NCBI RefSeq assembly: GCF_004010195.1
Contig: NC_057759.1
Span: 1,869,069-1,933,068 of the forward strand
Direction of reading: 5' to 3'
Origin: Chiloscyllium plagiosum
Taxonomy: Eukaryota
Length of the DNA: 64,000 nt
Part shown: in pieces, positions 1 through 64,000 of the stretch
Numbering within the stretch: the first letter of the stretch is position 1
How the letters are laid out: each line of letters begins with the position of its first letter
Position numbers and translations under genes: made by a program
Notes under the pieces: model-generated
What the model saw: only the letters and a program-made list of their open reading frames with translations
Databases searched by the model: none
Told to the model about the DNA's origin: nothing

Positions 1-90
1 TTCCATCTGCCGGTTACAGACAGTTCAGGCAGCAATTCCACATTGCCTTCGGGGCTAATTACAATCTGGGGGTAATAAAAAATCCCAGGG

Positions 91-360
91 GCTGTGGTTA
101 GCACTGCCGCCATACAGCGCCAGGGACGTCTGTGTGGAGTTTGCTCATTATCCCCGTGTCTGCATGGGTTTCCTCTGGGTGCTCCGGTTTCCTCCCACAG
201 TCCAAAGATGAGCACGTTAGGTGAATTGGCTGTGCTAAATTGCCCATAGTGTGAGGTGGATTAGTCAGGGGTAAATGTAGGGGAATTGGTCTGGGTGGGG
301 TTGCTCTTCGGAGGGTCGGTGTGGACTTGTTGGGCCGAAGGGCCTGTCTCCACGCTGTAG
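91..360 (+). mobile_element. HE1-like (V-domain, tRNA-derived) elasmobranch SINE
   Basis: gtggttagcactgc...tgtgtggagtttgc...ggtgctccggtttcctcccacagtccaaagatg core and CR1-like tail gggccgaagggcctgt. Family name assigned from memory. Confidence 0.8.
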
Positions 361-496
361 GAAATTTAATCATAAAGTGAGGTTCTGTACTTTTATTCGT
401 GTTCACTGAATTAGCTTTTAAGATGTTTAAATTGGCGGGGTTGTTTCGATTGATTCACGGCGGGTAAACGTTCGGTTGTTCAGTTTGCCTGGGCTG

Positions 497-836
497 GAAC
501 CCTCCAACCACAAGGGATGAATGCAGATTTCTCTAGCTTTCTCTTTTCCCCTCCCCCCACCTTATCCCAGTCCCAACCTTTGGACTCAGCACTGCCTTCT
601 TGACCTGCAGTCTTCTTCCCGACCTCTCCGGCCCCACCTCCTCTCCATAACCTCCTTCCGCCTATCGCATTCCCAACGCCCCTCCCCCAAGTCCCTCCTC
701 CCTACCTTTTATCTTATCCTGCTTGGTACACTGTCCTCATTCCTGAAAAAGGGTTTATACCCGAAACGTCGATTCTCCTGCTCCTTGGATGCAGCGTGAC
801 CTGCTGCGCTTTCCCAGCAACACATTTTTCACCTCC
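497..836 (+). mobile_element. Penelope-like (Neptune) 3' fragment with hammerhead motif
   Basis: Matches the tail of the 5986-8355 element. Flanked by a gggctg duplication (491-496, 837-842) and absent from the paralogous site near 20450. Confidence 0.8.
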
Positions 837-1171
837 GGGCTGTTTTAAACCCCACCTTTCCTCCTGCCTGATTGACAGATCAGGCAATAATCCCGCCTCC
901 TGTCCGCGCTGACTGCTAACTAGGTTTTATGAGTTACTATAAAATATTAAATTTTATCTTAGTTGCAGACGGATGGCGTTTTGCATTTTAAGGTTACTTT
1001 AATCTCAAGGTTTGAGAGGGTGAATTCAGCGGGCAATTTGAAATTGACCAACTGTCATTGCCAGTGAACCAATCAGACTCCAACAATTCTTTTCCTGCCT
1101 TTTCTGTCCCTTCCGGAGCTGCTTCTCTGTGGGTTGAGGGACAGGGCTGTATCCAATTCCAGCTCCCTTAA

Positions 1172-1586
<415 letters not shown>

Positions 1587-1644
1587 ACGGAGCCTGGCCG
1601 GCCCTGCACATTCACCCCGAGAGTGAGAGAGAGAAAAACACAAC

Positions 1645-1682
1645 GGCTCTTTTCAGAGCCATTAAACCACCCAGAAAGAGCG
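1645..1682 (+). terminator. Histone 3' stem-loop plus purine-rich HDE
   Basis: GGCTCTTTTCAGAGCC at 1645-1660 followed by agaaagagcg. Confidence 0.92.
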
Positions 1683-3294
1683 GGAAGAGATCGCAGACGT
1701 TGGAACATGGCTTTGAATAATATTAAGGGGGGCGTGACGTCAGTAATACATTTCAGGGCAGTTGGTTGAAGACAGAGATCGCACAAGCAGCAGTGCCTAG
1801 AATATACGCTGCTGTGAATGTTATGTAATTTTCACATGCTTCATTATAGTAGTGCAGTATTAATTCCGGATTAAATCCTCTCTCTCCTCACTGTCTCCCT
1901 TGCTGTTCCCACTCGTTACAGCCAGTATGATCATTGCCGAGGAAGCTGGCGGGAAAACATTGCGCCAAATCAACTATTTTCTTTCAAATTTGAAAATCCT
2001 GCTGAAATGTAGATCAGAGAAGGGAGCTTTACGGAAAACAATGCATTCGTATTTAGTCATTAATTTGCAATTTTTCTTTCGGGTAATGAAGCTATTTGAA
2101 GGATTCGAGATTGCCTTCGGAGGGAATCCTCAGCCCTGTGAGGATTTCATGACCGTGCTTCGGCGTGAACGCATTAATAAGGAACGCCGCCGTTAGGTAT
2201 TATTTTAATACCGTGCTCCCTTATAGCAAAAGCTCCACATTAACAATTCCAGTCCGGCGACTGTTCTGGTTTGATCTCGGTTCGTTTTGAAAGCTTCTAA
2301 TCGACAGCAGAAAGCCCCATTTACACTATTCTGCAACAGAACCCGCGCGGAGTTTTGGAAATAAAAAAAAACGTGTAATGCACCTACCCGTGGGTCTGTA
2401 AGAAAGGGAGCACTTCTTTTGTTTCCCAGTGGTGACACTCAGGGATCACACCCCAAACGGGGCTTGTCGCTCCCGGAATAATCAAATATTAGAGAGGGAC
2501 TTGAGCAAATAGCACCAGAAATTAAAAAAAAAGATTCACTGGTGTTCAATATGCTCCCGAGAGGCAAGGAGAAGAGAGGGCACATTCTCTACTCTTGATG
2601 CCAGCGCCAAATCATCAACACCTTTCCTTCCAATTTGAAAAGCCCGCCATTTCACATATAACGAAGTATGTTTTACATAGAAAAATTATGTATAAAAAAA
2701 AAGAACCTTGTTCAGAGGGGAATTCATCAATACTTGTTAATTAGATTATAAATACATACTTCAGACAATCTCTCTCGCTCATCCATTTGCCTAACTGCAC
2801 CTATCTCTTTCTACTTTTTTCTCTTTTCTGGACCTGAAGGACTGGCAGAAACAAAACCATGCGCCAAGAACTGCAATCTGCAATTAATCTCTTCATTTCA
2901 CATATCGAAAACACTCCAATATGTTGATTAAACATTACAGAACGTTCTTCCGGCTGAGCTCATTAATCGTCTTTCGACAATATTTTAATGTCGCCCAGCC
3001 TTTTTGCACTAGTTCTGACATCAGCAAAAGCTCCACATTTGCCATCCCAGTCCTGCAGCTGCTCTGGTTTGATTTCCGTTCATTTTGATAATCTCTCACC
3101 GACAGCAGAAAGCCTCATTTACTGGAATCGGAGAAAACAACGCCAGAGACCCAGGTTCGAGTCTACTCGGCATAGAACTAAAGGACCACCAATCGTAAGA
3201 TGTATCTGCTCCTAGTACTCAAAGACGGAGACACGTTTCTTTTTGGTTTGCCTGGGGAGATATTCACCGTTCATATCCCACCGTGAATGGTCGC

Positions 3295-3680
3295 TCCGGA
3301 ACTGACATTTGAAGTGCTCATCCAAATACTTTTTAAAAAGGTTAAGGTTTCTGGCTTCCACTACCTTCGCATGCAGTGTCTTCCAGATTTCCACCACTTG
3401 CTGAGTGAAAAGATTTTTCTGAAATTCCCTCAATATCTTTACATCTAACCCTTCACTATAGCGAGAATCCTTACCCTCACCATATCATTACCTAAGCACC
3501 ACTTGTGATTGCTCGTTCAAACAAGGGAAACAGCTTCTCTCTATTCACCCTGTCCCACACGACTCATAAATCGCTTATACTTCAATCATGTGTTCCACCG
3601 CAGTCATCTCTGCTCTAGAGAAGACATTTCTTTTTTTGGAAGTAATATTTGTGCTTTAATCCCAATCCCCAATATTGCGC
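3295..3680 (-). mobile_element. Old CR1 LINE 3' fragment
   Basis: Minus-strand translation FTQQVVEIWKTL...FKKYLDEH is typical of the CR1 ORF2 C-terminus. Mirrored at about 17860-18230. Confidence 0.7.
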
Positions 3681-3734
3681 TGGATTTATCACCGCTGCTG
3701 TCACAGTTTAATGTGAATAATTTATTCCTGCATC

Positions 3735-3996
3735 CTTAGGCGCATGCGCGATGCTACTCTTCCTCCAAAACAGAAATGTTCCTGAGTAGAAGAGCGCATG
3801 CGTGAGGCCCTCCCCCCAGCGCTGCCATTGAGGAGCATTTACTCAGTGAGTGCAAGAGGTTTGTTTGAAACAGACCGCAATGGAGAGATCAGCGCCCAGG
3901 GAAGCGAGGGAACAGCAGGCTCCTTCCAGCAGCACATCGGGATGGGAGCCTGGGACACAGAGGGGGCTCCGAGACCGGGATTGATTCGGGGTGAGT
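3735..3996 (+). promoter_or_regulatory. CpG-island promoter and probable first exon (copy 1)
   Basis: NRF1-type GCGCATGCGC at 3740-3749 plus a second gcgcatgcg, YY1-like gctgccatt, and a strong donor GG|gtgagt at 3991. Confidence 0.7.
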
Positions 3997-5985
3997 TCAG
4001 GGAGAACCGGGGGCTGTTTGTAAGAGGCCGAGTGGAGCAGGTACTGGTCCCGGAACTTGGAGTGAGGGGGAGGGGACAGAGAGGTCTTTCTCGGGCTGTG
4101 TGGGGGTCTGCTGAGGGAGACAGCGGGAAGAAGTATACATTCAAGCCAAGAGTCGAACACAACTGATGCAATATATTTTTTGATTTCTCCCTCTACTCAA
4201 TGCACAACAGCTCAGTTCCAATAAATGCCATGATGCTTAGTCAATTATCATTTGCAGCATCAGAAGAGGGATAGATTGTATCCTCTTATGAAATAAACAT
4301 TCAGGAACTGTATTAACTCCACATGTAATGAAGGCAATTTTAAAGGCGAACAAACAGATCATTCTGTTACATTGTTACAGCAAGGATTTCTGAAGATATA
4401 GAAGGAAACTTTGGCATTATCAGTACCTGAGAAGGACAAAACTAATGTTTTGATAAATAGAAGTCTTATGTGAAAGGCACAACTGAACAGTGTAAATTCC
4501 AAATGAACCTGTGAGCCATAGCCTGACCTACACACAATCACCATCTCCAACCCATCCTCTTATGGGTGCTTGCATACATATGCACATACACCATTCTCTC
4601 ACAGACAGCTACTGACTGATTTATAATTGTTGCAAACTTGTATGCCATCCTGAAATACTCATTCCAATATCAAAAAGTAATGAAAATCTATATACACCGC
4701 AACTAACGGAAAATATTTCAAACTGATTTCTACTCTCAGATCTCAAGTCAAAAGAAATTTACAGCACAGATTAAGTCTCTTCAAATTATTAAGTCTAACT
4801 GATCAAAGACAGTCTATAACAACATAACAGTTGACTGAGCTAACAATTCTAAGCATTCCATTTTCATAAAACTATCATGGCAGCAGAAAAGCTGTCATCT
4901 CCATCTGTATCGTAACCTCATTCTCCATTTCGTAGTTATTTTATTATTCTGTCCAGCAACAAAGTTTTTTAAAAATTATTCTATATGTATTTCAAAATTT
5001 GTTTTGATTTTCTATGAAGAGCCCTGCATTCCTGTTGACCCTCCCTTCATTATAGTACAAAAAAAAGCAAGGAATCATGATATAGTTTTCTGAAGGAGTC
5101 ATTGGAATCAGATCATTACTATTTAAAGCCTTGCAGAATGAAAGAGAAAGCCAAAATTGGTTGGTTTGTCAAGTTGCTCATTTTTTTTTCCAACATGAGT
5201 TGATATTTAAACTCCTACCTACCATAGAGCAACACAAGAGTCTGCTAACAGCTTGCACCAGATCCTGTCCACATTGGTAAATAAAATAGAATTGGCCAAT
5301 TCTCTTTCCTGTACAAGCAACACTGTGGTCAGTCAACTGCAATGCAGTTGAAGTGTTCACTTAGTTGCAAATGGGTTCGGTTAATACTGATCATTAATTC
5401 ATTGGTTAAAACATGTCACCATGCAAAAATCGATAGCATTCTGAAAACCAGACCTTGATATCCCCATTGTTCCCGTTAGACTCTGCACTACAGGAATTAC
5501 AAAAGTCCATTGCTTTTCTCCCCTGGATTCTGAAGAAAAGCACAGATGCTTTTCTGCTGCAATGTGTTGCATGTTCAGTCGTCCATGGATCCTAAGGCAC
5601 GAAAGCTAAAGAACATTGGCTGTGGACATTATTGAACTACATGTGCAGTGCCAGAGATTAACAGAAATACAAACACATCCACTTTCACAGACAGGAGCTA
5701 TCCAGTGGCAATGGATAGTACCTCTTTCATGTCAAGTAGCAGAAGTTTGAACACTGAAGTACAGTAGCAGTTACTAAAAGTTATATGTTGCAATTTGGAT
5801 GACACTGAAGCACTGTCAAACACAATAACCAAGAATAAGGAGCACATTGATATCTAGTATCAGAGAGTGAATGGTGCTGATGAACACACACTTTCTCCAC
5901 ATTCACATTCTGGTTGAGGGCCTGAGTAATGCAGAAGCATTTCCATACTTTTTTATATATGAAACACTGATTTATAAGGCATTAA

Positions 5986-8355
5986 GGAGAAAGTGAGGAC
6001 TGCAGATGCTGGAGATCAGAGCTGAAATGTGTTGCTGGAAAAGCGCAGGTCAGGCTGCATCCAAGGAACAGGAGAATCGACGTTTCGGGCATGAGCCCTT
6101 CTTCAGGAATGAGGAAAGTTTGCCAAGTGGGCTTAGATAAAAGGTAGGGAGGAGGGACTTGGGGGAGGGGCATTGGAAATGCGATAGATGGAAGGAGGTT
6201 AAGGTGAGGGTGATAGGCCGGAGTGGGGGTGGGGGCAGAGAGGTCAGGAAGAAGATTGCAGGTTAGGAAGGTGGTGCTGAGTTCGAGGTTTGGGATTGAC
6301 ACAAGGTGGGGGGAGGGGAAATGAGGAAACTGGAGAAGTCAGTTCATCCCTTGTGGTAGGAGGGTTCCTAGGCGGAAGATGAGCTGCACTTCCTCCAGCC
6401 ATCATGTTGCTATGGTCTGGAGTCGAAGGACCTGCATGTCTTTGGTGGAGTGGGAGGGGGAGTTGAAGTGTTGAGCCACAGGGTGGTTGGGTCGGTTGAT
6501 CCAGGTGTCCCAGAGGTGTTCTCTGAAACGTTCCGCAAGTAGACGGCCTGTCTCCCCAATATAGAGAAGGCCACATCGGATGCAGCAAATGATGTGTGTG
6601 GAGGTGCAGTTGAATTTGTGGCGGATATGGAAGGATCCCTTGGGGCCTTGGAAGGAAGTAAGGGGGGAGGTGTGGGTGCAATTCTTGCATTTCTTGAGGT
6701 TGCAGGGGAAGGTGCCGGGAGTGGAGGTTGGGTTGGTGGGGGCTGTGGACCTGACGAGGGAGTCACGGAGGGAGTGGTCTTTTCGGAACGCTGATAGGGG
6801 AGGGAAATATATATGCCTGGTGGTGGGGTCCGTTTGGAGGTGGCAGAAATGACGACAGATGCTACGATGTATATGGAGGTTGATGGGGTGGTCGGTGAGG
6901 ACCAGTGGGGTTCTGTCCTGGTGGTGATTGGAGGAGCGGGAAGTGGAGAAGATGTGGTGGAGAGCATCGCTGATCACGTCTGGCGGGAAATTGTGGTCTT
7001 TGAAGAAGGAGGCCATCTGGGTTGTACGGTATTGGAACTGGTCCTCCTGGGAGCAGATGCGGCGGAGACGAAGGAATTGGGAATATGGGATGGCGTTTTT
7101 ACAGGGGGCAGGGTGGGAGGAGGTGTAGTCTAGGTAGCTGTTGGAGTTGGTCGGTTTATAGTAAGTGTCCGTGTTGATTCGGTCGCCCGAGATAGAAATG
7201 GAGAGGTCTAGGAAGGGGAGGGAGGAGTCTGAGACGGTCCAGGTAAATTTGAGGTCGGGGTGGAAGGTGTTGGTAAAGTGGATGAACTGTTCATCCTCCT
7301 CGTGGGAGCACGAGGCAGCGCCGATACAGTCATCGATGTAGTAGAGGAAAAGGTGGGGGGTGGTGCCAGTGTAGCTGCGGAAGATGGACTGTCCCACATA
7401 TCCTATGAAGAGGCAGGTCATAGCTGGGGCCCATGCGGGTGCCCACGGCTACTCCTTTGGTTTGGAGGAAGTGGCAAGATTGGAAAGAGAAGTTGTTCAG
7501 AGTGAGGACCAGTTCAGTCAGTCGGAGGGTGTCAGTGGAAGGGTACTGGTTGGTACGGCGGGAAAGGAAGAAGCGGAAGGCTTTGAGTCCTTNNNNNNNN
7601 NNNNNNNNNNNNNNNNNNNNNNNNNNNNNNNNNNNNNNNNNNNNNNNNNNNNNNNNNNNNNNNNNNNNNNNNNNNNNNNNNNNNNNNNNNNNNNNNNNNN
7701 NNNNNNNNNNNNNNNNNNNNNNNNNNNNNNNNNNNNNNNNNNNNNNNNNNNNNNNNNNNNNNNNNNNNNNNNGGGGTTGTGGGACTATGAGGTTGGAGGC
7801 GGTGGATGGGAGATCCTCCGAGGTGATGAGGTTATGGATGGTCTGGGAGATGATAGTTTGGTGGTGGGAGGTGGGGTCATAGTCAAGGGGGCAGTAGGAG
7901 GAGGTGTCCGCGAGCTGGCATTTAGCCTCAGCGGTGTAAAGGTCGGTGCGCCAAACTACTACCGCGCATCCCTTGTCTGCCGGTTTGATAGTGAGGTTGG
8001 GGTTGGAACAGAGGGAGTGGAGGGCTGCACATTCTGAGGATGAGAGGTTGGAGAGGGGTGGAGAGGTTGAGGCGGTTAATGTCGCGGTGGCAGTTGGCTA
8101 TGAAGAGATCGAGGGCAAGTAAGAGGCCAGCCCGGGGTGTCCAGGTGGATGGGGTGTGTTGGAGGCGGGAGAAGGAGTCGTCAGAGGGTGGGTGAGAATC
8201 CTGGTTGAAGAAGTAGGCGCGGAGGCGAAGGCGGCGGAAGAATTGTTCGATGTCTCATTGTTGAACTCATTAATCCGAGAGCATAGGGGAATGAAGGTGA
8301 GGCCTCTGCCGAGGACTGAGTTCGAGAGGGATTGTGAAAACACGGCAGGGCTGGG
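5986..8355 (-). mobile_element. Penelope-like retroelement, Neptune clade (RT + GIY-YIG endonuclease), 5'-truncated
   Basis: ORF 6402-7421 contains YIDDC (RT), FLDL, YKPT, a CNLKKCKNC linker and CIRCGLLYIGETGR (GIY-YIG). 13-bp TSD TATAAGGCATTAA at 5973-5985 and 8356-8368. Empty site at 15926-15938. Confidence 0.95.
6072..6110 (-). ncRNA. Minimal hammerhead ribozyme motif in Penelope terminal repeat
   Basis: Reverse complement reads attc CTGAAGA a GGGC tcat GCCC GAAA C GTC gatt. Confidence 0.75.
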
Positions 8356-9164
8356 TATAAGGCATTAAACTCACCTCATAAGGTGTATCAGATCTTGGAC
8401 ATGCAGAATGGGAAACACAAGGCAACATTAAAAAAAAAGTGTCAGTGTGATAATAGACCAGTGCCACTCCTTTCAAGTGATACAGATTGGCAGCACAACA
8501 AAAAACTCACACACACAGCCAGTTAATGCTGAAAGGGGAAAAAAAATGAAATTTAGGCCCGGGTATTTCTAAATATGGACAGTTATAAATTGTTTCACCA
8601 AACCATTAATCGTTTCAGTTAGTGTCAGATGTTATATCTTATTGTCCAGCAGCAACTGATAAAGATTACTGCATACATAAAATATTTTTTAAAAAGTCTG
8701 AATGCAATAAAATTCAGATTCATGGCAAAGATAACATTAATTCCTCAATCACAAAAAGGTTAGTGAATGTTGATCAAGTTTATCCTACACTCAGACCAAA
8801 AAAAACACAACTGAACATGGAAAGACAATGAGATTCACACACTCTACCTGATGCTATTGCCCACAAAACAAAACTGGCACTATAATTATCAAAGACAGAT
8901 AACTGCAGAAATAATCTCAAATTGGCATTTAGATAGAGATACTGGCAGTGAGTGGATAAAGTTCAGAATCCCAACAGTTGATGGAAATTAGTATGGAGAA
9001 CAGGTGAAGAACAGAATGTCCCAGTCACACAAATTGGCTGAATGGCTGTACCAATTCTGTGACTCTACCATAAATGACATAATGCAGAAGAGATTAAGTC
9101 CCAATCACAACACCCTAAAATCTACTATCACAGACTCAATCACAGTCACAGAGAATTCTTTTTC

Positions 9165-9385
9165 CTAAATTCATTGACGGGATGAGAGAATCACTGGCGA
9201 GGCCAGCATTTATTGGCCATCCCTAACTGCCCAGGAGGTAGTTATGTGTCAGCCACATTGCTGTGGGTCTGGAGACACATGTAGGCCAGACCAGGTAAGG
9301 ATGGCAGCTTCCTTCCTTAGAGGACATTTGTGAACCAGATGGCAAGCAAGAATAGATTCCTTGTCATCATTGGACTCATAGAATA
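9165..9385 (-). mobile_element. Shark SINE fragment (SacSINE1/DeuSINE-like, tentative); further copies at about 14925-15135, 29990-30205 and 36320-36560
   Basis: Recurrent ccagcatttattg(g/c)ccatccctaactgccc...gtgggtctggag(t/a)cacatgtaggccagaccaggtaaggatggcag block. Family assignment from memory. Confidence 0.6.
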
Positions 9386-9929
9386 TTATTGGTTGTCAGC
9401 GACTTAAGCAACTTTTGATGCATGAGGGTTGAAAGTGACTGGTACTGATTGAGCACTTGATGTTCGGTCACACAGCACAAACTGACAAGGTTAGCTCAAT
9501 TCGTGAACTCTCATGTGGACACAACAAAAACTGACAGGCGGAGATTGATGGCTCCTCTCACACATTCACTCTGCAGAAACTGAAAGGGAGAGCATGATAC
9601 TTAAACACACACCCCCAAACCCCCACACACACTTCAAAAACACTGGCAGGTACAATCTGATAAATGCATTTGCATATTTATAAACTAGACATTGACAAAT
9701 ACAGATTCACAGCTACATCCTGAATTACACAGAGCAGAATAGAACAGGGACAGATTGGTCAATCACATTCAAATGCACATGGCAGGGCATTTCAGAGGAA
9801 GACATTCTCATTCACAAAGCAAAAACTTACTGGAACAGATTGATAACACTCTGTTTCAAATTACTTAAATTGACATGTACGGTTTGATAATGACTTTCTC
9901 ATATTCACAGGAGAAACTGACAGGTAGAG

Positions 9930-10630
9930 ATTGATAACAGAATAAGTCAGAGTTACATTTGAGGTCGAGTAACCCTTCCTTAGAACTGAGTGTGTGCATT
10001 TTCCTAGCTGCTACATGGTCTTCTCTATTCTGGGGAAACTCAGTGTAGATTGGGTGTCCACTTTGCCAAACACCGACATTCTGTCCAGAAAACAAGACCC
10101 TGAGCTTCCACTTGCCTGCCACTTCGACACACCACCCAGTTCCCTGATGAACATCTCTGCCTCAGGCTTGCTGCAGAGCTCCAGCTAAAGCTCAGTGCAA
10201 GCTGGAAGAATAGTACCTCATTTTCTGGTTGGGAACACAACAGCCTTCTGGACCTAATACTTAGTTCTACAACTAGGGCTAGAGCTTTCCCGTGTCATTA
10301 CCTAGAACCTCTCACACCAGGCCTTGTTGTTATCACAAGGTCTGCTATTATACACCAAGTCACTAACAGTCGCTGTTAATAGTGAGTCACCTTCCTCATC
10401 TGACCATGATCTTTGGATTCTATATCCATCTACCAGTTACTCCTGACCCTTCAACATACCCTACCTTTGGCATAAAAACAAATCATTTCCTGGCTACCAT
10501 CAATTCTCAGGAAGGGTTACTGGACTGGAAATTTTAACTCTGATTTCTGTCCACTGACTCTCAGACCTGCTGAGCTTTTCCAGCAATTTGATTTTGTTTC
10601 TGATTTCCAGCATCTGCAGTTCTTTTGGTT
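9930..10630 (+). mobile_element. Degenerate Penelope-derived element with inverted ends; paralog at about 30850-31760
   Basis: GIY-YIG C-terminal remnant (ACHFDTPP...EE*YLIFWLGTQQPSG). Decayed hammerhead-like ends at about 9960-9985 (-) and 10505-10540 (+). Confidence 0.6.
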
Positions 10631-10934
10631 TTCACTTAGAGATCAATAACTACATTTTCATATTCACAGAGCAGAAACTACCAGGGAAAATTGATAACTA
10701 CATTCACATGTTCACAAAAGAAATTTGTCAGGCAAACATTGATAAATACACTCACCTTTACAATTCGGACCCTGGTTGGGAAGGATTCTTAACTAAACCT
10801 TCACAAAGCAAAACCTGACGGACTGTTAAAAACTAACTTGTCCTATTCACATAGCAGAAACTGGCAGGCTTAGATTGACAATTACCCAAACATATTCCCC
10901 AAACAAATATCCTCAGGAGGCTAAGGAAATTCAC

Positions 10935-11450
10935 CGTGTCTGGAAAGACTGCTACAATTTTTTATCAATGCACCACCTATCTGGATGTGTCACAGTGTGG
11001 TATGGCTGCTGTTCTGCCCAAGAGCACAAAGAATTACAGTCCGTTGTGAACAAAGCCCAATCCATCACTGAAAGCAGCGTTCCATCCAAAGGCTCCATTT
11101 ATACTTCCTCCTGTGTTGGGAAAGCAACCAACATAATCAAAGACCCATCTGACCCCGGTTCTGTGCTCCTCCACCCTGATCTGTCAGGTAGAAAATACAG
11201 AAGTTTGAATATACCGTCCAACAGATTCAAGAACTGATTTTGTGCTATTATTAGACTTTTGAATGGACCTCTCAAATTTTAATGTTATTCTCTCGCTCTG
11301 CACCTTCTCTGCACCATTAACACTGTATTCCAGATTCTGTTCTATTGCCCTAATGCACTTTGTATGATATGATCTGCCTGTAAGGCACTCAAAACAATAC
11401 TTTTCATTGTATCTCTGTACATGTGACAATAATAATCAGATCAAATCAAG
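10935..11450 (+). mobile_element. Rex1/Babar-type LINE 3' fragment; shorter paralog at about 31755-32185
   Basis: LSGCVTVWYGCCSAQEHKELQSVVNKAQSIT...IIKDPSDPG...SGRKYRS...RFKN, with an (ATCAA)n-like tail. Confidence 0.75.
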
Positions 11451-11991
11451 TGGATAACTACACACACATGTCGCAGAATCTGAGAGGTTCAGGTTGATAG
11501 CTACAGTCACACAACCTGACAGGAAAAGATGAATAAATACATTCAAACCCTGACATTACAGCACCTGACAGGAAGGATTGATAACTAAACTCTCTTCTTC
11601 ACAAAGCAGAAATTGAGAGTGACAGATGAAAGTTCAGCTCACACATTTACATAGCAAAAACTGGTAGGAATTGACAATTACACAGACATATTCACCAAGC
11701 AGAAACTGACAGCTATAGATTGATAACTATATTTATGTATTCACAAAGCAGAGTCTGAAAGGTCCAGATTGGCAATTACACTCTCACTTTGACAAAGAAG
11801 AAACTGACAGGTAGAGAATGATAACTGTACTATTCACATATTGACAGGGACAGATTGGTATTGACTCTCAAATTGATGTAGTAGAAACAGATTGACAATG
11901 ACACTCTGGTGTCAAATAGCAAAACCTGACAGGTACTGTTTGATAATTTCACTGAGAAATTGATTAGAGTTAAAACTGACAGGTAGAGATC

Positions 11992-12198
11992 AATTTCTGG
12001 ATTAGTGGTGCTGGAAGAGCACAGCAGTTCAGGCAGCATCCAAGGAGCTTTGAAATCGACGTTTCGGGCATTCCTGATGAAGGGCTTTTGCCCGAAACGT
12101 CGATTTCAAAGCTCCTTGGATGCTGCCTGAACTGCTGTGCTCTTCCAGCACCACTAATCCAGAATCTGGTTTCCAGCATCTGCAGTCATTGTTTTTAC
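11992..12198 (+). mobile_element. ~207-bp non-autonomous Penelope-derived fold-back element containing a hammerhead core
   Basis: Perfect 76-bp inverted arms at 11995-12070 and 12089-12164. CTGATGA-a-GGGC-tttt-GCCC-GAAAC-GTC at 12074-12101. 12-bp TSD caggtagagatc at 11980-11991 and 12199-12210. Confidence 0.85.
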
Positions 12199-13067
12199 CA
12201 GGTAGAGATCGATATCTACATTCACACAGAAGATACTGACAGGTACAAATTGATGACTGCATTTAATATTTATACAGCAGAAACTGGCAGGGAGATACTG
12301 AGAATGACACACCCGTTCTCAAAGCTGAAACTGACAGGTTCAGGTTGATAACTGCACTGTCAGATACACAGCAGAAACTGTTAGGGAAAGATTGTTAAGT
12401 AAATTCACACATTCACAACGGCAGAAACTGACAGGTATATATTGATAACTAAACTCTCACATCCCCATCAGTGTAACGCATAGGAACTGGTCCTACTTAT
12501 TTAAAATGTATTTATCAATCGGTCTCTGCCAGTTTCTACTATGTGGATAGGAGTTCAGTTATCAATCTATACCTGTCAGTTTATACTATGTGAATGTAGT
12601 TATCAATCTGTCCCTGTCACTCTCTCATAAATACATTTTGGACATTGCAGAGAGTGACAGGGACAAATGGATAACTATATTAATTCTCACATTTGCACGG
12701 CCTATACTGACAGGTACAGGTCGACAGCTGTACTCCCATATTCATCTCACAGGAACTGACAGGTATGGATTGATAAGGAAACTCTCAGATCCAGATACAA
12801 ACTTGTATTGGGTAGCCCCATTGTGGAGCTGTAGAAGTGTTGGTTAGTATCTGGTTCTCAGTGAATTGGTATAGATTTCTTTTGTTACAATCATGAGACA
12901 AAGAGCAACTCAGGCCAAGAATGTAGTCAGACCTGTAGTTCTGTCTGAAATGCTGGCTTGAAAGAAACAGCCTCACGATTATAAAATGAATATTACATTG
13001 AAAGGTTTGATATGTCAAACTCACTTAATGTTGATTTACAGGGGATGTCTCTTCTCTCTTCTTCCAG

Positions 13068-13149
13068 ACAATTACATGAAGGAGCAAGACAATGTAACAT
13101 TCTCTCGATACGAAGCCAAGTGTGATCAGTTCCTTCTAACAAACAGCAG
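13068..13149 (+). other. Probable 82-nt internal exon
   Basis: Polypyrimidine tract tctcttctctcttcttccAG acceptor and AG|gtatgt donor. A diverged homolog of identical length with both splice sites lies at 16873-16954 (-). Confidence 0.6.
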
Positions 13150-13344
13150 GTATGTTATCACTGTCAGACTGAAAAACATACTTTCCACAGTCACAGAGCA
13201 GTTGAATTAGATACACATGGAACTCAATTTCTAGAGAGAAGTTTTCACAAGAATAGTCAAATACCACCAAGCAATTATAACTTCTTTTATCCCTCTCCAT
13301 TCTCAATTCACATCACCCGATTTCCAATAAATGTTATCATTCAC

Positions 13345-14308
13345 AGCCATTGAGTCATCAAGATGTACAACACTGAAGCAGACTCTTTGGTCCTACTCAT
13401 CCATGCCAAACAGATGTCAGAAACTAATCCATTCCCATTTGCCAGCACTTGATCCATATCCCTTTGAACCCTTCCTATTCATGGACTCATTCAGATGCCT
13501 TTTAAGTGTTATAATTGTACCAGCCTCCTCCACTTCCTCTGGCAGCTCATTCCTTACTCGTACCATCTTATGCGTTTAAAAGTTGCCGCTTAGGTCAATT
13601 TAAAATTTTTCCTCCGTTTACCTTAAACCTATGCCTCTAGTTTTGTACTCCCCCACCTTAGGGAAGAGAGACATTGTCCCTCATGATTTTATAAACCTCT
13701 ATGTGGTCAGCCCTAGCCTGTTCAGCCTCTCTCTATAGCTCAAATCCTCCAACCCTGACAAATTTCTTGTAAATCTTTCCTGAACCCTTCAACATTTCAC
13801 CATATCCTTCCAATACGAAGGAGACCAGTATTGCATGCACGATTCCAAAACTGGCCTCACCAATGACCTGCACAGCCACAACATGACCTCCCAACTCCTA
13901 TACTCGATGCACTGACCAATGAAGAAAACATACCAAATGCCTTCCTCACTGTTCTATCTACTTGCGACACCACTTTCAAGGAGCTATGAACTTGCATTCC
14001 AAGGTCTCTTTGTTCAGCAACACTCCCAATGATCTTACCATTAAGTGTACAAGTCCTGCCCTGATTTGCCTTTCCAAAATGTAGCACCGCAGATTTATCT
14101 GAATACAACTCCATCTGCCACTCCTCAGCCCATTGGCCCATCTGATCAAGACTCTGTAGTACTTTGAAGGATTCTTCTTTGCTGTCCAATTTTGGAGTCA
14201 TCTGCAAACTTATTAACTATACTGCTATGTTCAAATCCAAATCATTCACATAAATGAAGAAAAGCAGTGGATCCAACACACCACTGGTCACAAGCCTCCA
14301 GTCTGAAA
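13345..14308 (-). mobile_element. CR1 LINE 3' part (RT C-terminus and UTR), degenerate
   Basis: FADDSK-type motif, LQSLDQMGQWAEEWQM, VLHFG, EQRDLG. Confidence 0.9.
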
Positions 14309-16872
14309 NNNNNNNNNNNNNNNNNNNNNNNNNNNNNNNNNNNNNNNNNNNNNNNNNNNNNNNNNNNNNNNNNNNNNNNNNNNNNNNNNNNNNNNNNNNN
14401 NNNNNNNNNNNNNNNNNNNNNNNNNNNNNNNNNNNNNNNNNNNNNNNNNNNNNNNNNNNNNNNNNNNNNNNNNNNNNNNNNNNNNNNNNNNNNNNNNNNN
14501 NNNNNNNNNNNNNNNNNNNNNNNNNNNNNNNNNNNNNNNNNNNNNNNNNNNNNNNNNNNNNNNNNNNNNNNNNNNNNNNNNNNNNNNNNNNNNNNNNNNN
14601 NNNNNNNNNNNNNNNNNNNNNNNNNNNNNNNNNNNNNNNNNNNNNNNNNNNNNNNNNNNNNNNNNNNNNNNNNNNNNNNNNNNNNNNNNNNNNNNNNNNN
14701 NNNNNNNNNNNNNNNNNNNNNNNNNNNNNNNNNNNNNNNNNNNNNNNNNNNNNNNNNNNNNNNNNNNNNNNNNNNNNNNNNNNNNNNNNNNNNNNNNNNN
14801 NNNNNNNNGCTAACCTTGTCAGTTTGTGCTGTGTGACCGAAAATCAAGTGCTCAATCAGTACCAGTCACTTTCAACTCTCATGTATCAAAAGTTGCTTAA
14901 TTCACTGACAGCCAATAATATTCTATGAGTCCAGTGATGACAAATTCTTGTTTGCCATCTGGTTCACTAATGTCCTTTAAGGAAAGGAGCTGCCATCCTT
15001 ACTTGGTCTGGCCTACATGTGTCTCCAGACCCACAGCAATGTGGCTGACACATAACTATCCCCTGGGAGTTAGGGATGGGCAATAAATGCTGGCCTCGCC
15101 AGTGATTCTCTCATCCCGTGAATGAATTTAGGAAAAAGAATTCTCTGTGACTGTGATTGATTCTGTGATAGTAGATTTTAGGGTGTTGTGATTGAGACTT
15201 AAACTCTTCTGCATTATGTCATTTATGGTAGAGTCACAGAATTGATCCAGCCATTCGGCCAATTTATGTCCAGACTGGGACATTCTGTTCTTCACCCGTT
15301 CTCCATACTAGTTTCCATTAACTGTTGGGATTTTGGACTTTATCCACTCATTGACAGTATCTCTCTCTAAATGCTAATTTGAGATTTTTTCTGCAGTTAC
15401 CTGTCTTTGATAACTATAGTGCCAGTTTTGTTCTGTGGGCAATAGCATCAGGTAGAGTATGTGGATCTCATTTTCTTTCCATGTTCAGTTGTGTTTTTTT
15501 GGCCTGAGTTTAGGATAAACTTGATCAATATTCACTAACCTATTGTGATTGCGGGATTAATGTTATCTTTGCCATGAATCTGAATTTTATTGCATTCAGA
15601 CTTTTTAAAAATATTTTATGCATGCAGTAATCTTTATCAGTTGCGGCTGGACACTAAGATATAACATCTGATACTAACTGAAGCGATTAATGATTTGGTG
15701 AATCAATTTATAACTGTCCATATTTGGAAATACCTGGGCATAAATTTCATTTTTTTTTCCCCTTTCAGCATTAACTGGCTGTGTGTGAGTGAGTTTTCTG
15801 TTGTGCTGCCAATCTGTATCACTTGAAAGGAATGGCACTGGTCTATATCACACTGACACTTTTTTTATGTTGCCTTGTGTTTCCCATTCTCCATGTCATG
15901 ATCTGATACACTTTATGAGGTGGGTTTAATGCCTTATAATTCAGTGTTTCATATATTAAAAAAGTATGGAAATGCTTCTGCATTACTCAGGCCCTTAACC
16001 AGAATGTGAGAGTGTGGAGAAAGTGTGTGTTCATCAGCACCAGGCTCAGTGTGAGAATGAGATTCATTCACTCTCTGATACTAGATATCAATGTGCTCCT
16101 TATTCTTGGTTATTGTGTTTCGCAGTGCTACAGTGTCATCCAAATTGAAATATGTCACTTTTAGTAACTGTTACTGTACTTCAGTGTTCAAACTTCTGCT
16201 ACTTGACATGAATGAGGTACTATCCATTGCCACTGGAGTCAGCTCGTGTCAGTGAAAGTGGATGTGTTTGTATATCTGTTAATCTCTGGCACTGCACATG
16301 TAGTTCAATAATGTCCACAGCCAGTGTTCTTTAGCTTTAGTGCCTGTAGGATCCATGGACAAATGTACATGCAACACATTGCAGCAGAAAAGCATCTGTG
16401 CTCAGAGGTTTATTTGGAATTTACACTGTTTAGTTGTTGTGCCTTTCACATAGGACTTCTATTTATCAAAAGATTAATTTTGTCCGTCTCAGTTACTGAT
16501 AATGCCAAAGTTTCCTTCTATATCTTCAGAAATCCTTGCTGTAACAATGTAACAGAATGATCTGTTTGTTCACCTTTAAAATTGCCTTCATTACATGTGG
16601 AGTTAATACAGTTCCTAATGTATATTTCATAAGAAGGTACAATCTATCCCTCTTCTGATGTTGCAAATGATAATTGACTAAGTATCGTGGCATTTATTGG
16701 AACTGAGCTGTTGTGCATTGAGTATAGGGAGAAATCAAAAAAATATATTGCATCATTTGTGTTTGACTCTTGGATTTAATGTGTACCTCTGGAAATTGAG
16801 CTCAATGTGTATCTGAGTCAATCCACTCTGACTGTGGAAAGGATGTTCTCCAATCTGACAACAGTAACATAC

Positions 16873-16954
16873 CTGCTGGTTGGTAGAAGCAGATGGTCAC
16901 ACTTGGCTTTGTACTGAGGGAATATTACATTGTCTTGGTCCATCAATCATTTGC
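16873..16954 (-). other. Probable 82-nt second exon
   Basis: Reverse complement reads cttgtcttcctccAG|gcaaatgattgatggaccaagacaatg...ccagcag|GTatgt, about 580 bp downstream of the exon-1 donor at 17541. Confidence 0.6.
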
Positions 16955-17535
16955 CTGGAGGAAGACAAGAGGGATATTTTCTGTAAATCACCATCAGCTA
17001 AATAGAAAAACATCAACTGATCAATGAAATATTCAGGTCAGGTCATGATCATGATAATTCTTTGTTTTTAAACAGGGCAAGGTGAACAGAGCAAGGACTG
17101 GTTACACTCTAGCTCTGAGACCCTTCCAGTCTTTGTTTTTCTGTTTGCGAAACTCTAAAACAATTTACTAAGGTACAAAAACTAACCAACATCTGCAAGT
17201 TCAATATTCAGCTCCCAATACATTAACTGTTGAAGGAAGAACAACAGGCACTACTCTCACATTTAGATATACTGTCCTTTAATGACCTACTATTCAATGT
17301 CTATTCGCAACAAACAGCATGAAATAGATGCTAAACAATGAATTTCCATCAGAGTTTAGGTAATTAAAAACCACAAGAATATCCCACAGCAGCTTCTTCC
17401 CGTTCTGCCTCCCACAGCAGGCCCACACACAGCCCGAGAAAGGCCTCTCTCTTCCCCCCAGTCCGCTCACTCCAAGTTCCGGGACCAGTTCCTGCTCCGA
17501 TCGGCCTCTTATAAACAGCCACCGGTTCTCCCTGA

Positions 17536-17795
17536 ACTCACCCCGAATCAATCCCGGTCTCGGAGCCCCCTCTGTGTCCCAGGCTCCCATCCCGATGTGC
17601 TGCTGGAAGGAGCCTGCTGTTCCCTCGCTTCCCTGAGCGCTGATCTCTCCATTGCGGTCTGTTTCAAACAAACCTCTTGCACTCACTGAGTAAATGCTCC
17701 TCAATGGCAGCGCTGGGGGAGGGCATCACGCATGTGTTCCTCTGCTCAGAAACATTTCTGCTTTGGAGGAAGGGCAGTATCGCGCATGCGCCTAA
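17536..17795 (-). promoter_or_regulatory. CpG promoter and first exon (copy 2)
   Basis: Near-identical reverse complement of 3735-3996. GCGCATGCGC at 17782-17791, donor at 17536-17541. Confidence 0.7.
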
Positions 17796-19811
17796 GGATG
17801 CAGGATAAATTATTCACATTAAACTGACTGACAACAGCGGTGATAAATCCAGCGCAATATTAGGGATTGAGATTAAAGCACAAATATTACTTCCAAAAAA
17901 AGGAATGTTTTCTCTAGAGCAGAGATGACTGCGGTGGGAACACATGATTGAAGTATAAGCGATTTATGAGGCGTGTGGGACAGGGTGAATAGAGAGAAGC
18001 TGTTTCCCTTGTTTGAGCGAGCAATCACAAGTGGTGCTTAGGTAATGATATGGTAAGGGTAAGGATTCTCGCTATACTGAAGGGTTAGATGTAAAGATAT
18101 TGAGGGAATTTCAGAAAAATCTTTTCACTCAGCAAGTGGTGGAAATCTGGAAGACACTACATGCGAAGGTGGTGGAGGCCAGAAACCTTTACCTTTAAAA
18201 AGTATTTGGATGAGCACTTCAAATGTCAGTTCCGGAGCCACCATTCACGGTGGGATATGAACGGTGAATATCTCCCCAGGCAAACCAAAAAGAAACGTGT
18301 CTCCGTCTTTGAGTACGAGGAGCAGATACATCTTGCGATTGGCGGTCCTTTCGTTCTATGCCAAGTAGACTCGAACCTGGGTCTCTGGCGCTGTTTTCTC
18401 CGGTTCCAGTCAATGAGGCTTTCTGCTGTCAGTGAGAGATTATCAAAATGAACGGAGATCAAACCAGAGCAGCTGCAGGACTGGGATGGCAAATGTGGAG
18501 CTTTTGCTGATGTCAGAACTAGTGCACAAAGGCTAGGCGACATTAAAATATTGTCTCAAGACGATTAATGAGCTCAGCCGGAAGAACGTTCTGTAATGTT
18601 TAATCAACATATCGGAGTGTTTTCGATATGTGAAATGAAGAGATTAATTGAAGATTGCAGTTCTTAGCGCATGCTTTTGTTTCTGCCAGTCCTTCAGGTC
18701 CAGAAAAGAGAAAAAAGTAGAAAGAGATAGATGCAGTTAGGCAAATGGATGAGCGAGAGAGATTGTCTAAAGTATATATTTATAACCTAATGAACAAGTA
18801 TTGATGAATTCCCCTCTGATCAAGGTTCTCCTTTTTTATACATACTTTTTCTATGTAAAACATACTTCGTTATTTGTGAAATGGCGGGCTTTTCAAATTG
18901 GAAGGAAAGGTGTTGATGATTTGGCGCTGGCTCCAAGAGTAGAGAATGTGCCCTCTCTTCTCCCTGCCTCTCGGGAGCATATTGAACACCAGTGAATCTT
19001 TTTTTCTTTATTACTGGTGCTATTTGCTCAAGTCACTCTCTAATATTTGATTATTCCGGGAGCGACAAGCCCCGGTTGGGGTGGGAGCCCTGAGTGTCAC
19101 CACTGGGTTCTGTTGGGTTGCAGAATAGTGTAAATGGGGCTTTCTGCTGTCGATTAGAAGTTTCCAAAACGAACCGAGATCAAACCAGAACAGTCGCCGG
19201 ACTGGAATTGTTAACGCGGAGCTTTTGCTATTTGGGAGCACGGTATTAAGATAATACCTAAAGGCGGCGTTCGTTTTTCATGCACTCACGCCGAAGAACG
19301 GTCATGAAATCCTCACAGGGCTGAATGAGAGTGTTGGTTCTCTCCGAAGACAATCTCGAATCCTTCAAATAGATTCTAGACTCATTACCCGAAAGAAAAA
19401 TTGCAAATTAATGACTAAATACGAATGCATTGTTTTGCGTAAAGCTCCCTTCTCTGATCTACATTTCGGCAGGATTTTCAAATTTGAAAGAAAACGGTTG
19501 ATGATTTGGCGCCATGTTTTCCCGCCAGCTTCCTCAGCAATGATCATACCAGCTGTAACTGGTGGGAACACCAAGGGAGACAGTGAGGACAAAGGGGATG
19601 TAATCCGGAATTAATACTGCACTACGATATGAAAATTACATAACATTTCCCAGCAGCGTATATTCTAGTCACTGCTGCTTGTACGATGTGTGTCTTCAAC
19701 TGTCTCCCCTGAAATGTTTTACTGACGTCACGCCCCCCCCCCTCATTAATATTATTCAAAGCCATTTTCCAACGTCTGCGATCGCTTCCCGCTCTCTCTG
19801 GATGGTTTAGT

Positions 19812-19827
19812 GGCTCTGAATAAAGCC
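19812..19827 (-). terminator. Degenerate histone stem-loop
   Basis: Reverse complement GGCTTTATTCAGAGCC, two changes from consensus. Confidence 0.75.
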
Positions 19828-19881
19828 GTCATGTATTTCTCTCTCTCTCTTGGTGAATGTGCAGGGCCGGCCAGGCTCCGT

Positions 19882-20094
<213 letters not shown>

Positions 20095-20582
20095 TCAGGG
20101 AACGGAGAGCCAGCCCAAGAGCTGGGATTGGATACAGCCCTGTCCCTCAACCCACAGAGAAACAGCTCCGGATGGAAAAGAAAAGGCAGGAAAAGAATTG
20201 TTGGAGTCTGATAGGTTCACTGGAAACGACAGTTGGTCAGTTTCCAAATGCCCGCTGAATTCACCCTCACAAACCTTGAGATTAAAGTAACCATTAAAAC
20301 GCAAAAACGCCATCCGTCCGCAACTAAGATAAAATTTACTATTTTATAGCAACTCCTCAAAACCTCGTTAGCAGTCAGCTTGGACAGGAGGCGTGATCAT
20401 TGCCTGATCTGTCCGTAACAGGCAGGAGGAAAAGGCGGGGTTTAAAACAGCCAGACAAACTGAACAACCGAACGTTTACCCGCCGTGAATGAGTCGAAAC
20501 AACCACGCCAATTTAAACATCTTAAAAGCTAATGCAGTATACACCGATAAAAGGACAGAATCTCACTTTATGATTAGATTAC

Positions 20583-20840
20583 CCACAGCGTGGAGACAGG
20601 CCTTTCGGCCCAATAAGTCCACATAGACCCATTCCCCTACATCTACCCCTGACAAATCCACCTAACACTGCGGGCAATTTAGCACAGCCAATTCACCTGA
20701 CCTGCACATCTTTGGACTGTGGGAGGAAACCGGAGCACCCAGAGGAAATCCACGCAGGCACGGGGAGAATGTGGAAACTCCACACAGACGTCCTTGGCGC
20801 TGTGAGGCAGCAGTGCTAACCTCTGAGCTACCGTGCTACC
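20583..20840 (-). mobile_element. HE1-like SINE (mirror of 91-360)
   Basis: tttggactgtgggaggaaaccggagcaccc core. Confidence 0.8.
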
Positions 20841-21209
20841 CCCGGAACTGTTTTTGTTACCCCCAGATTGTAATTAGCCCGAAGACAATGTGGAATTGCT
20901 ACCTGAACTGTCTGTAACAGGCAGATGGAAGGAGCACGCAATGAAAACATCCGCAGGGTCTCAGAATCAAAACTGAACAAAGTAACATTCCTGAACGGGT
21001 CAATGAAATAAAGATACAATGTCACATTCGTGACGCGAAGTGAAACAACCAGACGGAGATCAATAAACCCTCCCTATATGATACCTTCCCCATTCACAGG
21101 TCTCAGCTCTCGTAAACCATGGCATGAGTGTGTATTTGAGTTATTCAGATCAAATAATATCTAAGGTAGGTCTGCGCTCGGCGCCGGGACACGGAACATT
21201 TGATCCGGG

Positions 21210-21252
21210 CTCAGCTCTTTCCTGAGAGATGTGGGTGGCTCTGATAAGAGCC
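21210..21252 (-). terminator. Histone H1 3' stem-loop and HDE
   Basis: Reverse complement cccaaa GGCTCTTATCAGAGCC acccac (21237-21252), with AAAGAGCTG downstream. Confidence 0.93.
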
Positions 21253-21288
21253 TTTGGGTTCAGACGGTTACATATTACACTGACGGGT

Positions 21289-21969
21289 TCATTTTTTTGC
21301 TGCTGTCTTGGTCACTTTTGCTTTGGGCTTGGCCTTGCTTTTAGCCGGTTTGCTGAGGGGTTTGGGGGTTTTAGGGCCCTTGGCCTTTTTCACCTTCTTC
21401 ACGGGAGTCCGTTTCTTTGGCGCTGCTTTGCTCACCGCTTTCTTTGGCGGTGCCGCCTTCTTGCCGCTCGCTTTCTTGGCTGGGGATTTCTTGGTTGTCG
21501 CTCTCTTGGCTGGGGATTTCTTAGCTGTCGCTTTCTTGGCCTGGGATTTCTTTGCTGTCGCCTTCTTGGCCGGTGATTTCTTCACGGCCGGTTTCTTGGC
21601 GGCTGCTGATGTTCCCGCCTTCTTTCCCGCTTTTGCCTTGACTGGATTCTTAGGGAGTTTGAAGGAGCCAGAGACGCCCTGGCCCTTGACCAGAACAAGG
21701 GAGCCGTTCGCCAGGCACCTCCTGATACTCATCTTGATCTGTGCGTTTCGCTTTCCCACATCGATCCCGCTTCTCTCCAGCGCCTTCTTTATAGCGGACA
21801 GAGACGCCCCTCTGCGATCCTTGATATCCCCGACACCCTTCAGAATCAGCTCTCCCAACCCGGGACCGGGTGTTTTCTTCCTGGGAGCCGCCGCCTTCTT
21901 CTTGGGAACCTTGGCTTTGGTGGGAGCGGCGGCTGGAGGAGCCGTTTCGGCGGCTGCACTGTCGCTCAT
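21289..21969 (-). CDS. H1: Replication-dependent linker histone H1, 226 aa, intronless and intact
   Basis: Globular domain GPGLGELILK...GASLSAIKKAL...KGQGVSGSFKL, K/A/P-rich tail with KKSPAKK repeats, and a downstream stem-loop. Confidence 0.97.
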   Translation of the reverse strand: MSDSAAAETAPPAAAPTKAKVPKKKAAAPRKKTPGPGLGELILKGVGDIKDRRGASLSAIKKALERSGIDVGKRNAQIKMSIRRCLANGSLVLVKGQGVSGSFKLPKNPVKAKAGKKAGTSAAAKKPAVKKSPAKKATAKKSQAKKATAKKSPAKRATTKKSPAKKASGKKAAPPKKAVSKAAPKKRTPVKKVKKAKGPKTPKPLSKPAKSKAKPKAKVTKTAAKK

Positions 21970-22117
21970 GTTGAGAACTCTGCGTTGAATCTTTCTCTAG
22001 GACAGTCTGAACTGGGTCAGCAATGATGCTACTGGGGGCGGCACTGAGCAACTTCAAGGCAGCGAGCGGACGGCGCAGGGACAACCAGCCGTCAGCTCCC
22101 TGCTTCTGCTGCCTCTC

Positions 22118-22124
22118 TGTGTTT
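22118..22124 (-). promoter_or_regulatory. H1 AC-box (AAACACA)
   Basis: tgtgttt on the plus strand, about 150 bp upstream of the H1 ATG, the expected position for the H1-specific element. Confidence 0.65.
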
Positions 22125-22629
22125 CTCTAACGGCCTAAACTCTCCGATTCCTCTGAAATTCCGCATCTCCAGAGAGCCTGGCTCGATCGCTCCTGACCCT
22201 GACACGGTAAGGTTTGCGACTGAAAAGCTTTCACTCGAATAGAGGGCTCCGCTGTCGAGTTAAACTCATTTTGCTGCCGCACAGATCGAGCTTTTTGAGC
22301 TGAGCGCTGACATTGTCGGTACTTTTAGACTAAAATCTTGAAATCAACAAATACATTGTCTTAAATTCTACCTTTGGGGTCTATTGTGGGAGCCGGGGAA
22401 TAAGTTGAATTGAAAATGTTTTTGATTTTCACAAGAGAGACCCAGAAATATCATAATATTCGCGGACACACAAACACAGTTACGTTCGACTTACCGTCCG
22501 CCCTTTTCCGACAGCCTCTCTGACACAGTATTCACATTCACACAGTCACACGCCAGAAATACCACCAAATGTAAGTGTGGAAGGACAGAATGTCTCCTCC
22601 TTTTAGCCTTTGCTGCGGTGTCCAGGGAG

Positions 22630-23920
22630 TTAGTTGTAGTTTTTCTCCTCAGTAACTGTTACACTCTCATCAGCTCTATTGTTTACATCCTCAAAGATGG
22701 CCAGTCGGTTTGTCAAGCTTAGAAGACAGAACAGTGTGCACTGGAACAGGCCCTTCATGTTCATGCTGATTCTAGCAGATCCTGAATACTGTTTTGTCAA
22801 ATGCTTCGCAATTGAAGCTTTCATTTTGATTTTTTTTCCCTGAGGCTGACTGGCCTATAGTTCATAATTTTATATCTACCACCTCTTTCGATTGGATTGC
22901 TTACACAAGCTAGCCCCCAATCTGTGTAAATTATTGCAGAGCTTGTAGAATCTTGGAACATGACCATCCCTGCATCCAGTATTACTCAGCCCATTACATC
23001 TGGGACGAAGATGATCAAGGCCTGGTGTTTCCCAACCTTCAATCCTATCCACTGTCCCAACATCATTTCCCAAATAATACTGATTTGGTTCAGTTCTTCC
23101 CTCTCACTAAACTCTCCAATACCACTACTGTGTTAGTTGTGTGAATATTTGTGAACAGAAAACAATAGTATGTCTGCGATTTTTGAGACATTTTCATTCC
23201 CCATTTTGAACTCCCCTCTTTAATGTTGTAAGTGGCATGTGGTCCTCTTTGCCAACCTATTTATGTTCATTTCTCTCTTTACACATTTATTAGTGTTTTA
23301 GCAGTATTTTAAATGGTTTCCACAACATTACTCTTTTCTTCATTTGTTCTTTGTTCGTTAAATCTGGATCTGTTTGCAGCCTTCCCGTCTCGCTATATTC
23401 CCAAATTGTAGGCCTTTTCTTTGGACAATAAACTATCTTAAATAGTCATTTCAAGTTTCACAACATTCTTTTTATAGGAGAAAGACCAGAATTGCACAAA
23501 ATATTCCAAAAGTGGCATTACCAATGTTCTGTACACCCATAACATGTTCTCTTAAGTCACATACTCAAAGCTCTGACCAGTAAAGGAAAACATAAATGCC
23601 TTATTTGCTATCCTAACTAACTATAACTCCACGTTCAAGCAACAACGAACCCGCATTCCAACGTCTGTTTGTTCAGCAACACTCCACAGGACCTTAGTAT
23701 TAAGTGTGTAAGTCCTGCCCTGATTTCCCTTTCCAAATTGCAGCACCTCATATTAATTTAAATTGAACTCAATATGCCACTCCTGGGTGCAGTGGCCCAT
23801 CTGATCGAGATCCTGCTGTATTCTGAGGTAGCCTTCTTTGCTGTTTAGTACACCTACAAATTTTGTGTAATCTGCAAACTTACTAACAATAACTGGAACC
23901 TCACATCCAAATCATTCATA
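22630..23920 (-). mobile_element. Degenerate CR1 LINE fragments
   Basis: RT remnants: ttatgaactataggccagtcagcct on the reverse complement, FADYTKF, and W..EW motifs. Confidence 0.7.
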
Positions 23921-23924
23921 ATAA

Positions 23925-24145
23925 TGTGGAGGTGCCGGTGCTGGACTGCGGTGTGCAAAGTTAAAAATGACAACATCAGGTTATAGTCCAACAGGTTTAT
24001 TTGGAAGTACAAGCTTTCTAAATACAGACACCTGATGGAGGAGCAGCAGTTTGAAAGTTTGTATTTCTAAATGAACCTGTTGGAATATAGCTGAAAATGT
24101 GTTGCTGGAAAAGCGCAGCAGGTCAGGCAGCATCCAAGGAACAGG
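23925..24145. mobile_element. Penelope-derived short terminal-repeat elements running into an N gap
   Basis: gtccaacaggtttatttggaa / aaatgaacctgttgga inverted arms around ctgatggaggagcagc. Confidence 0.6.
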
Positions 24146-25136
24146 NNNNNNNNNNNNNNNNNNNNNNNNNNNNNNNNNNNNNNNNNNNNNNNNNNNNNNN
24201 NNNNNNNNNNNNNNNNNNNNNNNNNNNNNNNNNNNNNNNNNNNNNNNNNNNNNNNNNNNNNNNNNNNNNNNNNNNNNNNNNNNNNNNNNNNNNNNNNNNN
24301 NNNNNNNNNNNNNNNNNNNNNNNNNNNNNNNNNNNNNNNNNNNNNNNNNNNNNNNNNNNNNNNNNNNNNNNNNNNNNNNNNNNNNNNNNNNNNNNNNNNN
24401 NNNNNNNNNNNNNNNNNNNNNNNNNNNNNNNNNNNNNNNNNNNNNNNNNNNNNNNNNNNNNNNNNNNNNNNNNNNNNNNNNNNNNNNNNNNNNNNNNNNN
24501 NNNNNNNNNNNNNNNNNNNNNNNNNNNNNNNNNNNNNNNNNNNNNNNNNNNNNNNNNNNNNNNNNNNNNNNNNNNNNNNNNNNNNNNNNNNNNNNNNNNN
24601 NNNNNNNNNNNNNNNNNNNNNNNNNNNNNNNNNNNNNNNNNNNNNNNNNNNNNNNNNNNNNNNNNNNNNNNNNNNNNNNNNNNNNNNNNNNNNNNNNNNN
24701 NNNNNNNNNNNNNNNNNNNNNNNNNNNNNNNNNNNNNNNNNNNNNNNNNNNNNNNNNNNNNNNNNNNNNNNNNNNNNNNNNNNNNNNNNNNNNNNNNNNN
24801 NNNNNNNNNNNNNNNNNNNNNNNNNNNNNNNNNNNNNNNNNNNNNNNNNNNNNNNNNNNNNNNNNNNNNNNNNNNNNNNNNNNNNNNNNNNNNNNNNNNN
24901 NNNNNNNNNNNNNNNNNNNNNNNNNNNNNNNNNNNNNNNNNNNNNNNNNNNNNNNNNNNNNNNNNNNNNNNNNNNNNNNNNNNNNNNNNNNNNNNNNNNN
25001 NNNNNNNNNNNNNNNNNNNNNNNNNNNNNNNNNNNNNNNNNNNNNNNNNNNNNNNNNNNNNNNNNNNNNNNNNNNNNNNNNNNNNNNNNNNNNNNNNNNN
25101 NNNNNNNNNNNNNNNNNNNNNNNNNNNNNNNNNNNN

Positions 25137-26990
25137 CAGCACCTCCTCTGTATTATGGACATTTTTTAAGATGTCACTATTTGTTTCCCCATGTTCTATA
25201 TCTTCCATTTCATTCTCCTCCGTAAGTACTCGCTTAGTATCTCCCACTTTTCCTATTCTTCTACACATAGGCTGCCTTGCTAATCTTTGCTGGGCCCTCT
25301 TCTTTCCCTGGTTACCATTTTGACCTTCATGTATTTATAAAATCTATTTGAATTCTCCTTAACACTATTTGCCAAAGCTATGTTATGTCCCTTTTTTGCC
25401 CTCCTCATTTCCTCCTTAAGTATATCCCTACTGCCTTTATACTCTTCGAAGGATTCACTCAACCTCTCCTGTATTTAACTAATATATGCTTCCTTCTTAT
25501 TTGGACCAAAACCTCAACATCTTTTCTCATGCAGCATTTCCTACACCTACCAGTCATACCTTTCACATGAACAGGAACATACTGTCTCTGTACCCTCATT
25601 TTCTCATTTTTGAAGGCTTTCCATTTTTCAGCCATCACTTTGCCTGTGAACATCTGCCCTCGGTCAACTTTTGAAAGTTTTTGCACAATACTCTCAAAAT
25701 TGGCCTTCCTCCAAATTAGAAATTTAACTTTTAGATCTGGTCGATCCTTTTCCATCAGAGTTTTAAAACTAATAAAATTATAGTTGTTGGCCCCAAAGTG
25801 CTCCCCCACTGACACATCATTATATCACAAGAGTAGGTCAAGATTTGCACCTTGTCTAGACGATGCATTCACATACTGAATCAGAAACTCTTTTTGTACA
25901 CACTTCAGAAATCCCTTTCTGTCTAAACCATTAACAATATGGCAGCCATAATCTATGTTTGGAATGTTAAAACCCCTCACCATAACCACACCATTATTCT
26001 TGCAGATCTAAGATCTCCTGACAAATTTGTTTCTCAATTTCCTGCTGACTGTTAGGGTGTCTACAGTCCAATCCCAATAAGGTGATCAAACCCTTTCTTA
26101 TTTCTCATTTCCCCATCCAAATAATTTCCATGGACATAAGCCCAGGGATATCCTCCCCCAGTAAAGGTGTGATCTTATCTCTTACCAAACATATCACGCC
26201 CCATTTTCTCTTGCTGACTCCTCCCCCCATCCTTCCAAAAACAATTGATTCCTGGAACATTAAGCTGCCAGTTGTGTCATCACCAAACCATGTCTCTGTA
26301 GTTGCTATGATATCCCAATTCCAATCCCATTTTCCTAACCATGTCCTGAGTTCATCCTCTTGCATTGAAATAAATGCAGTTTAAGTTATCAATCCAACCT
26401 CATTCTCTTCTATGTTCCTGTCTGCCCTGGGTGTTTGACTTACCGACTACCAGCCTCAGATTGATATTTTTGTTCACTATCTCCCCGGTTCCCACTGACC
26501 TCACCCCATACCCACACCTTACTAGTTTAACCCCTCCCCAGTAGCTCAAGGAAGTGACCCTGCCAATATTGTAGATCCCTTTCAATTCAGGTGGATTCCA
26601 TCCTTTATCTACAAGTCACGTTTTCCCCAGAAGAGATTCCAATGAACCAAAAATTTGAACACCTCTCCCCTGCACAAGCTCCTGAGTTGGGCATTCCTCT
26701 GCTCTATCATCCTATTCCTACCCTCAGTCGCTTGTAACAGCGGGAGTAATCTAGATATTACTACCGGAGAGGATCTCCTTTCTAAATTCTTGCATTTCTT
26801 CCTTATTTTTCCTTCGGAATCTTATCTCTTTCCCTTCCTGTGTAGTTAGTTCCAATGTGTAAGCCCCTTTGTGAATAGCCTGCACTCTCTCCGTGATATC
26901 CTTGATCCTGACACCAGGGAGGCAACACACTATTCTGACTTCACTCTATCGGTCAGATAGACGTCTGTCCATGCTGCTGACAAAGAGATT
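25137..26990 (-). mobile_element. CR1 LINE, ORF1 end and endonuclease region, degenerate
   Basis: DELRTW...DIIATTETWF (APE endonuclease), VGEHFG, WRKANF. Confidence 0.88.
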
Positions 26991-27879
26991 CGAGTTTTGT
27001 AATTTGTAAAAGGAGGACCTTCCAAATCGCGACTACCTCCATCTAAAACGATAACGGCAGCTGATGTCAGGGAACACCGCCTTGAAGTCGGACAAGTTCC
27101 CCTCTAAGGCACTCACCATGCTGACTTGGAAATAAAACCACTTTCTTTCACTGTCACTAGATCAAGACCCTGGAACTCCGTGTTCATGCCATTTTGGGCA
27201 GCAGCTGTTCCAGAAGGTGGCTCAACACCGCCTTCTCAAAGGGATGGAGAATAAATGCTAGGCTCAGCCAGCGACATCCACGTACCAGGAGTGAATAAAC
27301 AAAAACAGCTGGTGTCTCTCGTTGTGGCATACAATACATCACAAGGTTTCTGTCTGCAGCATACATGCCACTAAAATCTGTCATCCACGACAAACTAAAT
27401 CGAGTTCCAGAGATGTTGTCGCACACCTGGTCTGACTTTTGCACATGCCTCCTGACCCAGAAATGAGCTCAGACACTGTGATCAGTTATTTTCTGCTTTC
27501 ATAAGAATGTTCCACTTATTCCATCTCTCTGCATGTTACTTTGGGCAAGAAGTTAATATTTCTGGATGAGGGGTCAGCAGGATTAAATACCACAGTTAAC
27601 ATTCAATCAGACGTAATGTTATTGAATGGGGGAGCACAGCGGATGGGCCGAGTGGCCGCCAGCTTCTCCGCCCCCTGATCAGATTGTGAGAGAGCCGGAG
27701 GGAGGAATTATTAACATGACGCGGGAATGAACTCCATTGGAGCTTCATAAAGGGGCAATTCCCAGCTTGAAACCTTCTCTGCCCTTTCCCCCACGGCCTC
27801 AGTTCCTTTGGTCAAACTGGGAGAAAAGGGAATTGGGGAAATGACCAATTGATGTTTGTTTCTGGGAATCATTGGGAAA

Positions 27880-28118
27880 AGCAGCGCATGCGCGATGATT
27901 GTTCCTGAGCAGAGGAGCTCATGCGTGAGGCCCTCCCCCAGCGCTGCCATTGAGGAGCATTTACTCAGTGAGTGCAAGAGGTTTGTTTGAAACAGACCGC
28001 AATGGAGAGATCAGCGCCTCGGGAAGCGAGGGAACAGCAGGCTCCTTCCAGCAGCACATCGGGATGGGAGCCTGGGACACAGAGGGGGCTCCGAGACCGG
28101 GATTGATTCGGGGTGAGT
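27880..28118 (+). promoter_or_regulatory. CpG promoter and first exon (copy 3); plausible start of the ZNF gene ending at 39440-40770
   Basis: GCGCATGCGC at 27884-27893, exon near-identical to copies 1 and 2, donor gtgagt at 28113. Confidence 0.7.
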
Positions 28119-31100
28119 TCAGGGAGAACCGGGGGCTGTTTGTAAGAGGCCGAGCGGAGCAGGAACTGGTCCCGGAACTTGGAGTGAGCGGGCTGGGGGG
28201 AAGAGAGAGGCCTTTCTCGGGCTGTGTGTGGGCCTGCTGAGGGAGGCAGAGCGAGAAGAAGCTGCTGTGGGACATTCTTGGGGTTTGTAATCCCCTCAAC
28301 ACTGATGGGAATTCATTGTTTGGCTTCTGTTTCACGCTGTTTATTGCGAATAGACTTTGAAATAAAGGACAGTAGAAACAAATGTAATAATCCTGTGTAA
28401 GATAAATATAGCAGGCACCGGATAAACGTCNNNNNNNNNNNNNNNNNNNNNNNNNNNNNNNNNNNNNNNNNNNNNNNNNNNNNNNNNNNNNNNNNNNNNN
28501 NNNNNNNNNNNNNNNNNNNNNNNNNNNNNNNNNNNNNNNNNNNNNNNNNNNNNNNNNNNNNNNNNNNNNNNNNNNNNNNNNNNNNNNNNNNNNNNNNNNN
28601 NNNNNNNNNNNNNNNNNNNNNNNNNNNNNNNNNNNNNNNNNNNNNNNNNNNNNNNNNNNNNNNNNNNNNNNNNNNNNNNNNNNNNNNNNNNNNNNNNNNN
28701 NNNNNNNNNNNNNNNNNNNNNNNNNNNNNNNNNNNNNNNNNNNNNNNNNNNNNNNNNNNNNNNNNNNNNNNNNNNNNNNNNNNNNNNNNNNNNNNNNNNN
28801 NNNNNNNNNNNNNNNNNNNNNNNNNNNNNNNNNNNNNNNNNNNNNNNNNNNNNNNNNNNNNNNNNNNNNNNNNNNNNNNNNNNNNNNNNNNNNNNNNNNN
28901 NNNNNNNNNNNNNNNNNNNNNNNNNNNNNNNNNNNNNNNNNNNNNNNNNNNNNNNNNNNNNNNNNNNNNNNNNNNNNNNNNNNNNNNNNNNNNNNNNNNN
29001 NNNNNNNNNNNNNNNNNNNNNNNNNNNNNNNNNNNNNNNNNNNNNNNNNNNNNNNNNTCTCTCATTCTCACTCTCAGCCGAGTGTTGATGAAAGCACACT
29101 TTATGCACGCTCCCATTCTGGTTGAGGGCCTCAGTAATGCAGAAGCATTTCCATACTTTTTTAATGTATGAAACACTGATTGGTAAGACCTTAAACCTAC
29201 GTCATAAAGTGTATCAGAACTGGAATCACACAGAGACATACAGACAATGTTGGTGTGATCTCGACCAGTAGCACTCTTTAAAGTGATACAGATTGGCAGC
29301 ACAACAGAAAATTCACTCTCACTCAGCCAGTTAATGGTAAAAGGGAAAAAAAATGCAATTTAGGTCCACAACTACTTCCAGATATGGACAGTCATAAATT
29401 GACTGTCCACATTATTAATCACTTCAGAAGATGTTCATATTAGATGTTCACATTATTGCAGTGCCCAGCTGCAACTGCCAAAGACTACTACATGCACAAA
29501 ATGTAAAAAGAAAGCTGAGATTGAAAAGAATAAAATTCAGATTCTTGGCAAACATAAGTATTGAACCAACATTAATGCCTCAAGCACACAGGTTTATCAA
29601 ATATTGAACGGGTTTATCCTACACCCTGCTGAAAAAACACAACTGAACATAGAGAATGGCATCCATATACTCGACTTGTCACTGTTGCACACCGAGCAAA
29701 ACTGGCACTCGAGGTATTCAAAGTTTAATAACTGCAGAACTAATCTCAAATTGGCATTTACACTGAGACACTGGCAGTGAGTGAATGAAGATTAGAATCC
29801 CAACAATTAGTGGAAACTAGTATGGAGAACAGATAAAGAATAGAATGTCTAAGTGCAGAGACAACCGGCTGAATGGTTGTACCAATTCTGTGATTGAGTC
29901 ATAAATCACAAAATGTATAAGAGATTAAGGCCCAATTTCAACACCCTAAACACTGTTGTTGGACTGAATCTCAGTCACAGATTTTCTTTTCTCTAATTCA
30001 TTCATGGGATGAGGGCATCACTGACTCAGCCAGCATTTATTGCCTATCCCGAACTACCCATGCAGCCACATTGATGTGGGTCTGGAGTCACATGCAGGCC
30101 AGACAAGGTAAGGATGGCAGTTTCCTTCATTCAAGGACTTTACTGAACCAGATGAGGTTTTCTGGCAATCAACAATAGATTCATGGATGTCATTAGACTC
30201 TTAGAATATTATTGGCTGCCAGAGAATTGAGCAACTTTGGTATAAAAGAGTTGAACATGACTGGAACTCATTGAGAACTTCACTTTCACAGTCACACAGC
30301 AGAAACTAGCATGTATAGATCAATTCCTAAATTCTTACATGGGCACAGCAGAAATTGACATGTATACATCAAATCCTAAACTCTCGTATGGACACAACCA
30401 AAACGGACAGACATTGATTGATATCTGCTCTCACAATATTCACACTGTGGCAACTAAAAGGGAGAGAACAATAATCCCACACACACACATGACAGGTCCA
30501 GGTTGATAACTAGACTAACACATTCGCATAGCAAAACCTGACAGGTACAGTATGATAAATGAATTTGCACATTTATAAACAAGAAGCTGATAGATACAGA
30601 TTAATAACTGCACTCTCATTTGCACAGAGCAGAATCTGACGGGGACAGGTTGGTAAATAACTCTGACATGTAGTTGGCATTAAATCTCAGACAAACACTG
30701 ATAACTACACTCTCATATTCATAAAGCAGAAACTGACAGGAATAAATTGATTATGCTCCCAATATCAAATCACATAAATTGACGTGTACACTTTTATAAC
30801 GACTCTCACGTATTCACAGAGAAGAAACTGACAGGCAGAGATTGATAACAAAACAAAAATTAATGGAAAATTCACAGGTCTGGCAGTGTTTCAGGTCTAG
30901 TGACTGGTCCTCAGAACTGATGGTGGCAAGGAAAATGCACACAATGTGGTCTCCTCTATGTTAGGGAAACAGAGTAGATTGGATGTCCACAGTGCAGAGC
31001 ACCTACATTCTGCCCAGACAAAAAGACCCTGAGCTTCCAGTTGCCTGCCACTTCAACACACCACCCTGTTCCCTGGCCAAGATCTCTGTCTCAGGCTTGC

Positions 31101-31344
31101 TGTAGTGCTCCAGTGATGCTCAGTGCAAGCTGGAAGAACAGCATCTCATTTTCTGCTTGGGATCTCGACAGCCTTCTGGACTCAATATTGAGTTCAATAA
31201 CTACAGGGCTTGAGCTCTCCCATGTCATTACCCAAAAACCCACATATCCGGCCTTGTTAACATTTAGTCTGCTATTATATGCTGCCAATTGTTAGCCACT
31301 AACAGGCCCTATTAATAAACTTTTCACCCACTTAGTCTGACAGA

Positions 31345-31620
31345 TTAGATTACTTGCAGTGTGGAAACAGGCCCTTCGGACCAACAAGTCCACACCGACC
31401 CTCTGAAGAGAAACCCACCCAGGCGCATTCCCCTACATTTACCCTTTAACTTAACACTACGGGCAATTTAGCATGGCCAATTCATCTAACCACATTTTTG
31501 GACTGTGGGAGGAAACCGGAGCACCCGGAGGAAACCCACGCAGATACGGGGAAAATGTGCAAACTCCACACAGACAATTGCCCGAGGTGGGAATTGAACC
31601 CAGGTCCCCGATGCTGTGAC
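31345..31620 (-). mobile_element. HE1-like SINE
   Basis: ggactgtgggaggaaaccggagcacccggaggaaacccacgcag core. Confidence 0.8.
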
Positions 31621-33629
31621 ACCATGTCACCCCACTCCTCTGTCTGTCCAACTGTTCTTCTCTTTCTTTGGACTCTAACTCCATCTATCTTTTACTCGTC
31701 ACCCTTCCACCCAGCCTATCTTCTGTATAAAAACTAATATTTTCCTACCAACCACCAGAAAATACAGAAGTTTGAATACACCACCCAACAAACTCAAGAA
31801 CAGCTTCTTTGCTGTCATCAGACTTTTGAATGGACTGCTCAAATTTTAAGGTGAAAGTGGGTACTGCAGATGCTGGAGATTAGTGTCCAGATTAGAGTGT
31901 TGCTGGAAAAGCACAGCAGGTCAGGCAGCATCCGAGGAGCAGGAAAATTGACGTTTTGGACATTCCTGATGAAATGACCTGCTGTTCTTTTCCAGCACCA
32001 CTCTAATCTGGCTCAAATTTTAATGTTAATCTCTCTCTCTTTGCAGCTTCAAAACTGTATTGCAGATTCTGTTCTATTACCCTGATGCATTTTGTATGAT
32101 ATTATCTGCCTGTAAAGCACACAAAACAATACTTTCCATTGTATCTCAGTGCATGTGACAAAAAGTAAATCAAATCAAATCAAATGGATAACTACACTCA
32201 CATATTCGTATAGCAGAAGCTGAGAGGTACAGTTTGATAATTACAGTCAGACAAACTGACAGGAAAAGATGAATAAATACACTCAAACACTGATATTACA
32301 GAGCCTGACAGGGAAAGATTGATAACTAAACTCTCACATTCACAAAGCAGAGACTGATAGCGACAGGTGAAAACTCAGCTCACACATTCACATAGTAGAA
32401 ACTGAAGGATTGACAATTACAGAAACATATTCACCAAGCAGAAACTGACAGCTACACATTGACAACTATATTTATGTATTTACACAGCAGAGTCTGAAAG
32501 ATACAGATTGACAGTTACACTCACTTTGACAAAGAAGAAAATGACAGGAAGAGAATGATAACTGTATTCCAACATTCACATCACTGAACTAACTGCTACA
32601 GTTTGATTAATACAGCCACACTCACAGAGCAGAAGCTGATGGGTACTGCTCAAATAACTGTATTCACATATTGACAGGGAAGAAACTGACGGGAACACAT
32701 TAGTGTCTTCACTGTCATATTGACGTAGTCGGAACAGATTGACAATGATACTCTGGTGTCAAATAGCAAAACCTGACCTGGACTGTTTGATAATTACACT
32801 CACATGTTGATATTGCTTAAACTAACAGATAGAGGTGAATATCTTCATTTTCAAAGATTAAACTGATTGGTTCAAATTGATGACTGCATTTAATATTCAT
32901 ACAGCAGAAACTGACACGTTCTCATAGCTGAAACTTACATGTTCAGGTTGATAACTACATTCTCAGACACACAGGAGAAACTATTAGGGACAGATTGGTA
33001 AAGCAAACACACACGTTCGCAGGACAGAAACTGACAGGTATATATAGATAACTAAGCTCACATATCCACATCAGACAAACACACAGAGACTGATTGTATT
33101 TATTTAAAATGTGTTAAATGTATTTTTGAACCAGTCCCTGGCAGTTTCCTCTATGTGTATGCACGAGTTCAGTTACCAATCTGCACCTGTCGATTTATGC
33201 TATTTGAATGTATGAGTGTAGTTATCAGTCTGTCCCTATTTGTCTCTGTGGTGAGAAAATGTAAATGTATTTACCAGAGAGTAACAGGGACAGATTGATA
33301 ACTGTATTCACTCGCATATTTGCGCAGATTATATGGATTGATAATTACAGTTTGATCATTACACTCAGATGTTCACAGAGTAGCATTTAACAGGTTCATC
33401 TTGATAATTGTCTTCACACATTCGCTGAGCAGGAACTGACAGGTATGGATAGATAAGGAAACTTTCATATCCAGACACGCACTTGCATTACATTATCCCA
33501 TCCCATTTGTAGAGGAGTTGGTTAGTATCTGGTTCTCAGCGAATTGGTACAGATTTTTTTGATACAGTCACCAAAGAGCAGCTCAGGCAATAATAGAATC
33601 AGCCCTGTGGTCCTGTTGGAATTGCTGTC

Positions 33630-34770
33630 TTGCATGAAAATATTGCCCCTAAAGTAAGTTTAAAAACTTTTCCCTCTCACCTTAACACTTTGCACTCCAG
33701 TTTTTGATTCCCCAATGCATGGAAAAATGCCTTGGTTATTCATACTATCCATGCCGCTCATGATTTTATAAACCTTTATAATGTCCTACCTCAGCCTCCG
33801 ATATTCCAGAGTAAAAAGTCCCAAATTGTCCAGCCTCTTGCAATAGTCCAAAGCCTCCCGTCCTGGCAAAATCCTCGTAAATCTTTTCTTCACCCTAGAA
33901 GGTTTAACAACGTCCTTCCTATAGCAGAGTGAACCGAGTTGAACGCAGTATTTTAAATGTGGTCTCACAAACGTCCATGACCTCCTAACTCCCATTCTCA
34001 ATGCACTGACCAATAAAGGCAAGCATATGAAGTGTCGTCTTCACCACCCTGTCTACCTGCGATTCCACTTTCAAGTAACTACAGCCCTGCACCCCTTTGA
34101 TAAATAGCAGTTCCAAGCCTGCCCTTTCCCATTCATTGCATAAGTTTTGCATTGCTTTACTTTAACAAAATGCAATACTACATTTTTATCAAAACTAAAT
34201 TTCATCTGCCGCTCCTCAGCCCATTGGCCCATCTGATGAAGGTCCCTTGTACTCTGAGATAATTTTCTGCACTGCATCACAAATGTTGATGTCATCTGCA
34301 AACCTACAGGCACATATATATGAATCATTTGGATGTGAATATGAGGAAAATCAGTAAGGTCAGCACTGATCCTTGTGGCACACCACTGGTAACAGGCCTT
34401 CAGTCTGAAATGCAATCCTCTAGCCTCACAATCTGATTTCTAGCTTCAATCCAATTTTGTAGTCAATTGGCTAGCTCAGCTTGGATACATTGATGACCTA
34501 ACCTGTCTAACTTGCCTGCTATCCGGAATCTTGTTGGACGCCTTGCTGAAGTCTATTTGGACAACGTCTGCCTCACTGCCTTCGTCAGTTTTTTTGTCAC
34601 CTCTTAAAAAAACGCAATCAAGATAGTGAGACATGATTTCCCATGTACAAAGCCGTGTTGATGATGCCTAATCAGTCCTTGCATTTGCAAATACATGTAA
34701 ACCAATCCTTTCAAATCCTCTCCAACAGCTTACCCATTACTTATGTCAGGATCACCAGTCTATAGTTCGG
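33630..34770 (-). mobile_element. CR1 LINE RT fragment
   Basis: VRPHLKYCVQ...RFTRILPG...LGLFTLEYRRLR. Confidence 0.88.
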
Positions 34771-36069
34771 GTCATAACTTTCTTTCCTCGTTGCACTTCT
34801 CCACTGGTCATAGCAAATGTTTAATTGAACCAGTTTGGTGATAAGACCAATAACATGGACCTCAGACTGGTCACGGTCAATGTTATGAACAACTCAGGTA
34901 GGTTTTTTTAATCTGTTAAAATTAACAAATTTATGGCCAAAACAAAGTTACTCAAATTGTGATAGAAAGAAGAATGACAAACAGTTTGGAAATTGGAAAT
35001 ATGTACACCAATGCTTCTCTTTCTAAAAATACTGACACATGCACACATTTGATGACAAACTGAAAAACAAAGTCTCTGCAGAGCATTGATTTTAAAAAGT
35101 ACGACCAAATATTAATTGAGATTATGACCAAGGAAAATTGAAAGATTGCATCAAACACTATTCTGCTTATCCAGTTAGTCTTTTCTTATCAGCTGCTGGT
35201 GATGGGATTTCTTCCTGAAACAATTAGAATCACCTGAATTCGCTCTGCTTTCGGCAGTGGGGAGATTCCAATGAATCCTCGTCAGGAACCCTCTACGAGT
35301 GGTCAAACCGATTTAGGGTTTTTCATCTCACACATATTGCTGTGAGGAGGAAGAAGGAAACAGAGAGGGAACAATAGGCTGTCCCTTCTCGGGAGTATTA
35401 CATTGTCTCCCTCTTCAGTCGAATCACTCAATGTTATCTGAAGCCAAACTGCACCGTGTAAGGTCACATTAACATTGTCCAGTATGTATTATTCTATCAC
35501 ATCCCCTGCTCCATGTAAGTACATCATTGCTGCTGTCATACCCGGAGCTATTTCTTTCATAGCTAATGACCCCACTTGATTTTAAAGTACATTTATATGT
35601 ACCTGCACAATTTTAAAATAAAAAAAAATATATTTTTGCAGTATCTGTTTTAACGATTGTGTCTCATCCTTTAATGACTTCCCCAGTTTTATTCTCCAAT
35701 AGAGGTAAAATATCTATCAGGTACTCCCCAGTTATATTGTCGACAAAATCTTCTATGGTCAATGAGGACATCTCTCATTCTCAGGGCTAAACTGTTAATC
35801 TATCAGAGCATAACGTATTCAACCCACAAATGAGTAAACATAAACATCTTTGAAAAGTTTCGAAAGCAATAGTGCTTTTTTTTTCACTTCATGGAATTAC
35901 AACCACATACAATACATCAGATTTGGTCTCAGCAACGCCATGTATGGATACAGAAAATCATCCCGAAGATCATACACGATACCCTTTGCAAGAAACAACA
36001 TCATTCCATTTACTTTCCAAATCACTTGCTTCATCTTCAGACTAACTTGATGTCATTCATGGAGGAGGG

Positions 36070-37250
36070 TTAATTTTGATGATATTGATCAAAAACTTTC
36101 ACAAATCGATTGGGACAAATATTCGCAGATATGGGGCCAGCTGAGAAGTGCAAAGCCTTCAAAAAATAAAATGTCAAGTGCCAAGACATAGCATGTTCCT
36201 GTTAGGGTGAAAGGTAATGTTAATTGATGTTAGGAATGCTGGATGATTAGATAAATTCAGGTTCCGGTCACAGATAAGGGGAAAGCATGTGTCAGTGAGA
36301 GAGTAGGAATCGAGTTTTTTCTTCAATATCCATTCACGGGATGATGGTGTCGCTGGCTAGACCAGCCTTCATTGCCCATCCCTAACAGCCCAGAAGCCAG
36401 TTAAGGGTGAGTCGGATTGCTTTGAATCCGGAGTCACACCCAGAATCAGTCCTGGTAAGGGTGGCAGCTTGCTTCTTCACAGAAGATTAGTGAACCAGAT
36501 GGGTTTTCTGAATTCGAAAATTGAATCATAATCATCATTAGACTCTTAATTCCAGATTGAAAGTGAAACTGTAGAAGAATCTAAAGACAGTTGGAGTGCA
36601 CTTATGAGGAAAATCGGGAGGCCAAAAATGGGACATGACGTAGCTTTGGCAAATAGAGTTATGGAGAAACCAAAAGAATTCTGCATATACATTGAGGACA
36701 AAAGAATAGCTCGGGAGAGAATAGGCTCCTTTCAAGATCAGTAATGTTGCCGATGTGCAAAACCACAGGACATGGGGAAAATACTAAGCAAGGATTTTGC
36801 ATCAGTGTTTACTGGGAAGAGGATATGGAAGCTTGAGAACTTGGTAAATAAATAATGACATCTTGAAAAATGTCTGTATTAGAGAGGAGAGATGCTGGAG
36901 GTCTTAAAATGTATAAAGTTGGATGAATCCCCGGTGAACTATCAAGTGTATTCTAGAACTCTGTGGGAAGCTAGAGAAATTATTGCTGAGACCCTTGCTG
37001 AGATATTTGTATGAGCGATACTCACAGGTGAGATCCCAGAAAACTGGAGGTTGGATAACATGCAGCCACTAATTAAAGAATTTATGAAAGGTGGTAAGGA
37101 AAATTGTGGGTACTATATCCTGGTGAACTTGATGTCTGTGGTGGGCAAGTTATTTGAGGCACAGGATTTACATGTATTTGTAAAGTCAACGACTGATTAG
37201 CGACAGCCAACATGGAGTTGTATCTCACTAACTTGACCGAGTTTTTTTTC
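36070..37250 (+). mobile_element. CR1 ORF2 fragment with a nested SINE (36320-36560)
   Basis: Similar to the other CR1 copies (ggagagaataggctcc, gagatcccagaaaactggagg, tctcactaacttgaccgagttttt). Confidence 0.8.
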
Positions 37251-38609
37251 GAGAAGTCGGAACGTGTGCCACTGGAAAAGCACAGCAGATCAGACATCAT
37301 CTGAGGAGCAGGAAATTCGACGTTTCGGGCATAAGCTTTTCATCAGAAATTCCTGATAAAGTAATACGTATTTTTACCCTTATTTATGGTGTCCAGAAAT
37401 TTCTCGGTGAGATGTTGCATGCAGCTGTCTGTCATTTTATCCCTGTCTCCTTTTACAAACAGAGTGGAATATAAACTCCTGCAGTGTTCTGGAGCTACTC
37501 CATCACGGAAGGAGGCAAGATGAAACGGATTGGAAGATTTATGCGCCATCTCTCAGCAACCCTCACACATTCCATCCAGACAGAGTAAATGCTACCTTTC
37601 ATTTTGATATGATAAGTGATGCAAGGAAGGGATTTACTGAACCTGTTCAGCGACTATCATTGATGTCAATCTCCGTGGATTTTGTTTTACCCCAGTGGAA
37701 GGGTTTCCATCTTTTAATGATAAGTTGGCTCCATTCAATGAATTATCCCATAATATGTGTGGGAACATCACCAACAGCACTAATTGGGATCAACAGCTCC
37801 AGAGAGAGAGAGGGAGGAGAGATCAGAATCTAATAACATTAGACTGGAATGTTACAACAATGGGCGGAGTTAATCCAATTATATTTGAGGGATTTCTGCA
37901 TATTATTAGGTGTCATTATTATTGTTGATCGATTTTCTACCTTTGCTTAATATTTTTACAACTGTATCCTGGCTATCCTTGGTGTTGCTGATAAGTCTTA
38001 CTGTTCAATAAGTATTTGTATAAAAATGTATTATATTAGTGTTCATTCCTTTTACTCTGCATTCCTTGCCATCATTGTTCCTGCAGTGACTCTGAATCTA
38101 GATATTCAGTCTACAAACCCCTACTAACTGCAAGAGTGAATATATTCATTTGATCTGTCGCTCTGCTTCTGACAGTGTCCTGCTGACCTACACAGTTTTA
38201 GCTGTACCACTGCCCTTGTAATTTAAATATCGTTAGCATGATCACTGCCTTTTGTTCTGATTACAATCTCCATTTCCTTGCTCTGCTCCTGGCCAATATC
38301 TGATGCTGAGACAGACGAATCACAACTGTGGTGATTTCTTTGGCCATGAGCTGATTCCTGACAAAATACCCTGACCATTCCTAATTGTAACAGCCATCCC
38401 CTCCAGAATATACTTCACTGCATCATCCCATCTGCTACTTGAACCTTGAGCTATGAACTACAGCCTCAATGATACCACTAATCTGCTCTTGACTCTCCCA
38501 GCATCAAACCTGCAGAAGAATTTCTGAGTCGATACTCCACGGCTCGTCTCTGAACTGACACTTAAATCTCATCCCTCTGTCACACTGTGCACTGATCTGT
38601 ATTATAGAG

Positions 38610-38800
38610 ATGCTGGAGTTTGACTGGTGCAGACAAGGTCAAAAATCAAACTGTGCTCGAATACGGTCCAACAGATTTATTCCTAATTGCAAGCTTTTGG
38701 AGCGCTTGTCCCTCCTCCAACCCTGAGGATGGAGCTCAGCTCCGAAAGCTTGTAATCTTCAAATAAACGTGTTGGACTGCAGCTTGGTGTTGTTCGATCT
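38610..38800 (+). mobile_element. Penelope-derived fold-back with hammerhead core
   Basis: Imperfect inverted arms. CTGAGGA-t-GGAGC-tca-GCTCC-GAAA-GCTT at 38723-38751. Confidence 0.7.
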
Positions 38801-39439
38801 TTAATCTCATCGATATTGCTATTGGGTCTGGCAACGTCTTTGTTTTAATATTCTCAAGGACGTCATCACATCTGTCCATGAAATGCCCCTCAGTCTGCCT
38901 CTAGATTACACAAACCCCTTGTTAGTTGTTCATATTGAAACATACTTCCTGCATCAATGTTCTATCTCAAAGAATGATTTTCACATCTAACACTGCACAC
39001 ACAAGCACACACTTCTGTGCCTGGTTGTCGTGAAGTGGAGGTAGAAGAGCATAAATTACTGGAGACCCCACTTACTGTCAAAGCTATTTCGCAATTATTT
39101 TTGACCCTCGAATGGAGTTATGTCCTGTATTACTTATTGTCTTTTTAATTTAATAGGACAGCAAATGTACTGGCTTTCTTTTCTCAAGTAGCCTTGACCT
39201 TTCATTTTCGTATCCTTGGTTCAGTTTCATCTCCATCACCTTTGTAGGCAGGTTGTTCCAGGTCCTAGTCACCTAAATGACGTTTTCCTACATATCTGAC
39301 TACATAAGGATTTTCAGGTTTATGTCCTGGATAACATGTGATCAGCAGGCATCTGGCAATCTAGCAGAATTGCCACCTATGTTAAGTGTATTCAACTGTA
39401 CTGACAGTGATCAATCATTTTATGAATTTATTTTTGCAG

Positions 39440-40770
39440 GAAGACATGCAGAAAGAAATCTGAAAGCACATGATACATCAACTTGTGACAGAACCACTTG
39501 ATTCATTGGGACTTGAATATCAGCAGCTATTCAAATCGAGAGGAAATGTTTGCTTTTGTCTGCTTGACAGGTTTTGGACACTGGTATGGCAGGAAGAATA
39601 CGGAGACATCCGAGTGAGGGAGATTCAGTGCGCTGTCTGTGAAATGTGCTTCAAACCGTTTACTCAGCTTAGGGGATCAAACTGACACCACTCACTGTGG
39701 GGAGAAACTGTGTACACATTCTGTTTGTAATTTCAAACGCAGAGCGACACAAGGAAAGCGCCCCCAATGAGGAAACTGTGGAAATGTGGGGACTGTGGGA
39801 AAGGATTCCCGTCCCCATCAGTGCTGGAAACCCACAGACGCATTTACACTGGGGAGAGACCATTCACTTGCTCCGTGTGTGGGCAGGCATTCAGTCAGAT
39901 GGGTCATCTGCAGAAGCACCAGCGGGTCCACACAGGAGAGAAGCTGTTCACTTGCCCCATGTGTGGGAAGGCATTTGCTCAATCATCTGCACTACTGATC
40001 CATAACAGGGTCCACACCAGGGAGAGGCCATTCACCCGCTCTCAGTGCGGGAAGGGTTTGTGAATTCTTCCAACCTGCAGACTCACCAGCGGGTCCACAC
40101 CGGAGAGAGGCCATTCACGTGCTTGGTGTGTGGGAAAGGGTTCGCTTATTCATCTGCACTGCTGATCCACAAGCGGGTCCACACAGGGGAGAGGCCATTC
40201 ACCTACTCTCTGTGCGGGAAGGGATTCATTGATTCTTCCAGCCTATGGACCTACCAGCGGGTCCACACGGGAGAGAAACCGTTCATGTGCCAGTATGTGG
40301 GAGGGGGTTCACGGAGTCTCTAAACTCCTGATCCACCAGCGGGTCCACACTGGGGAGAAGCCTTCCATCTGCTCAGTGTGCAGGAAGAGATTCAGTCAGA
40401 TGGGACAGCTGCAGAGGCACCAGCTGGTTCACATGGGAGAAAAGCCGTTCACGTGCCCCTGTGCAGGAGGGGGTTCACAGAGTCATCTACAGTGCTGACC
40501 CACCAGCGGGTCCACACACAAGAGAAGCCTTTCACCTGCTCAGAGTGCGGAAAGGGATTCAGGCAGTTGGGTAACCTGCAGTCGCACCAGCAGGTCCACA
40601 CCAGGGATTGGCCATTCACTTGTCCCGAATGCAGGAAGGCATTCAGTCATGTCAGGAACTTGCAGACACACCAGTGAGTCCACACGGGAGAGAAGCCATT
40701 CACTTGCCCGAGTGCTGGAAGGGATTAATTGATGCCTGCGGATGAATGAGCAGGTCCACACTGGGGACAG
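39440..40770 (+). pseudogene. C2H2 (Kruppel-type) zinc-finger terminal exon, about 11-12 fingers, frameshifted
   Basis: Acceptor ttatttttgcAG at 39439. Repeated CxxC..F..L..H...H with TGEKPF linkers spread over several ORF frames, at least 3 frameshifts, a stop near 40675, and Cys/His losses. Confidence 0.9.
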
Positions 40771-41169
40771 CCCACTCACCGTCTGAGACCGTGGGTGGGT
40801 AGTGTATGCGCTTTGACCTTGAGCAGTTTATAAAAAAAGCTATATTTTGTACACCTTTTTACTGCGAAGATCTGAAGCAGTAGCAAAGCTAGGTCGCAAC
40901 AAAGGTTACTTGAACTTGCCATCGTACTCGGACCTTGAAATCTATGCAATCTAACAGGCTTTTGTTTCAAAGCTGCTCATCTTTCAGCCTCCAGCAATAA
41001 GTTTCTGCTGTCATGTATCAGAAGAAGCGGTGAATGAATAGTTAGTATCATCAGAAATTCTGATTTTTTTCAGGAGTGCAGGTATCCCATTGCTTCATTG
41101 GCATTGTAAGGTTTACTGGCAGCACCGGGGGAGGTGTGAGCTGTGATCACTGGAAATTATGCGGAAGAG

Positions 41170-41965
41170 ACCGTGTTGGACTGTGGTGGACAAAGTTAAT
41201 CACACAACACCAGGTTATATTCCAACAGGTTTATTTGGAAGCACTAGCTCTCAGATCACTGCTCCTTCATCAGGTAGCTGTGGAGGAGGATCACAAGAAA
41301 CAAATTTATAGTGAAAGATTAGTGTCATGCAACTGATACCATATAATTTACAAACCTAGAATGCTGTTAAGTCTTTCATCTTTTAGAATGGGTTGCAAAT
41401 TTTGGTTCATTTAATATGTTAATCTTCGAGCTTCCTTCAAGTAATATTCTTGACATAACATCTCAGCTCAGAAAATGCATGAAGGTTATGAGGTTAGAGT
41501 TTCTCTATATCCCAATCTTGAGTGAGACTGGTTCTAATTTCCAAAGTAGGAATTTATAAAATGTTATATGGATTGACTGCCTGCAGATTTTGCTCAAACA
41601 TTGCACAATAGAATGTATCTGCAAATGTAATTTCGCAAATGAAAAGTCACTCCAAAGACTTGTATGTATTTGTGCATCCATCAGAGGCAGTTTGCATGTG
41701 CACGTGTGTGTGTATATGTGAGAGTGTGTGCATGCTTGATAAAATGTGTGATGGAATATAAGCCTTTGCAAGGGTAGGTGCATGTGGGGAGAGTATGTCT
41801 GTGTATCTGGGAGAGAGCAAGTGTATGAGAGAGAATGTCTGTCTGCATGAGTGTGTGTATATGTGCTTGTGTGTGAGTGTACAATACAGTGGATATAAAC
41901 CCAAGATCCCGGTTGTGGCTATCCTCATGGGTACCGAACCTGGCTATCAGCCTCTGCTCAGCCAC
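41170..41965 (-). mobile_element. Penelope (Neptune-like) 3' fragment; mirror at about 61835-62650
   Basis: VAEQRLIARFGTHEDSHNRDLGF (GIY-YIG C-terminus), CA-rich UTR, and a decayed CTGATGAAGGAGCAGT hammerhead end. Confidence 0.75.
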
Positions 41966-42549
41966 TAGAAACAATTAAGCAGTTACAACACACATTGGAG
42001 AAGGCTGGGTGGGACTTGTCTTTCAATTTGCTGGGAGGATCTGGATGCTGTATTCTAGGGCAAACACATGTTGGAGGACCTTCGGCTCAGAGAGATGGAG
42101 CTGATAGCCAGGCTGCAGACATGTTGGGAAGAAAATGGGTAAAGTTAACTGGACACTTTATTCCGGGAGTTGGTTTTTCCCCTCCAGATAGCCTTCTAAT
42201 TGGGTCAGTGGACAGGTAAAGGAGATCTGAGAGAGGGCTGCAGGCCAGAGGAGTGAACTGGCTGGGTAGTGGGTGGTGACATTAAGGACAATGCTGGGGA
42301 GTGGGTGGTGGTGGTAACGGACAGAATAATGACAGGCATTGTCTGTTCTCTGCAACTAGCAGCAGGATACCAGATGGCATCGGTGTCTGTCTAGTAGGAA
42401 GATTCAGGAACAGATGTGATCAGGGCTGGAGAGGTATGAAAGGGAGGTTGCATTGGAGATGATGCAACAATGTCGGGAGGAGAGATCCTCTGCTGTAGGC
42501 TCACGAGAAGTTAGAAGCTACAAAGACAAAGCAGAATCTGAAAGCTCTG

Positions 42550-42810
42550 GGTGGCATGGCTCAGCAGTTAGTACCACTGCCTCATGACCCCAAGGAACTG
42601 GGTTCGATTCCACCCTCACGGAACTGTCTGTGGACTATGGCACGTTCTCCACCTTGTGTTTGTGTGAGTAACCTCTGGATGCTCAGGTTCCCTCCCACAA
42701 TTCAAAAATTTATAGTTCAGACATGTGCCGGTTAGGATGTATTAGCAATGGGGAACTGCAGGGTAAGTGGGTGGGTCTAGGTTGGATGTTGTTCAGAAGC
42801 TTGTCTGCTG
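42550..42810 (+). mobile_element. Diverged HE1-like SINE; mirror at about 60940-61235
   Basis: ggctcagcagttagtaccactgcctca...gggttcgattcc (A/B boxes) followed by a V-like core. Confidence 0.7.
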
Positions 42811-44719
42811 TGGGAAGAATGGGTTACAGTTCGTAGGACACTTGACATCAGTCCTGGTGAAGATGGGATTTGTGCTGTCTCTCCCTCCACCCTCTGCCCC
42901 CCCCCCCCCATTCTCTCCACTCCCACATTCAGCCCCACCTTCTATCCCTCTGTCCATTTTCTCTGTCTCCCCCCACCCTCTGCACCCATCTATTCTCTCA
43001 CCCTTCCCACCCCCATCCTTTCTCATGCTTCAAGTCCTCTTTGATCACTGTATCAAGCCCTTTTCAAGAACACAGGGAGAATGGATGGTGATGACTCGAT
43101 CTGGGAGATATGAGTGCATGAGAAATGGCTGGCCTTTAAAATTGAGAATAGCTAAAATGATATCTTTAGCAACATCATAAAAGACTGAAAGCATGTTCAC
43201 TTTTTTTAAAAAAGCTTCAGAATTCTTCGAAAAAATTGCTTGAAATATGCGCAGTTAGGCCACGGCTGAGGACAGGCTGTAAGGGGTGAATGGTCTATTC
43301 AAAGTCTTGTGCAATTGGTTCCGACTATGTAGAAATCGGGCCATAGAGTTGTGAGGCATGCAAACAAACCTTTTGATCCACACCAACAAGATATCCTAAA
43401 TTAATATAGTGACCTATTTGCCAGCATTTGGCCCATATCGCACTAAACCCTTCCTATTCATATACCCATCCAGATGCCTTTTAAATGTTATCATTGTAGC
43501 AGCCTCTACCAGTTCCTCTGGCAGCTTATTCTATTCGCACACCACCCTTTGCATGAAAAGGTTACCCCTCAGCTCCCTTTTAAATCTTCACGCTCTCACC
43601 GTAAAGCTATGCCCCTCCAGATTTGGACAGCATTCTACCCTGGGGAAACACATACAAAGGTTGAGCCCCCAGACAAACTGTAAACAGAATGAAATAAAAT
43701 ATCGAGCCATGGTAGGGAAAGAAAATTGTGACTGCAGCCCTTTTTCTAAACAATTGGCATTTAGACACTTTAAATTTGTCAGTAGCACCAGCATCTTCAC
43801 ATTGCATACAGTGCATGCTCCTCAGAGTCAGCAAGCACTGTGAATGTTCACCGGTGTCAGCAAAATAATGTGCATGCTCCTTGCTCACCGCGGAAATGGC
43901 CTGCGACATTTTTTAATGGACCAATGAGGGAGCCCTGGACAACCGGAAGGTGTGTGGTCCTCCTGCCAGTCACAACCCTCCTTTTGTCTGAATGCGGCCA
44001 TTGGACCATGAGCTTTGGAAGTTGCTGCTCCTCTCTCTGAATGAAGATTGAGCTTCACCCCAGACTGCAACTTACTCTGGCCAATATCTGTGTGTACAGC
44101 AGTCTCTTTTCTCACCCAGTTTTCCAATTCTTTGTTTCATTCTGGGATTCAATTGTTGACTTGCAGGAACTGAAAGGAAAGGGAGTGAATCCAGGGAGGG
44201 TACAGACTCTGGAAAAGTCGTCCAGGTCTGGGTCTCAATTGGCAAACACATGGCAAATGCAGGACCACAGTATGAAGTTATAACCTTTGCTGCAAAAAAA
44301 AGCAGAAAAGAGGTGTAAGGTTTAAATGGTGATATATTGGGATGTGGAGAAAGTGAGGACTGCAGATGCTGGTGATCAGAGTCAGAAAGTTTGGCGCTGG
44401 AAAAGCGCAGTAGGACAGGCAAAATCTAAGGAGTAGGAGAAGTGATGGATCGGGCTTGAGCCTTTCGTCAGGAATGACATGTGGACGTACAAAGGCGCCT
44501 CTGTGTCCTTCTACACCAGTCAATGTCAGTTGTCAGGTAGGTGCAGCAAGCAATGAGATTGGCAAGAGGAATGGAGTTCAGAAGTGGGGATGTCTTCCTG
44601 CAGTTAGGGGGTCATTGAATATATTCAAGGCTGAGTTCATCTGATTTTTGAACAACAAAGAAGTGGATGGTTCTGGGGAAAGGCAAGAAAATAGTTTTAT
44701 GACCAGTACAGAACAGTTA

Positions 44720-47700
44720 GAGTCATACAACCCAGAAACAGTCCCAGCAGTTCATCTCGTCCATGCTTACTATGTTCTAAAATTAAACTAGTCCCAGTTG
44801 CTAGTATTTGGCCCATATCCCTCTGAACCCCTCATGATTTTATTGTCCTCTACAAGGTCACCTCTCAATCTCCTATGATCCAGTGAAAAAAGTCCCACTC
44901 TATCCGCCGAGATGTATGTACACTTCTATCCAAATGAGAAAGCAAAGAAAATTTTATATAAATTAGAATTGATTGGATGTACTGATGGTCTGAGGCTTAG
45001 CAGATGGATAATTTAAATAAATGCGAGCTGATGCAAAGAGACCTTTGGGTGCAGGTTTATATTTCTTGCAAGTGCAGAGGCCAGTAGATAGGATTGTATT
45101 TTGGTAAGGCTAATCATGGCAGGACTTATACACTTAATAGTAAAGTCCTGGGAAATGTTGATGCAAAGAGACCTTTGGGTGCAGGTTTATAGTTTCTTGC
45201 AAGTGCAGAGGCCAGTAGATAGGATAGTGAAGGTGTTTGGTATGCTTTCCTTTATTGGTCAGAGCATTGAGTATAGGTGTTGGGAAGTCATGTTGCAGCC
45301 ATGCAGGACATTGCAGTATTCCAAAAGTGGCCTAACCAATCAGTTCTGGTCTCCCTGATATAGGAAAGATGTTATGAAACTTTGAAAGGGATTGGAAAAA
45401 ATATACGCGGCTGTTCTCAGACTTGGAGGGTTTGAGGTTTTGGGAGAGACCGAACAGGTTGGGGCTGTTTTCTCTGGAGCATCGGAGGCTGAGGGGTGAC
45501 TTTACAGAAGTGTATAAGGGGCAGGGATAGGGTGAATAGCCAAGATCTTTGCCCCAGGGTACAGGAGTCCAAAACAAAAGGAGAGAGAAAGAAACCTACA
45601 CTGCTAACTGACAAAGCAGTGAATCAGCTGTTACAGGACATCAGAGTGAGTGTAGGAAAAATTAACAAACAGCAAAATTCACAGCTACCTTTGGAGGAAC
45701 CTGTGCGGGAGAGCTCGCAGCACAGGAACAGATAAGTGCATAGTTTTTAACATGTAACCTTGCTGTATGTCTGGACTAGTGTTTGAGTGGGTTCTTTCTT
45801 GGTTATGTGTTTTATTGAAATCTGTCCCTTGATTAAATGTAAAAAATGTAAACTGTAAGTACGAGGTTAGCCTGGAGCACTGGTTTTAATAGCAAAACAA
45901 TGGTGCTATTGTCTGGTTCTGTAGATTGTCGAGGAAATATGGCCTTTCGTGGTGTAATATGCTCTTCCTGTCAGATGTGGGAGTTTAGGGAGAGTTTCGA
46001 TGTTACTGTTGATTATGTCTGCAGTATGTTTGTTTGGTTGTGAATCCTACTGGATCACATGGATCAGATGGAGGAATGAGGAATTTACAAGAGGAATATT
46101 ACAATAAGGAATACATGCAGGAAAGTTATTTGGGTGGAAATGAGAAATAAAGAGATAATCACCTTATTGCGATTCTATTACAGATCACTGAATAGTGTTT
46201 GGTTGTGAATCCTACTGGATCACATGGATCAGATGGAGGAATGAGGAATTTACAAGAGGAATATTACAATAAGGAATACATGCAGGCAAGTTATTTGGGT
46301 GGAAATGAGAAATAAGAAAGAGATAATCACCTTATTGCAATTCTATTACAGATCACTGAATAGTCAATCGGAAATTGAGAAACAAATTTGTAAGGAGATT
46401 TCAGTTATCGGTAAGAACAATGGGTGGTTATGGTTATGGATTTTAACTAGCCAAACACAGAGTAGGGGTTGTGACGGATGGCAGTTATCAGAAGGGAGAA
46501 AAACCGCAAACAGTCAGGGAGATGGGTTAGCTCCAGGAAAGGTAGGAGGGGTAGGCAGGTAGTGCAGGAGTCTTCTGTGGTTACCCCCATTTCAAACATG
46601 TATGCTGTTTGGAAAATGTAGGGGGTGATGGGCTCTCAGGGAGCAGGAACAGCCAGTTCTCATGCAATGAGGGTTATGTTGGGATCCAAGTGATCAATTT
46701 TGATGGGGACTCTCCAGTCAGAGGCACAAACAAGTTTCTGTGGTCAGCAGCAAAAAATAAGAATGGTGTGTCACCTCCCTGTGCCAGGATCAAGGATGTC
46801 TCCGAGATGGTGCAGAATGTTCTCAAAGGGTAGAGTGACCAGAGGACGTCATTGTATACATTGGAACCAATGGCAGAGGAAGGGAAAAGGACGTGATTCT
46901 GAAGGGAAAATATAGAAAGTTAGGCAGTAATTTAAAAAAGGTGGCTCTTGAAGGTAGTCTTATCTGGATGACTCCTCGTGCTGTGAGCTAGTGAGTATAG
47001 GAATAGGAGGATAGAGCAGATGAATGTGTGGCTTAGGAACTGGTGCATGGGAGAAGGGTTGACATCTTTGGATCTTTGGAAATCTTCTGGGGTAGAAGTG
47101 ACTTGTACAGGAAGGATGGATTGCACCTGAATTGAAAGGGGACCAATATTCTGGCAGGGAGATTTGCTCGAGCTGCTCAAGAGGGTTTTTAACTAATAAT
47201 GTGGGAAATAGTGAAGACAGAAATCAATCTGAGAGTGGTACAGTTGGGAAAGGGAACAAGTAAAACAGTCAGGGCAGGAAGGAACAAAGCAGAGAACAAG
47301 GTCGGACTGATAAATTAAACTGCATTTACTTCAACGCAAGAGGCCTAACAAGCAAGGCAGATGTCCTCAAGTCATGGTTAGAGACATGGGACTGGGATAT
47401 CATAGCAATTACAGCAATGTAGCTCAGAGATGAACAGGAGTGGGATCTTACCCTCCAGGATATAAATGCTATAGCAAGGATAGAAAAGGGGGCAAGAGAG
47501 GATTGGGAGTGATGTTTTTGATGAGGCATGGTATTACTGCTGCACTTGGGGAAGAATACAACCAGGGACGTTATTTGGGTGGAACTGAGAAATAAAAAAG
47601 GGATGATCACCTTGTTGTGATTGTATTATAGACCACCAAATAGTCAGCCGGAAATTGAGAAACAAATTTGTAAGGAGTTTTCAGGTATTTGTAAGAATAA

Positions 47701-49025
47701 TGGGGTGTTACGGTAGGGAATTGTAACTTTCCAAACATAGACTGAGACTGCCATAGTTTAAGGGTTTGAGTACTGTAGATGCTGGAGATTAGAGTCGAGA
47801 GTGTGGTGCTGGAAAAGCATAGCATGTCAGGCAGCACCCGAGGAGCAGGAAAATCGATGAAGGGCTTTTGCTGGAAACATTGATTTTCCTGCTTCTCGGA
47901 TGCTGCCTGACCTGCCGTGCTTTTCCAGCCCCAAACTCTCGAACCTAAAAGTTGAAGCTCTAAATTGGAGCAAGGCTAATTTTGACGGTATTAGACTAGA
48001 ACTTTCAAAAGCTGATTGGTGACAGATGTTTGCAGGTCAAGCAATGGCAGGAAAATGTGAAGCCTTCAAAAATTAGATAACGAGAGTCCAGAGACAGTAT
48101 ATTTCTGTCCAGGTGAAAGTAAAGGCTGGTAGGTAAAAGAAATGCTGGGTGACTAGAAAAATTGAGATTTTCGTTCAAAAAAAAAGACAGAAGCATACGA
48201 CAGGGGTAGACAGAAGAGATTGAGTGAATCCCTCGAGTATAAAGTTAGTAGGAGTATATACTTAAGAGGGAAATCAGGAAGGCAAAAAGGGGACAGGATG
48301 TAGCTTTGATAAATAGGGTGAAGGAGTGCCTGAAGGGTTTTTATAAATACATTAAGGACAAAAAGGTAACTAGGGAGAGAATAGGGCCCCTCAAAGAATA
48401 GCAAGGCAGCCTATGTTTGGAACTGCAGGAGATGGGGGAGATGATAAACAAATATTTTGCATCAGTGCTTACTTTGGAGAAGGGCATGGAATTTCAAAAA
48501 TGTGGGGAAATAGACGGTGACATTTGAAAAATGTCCATATTAGAGAGGAGGTGGTGCTGGATGTCTTGAAATGCACAAAAGTAGATAAATCATCAGGACC
48601 TGATCAGGTGTACCTTAGAACCCTGTGAGAAGCTCGAGAAGTGATTGCTCGGGCCCCTTGCTGAGATATTTCCATTATTGATAGGCACAGGTGAGGTGTT
48701 GGAAGACTGGAAGTTAGCTACCGTGGTGGTACTGTTCAAGGAATGTGGTAAGGAAAAGACCAGGATCGGTGAGCCTGACTATGATGGGTAAGTTGGAGGG
48801 AATCCCAAGGGACAGGATTTGCATGTATTTGGAAAGGCAATGACTGATTCCAGATAGTCAGCATCACTTTATGCATGGGAAATCATGTCTCACGAATTTG
48901 ATTGAGTTTTTTGAAGAATTAACAAGGAGGATTGATGAGGGAAGAGCAGTGGACGTGATCTATATGGACTTCAGTGAGGGATTCGATAAGGTTCCTCATG
49001 GGAGAGTGGCTAGCAAGGTTGGCAA
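44720..49025 (+). mobile_element. Cluster of CR1 LINEs, including a long copy with ORF1 (zinc-finger/esterase-like) and ORF2 EN/RT, rearranged, with a nested Penelope fold-back at about 47768-47945
   Basis: MAFRGVICSSCQMWEF, GDSPVRG, HIGTN-like, YFNARGL, HGKSCLTNLIEFFEE...DVIYMDFS.GFDKVPH. Confidence 0.88.
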
Positions 49026-49214
49026 CTTGCGGATCATTTCAGAGAATATCTCTGGGATACCCGCACCCAGCAACCCCATTGTCATGTGGCTGTACACTTT
49101 AACTCCCCTCCCACACATGTAGGTCCTGGGCCTCCTCTATCACTGAAATACCTTTTGTTTGAAAAACTAACAACGTTTGGTTCTTCCAGCAGTGCATCAT
49201 TTTCACCGAAGCAC

Positions 49215-49447
49215 AACCCACCCAGACCCATTCCCCTACATTTACCCCTTCACCTAACACTATAGGCAATTTACCATGGCCAATTCACCTAACGTGCACA
49301 TTTTTAGACTGTGGGAGGAAACCGGAGCACCCGGAGCAAACCCACGCAGACAATGGGAGAATGTGCAAACTCCACACAGACAGTCGCCTGAACCCAGGTC
49401 TCTGGCACTGTGAGGCAGCAGTGCTAATCACTGTGCCACCATGCCGC
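49215..49447 (-). mobile_element. HE1-like SINE
   Basis: ttagactgtgggaggaaaccggagcacccgg...gcagtgctaatcactgtgccacc. Confidence 0.8.
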
Positions 49448-49559
49448 CCAGAGAGACAGAGAGAGAGAGAAAGCAAGACAGGCACACAGAGACTTAATAC
49501 TAACTCTCTGCAGCTTGAAGAAAGTTTAACCCTTTGAGATTCACTTTAGATGCACATTT

Positions 49560-50420
49560 ATTTGTTGGTGAGTGAATGTTTGTGTTTTGTGTCTGTGTCC
49601 TGTCGTGACTGGGGTTGGTGCCCCTGTCGATCAGTAGTTCTGTGAACTCCAGATAAGATGAAAGACAAACATCCCCTAACGGAAATAATAAGTCTGTATC
49701 CTAATTATGAGAAACAATTAAGGGAAAAATCGGCTGCAGCTGCTCAACAAAATAAGGATTGCCTCGAGGAGGCACACATGATTTAACTCTACTCATTAAA
49801 ATTGAACAAGGGATTTGAGGAAAAAAGGGAAGTGAGCAGGAAGAAGCCATATGAGTGTGGAAAAAGGTAGTTTGGGAAAAATCAATGCAATCATCATGAA
49901 GACAAAACTGTATTAAAAAGGGAGTTAGTCCATTAACTGAGGAAGAGTCTGAATTAGATTGGACAGAACTAAAATGCAAATTCGAAGCATATGACTTAGA
50001 AGCAGAATTGGAATTGGCTAGCAAAAAAGGAAAGCAAAGATTTAGAACCTAAGCTGAAATGTCAGGAGCCCCAATGAAAAGGAAATAAGAATAAGAACAG
50101 GCTGCAGCCATGCAGGACCAGATGAATGACAGAGACTGTTCCTTATACCCCATCCTCCCCTCTCCCAAAGATACATAAAGAATCCTGATCCATCTGTGGA
50201 TAAGGAATGGGATTCTGATTTGGAGAAGGAAATATTTTATGTCTCTCCTCCCATCAGCCGACCTCCTCAAAAATCACCCACAGTACGGTCAAGGTGAACA
50301 AGCTTCATAAAAACAAAGTCACCTGAACCCCCCTCCCTACTCTGAGGACCAATCTGCTGAGACCCATGCCCTTCCCCCAACTAATCATTTGTCATAGTGT
50401 GTTAGGAGTGTTACAATTGC
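49560..50420 (+). mobile_element. gag: Endogenous retrovirus leader and gag 5' fragment (gamma/epsilon-like), degenerate
   Basis: Leader donor tggtgagt. (W)PRGGTHDL matrix-like motif (needs a 1-nt frameshift), LYPIL at 50143-50157 and PPPY at 50329-50340 (late-domain-like). Several stops. Confidence 0.6.
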
Positions 50421-51014
50421 ACAGATGAGTGAACTTAAGATCACTGATTTTGATCAATCTAACTGCTGCTTTTAAAATCAGTTTGTACTCTTTAACCAGA
50501 CAGTAAAAGAAAATNNNNNNNNNNNNNNNNNNNNNNNNNNNNNNNNNNNNNNNNNNNNNNNNNNNNNNNNNNNNNNNNNNNNNNNNNNNNNNNNNNNNNN
50601 NNNNNNNNNNNNNNNNNNNNNNNNNNNNNNNNNNNNNNNNNNNNNNNNNNNNNNNNNNNNNNNNNNNNNNNNNNNNNNNNNNNNNNNNNNNNNNNNNNNN
50701 NNNNNNNNNNNNNNNNNNNNNNNNNNNNNNNNNNNNNNNNNNNNNNNNNNNNNNNNNNNNNNNNNNNNNNNNNNNNNNNNNNNNNNNNNNNNNNNNNNNN
50801 NNNNNNNNNNNNNNNNNNNNNNNNNNNNNNNNNNNNNNNNNNNNNNNNNNNNNNNNNNNNNNNNNNNNNNNNNNNNNNNNNNNNNNNNNNNNNNNNNNNN
50901 NNNNNNNNNNNNNNNNNNNNNNNNNNNNNNNNNNNNNNNNNNNNNNNNNNNNNNNNNNNNNNNNNNNNNNNNNNNNNNNNNNNNNNNNNNNNNNNNNNNN
51001 NNNNNNNNNNNNNN

Positions 51015-52705
51015 CTTTTCCCAAGACTCTTCCATTTACTGTATAATTCGCTCTAGAATTAGACTTCCCAAAATGCATCTCCTCACATTTACCTGGATTG
51101 AACTCCATCTGCCACTTTGCCACCCAACTGTCCAGTCTATCTATATTCTCCTGTGTTCTTTGACAGTCCCCTATGCTTTCTGCTACTCCACCAATCTTTG
51201 TGTCATCTGAAAACTTGCTGATTAGTGGCTTCGGCACTGATACCTGTGGAACACGACTGGTCACCTTTCTCCTTTTCAAGAAACTCCCTTCCAGTACTAC
51301 TCTGTCTCCTGTTCCTGTCTCCTGCTCAACCAGTTCTTTTTCCACCTGGCTCGAACACCCTGCACACCATGTCACTTCACTTTCTCCATTAATTTACCTT
51401 GGAACCTTATCAAACGCCTTACTAAAGTCCATGTGTATGACATGTACAGCTTTTCCTTCATCTAACAACTTGGTCACTTCCTCAAAGAACTCTATTAAAT
51501 TGGTAAGGCACGAACTCCCCTGCACAAAATCATGTTGCCTATCACCGATCAGCCCATTCTTTTCCAAATATAAATAGATTTTATCCTTCAGTACCTTCTT
51601 CAGCAACTTTCCCACCACTGACATCAGGCTCACTGGTCTGTAGTTACCCGGAATATCCCTACTACCCTTCTTGTACAGGGGGACAACATGAGCAACCCTG
51701 CAGTCCTCTGGCACCTCACCTGTGTTTAATTTTCCCAACATTGACTGGGATACACTTAGTGCCAGAGGTCTGGATGGGGCAGAATTTGTAAGAAGCATCC
51801 AGGACAGTTTTCTAGAGCAGTATGTCAATAGTCCAATGAGGGAAGGGGCCATATTGAACCTGGTGTTGGAGAATGAGCCAGACTAGGTGGTAGAAGTTGC
51901 GGTGGGGATTCCTTTGGGAACAGTGACCACAATTCTGTAAGTTTTAGTATACTCTTAGACAAAGATGAGAGTGGTCTTAAGGGAAGTGTACTAAAATGGG
52001 CCAAGACCAATTATCTCAAAATAAGGCAGGAGCTGTGAAATGGGGATTGGACACAGCTATTTGATAGGAAGTCCAGATTTGATATGTGGGAGGCTTTCAA
52101 GGATAGGTTGATGATAGTGCAGGATAGTCATGTCCCGTTGAAAGCAAGGGATAGGGAAAACAAGAATCGTGAACCATGGATGACAGGAGAAATTGTACGA
52201 GTAGCCATGGGGAAAAGGGAAGCATACATAAGGTCCAGGCAGGTAAGAACAGAACGAGCCCTGGAGGAATATCAGGAGAGTTGGACCAGTCTTAAACGAG
52301 GAATCAAGCAGACTAAAAAGGGTCATGACATTGCTTCAGCGAGCAGAATATGGAGAATCCAAAAGCCTTTTATTCTTATATAATAAGCAAGTGGGTAACG
52401 AGAGAAAGGATTGGTCCACGAAAGGATAAGGAAGGAAGGCATTGTATCAAACCTGAGAAAATGGGGGAGATTCTGAATCACACATTTGCATCAGTGTTCA
52501 CGGAGGAGAGGAACATGATGACTGTTGAGATTAGAGGTAGAAGCTTGATTACTCTGGATCATGTTGAAATCAGTAGGAAGATGTGTTGGGTAGACTACAG
52601 GTTATTAAGGTGGACAAATCCCCAGAACCGGATGGGATTTATCCCAAGTTGCTAAGGGAGGCAAGAGAGGAAAGAGCTGGGGCCCTGACAGATATTTCAG
52701 TAGCA
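51015..52705 (-). mobile_element. CR1 LINE with inverted 5' segment
   Basis: 51015-51729 is minus-strand RT starting LNTGEVPED. 51725-52705 is the plus-strand EN/tether region ending AGALTDISVA. Confidence 0.88.
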
Positions 52706-54140
52706 CCAGGTGTTCTTCCTCCAGGCTTCAGGTGGTTATGTTAATGTACAGATTTGAGACAGCCCAGGGAATCCCTTGTGGACTTCGACCTGTAAAGCCT
52801 GTCTTTTGGTTCATCCTGGAGATCGTACTCTTTGGAAGTCTGGAATAAAAACTTCTTATGCACAGTTTAGTTTAATTTTAGTCATCCCCTTTATTCAATA
52901 ATAGCATCACTGTTACAACATAACACTGATACCTATAAGCTAAACTAACGAGTTCTAATAACCTAGGAGAGTGGGGTACCATCTCTTCAAGTGCCCCAGC
53001 AGGCTATTCCAATGTACTGTCACAAAGTGTCTGCTTTTATACAAAAGTTTACAAAAACATTGCAGTTCTTAATTAGACAGATAACAGTGCAAGACAATAA
53101 TTCGTAAGAAAGTAAAATTAATTGACAGATGTGTGTGTGCTTGACTGATCACTCCTACAGGCCTTGAACTATCCATCAGATAGGAAAAACATACCTAGCT
53201 GAGTTAAACATCTGCTCGTGAAATAAGTCCCTATAAAGAAGTACCAGTCTAAATTAAGTGGGAGATGTCATAAGGTAACCTTGTACAGCTCACATGTCTG
53301 ATATCATTGTTTTACAAAATGGCTTCTTAGCAAAGAAGGCAAATTTTTGACCATAAAATGGCTTCCTGACAGATTGTGTCAGAATCTCTTCAATGTTAGG
53401 TTTAGAATAATTTTAAGCTAGGAGCAGATTCCTGCTTTATATCTTAAGCACAGAATCATTCTGTACCTGAGGCTGAAATGTTACTGCAAGGTTGTATTTA
53501 AAATGAATAATTAGTCTCGAATTAACACTCTTTGCAAGATTGTGATTCAAATTCAAATAAGACATAAGATCTGACTAGTTAAAATTGATATTTGGGGCAG
53601 TCTGTAAGATCTGTAGAGTGGTGTGCAAGAACAGCAAGTTAGTTAAAGCTTCATTAATATTACCACTTGCAGAGTTTGTATTTAATAACTGGTAATGTCT
53701 ACTCAATAGCATCATAGAGACCCAAAATGCAGTTAAATTCAATCCATAGCAGATAAGCACTAAGTATTAATTTTCTACAGGCTCCAATAGCCTCAGCACT
53801 AAAATGGCCTCTCCCTCTCGTGTCCTTTTGAACTCTCAAGTCAGCAAAGATTTTTTTCTCTCTGTCTGCCCGCTTGCAAGGGTTAATAAGAATCCATTCT
53901 AATTGGCAGCATCCTGCCGTTAATTACAAATCTTTTGATAGTACCGAGTTCCGTTTCAGGGTCAGAATCAAACACTCTCATTAATTTCACAAGGGAACGG
54001 CTGTGAATGTTATCACTTGGTGTCCTGTTCACACAGATTCACCGATGCAAATGTTCTTAATTGCCTTACAGCATCCTGTTATCATTTGATGAGCCCAGAT
54101 GTTGCTATCTTCTGCATTCCTTGAGATCCCCCCCTTTTTC
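52706..54140 (-). mobile_element. Putative ERV 3' LTR / U3 region
   Basis: Lies downstream of env. Reverse-complement TATAAAAG at about 53035, AATAAA at about 52890, and a PPT-like aaaaaggggggg at about 54128-54139. Boundaries not defined. Confidence 0.4.
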
Positions 54141-54208
54141 TGAGCCTTCCTGCCTGTCTATTTTCTAGTGCAGTAAATGTGTTCTATAATTCAGCATTAT
54201 ATTTTAGT

Positions 54209-55421
54209 TCAAAGTTTGTGAGAAGATTTGTAGCTCGGATGCTCGTTGCTGTGGTTCGGTTCGTCGAGCTGGAAGTTTTTGTTGCAAATGTTTCGTCCCC
54301 TGTCTAGGTGACATCCTCAGTGCTTGGGAACCTCCTGTGAAGCGCTTCTGTGGTGTTTCCTCCGGCATTTATAGTGGTCTGTCCCTGCCGCTTCCGGTTG
54401 TCAGTTTCAGCTGTGCGCTGTCGTGGTCGGATCATCAACACACCGGATCATCAACTCCACACTCACAGGAATCCGATTCACTAGAGAGGAAGAAAAGGAC
54501 AACCAACTCCCATTCCTAGACGTGAGGGTACAGAGAACACCAAACGGAGAATTCACCACAAAGGTACACAGGAAAGCCACACACACAGACCAAGTCCTGA
54601 ACTATGAAAGCAACCACCCCAATACACACAAACAAAGTTGCATCAAGACACCATTCAAAAGGACCACAACACACTGCAGCACACCAGAACTGCAAAAACA
54701 GGAAGAGGAACACCTATACAAGGTATTCGCCAAAAACAGATATCCTCGCAATTTCATCAACAGATGCCTAAGGGAAAGACAACGGAACAAGGACATGCCG
54801 CAACCCAAAGGACGAGCCACACTACCATACATCAAGAACATCTCTGAAATGACAGCCAGACTACTGCGACCACTGGACTTATAACAGCACACAAACCAAC
54901 AGCCACACTCAGACAACAAGTCACCAGAACGAAGGACTCGATACCCAGTATGAGCAAAACTAATGTAGTGTACAAAATCCCATGCAAGGACTGCACAAAA
55001 CACTATATAGGACAAACAGGAAGACAGCTAACGATCCGCATCCACGAACATCAACTAGCCACGAAACGACACGACCAGCTATCCCTAGTTGCCACACACG
55101 CAGACGACAAGCAACATGAATTTGACTGGGACAACACTTCCATTATAGGACAAGCCAAACAAAGAACAGCCAGGGAATTCCTAGAAGCATGGCACTCATC
55201 CACAAACTCCATCAACAAACACATCGACTTGGACCCAATATACCGGCCACTACAGCGGACAGCTGAAACTGACAACTGGAAGCGGCAGGGACAGGCCACT
55301 ATAAATGCCGGAGGAAACACCATAGAAGCGCTTCACAGGAGGTTCCCAAGCACTAAGGATGTCACCTAGACAGGGGACAAAATGTTTGCAACAAAAACTT
55401 CCAGCTCGGCGAACAGAACCA
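54209..55421 (+). mobile_element. Penelope-like element, Poseidon clade, 5'-truncated, with inverted pseudo-LTR
   Basis: LPFLDV...HRKATHTD, TLPYI, NVVYKIPCKDC..YIGQTGR...REFLEAWHS. About 54248-54421 is an inverted copy of about 55252-55426. Duplication cagcattatattttagt at 54192-54208 and 55422-55438. Confidence 0.93.
54284..54323 (-). ncRNA. Hammerhead ribozyme motif in Poseidon pLTR
   Basis: Reverse complement gca CTGAGGA t GTCACCT agac AGGGGAC GAAAC ATT tgc. The plus-strand copy at about 55350-55390 is mutated in the core. Confidence 0.6.
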
Positions 55422-55574
55422 CAGCATTATATTTTAGTCTAAATGTTTAAAGACAGGCGTTAAGGCTATAGACTTTCTCATTCCCTTGTTTTGATATTTC
55501 ATGACAACTACTTGGCTTATACAAGAATACTTAGTCCATTCAGTCAGTTGGTATTCTTAATAAGTCAAGTGCCT

Positions 55575-57037
55575 CCTCTGGCGAGTCATCGTATGGCGGA
55601 GCAGAGCTGAAAAATACTGGATTTCAGCATGGAAGTTCAGACTTGGAGGTAGAGGGGGAGACATGGGTCAATTAATCAGATTCCTCTTTGGCTTAGGTGA
55701 AAAGCAATGTACGGTCCATTTCATGCATAAGTGGACGACAATGTATATTCCTAGGATGAGACCAAGGATTATCAGTACGTCCCACAGGATCCATCCGTAC
55801 AGCGACCATAGCCAGCAAGTAAAACTCCATCCACGTAAATTGGATGACTGTGGGGCAGGTACCTTCCCTGCGTCTTAACCTGTTTTGTTGATAACATCTG
55901 TATCATCCAAAATGTCTTTCAAGAAATCATCGATGGAGGTGCAACATTGCGGGCCAATGACTGAACAAATGTCTCCTCCTTTAGCAAGGGGGAAATCTAG
56001 CGCTAGTTGATTCTGAAGCATCATCATCTGAGTCTCTTGTAACTCTTTGTTCACCAGTTTCAAAGCATGGGCAGTCGAGTTAGCAGGTGTTTTGATATCC
56101 TGCGCAAGATCACTTATCTAATCTAGGGCCATCTCAATATCCCAGCCAGGAATAAGGCCTCCCAGCAACCTGGACCACCAGGTTTGTTGATGAAAGACAT
56201 TCTGTAAATCCCGTTTTGTTTTTCCTCTACTTGCTGTTTCATACTGATTCACCTGCTGGTGGGTGTTCCATTCATCATCTACTTCAGGCATCTCACGGTG
56301 GAGGGGGGGGGGTGAAAAGTGGTGAGGACATTAGAATGATGGAAAAGTGAGCAGATAACACATGGGTCAGGGGGCTTAGCTTGAATAAAGAAACCATTAG
56401 TAACAGGAGGAGGTTTGGGAGTGCATAGTATTTTTGGTCTTTCTTCATCTTTCCAGCTTGTCTTGTTAATTACTGTAGCTACTGAATACAGGAAACTTAT
56501 AAAGGTATTTCTGTCGGTGGCAGTAGGTTGGATAGGATAGGATTCCGTCAAGAAGGTATAAGTGATCAGTCTCATGGCAGTAGGTGCCTTAGGGTTTGGT
56601 GATTTGTGTACTATGTGCTCAATACTGCAATCTGTACGGTTCATTTTGAAAAGGGAACAGACGAGCATCTCAAGGTAGCAATTTTCAGTTGACAGAATGG
56701 ACGAGGTTATGGAATTGTGCCATCTCACAATGACTGGCATAGAAGTGTTGCAAGGATGACAATAAGGTCGAGAGTCATGTTTGGATATGCAATGTGAGTA
56801 GTTTAAATGAGTTTCAGCTGGGCAGCTGCATTCATAACTTCCAATGGTATTAGTACAGGTATCATACATACAGACACATTGGAGTTTTAGCTGGTCTGAG
56901 TTATCACAGAAGGGTTGGTTACATTTGTGCACATGTACTTGGGTTGGGCTTTCATCGAATGCCTGTATCAGTACTAACACTAGAACTGTGAGGGGGCTAC
57001 AAGCTTGCAATGGCCTTTGTAGACCCATGTTGAGCAT
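55575..57037 (-). pseudogene. env: Retroviral env (gamma-type TM) with N-terminal EGF-like motif, disrupted
   Basis: Hydrophobic [19 protein letters not shown], furin-like RGKTKR (56211-56228), ISD LQNQLALD, CSVIGPQCC (CX6CC, 55941-55967), anchor WDVLIILGLILGIYIVVHL. Frameshift in the poly-C run at about 56303-56312 and stops in TM. Confidence 0.9.
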
Positions 57038-57129
57038 CCTTCTACCTTTACTGCAGTTTCAGTTGTTAGAAGAACTTGATAAGGACTTTTCCAGGGGGTC
57101 CCAATTTTCCATAATTAAAGTCTTTCAAT

Positions 57130-58790
57130 AGTATGTAGTCACCAGGGTTAATGTCTTTACACATTGGAACTCTTTCTTCTTTCTTCCCTGATATCCGATA
57201 AGCTTATTTGACCTGTTGATGATAAGATTGCAGTGCTTTGGTTAGCTTAATCAGGTACCTGTGCATCTATTCTGCCATGAAAGCACATCAACAATGTGTT
57301 GGGCAGTTAATGGTGCAGACCAGGGAGTCCTCGGGGGCTTTCCATATATTAGTTCAGCCACCGAGAATCCTGTCTTTTTCTGTGTCATGGATCTCATATT
57401 AAAAAGGGTGATTGGAAGTACTTGCAGCCAATTTAAGGCCTGCTTCTTCTACCAATTTGCTTAGCTGACCTTTTAGGGTACCATTGGCTCTTTCTACAAT
57501 TCCCCCTGCTTTGGGATGGTTGGCACAATGGAATTTTTCATTCATATTCAAGCTCTTACATAGTTCCTTGTTTAGCTCCACACAGAAGTGGGGGCCATTA
57601 TCAGAAGAGACCGTTACTGGTATTCCAAATCTGGGTATGATTTCCCTTAACAGAATTTTACAAGTCGTTGTTGCTGTGCAGTCAGTACAGGGATAAGCTT
57701 CAATCCGTTACTAAATACATCGATTATCACTAAGCAATACTTATAACCATGACATCTAGGTAACTATAAAATCTAACTGGATAATATCAAAAGGTTCACT
57801 TAGCAAGGGAGTTTCATCTGGTGGATACTTTATTCCTTTCCCGGGATTATACTTTTGACGAATTAGGCAATTTGCAGTTGCTTGTTTTGCTTTTTCTTGC
57901 AGGTGGGAATTCCACCAAGTTTGGAGAATTCTGTCCACCTACATACACATGCGTATGAACATAATCAACTAGAATAGGCAAAAGTGAGTCGGGCAGATGT
58001 ATCTGTCTTACCAGCGTAACCCAAAACTTCTTATAACTACTTACATAACAACCATGGTTCATCTATTTTCGTCTTTCCTCATCAGAGGCGTCCCCCGATG
58101 GATCCGTATTTGCTCTCTTTCAGGCATGGTCAGGGTGTCAGAAGAGGAAATAGGAGATTCTCTCTTTGGTTTCCTATTCGTCATTTGAGTAACCATGTCT
58201 TTTTGCTCAAGAGCTGCTTTCTTAACAATTCTGCTGATGCAGCTGCTGCTTTTAATGACATCGGAAGTATCAGAAGAGTGAGCAGAATGTTTGATAATTG
58301 CCAATTGAGGGGGAAATTGAACAGCAATGAGGAGATTAGCATCACAGGCAACATTAAGGGTTGGGATTCCTGATGAGCTAAGGAAGCCGCGCTGTTGCCA
58401 ATGTTGAACAAAATTATAGCGCATCTAAAGGCGTAATGGGAATCAGTATAGATATTAGCTGACTTTCATTTAGCAAGTATACAGGCACAGGTGAGAGTAA
58501 GGAGTTCAGCTTGCTGGGCGGAACAGGATGGGTCAGCCGAGTAACCTTTTAGTGTCTGGGAAAAAGTGACAATCGCATATTCTGACATACGTTTGCCCTC
58601 TGGAGAGACAGAAAAAGAACCACCGACATAAAGTGTAAGGTCTGGGTTAACTAGAGCCTGATCGATAAGATCTGGATGTGGTTTAGTAACAAGTTAATTT
58701 ATGAGAACACAATCATGGGGAGGATCAGGCAGTTCAAGACATTCTTCCTGTAGGAATGTAACCGGGTTAATGTGAGAGCAGTATTTAAGG
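57130..58790 (-). pseudogene. pol: Retroviral pol 3' part (RNase H and integrase), epsilon/gamma-like
   Basis: INPVTFL..PHDC...LYVGGS, SAQQAEL, NIYTDSHYAF, WQQRGFL, PFDIIQLDFI, IIPRFGIP..VSSDNGPHF, HPKAGGIVERANGTLK. Confidence 0.93.
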
Positions 58791-58910
58791 AGAGAAGCAG
58801 ATTCTGAGTGGAGGACGTTTAGAGGTAAGCGAGGATATTGCAGAATGGGAGGTACAGACTTCTACATTTTGATGCAAAGTTATATTAGAGGCAGCCAATC
58901 CCACAGTATG

Positions 58911-61900
58911 GAACCATCCACTACTTTGTTGTTCAAAAATCAGATGAACTCAGCCTTGAATATATTCAATGGCCCCCTAACTGCAGGAAGACATCCCCAC
59001 TTCTGAACTCCATTCCTCAATATCACTTGCCAATCTCATTGCTTGCTGCACCTGTTTGACAACTGACATTGACTGGTGTAGAAGGACACAGAGGCGCCTT
59101 TGCACATCCACACGTCATTCCTGACGAAAGGCTCAAGCCCGATACATCATTTCTCCTGTCCTTAGATGTTGCCTGACCTACTGTGCTTTTCCAGCGCCAA
59201 ACTTTCTGACTCTAATCTCCAGCATCTGCAGTCCTCACTTTCTCCACATCCCAATATATCACCATTTAAACTATACACCTCTTTTCTGCTTTTTATTTTT
59301 GCAGCAAAGGCTATAACTTCATACTATGGTCCTGCATTTGTCATGTGTTTGCCAATTGAGACCCAGACCTGGATGACTTTTCCAGAGTCTGTCCCCTCCC
59401 TGAATTCACTCCCTTTCCTTTCAGTTCCTGCAAGTCAACAAATGAATCCCAGAATGAAACAAAGAAATGGAAAACAGGGTGAGAAAAGAGAGTGCTGTAC
59501 ACACAGATGTTGAACAGAGGAAGGAAGTTGCAGTCTGGGGTGAAACCCAATCTTCATTCAGAGAGAGGAGCAGCACCTTCCGAAGCTCATGGTCCAATGT
59601 CTGCATTCAGACAAAAGGAGGGTTGTGACTGGCAGGAGGACCACACTCATTCCGGTTGTCCAGGGCTCCTCATTGGTCCATTAAAAAATGTCGCAGGCCG
59701 TTTCTGCGGTGAGCGAGGAGCATGCGCATTATTTTGCTGACACCGGTGAACATTCACAGTGCTTGCTGACTCCAAGGAACATGCGCAGTATGCAGTGCAA
59801 AGATGCTAGTGTTACTGACAAATTTAAAGTGCCTAAATGCCAATTGTTTAAAAAAGGTTTGCAGTCACTATTTTCATTCCCTACTGTGGCTCGATATTTT
59901 ATTTTATTCTGTTTACATTTTGTCCGAGTGCTCAACCTTTGTCTGTGTTTTCCCCAGGGTAGCATACTGTCCAAATCTAATGGGGCATAGCTTTAGGGTG
60001 AGAGGGTGAAGATTTAAAAGGGACTTGAGGGGTAACCTTTTCATGCAAAGGGTGGTGTGTGAATTGAATGAGCTGCCCGAGAAACTGGTAGAAGCTGCTA
60101 CAATGATAACATTTAAGAGGCATCTGGATGGGTATATGAATGGGAAGAGGTGAGTGGGATATGGACCAAATGCTGGCAAATAGGTCACTATATTAATTTA
60201 GGATATCTTGTCAGTGTGGATCAAAAGGTTTGTTTCAACGCTCCATAAATCCATGGCTCGATTTCTACATAGTCGGGACCAATTGCACAAGACTTGGAAT
60301 AGACCATCCACCCCTTCCAGCCTGTCCTTAGCTGTGGCCTAACTGTGCATATTTCAAGCAATTTTGTCAAAGAATTCTTAAGCTTTTTTTTAAAAAAAGA
60401 ACATGCTTTCAGACTTTTATGATGTTTCTAAAGATATAATTTTAGCTATTCTCAATTTTAAAGGCCAGCCATTTCTCATGCACTCACATCTCCCAGATAG
60501 AGTCATCACCATCCATTCTCCCTGTGTTCTTGAAGGGCTTGATTCAGTGATCAAAGAGGACTTGAGGCATGAGAAAGGATGGGAGTGGGAAGGGAGAGAG
60601 AGACTAGATGGGGGGCGCAGAGGGTGTGGGGAGACAGAGAAAATGGACAGAGGGATAGAGGGTCGGGCTGAAGAGAGACTGGGGACAACAGGGTGGGGGA
60701 AAGAGAAGGGATGGTGGTGCGTACGAGAATGGGGGAGAGAGAAAGACAGAACGGCAACAGAGGGTTTGGAGTGAGACAGAGTGGGGGGGTATGAGTGTGG
60801 GAGAGAGAGAATGGGTGGGAGGGTAGGTGGGAGTGGAGAGAATGGACAGGGGGACAGAGGGTGGAGGGAGAGACAGCACAAATCCCATCTTCGCCAGGAC
60901 TGATGTCAAGTGTCCTACGAATTGGAACCCATTCCTCCACAACAAACGAACTTCTGAACAGCACCAAACATAGACCCACCCCACTTACCCTACAGCCCTG
61001 CAGTTCCCCATTGCTAATACACCAAAACCTGCACATGTCTGGACACTTTAGCATGGCCAATCCACCCTGAACTGCAAATTTTTGAACTGTGGGAAGAAAC
61101 CTGAGCATCCAGAGGTAACTCACACAGACACAAGGTGGAGAACGTGCCATAGTCCACAGACAGTCCCCTGAGGGTGGAATCGAACCTGGGTCCCTGGGGT
61201 CATGAGGCAGTGGTACTAACCGCTGAGCCATGCCACCCAGAGCTTTGAGGTTCTGCTTTGTCTTTGTAGCTTCTAACTTCTCGTGAGCCTACAGCAGAGG
61301 ATCTCTCCTCCCGACATTGTTGAATCATACCCGCTGCAACCTCCCTTTCCCACTTCTGTTCCTGAATCGTCCTGCCAGACAGACACTGATGCCATCTGGC
61401 CTCCTGCTGCCAGTTGCAGAGAACGGAGACAATGCCTGTCACTATTCTGTCCATTACCACCACCTCCCACTCCCCAGCGTTGTCATTACTGTCACCAACC
61501 ACCACCCAGCCAGTTCATTCCTCCAGCCAGCAGCCCTCTCTCAGATCTCCTTTACCTGTCTGACTCGCACTCGCACTCTCCTGACCCTGTCCACTGACCC
61601 AATTGGAAGACTATCTGGAGGGGAAGACCATTTCCAGGAATAAAGTGTCCGGTTAACTTTACCCATTTCCTCCAACATGTCTGGAGCCTGGCTTCTAGCT
61701 CTATCTCTCTGAGCCGAAGGTCCTCCAACATGCGTTTGCCCTGGAAAACAGCATCCAGATCCTCCCAGCAAATTGAAAGACAAGTCCCACCCAACCTTCT
61801 CCAATGTGTGTTTTGTAACTGCTTAATTATTTCTCGTGAATGAGCAGAGACTGATAGCCAAGTTCGGTATTCATGAGGATAGCCTCAACTGGGACCTTGG

Positions 61901-64000
61901 GTTTACATCCACTGTACTGTACACTCTCACATAAGCACATATACACACACTCATGCAGACACTCTTTCTCATACACTTGCTCTCTCCCAGAAACACAGAC
62001 ATACTCTCCCCACACACACACCCTCTCAAAGGCTTTTTCTCCATCACACATTTTACCAAGCATGCACGCACACTCACGTGCACACACACATGTGCACACG
62101 CAAACAGTCTCTGATGGACGCACAAACACATACAAGTCTTTCGGGTGAATTTTCATTTGTGAAATTACTTTTGCAGATACATTCTATTGTGCACTTTTTG
62201 AGCAAAATCTGCAGGCAGTCAGTCCATATAATATTTTATAAATTCCTACTTTGGAAATTAGAACCAGTCTCACTCAAGATTGGGATATAGACAGACTCTA
62301 ACCTCAACTTTCATGCATTTTCTGAGCTGAGATGTTAACTTCCGGTTTTAAAAAATGAGGTATGTCAAGAATATTACTTGAAGGAAGCTCTGGGATTAAT
62401 ATATTAAATGAACCAAAACCTGCAACTCATTCTAAAAGATGAAAGACTTACCATATAATGAACAAACCTAGAATACTGTTATCAGTTGCATGACACTAAT
62501 CTTTTGCTATAAATTCTGCTTCTCGTGATCCTGCTCCATAGCTACCCGATGAAGGAGCAGTGATCCAAGAGATGGTGCTTCCAAATAAACCTGTTGGACT
62601 ATAACCTGGTGTTGTGTGATTTTTAACTTTGTACACCCCAGTCCAACATTATGTGTCCACATAATTTCCAGTGAACACAGCTCACACCTCCCCCGGTGCT
62701 GCTAGTAAACTTTACAATGACAATAAAGCAATGGAGTATGCACTCCTGAAAAAAATTACAATTTCTGATGATACTAACTACTCATTCACTGCTTCTTCTG
62801 ATACATGACAGCAGAAACTTAGTGCTGGAGGCTGAAAGAAACGAGCAGCTTTGAAACAAAAGCCTGCAAGATTGCATAGATTTCAAGGTCCGAGTACGAC
62901 GGAAAGTTCAAGTAACCTTTATTGCGACCCAGCTTTGTCACTGCTTCAGATCTCCCCAACAAAAAGGTGTGCAAAATGTAGCTGTTTTTTTAAAAATGGC
63001 TCAAGATCAAAGCGCACACACTACCCACCCACCATCTGAGATGGTGAGCGGGCTGTCCCCAGTGTGGACCCGCTTGTTCATCCGCGGGCCGGAGGAATCG
63101 ATTAATCCCTTCCCGTGCTCGGGCAGGTGAATGGCTTCTCTCCCGTGTGGACCCACTGGTGTGTCCGCAAGTTACTAACATGACTGAATGCCTTCCTGCA
63201 TTCGGGACAAGTGAATGGCCGCTCCCCGGTGTGGACCCGCTGATGCATCTGCAGGTCACCCAACTGACTGAATCCCTTCCCGCACTCTGAGCAGGTGAAA
63301 GGCTTCTCTTGTGTGTGGACCCGCTGGTGGGTCAGCAGTGTAGATGACTCAGTGAACCTCCCTCCCGCACACGGGGCACGTCAATGGCTTTTCTCCCACG
63401 TGAACCCGCTGGTGCCTTTGCAGATGTCCCATCTGACTGAATCTCTTCCTGCACACTGAGCAGATGGAAGGCTTCTCCCCGGTGCGGACCTGCTGGTGGA
63501 TCAGGAGTTTAGATGACTCAGTGAACCCCTTCCCACATACTGGGCACATGAACGGCTTCTCTCCCGTGTGGATCCACTGGTGTGTCTGCAGATGGCCCAC
63601 ACTCTGAGCAGGTGAATGGCCTCTCCCCAGTGTGGATCCGCTAGTGGATCAGCAGTGCAGATGAATAAGCGAACCCTTTCCCACGAACCAAGCACGTATA
63701 TGGCCTCTCTCCGGTGTGGACCTGCTGGTGAGTCCGCAGTTTGGAAGAATTCACAAAACCCTTCCCGCACTGAGAGCGGGTGAATGGCCTCTCCCTGGTG
63801 TGGACACTTATGGATCAGTAGTGCAGATGATTGAGCAAATGCCTTCCCACACATGGGGCAAGTGAACAGCATCTCTCCTGTGTGGACCCACTGGTGCTTC
63901 TGCAGATGACCCATCTGACTGAATGCCCGCCCACACACAGAGCAAGTGAAGTTCTCTCCTCAGTGTGAATGTGTCTGTGGGTTTCCTGCACTGATGGGGA
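58911..64000 (-). repeat. Right arm of inverted segmental duplication 2 (continues past the window end)
   Basis: Reverse-complement collinear with 39812-44673. Confidence 0.95.
63050..64000 (-). pseudogene. C2H2 zinc-finger array, paralog of 39440-40770, frameshifted, partial
   Basis: [41 protein letters not shown] and similar fingers split across frames. Confidence 0.9.

What the first reader, a model, noticed from the sequence alone, without database searches (positions are those of the whole stretch)
11980..12210. Young fold-back mini-element: perfect 76-bp hairpin around an intact minimal hammerhead core
Seen: perfect inverted arms (11995-12070 / 12089-12164), a central CTGATGA-A-GGGC-TTTT-GCCC-GAAA-C-GTC, a 12-bp TSD, and an empty paralogous site near 32825. 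Known: Penelope-like elements carry minimal type I hammerheads with a loopless stem III that are thought to cleave as dimers. Inference: this is a ~200-bp non-coding ribozyme-bearing element mobilised in trans, or an extreme 5'-truncation/inversion product. Its RNA could switch between a long hairpin and the ribozyme fold.
Basis: partly seen in the sequence, partly recalled or inferred. Interest (0 to 1): 0.7.

Follow-up and report, generated by a model that had tools for sequence, protein, structure and literature searches.

The report
Fold-back stub of Penelope retrotransposon
This perfect hairpin with a hammerhead motif is a real, 204-base mirror-image stub of a very abundant Penelope-type jumping gene, an insertion shape already described, and it was likely written by two separate copying starts joined head to head rather than being a new ribozyme element of its own.

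Summary
In detail: perfect 76-bp arms (11995-12070 / 12089-12164), a minimal hammerhead core (12074-12101), a 12-bp TSD and an empty paralogous site at 32826-32837. Inverted 5'-truncated copy + one-sided 30-40 nt tail + TSD is the published shape of endonuclease-bearing Penelope-like element (PLE) insertions. The forward arm is 81% identical to the end of a decayed RT/GIY-YIG element at 5985-8356. The family is huge (18,000-40,000 contig records per public run), has a fixed tail end, 5' ends clustered at an initiator-like motif at the hammerhead's front edge, and variable inversion joints. In the window's three two-armed copies the tail is always on one arm, once the longer and twice the shorter, which favours two independent priming events over a self-propagating hairpin. 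A hairpin/ribozyme switch is not supported: the hairpin wins by about 30 kcal/mol and buries the catalytic half. Verdict: new member of a known kind. This scan has already reported the same thing many times on other DNA (251 notes, 22+ genomes).

The parts
11980..11991 (+). left target-site duplication (12 bp exact; 11980-11994 if 15 bp with one CpG-type mismatch)
11995..12070 (-). inverted, tail-less arm: positions +20 to +95 of the PLE end (A12070 = +1); holds only the 3' half of the hammerhead
12069..12070 (+). head-to-head joint; 1-2 bases can belong to either arm; same joint in the copy at 31962
12070..12198 (+). forward copy, +1 to +129 of the PLE end; 81% identical over 119 nt to the end of the long element at 5998-6111(-)
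12074..12101 (+). minimal type I hammerhead core, 4-bp helix II (12082-12093), palindromic loopless helix III (12097-12100), predicted cut after 12101
   Evidence: features compared with PMC4209133
12165..12198 (+). 34-nt one-sided PLE tail; its end is the fixed 3' end of the family
   Evidence: PMC8557442, PMC11167929
12199..12210 (+). right target-site duplication
32826..32837 (+). empty paralogous target site (single copy of the target) in a duplicate of the host repeat region
5985..8356 (-). related long copy: 5'-truncated, frameshifted RT + C-terminal GIY-YIG with CX4CxxC linker, hammerhead end, 13-bp exact TSD (5973-5985 / 8356-8368); the type of element that supplies the enzyme
31850..32011 (.). 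second two-armed copy: same joint, tail on the shorter-start (left) arm, internal deletion in the right arm, 13-bp TSD
47765..47945 (.). third, older two-armed copy: tailed arm starts within 2 nt of the predicted hammerhead cut, tail-less arm starts at +7

Best explanation
This is a young, non-coding, dead-on-arrival stub of a Neptune/Nematis-type Penelope-like retrotransposon, likely made in one insertion event in which both nicked target strands primed reverse transcription near the front end of the element's RNA and the two short cDNAs were joined head to head. Shown: the anatomy (TSD, inverted tail-less arm, forward arm with 34-nt tail), the kinship with an RT/GIY-YIG element, the fixed tail end and the variable joints. 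Inferred: (1) the GIY-YIG domain nicked the two strands 12-15 nt apart; (2) the bottom strand primed at the outer RT start (+129, tail included) and ran off the RNA at +1, an initiator-like motif just before the hammerhead, so the template was uncut RNA; (3) the top strand primed at the inner start (+95, no tail) and stopped at +20; (4) the two 3' ends met through 1-2 bases of microhomology and were filled in. Because +20..+95 is copied twice, two RNA molecules (or one used twice) are needed. The hammerhead is a passenger: in a read-through transcript of this locus it is predicted to be locked in the hairpin.
For: Published PLE shape: inverted 5'-truncated copy next to the 5' end and a 30-40 bp tail at one end (PMC8557442, passages; PMC3846280, passages: inverted pLTR, 31-bp tail, 8-10 bp TSD). 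In vitro, a PLE protein nicks and extends both strands and starts RT at two internal sites whose spacing is the tail (PMC11167929, parts 1-2). Related long copy with YIDD, CX4CxxC linker, CxxC-YIG and its own 13-bp TSD; atlas top hit 0.95 to HTH_animal/GIY-YIG/RVT_1 clusters. 3 of 3 two-armed window copies have the tail on one arm only; it is on the arm reaching further 5' in 1 and on the other arm in 2. 5 of 7 independent window insertions with a readable 5' end start between -2 and +7 (12070, 31962, 37350, 59116/44476 counted once, 47856; the other 2 are the long copies at 738 and 6111; the copy at 24140 is cut by an N gap and the one at 10504 is another subfamily, both left out). In both long copies +1 is the A of a YYANWYY match, and in the 6110 copy the only run of 5 or more A/T in 301 nt lies at -33 to -28 (both motifs recalled). 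Public runs: 39,508, 18,489 and 33,134 contig records laid; loose ends with unrelated flanks (agreement about 0.35) pile up behind 12199 (317, 327, 221) and before 12069/12070 (154; 143+137; 179); 13 of 15 joints shown (of 155) join the two arms, all at different positions. Summed depth drops 5.8, 4.2 and 6.0-fold across the hammerhead's front edge.
Against: No whole genome was held, so joint and end counts rest on 7 window events and on truncated tables. The arm-to-arm joints have short sides (23-35 letters) at 90% likeness, which the tool flags as repeat-prone. The depth profile dips as much where subfamilies diverge (6024-6044), and no loose-end row at 6110/6111 is among the 18 shown of 1,780. 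The loose letters before 12070 share a few last bases between runs, so many copies run several bases further and the 5' end is a cluster, not one base; an extra cap-derived G is not seen in those consensus rows. The initiator motif occurs 6 times in 301 nt of UTR; no transcription start was mapped, and Drosophila Penelope has a TATA-less internal promoter (PMC2377424, passages). The long copy is a different subfamily (81%), and its Pfam GIY-YIG hit (E 0.0044) is below the curated cut-off. Perfect arm identity could be helped by assembly polishing; no public record spans this exact locus.
Confidence: 0.62

Rival explanations
1. Same identity (PLE stub) but made by fold-back self-priming or a template switch: one cDNA folds on itself, or RT jumps onto the cDNA it has just made, and copies it back.
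For: Self-priming is the published proposal for head-to-head PLE palindromes (PMC3846280, passage). It explains perfect arm identity from a single RNA and fits this locus taken alone (the tailed arm is the longer, the loop is unique to it).
Against: It predicts that the second arm is a subset of the first. In the copies at 31850 and 47765 each arm holds sequence that the other lacks (tail on one, more 5' sequence on the other). It does not explain why the second arm stops at the tail boundary.
Confidence: 0.2
2. A self-propagating non-autonomous fold-back element or retrozyme-like unit: the whole 204-nt hairpin is transcribed and re-inserted by PLE proteins in trans.
For: The same joint appears twice in one window (12070, 31962). 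Outer ends are fixed. Head-to-tail joints of the ~123-nt unit occur in 4, 2 and 4 contigs of three runs. Non-autonomous PLE derivatives are described (bioRxiv 10.64898/2026.07.22.740005, part 1 and passages; PMC7229834, passages).
Against: The second copy with this joint is about 80% identical and carries its tail on the opposite arm. Joints vary. The locus is a monomer with one complete core, not a tandem. The hairpin buries the inner RT start and the catalytic half.
Confidence: 0.1
3. The locus is a functional RNA that switches between long hairpin and active hammerhead, or a source of small RNAs.
For: Core nucleotides are intact; helix II is stable in the forward arm alone (pair probability 0.96); a 76-bp perfect duplex would be a Dicer/ADAR substrate if transcribed (general knowledge).
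Against: Hammerhead fold costs 29.7 kcal/mol; helix II probability is 0.00 in any transcript that includes the left arm and reaches 12101. In the one raw RNA run laid (about 2% read), 1,209 of 1,211 reads fit only partly and the flanks had zero depth, so these reads come from other copies. Single minimal hammerheads showed no cleavage in vitro (PMC4209133).
Confidence: 0.05
4. Assembly or library artefact (chimeric fold-back read).
For: Perfect palindrome in an assembly; no public record spans it.
Against: TSD, empty paralogous site, one-sided 34-nt tail and two older, decayed two-armed copies in the same window.
Confidence: 0.03

Closest known systems
Complex insertions of endonuclease-positive PLEs (D. 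virilis Penelope; Adineta vaga Pen2a, PMC3846280; overview Fig. 2 legend in PMC8557442)
   Same: Inverted 5'-truncated copy adjacent to the 5' end, 30-40 nt tail on one side only, variable-length TSD, hammerhead in the terminal repeat.
   Different: No ORF at all: the whole insertion is 204 nt, and the forward copy begins at the hammerhead's front edge.
Minimal type I hammerheads of metazoan PLEs (Cervera and De la Pena 2014, PMC4209133)
   Same: Core, extra base between positions 9 and 10.1, G10.1-C11.1 pair, palindromic 15.2-16.2, no loop 3; that paper already notes opposite-strand pairs 100-700 bp apart and many single motifs from truncated PLEs.
   Different: Helix II is 4 bp, helix I very weak, and the adjacent inverted arm is predicted to sequester the 3' half.
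Poseidon of Anolis (PAc) in vitro, PMC11167929
   Same: Two RT starts shortly downstream of the hammerhead whose spacing equals the tail; both strands nicked and extended; uncut RNA is the main template.
   Different: Different clade; the parts I read (1-2 of 4) do not propose how head-to-head insertions arise.
Non-LTR retrozymes (PMC7229834; bioRxiv 10.64898/2026.07.22.740005)
   Same: Short, non-coding, hammerhead-bearing, PLE-derived.
   Different: Retrozymes are head-to-tail tandems with a hammerhead in each unit; this is a head-to-head monomer.
LINE-1 twin priming (recalled; not read here)
   Same: Both target strands prime; inversion with microhomology at the joint; TSD.
   Different: In L1 the two cDNAs cover different parts of the RNA; here they overlap, giving a palindrome.

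Membership tests
EN+ Penelope-like element insertion | Kin element encodes RT with C-terminal GIY-YIG endonuclease | tested here: met
   Long copy 5985-8356(-): YIDD, CxxC-x3-YIG; Pfam GIY-YIG E 0.0044, below cut-off; atlas 0.95; end 81% identical to the stub. Met for a sister subfamily, not the exact parent.
EN+ Penelope-like element insertion | Inverted 5'-truncated copy immediately at the 5' end | tested here: met
   definition in PMC8557442
EN+ Penelope-like element insertion | 30-40 nt tail on one end only | tested here: met
   34 nt, 12165-12198
EN+ Penelope-like element insertion | Variable-length target-site duplication | tested here: met
   12-15 bp here, 13 bp at the long copy and at 31850; empty site
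Neptune/Nematis clades | CX2-5CxxC motif in the RT-EN linker | tested here: met
   CX4CxxC at residue 249 of the 348-aa frame; definition
Neptune/Nematis clades | RT phylogeny separating Neptune from Nematis | not tested
Minimal type I hammerhead (min-HHR) | Core bases, extra base 9/10.1, G10.1-C11.1, palindromic 15.2-16.2 | tested here: met
   against PMC4209133
Minimal type I hammerhead (min-HHR) | Helix I of 4-5 bp | tested here: inconclusive
   2 pairs, U.U, one further pair; core alone folds no better than shuffles (z -0.92)
Minimal type I hammerhead (min-HHR) | Self-cleavage (as dimer or protein-assisted) | not testable with these tools
   needs in vitro assay
Rfam hammerhead families | Covariance-model score at gathering threshold | tested here: not met
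   0 hits in the window; none of 18 hits at E up to 10 in 11900-12300 is a hammerhead
Non-LTR retrozyme | Head-to-tail tandem with a complete hammerhead in at least two units | tested here: not met
   single core, head-to-head; tandem joints exist only in a few other contigs
MITE / fold-back DNA transposon | Symmetrical terminal inverted repeats reaching both ends | tested here: not met
   34-nt overhang on one side; arms are a retroelement end
microRNA precursor | Rfam family score | tested here: not met
   best 48.2 bits against a gathering score of 74; shape-only matches

The most novel reading that the evidence does not exclude
These stubs are a fossil record of the unsolved PLE copying cycle: a dimeric RT-endonuclease primes both target strands from two fixed internal starts near the 5' end of uncut RNA, and run-off ('strong-stop'-like) cDNAs that fail to jump to the RNA's 3' end are joined head to head. 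That one model would explain the inverted arm, the one-sided tail and the pile-up of 5' ends at the hammerhead's front edge, and it replaces the published self-priming proposal. I did not find it in print in my searches, but earlier agents of this scan proposed it on other loci.
Probability: 0.5. Interest if true: 0.55.

Novelty: new member of a known kind. Interest (0 to 1): 0.25.

Why it matters
As an object it is ordinary: one of a very large number of PLE end stubs. Its value is as a clean, unmutated example (76 of 76 arm identity, exact TSD, empty site) of an insertion shape whose origin the field still lists as undefined (PMC8557442). If the two-start, both-strand model is right, such stubs make the PLE cycle testable by counting alone, and the purified-protein system of PMC11167929 can test it directly.

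Tried and rejected
Whole-genome copy count: no genome held. Rfam scans: nothing at gathering; only shape-driven microRNA matches below threshold. Global MAFFT of filled and empty site misaligned across the insert and was replaced by a long-gap pairwise alignment. Exact 28-nt core in metagenome contigs: 0; a 20-nt arm motif gave 17 metagenome loci, all chance matches that do not extend, and 0 viral loci. No RNA holder listed for the locus. RNA run X22 laid 0 reads on 5940-6540, no test. No place where many molecules begin or end in either lay; poly(A) single-cell reads and contigs are unsuited to show a ribozyme cut. Joints near the predicted cut (two rows ending at 12102; rows from 6109/6110 to 6075/6076) were not counted: their kind or the letters between are unclear and a subfamily difference lies beside them. 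TSDs for the older copies at 47765, 59116, 44346 and 37350 were not recoverable above background. Literature searches that found no paper on this model or on shark hammerheads: 'Penelope + twin priming' (3 unrelated papers by listing), 'hammerhead ribozyme + elasmobranch' (0), 'Penelope + shark + inverted repeat' (8, listing only), 'Penelope-like + inverted + template switch + pLTR' (17, listing only). Subscription papers (for example the 2006 PLE survey cited by these papers) and bioRxiv supplements were not visible and may already describe such stubs.

Full report
Observation. The arms at 11995-12070 and 12089-12164 are exact reverse complements over 76 bp around an 18-nt centre; no other perfect inverted pair above 17 bp with a short spacer exists in the window, and none of 200 shuffles folds as well. 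The hammerhead core lies at 12074-12101. The 12-bp direct repeat at 11980-11991 and 12199-12210 is exact and extends to 15 bp with one CpG-type mismatch. The host DNA is a decayed repeat of about 48 bp, so I tested chance: no other of 58 anchored unit sites has this 12-mer, 4 of 1653 site pairs are identical over 12, and 0 of 400 random boundary pairs score as well. A paralogous region has one copy of the target at 32826-32837 and lacks 219 nt, the insert plus one duplication.

What it is. The forward copy (12070-12198) is 81% identical over 119 nt to the end of a longer element on the minus strand at 5985-8356. That element is 5'-truncated and frameshifted, encodes an RT (YIDD) followed by a CX4CxxC linker and a CxxC-YIG endonuclease motif, resembles HTH_animal/GIY-YIG/RVT_1 clusters in the atlas (0.95; Pfam GIY-YIG only E 0.0044, below cut-off), and has its own exact 13-bp TSD. 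The linker motif places it in Neptune or Nematis (PMC8557442, passages). A profile of the end finds 13 matches at E below 1e-4 in the window. In three public DNA runs 39,508, 18,489 and 33,134 contig records fit the stub at 90% or better. That the host is a shark rests on recall and on earlier notes of this scan, not on a test of mine.

Family boundaries. The tail end is fixed: loose ends with unrelated flanks pile up behind 12199 (317, 327, 221 records) and at the equivalent 5984-5986 (2,871, 3,106, 1,807). The 5' ends cluster at the hammerhead's front edge: 5 of 7 independent window insertions with a readable 5' end start between -2 and +7 (two copies left out, one cut by an N gap, one of another subfamily; 59116 and 44476 counted once as a 92% duplicate), loose ends pile up before 12069/12070, two contig pieces spanning 5985-6111 sit inside unrelated sequence, and summed depth falls 4-6-fold across that edge. 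Against over-reading: only 24 of 898 and 18 of 1,780 loose-end rows were shown, none at 6110/6111; depth also dips where subfamilies differ; and shared last letters of the loose ends show that many copies run a few bases further. Position +1 is the A of an initiator-like YYANWYY match with an A/T run at -33 to -28 (motifs recalled; 6 such initiator matches in 301 nt). Inversion joints vary: +20/+1 here and at 31962, about +31-33/+7 at 47856, a 12-nt inverted piece at 37350, and 13 different arm-to-arm joints among the 15 of 155 shown (short sides, repeat-prone).

Mechanism. All three two-armed copies in the window have the tail on one arm only; here it is on the arm that reaches further 5', at 31850 and 47765 on the other. 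In those two, each arm has sequence that the other lacks, which simple fold-back self-priming (PMC3846280, passage) does not produce. A purified PLE protein nicks and extends both strands, starts RT at two internal sites whose spacing is the tail, uses mainly uncut RNA and is predicted to be a dimer (PMC11167929, parts 1-2 of 4). The simplest reading, which is inference, is that staggered nicks gave two primers; one copied from +129 and ran off the RNA at +1, the other copied from +95 and stopped at +20; the ends met through 1-2 shared bases. The repeat of the same joint at 31962, in an 80%-identical subfamily and with the tail on the opposite side, points to a recurrent joint and not to copying of one hairpin master. 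I took the twin-priming and transcription-start wording from earlier notes of this scan and tested them only on this window and these runs.

The ribozyme. The motif has every sequence feature of the minimal hammerheads of metazoan PLEs (PMC4209133, parts 1-2 of 4), including a self-complementary loopless helix III; helix I is weak and Rfam does not detect it. In a transcript that includes the left arm, helix II, GAAA and the cut triplet are inside the 76-bp duplex: the hammerhead fold costs 29.7 kcal/mol and helix II probability is 0.00 once the chain reaches 12101, against 0.96 for the forward arm alone. A switch is therefore unlikely. The one informative RNA run (about 2% read) shows family reads but none on the flanks.

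Comparison and verdict. [quoted passage not shown] It is not a retrozyme (no tandem), MITE or microRNA. It is a new member of a known kind, and this scan holds 251 notes in at least 22 genomes on the same theme and 2,410 matching notes in this genome. Interest 0.25; the mechanistic reading would merit about 0.55 if confirmed genome-wide or in vitro.

Noticed in passing
window 10504-10636 (+): Older, diverged hammerhead-type PLE stub that also begins at the motif's front edge; its tail is followed by host repeat in nearly the same register as the finding's right TSD (79% over 58 nt). Target preference or chance, unresolved.
   Followed up: partly
window 47856-47857: The tailed arm of this two-armed copy starts at, or within 2 nt of, the predicted hammerhead cut: a possible record of a cut RNA template.
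   Followed up: partly
window 37350-37362 (-): Stub preceded by a 12-nt inverted piece that makes a short palindrome centred on the +1 region.
   Followed up: partly
window 44000-44674 and 58911-59599: 92% identical inverted segmental duplicate of about 690 nt that carries one PLE stub.
   Followed up: yes
window 54375-55369 (+): Second, different PLE (RT C-terminus and GIY-YIG-like frames, no CX2-5CxxC linker seen, Poseidon-like); no hammerhead core found after it by the relaxed scan.
   Followed up: no
window 10600-12800, 30490-30850, 32200-33300: Decayed ~48-bp repeat arrays in both orientations, duplicated as larger blocks; high copy in public runs.
   Followed up: partly
window 21289-21996 (-): Intact-looking histone H1 ORF; histone H2B-like frame at 19750-20211 on the minus strand; C2H2 zinc-finger arrays at 39846-40707 and 63104-63739.
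   Followed up: no
public runs X1, X3, X7 laid on window 5940-6540: Head-to-tail joints of the ~123-nt hammerhead-to-tail unit (6107 to 5985) in 4, 2 and 4 contigs: rare retrozyme-like tandem dimers.
   Followed up: no

Follow-up and report, generated by a model that had tools for sequence, protein, structure and literature searches.

An EGF-type motif in the env gene of a broken provirus

The window, a stretch of 64,000 nucleotides from Chiloscyllium plagiosum, contains a degraded provirus on the reverse strand, the parts of which are listed in Table 1. Its env ORF (57037-56279) begins where the integrase remnant ends and carries, as a reading of the sequence alone had pointed out, an EGF-type cysteine motif. 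The pattern, C-x-N-x4-Y-x-C-x-C at 56857-56822, is the sole match in the six frames of the window and was present in 91 of 200,000 residue shuffles of the env ORF. The best PDB sequence matches of this copy were to fibrillin-1 (E ~0.001).

The sequence-only reading had described the module as a calcium-binding EGF (cbEGF) domain. The Asx-hydroxylation motif agrees with this description, but the window copy consists of the C-terminal half of a cbEGF fused to an upstream cysteine module, rather than a whole cbEGF. The N-terminal acidic calcium ligands were removed by a 543-nt deletion, so that the term "calcium-binding" does not apply to this copy. In the EGF_CA profile search that had been proposed as a check, the window copy scored 16.6 bits, below the Pfam cut-off of 27, while the EGF_3 profile passed its own cut-off in two of seven longer sister copies.

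Downstream stops, frame breaks, and a second deletion near 56328/56305 have disrupted the env gene of the window. A syncytin-like co-option would appear as an intact, conserved ORF at a single locus; here, the window copy is broken, as is now every provirus copy examined, and the longest env-region frame among loci L031-L045 measures 380 aa.

Table 1. Annotated parts of the provirus and its surroundings (positions in the window).
Feature	Position	Strand	Basis or remark
env 5' ORF (signal peptide and most of SU), short-form provirus	56279..57037	-	252 aa from ATG
Signal peptide hydrophobic core	56960..56992	-	sequence; hydropathy peak, same place in long copy L032
Hybrid six-Cys EGF-like module: 2 Cys of the N-terminal module and the C-terminal 4 Cys of a cbEGF	56789..56878	-	
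Asx-hydroxylation-type motif	56822..56857	-	pattern and shuffle test
543-nt in-frame deletion junction (compared with long-form copies)	56865..56868	-	
~140-aa Cys-containing domain with Pro-rich C-terminal end; common to both forms	56363..56788	-	
SU CXXC motif	56351..56362	-	
Second deletion junction (~440 nt, C-terminal part of SU), in the duplicates of this insertion	56305..56328	-	
Basic SU/TM cleavage-site-like motif	56211..56228	-	sequence
Fusion-peptide-like stretch	56142..56180	-	sequence and position; label inferred
TM ISD-like stretch and CX6CC	55941..56018	-	
Membrane-spanning segment	55734..55793	-	
Degraded pol remnant (RNase H and integrase)	56970..58912	-	rve E 2e-6
3' untranslated/LTR region; end at 52739, start not fixed; insertion at ~54217-55426	52739..55420	-	
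Fragment like the 5' part of sister proviruses, opposite strand (rearranged)	49206..50514	+	matches L036, L038, L040, L044

The region around the provirus looks segmentally duplicated, insertion included, and arrays of C2H2 zinc fingers lie on both sides of it (63000-64000 and 39300-40800). Beyond the 3' LTR, the fragment at 49206-50514 lies on the opposite strand, which suggests a local rearrangement. The 3' LTR region is itself broken by an element at 54217-55426 that is unrelated to the provirus and had no Pfam match at 0.001. This element resembles a Penelope-type retroelement.

Sister copies reveal a longer Env with tandem EGF domains

A search of the host assembly (3.56 Gb) with the window ORF gave at least 150 matches (150 of 323 candidates were scored). 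For comparison, 45 loci were taken, with five places represented twice. Many of the genome matches were split by ~500 nt, which revealed a long form of the gene. A search for the EGF pair of this form gave 30 matches from 53 candidates, distributed over 24 places; the strict motif of the window recurred in 10 of the top 30 sister loci. Comparison with these sister proviruses showed that the motif did not arise from a chance arrangement of cysteines and is not an insertion peculiar to this copy. The module belongs to the virus lineage, as had been supposed, with a host-type EGF inside SU at many independent proviruses. The search for proviruses of the same layout likewise yielded many copies, but in two env forms, and the window holds only a remnant of the full arrangement.

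The long Env consists of a signal peptide, a cysteine module, a threonine-rich stalk, an EGF_3 domain, a cbEGF-type domain, a domain of ~140 aa, a proline-rich stretch, the CXXC core, and a gamma-type TM, in that order; after the cbEGF-type domain, it continues with the remainder of SU as found in the window. Proviruses with this architecture entered the germ line many times. The stalk measures 71 aa, 41% of which are serine or threonine, and 11 N-glycosylation sequons occur in the 357-aa stop-to-stop frame of one copy (L032).

Among seven long ORFs, the Pfam EGF_3 profile (PF12947; cut-off 28.5 bits) scored 34.9 and 35.0 bits in two and 21.7-26.9 in four, with one giving no match, and each of the six EGF_3 cysteines was kept in 5-7 of 7-8 copies. 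The EGF_CA profile scored 14.4-21.9 bits in five long ORFs and found no match in the other two; it exceeded its cut-off of 27 in no copy scanned, whether the window or the long ORFs. The acidic motif [DN]-x-[DN]-[EQ]-C was found in five of eight long copies, as was C-x-[DN]-x4-[YF], with four carrying both calcium motifs, by which the cbEGF-type domain of the long form is classed as putatively calcium-binding. In two of three pieces, the N-terminal cysteine module matched a stabilin-type EGF (17.3 and 16.3 bits, cut-off 27). With this weak match in two sister copies, there may be three EGF-like modules in the long form (L032:6441-6680).

The ~140-aa domain that follows the EGF pair contains cysteines. 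It had no usable match in the ESM Atlas, PDB, or Pfam, and none among 1.84 billion representatives. An assignment as ZP-N was rejected, as 86-250 of 250 shuffles did as well or better when a profile was compared with host ZP-N exons. A single-sequence structure model of the long SU reached a pLDDT of 34.

A class I retrovirus with an appendage at the N-terminus of SU

Upstream of env, sister loci encode a protease, RT, RNase H, and an integrase with an MLV-type C-terminal domain (MLVIN_C, 42 bits), and downstream a TLV_coat domain is found (29.1 bits in L041, cut-off 22.5). The RT scored 72 bits to p80 RT/RNase H chains versus 60 to the next group, which we take to be MLV/XMRV and foamy virus chains, respectively, and the integrase core matched a foamy integrase best. 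A PBS-like stretch after the 5' LTR matches the 3' end of a host tRNA-Ser. Judged by its sequence, the family is a class I (gamma/epsilon-like) ERV, in its RT, its integrase C-terminal domain, and its LTR-PBS-pol-env-LTR order.

In Env, the gamma-type CXXC of SU is present in the window (56362-56351) and in L036, and CX6CC in the window, L036, L040, and L041. The basic cleavage-like site is seen in the window; the pieces of L032, L036, L037, L040, and L044 had no match there. The C-terminal part of SU could be aligned to conventional envs of this genome at ~25-35%, and the CXXC region resembled one conventional env no more closely than chance would allow (608 of 2000 shuffles). Against the PDB, TM matched GP2 chains best (57 and 55 bits), with syncytin-1 at 35 and MLV p15 at 25. 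Homology between GP2 and gamma-type TM is already known. For the TM ectodomain (L041:7469-7768; window ~55875-56117), the GP2 chains included that of Ravn virus, and no fish ERV TM was among the matches listed.

As controls, we used six loci with TM identity near 40-45%, five of which gave env frames. None of these five frames, all from other ERV families of the same genome, contained an EGF match. In three of the control envs, CWVC follows the first methionine after ~40 aa, whereas the CXXC of the window lies at residue 226; everything before the CXXC is therefore an N-terminal appendage. By analogy, it is placed like the receptor-binding domain and proline-rich region of MLV (PMC9967133; literature is cited here from the available passages). 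The other class I-like ERV families of this genome (L060-L064) have plain envs of ~450 aa, one of them an open frame of 469 aa.

The EGF domains are of a host type

One natural copy of the long Env, searched against 1.84 billion representatives, gave 27 matches, all within the EGF part. Fifteen of 16 scanned matches were EGF-repeat proteins, including EGF-rich adhesion GPCRs and several from amphioxus. The best were generic EGF repeats at 30-47% identity, the highest pairwise identities being 41-48%, and the best ESM Atlas cluster was annotated EGF_3/EGF_CA at 0.90. Aligned with cellular EGF pairs, the long copies share nine invariant cysteines across two domains. An AlphaFold model of the EGF pair reached a pLDDT of 71, with an alignment of eight EGF-repeat proteins that biases it towards an EGF fold; Foldseek with this model returned uromodulin, NELL1, and Notch1 as best matches, the top uromodulin match at 33% identity (E 9e-5). 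Cellular pairs of EGF_3 and cbEGF domains (uromodulin, NELL, Notch, EMR2/CD97, fibrillin, EGF-rich adhesion GPCRs) resemble the viral pair in how their cysteines are spaced, in the linker motif, and in predicted fold. The loops of the viral pair are longer, however, and no single protein stands out as its donor.

The sequence-only reading had proposed capture of an intronless host EGF. An intron-free EGF of a host type is indeed present in SU, but the donor gene was not found: 14 host stretches reached at most ~42% identity, EGF repeats of the host genome scored no better than amphioxus or metagenomic ones, and a protein search of the host genome for the donor gave provirus-like places only. 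Two DNA patterns identified one and six other places in the host genome, none of them a donor. The EGF_3 family search of the genome scored 150 of 1312 candidates. Candidate donors would presumably include SUSD1, ADGRL4, a uromodulin-like gene, cubilin, and HEG1. Tandem cbEGF repeats, many and intron-free, lie at C9:28.62-28.63 Mb (L048 and L049, with open frames of 734 and 899 aa), and about a hundred similar single-EGF exons form one 320-kb array at C19:5.67-5.99 Mb.

Protein homologue searches found no relatives of the env (171, 317, and 857 candidates), which is weak evidence as only longer proteins were covered. IMG/VR contained no relative, and BFVD no match at E <= 0.001.

A 543-nt difference separates two env lineages

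Compared with a long copy, 31 of the 32 short loci with both anchors miss exactly 543 nt (181 codons), and one misses 544; the other 13 of the 45 loci comprise 11 long copies and two without an anchor. The deletion joins two similar C-x4-C-x-N motifs and takes out 12 cysteines, with the rest of the N-terminal module, the stalk, the EGF_3 domain, and the N-terminal half of the cbEGF with its acidic ligands. What is left is a six-cysteine hybrid, in frame.

A tree of 40 loci was calculated from the columns outside the deleted segment. It unites the 32 short copies in one clade with 100% ultrafast bootstrap and a stem of 0.071. The two groups are both star-like, with similar depth (tips ~0.06-0.11), and the tree, being unrooted and without an outgroup, gives no direction. 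The short copies are spread over 18 chromosome-scale contigs; this sister lineage, too, colonized the germ line repeatedly. A 100% subclade comprises the window copy and about seven more, located on contig C50 or on unplaced contigs, and is without the ~440-nt SU segment. With the 3' flank of one of these copies (L036) 91% identical to that of the window, they look like segmental duplicates of one insertion. A joint matching this second deletion also occurs in a contig of another organism (organism C).

The LTR pair of L034 is ~90% identical. When words were sampled from a long env, 21-32% of them occurred in sequencing runs of two other organisms. Contigs from one study per organism cover long-only sequence, those of organism B at L032 6416-6821 (19 differences in 403) and 6990-7118 (5 in 129), and those of organism C at 6561-6811 (6 in 248), with no listed piece covering the whole long-only stretch. 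With long-only sequence in both organisms, the family is probably older than the split of these species. Words of the long env were found in no RNA run among those listed; the three partial reads that turned up in one RNA run, of which 2% was covered, are uninformative on expression.

Purifying selection on Env during the divergence of the two forms

Net divergence was calculated from 8 long versus 23 short copies, with each presumed insertion represented once (NG86; codons containing gaps or stops excluded, CpG effects outside the model). The dN/dS comparison across copies that the earlier reading had put forward gave 0.11 for the retained EGF half (26 codons; 95% interval 0.00-0.60). The N-terminus gave 0.37 (0.13-1.12) and the first 86 codons of the post-EGF domain likewise 0.37 (0.16-0.91), with 0.10 for the TM ectodomain, 0.21 for the anchor and tail, and 0.13 for the integrase. 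Env, including the retained half-EGF, was thus constrained while the two forms diverged, and the values for the EGF half and TM indicate that the module belonged to a replicating virus. The parts found only in the long form can be measured solely within the long group, which is star-like and dominated by decay; the ratios there were 0.83 for EGF_3 (0.41-1.87), 0.41 for the N-terminal half of the cbEGF (0.22-0.78), and 0.69 for the stalk.

Origin and role of the EGF cassette

These data describe a variant of the gamma-type Env that, as read from its sequence, contains host-type EGF and mucin-like modules, and of which the window copy would be a trimmed and broken descendant. In the account we favor, to which we give a probability of about 70%, an ancient class I retrovirus with a gamma-type Env gained host-type extracellular modules in frame between signal peptide and SU CXXC core, the position that the receptor-binding domain occupies in MLV (PMC9967133). 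The modules were likely captured from a spliced cellular mRNA. The long form very likely came first, as suggested by the completeness of its domains, and would have lost the segment through template switching between the similar C-x4-C-x-N motifs. The reverse order, in which the short form is ancestral and a second capture recombined into the existing half-EGF, agrees with the unrooted tree and the similar depth of its two star-like groups, but we consider it improbable. The insert would have had to bring the N-terminal half of the cbEGF and the rest of the upstream cysteine module, in frame, and similar motifs at both ends are what a deletion is expected to leave.

Since the lineage that lacks both stalk and EGF pair became no less widespread, the pair probably served as an accessory arm for attachment, or as a spacer or shield. 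A fuller version of this role, for which we see about even chances, has a glycosylated stalk and a calcium-stiffened EGF pair acting as attachment aid, spacer, or glycan shield, in the manner of the filovirus mucin-like domain, with entry through the retained hybrid module and the ~140-aa domain. The main rival to this role is that the EGF module was the true receptor-binding domain, a mimic of a host EGF-type ligand, with the hybrid preserving or altering that binding in the short form. The module lies N-terminal to the proline-rich stretch and CXXC, as in the layout of MLV (PMC9967133), all six cysteines are kept in the hybrid, and the EGF pairs matched by Foldseek are binding modules (CD97-CD55, Notch-ligand, NELL-Robo3). 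The retained half is also the most constrained part of SU (0.11 against 0.37), yet this value comes from 26 codons, and its interval overlaps the rest of SU. That a successful lineage did without most of the cassette speaks against the EGF pair as an obligatory receptor-binding domain: without EGF_3 and calcium ligands, the short form still reached 18 large contigs. We therefore regard this rival as unlikely. We hold a bolder scenario only tentatively: the receptor-facing end would have been built from a captured surface-protein cassette, possibly three EGF-like modules and a mucin stalk, served as a ligand mimic for attachment, and later been reshuffled by EGF-module recombination into the compact hybrid. 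If true, the genome would contain a fossil record of a retroviral receptor-binding domain arising from a host gene.

The modules could also be a passenger, with no role in Env, in a defective, helper-dependent virus, as v-sis is in the env of simian sarcoma virus; host sequence in env thus has precedent (PMC13297096), and the copies examined are all broken today. This is hard to reconcile with a segment in frame with signal peptide and core, a deletion that is an exact multiple of three, and purifying selection on TM, SU, and integrase between the forms (0.10 for TM), and we consider it highly improbable. Lastly, the cysteine pattern could have arisen by chance or convergence in a cysteine-rich SU. 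The window copy alone, below the Pfam cut-off, would permit this, but the EGF_3 matches above cut-off in long copies and the EGF-repeat matches among the 1.84 billion representatives, with their pairwise identities, refute it, leaving it a negligible probability. The nine invariant cysteines shared with cellular EGF pairs and the EGF_3/EGF_CA annotation of the best ESM Atlas cluster also speak against it.

Relation to known systems

The proviral Env shares with other gamma-type Envs, including those of MLV, the syncytins, and class I ERVs of fish and frogs, the signal peptide, SU CXXC, ISD, CX6CC, and anchor, as well as, in the window copy, a basic cleavage-site-like motif, and with MLV the N-terminal appendage followed by a proline-rich stretch (PMC9967133, PMC8278194). 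It differs in that this appendage is made of a mucin-like stalk and tandem EGF domains; the main text of a review on gamma-type Env contains neither "EGF" nor "mucin" (PMC9967133). A natural retroviral Env with EGF domains was not found in the literature searched, mostly abstracts and with few subscription journals; a prior mention is possible. "EGF" is absent from the main text of 10.64898/2026.05.06.723177, PMC8672886, PMC13297096, PMC9967133, 10.1101/2021.11.05.467493, PMC10536682, and PMC10435555, and its matches in the passages of PMC8278194 are to eGFP.

Retroviral vectors have been engineered with EGF at the N-terminus of SU (PMC3182074). In these man-made constructs, the EGF is a ligand of EGFR and blocks entry unless cleaved, whereas the domains described here are natural and of the EGF_3 and cbEGF types. 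Poxviruses, too, encode host-type EGF modules (PMC10963461), but these are homologues of growth factors, bind the EGF receptor, and occur in a DNA virus, outside a fusion protein. In v-sis, intron-free host sequence likewise lies inside env; there it destroys the Env protein and makes a helper virus necessary (PMC13297096). Here, the cellular modules sit in frame in a working Env, the core of which was under purifying selection. They occupy the position of the receptor-binding domain, and two stages survive in the genome: the complete cassette and the trimmed hybrid. The idea that SU appendages derive from host surface proteins, which bears on how the varied N-terminal domains of gamma-type SU arose, thereby becomes testable by comparative genomics.

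Filovirus GP and reptarenavirus GP2 contain homologues of the gamma-type TM. The mucin-like domain of filovirus GP1, which is cleaved before receptor binding (10.1101/2021.11.05.467493), lies C-terminal to the core and has no EGF, while the stalk described here is N-terminal and belongs to a provirus with RT, RNase H, and integrase, and would form a retroviral parallel to that domain.
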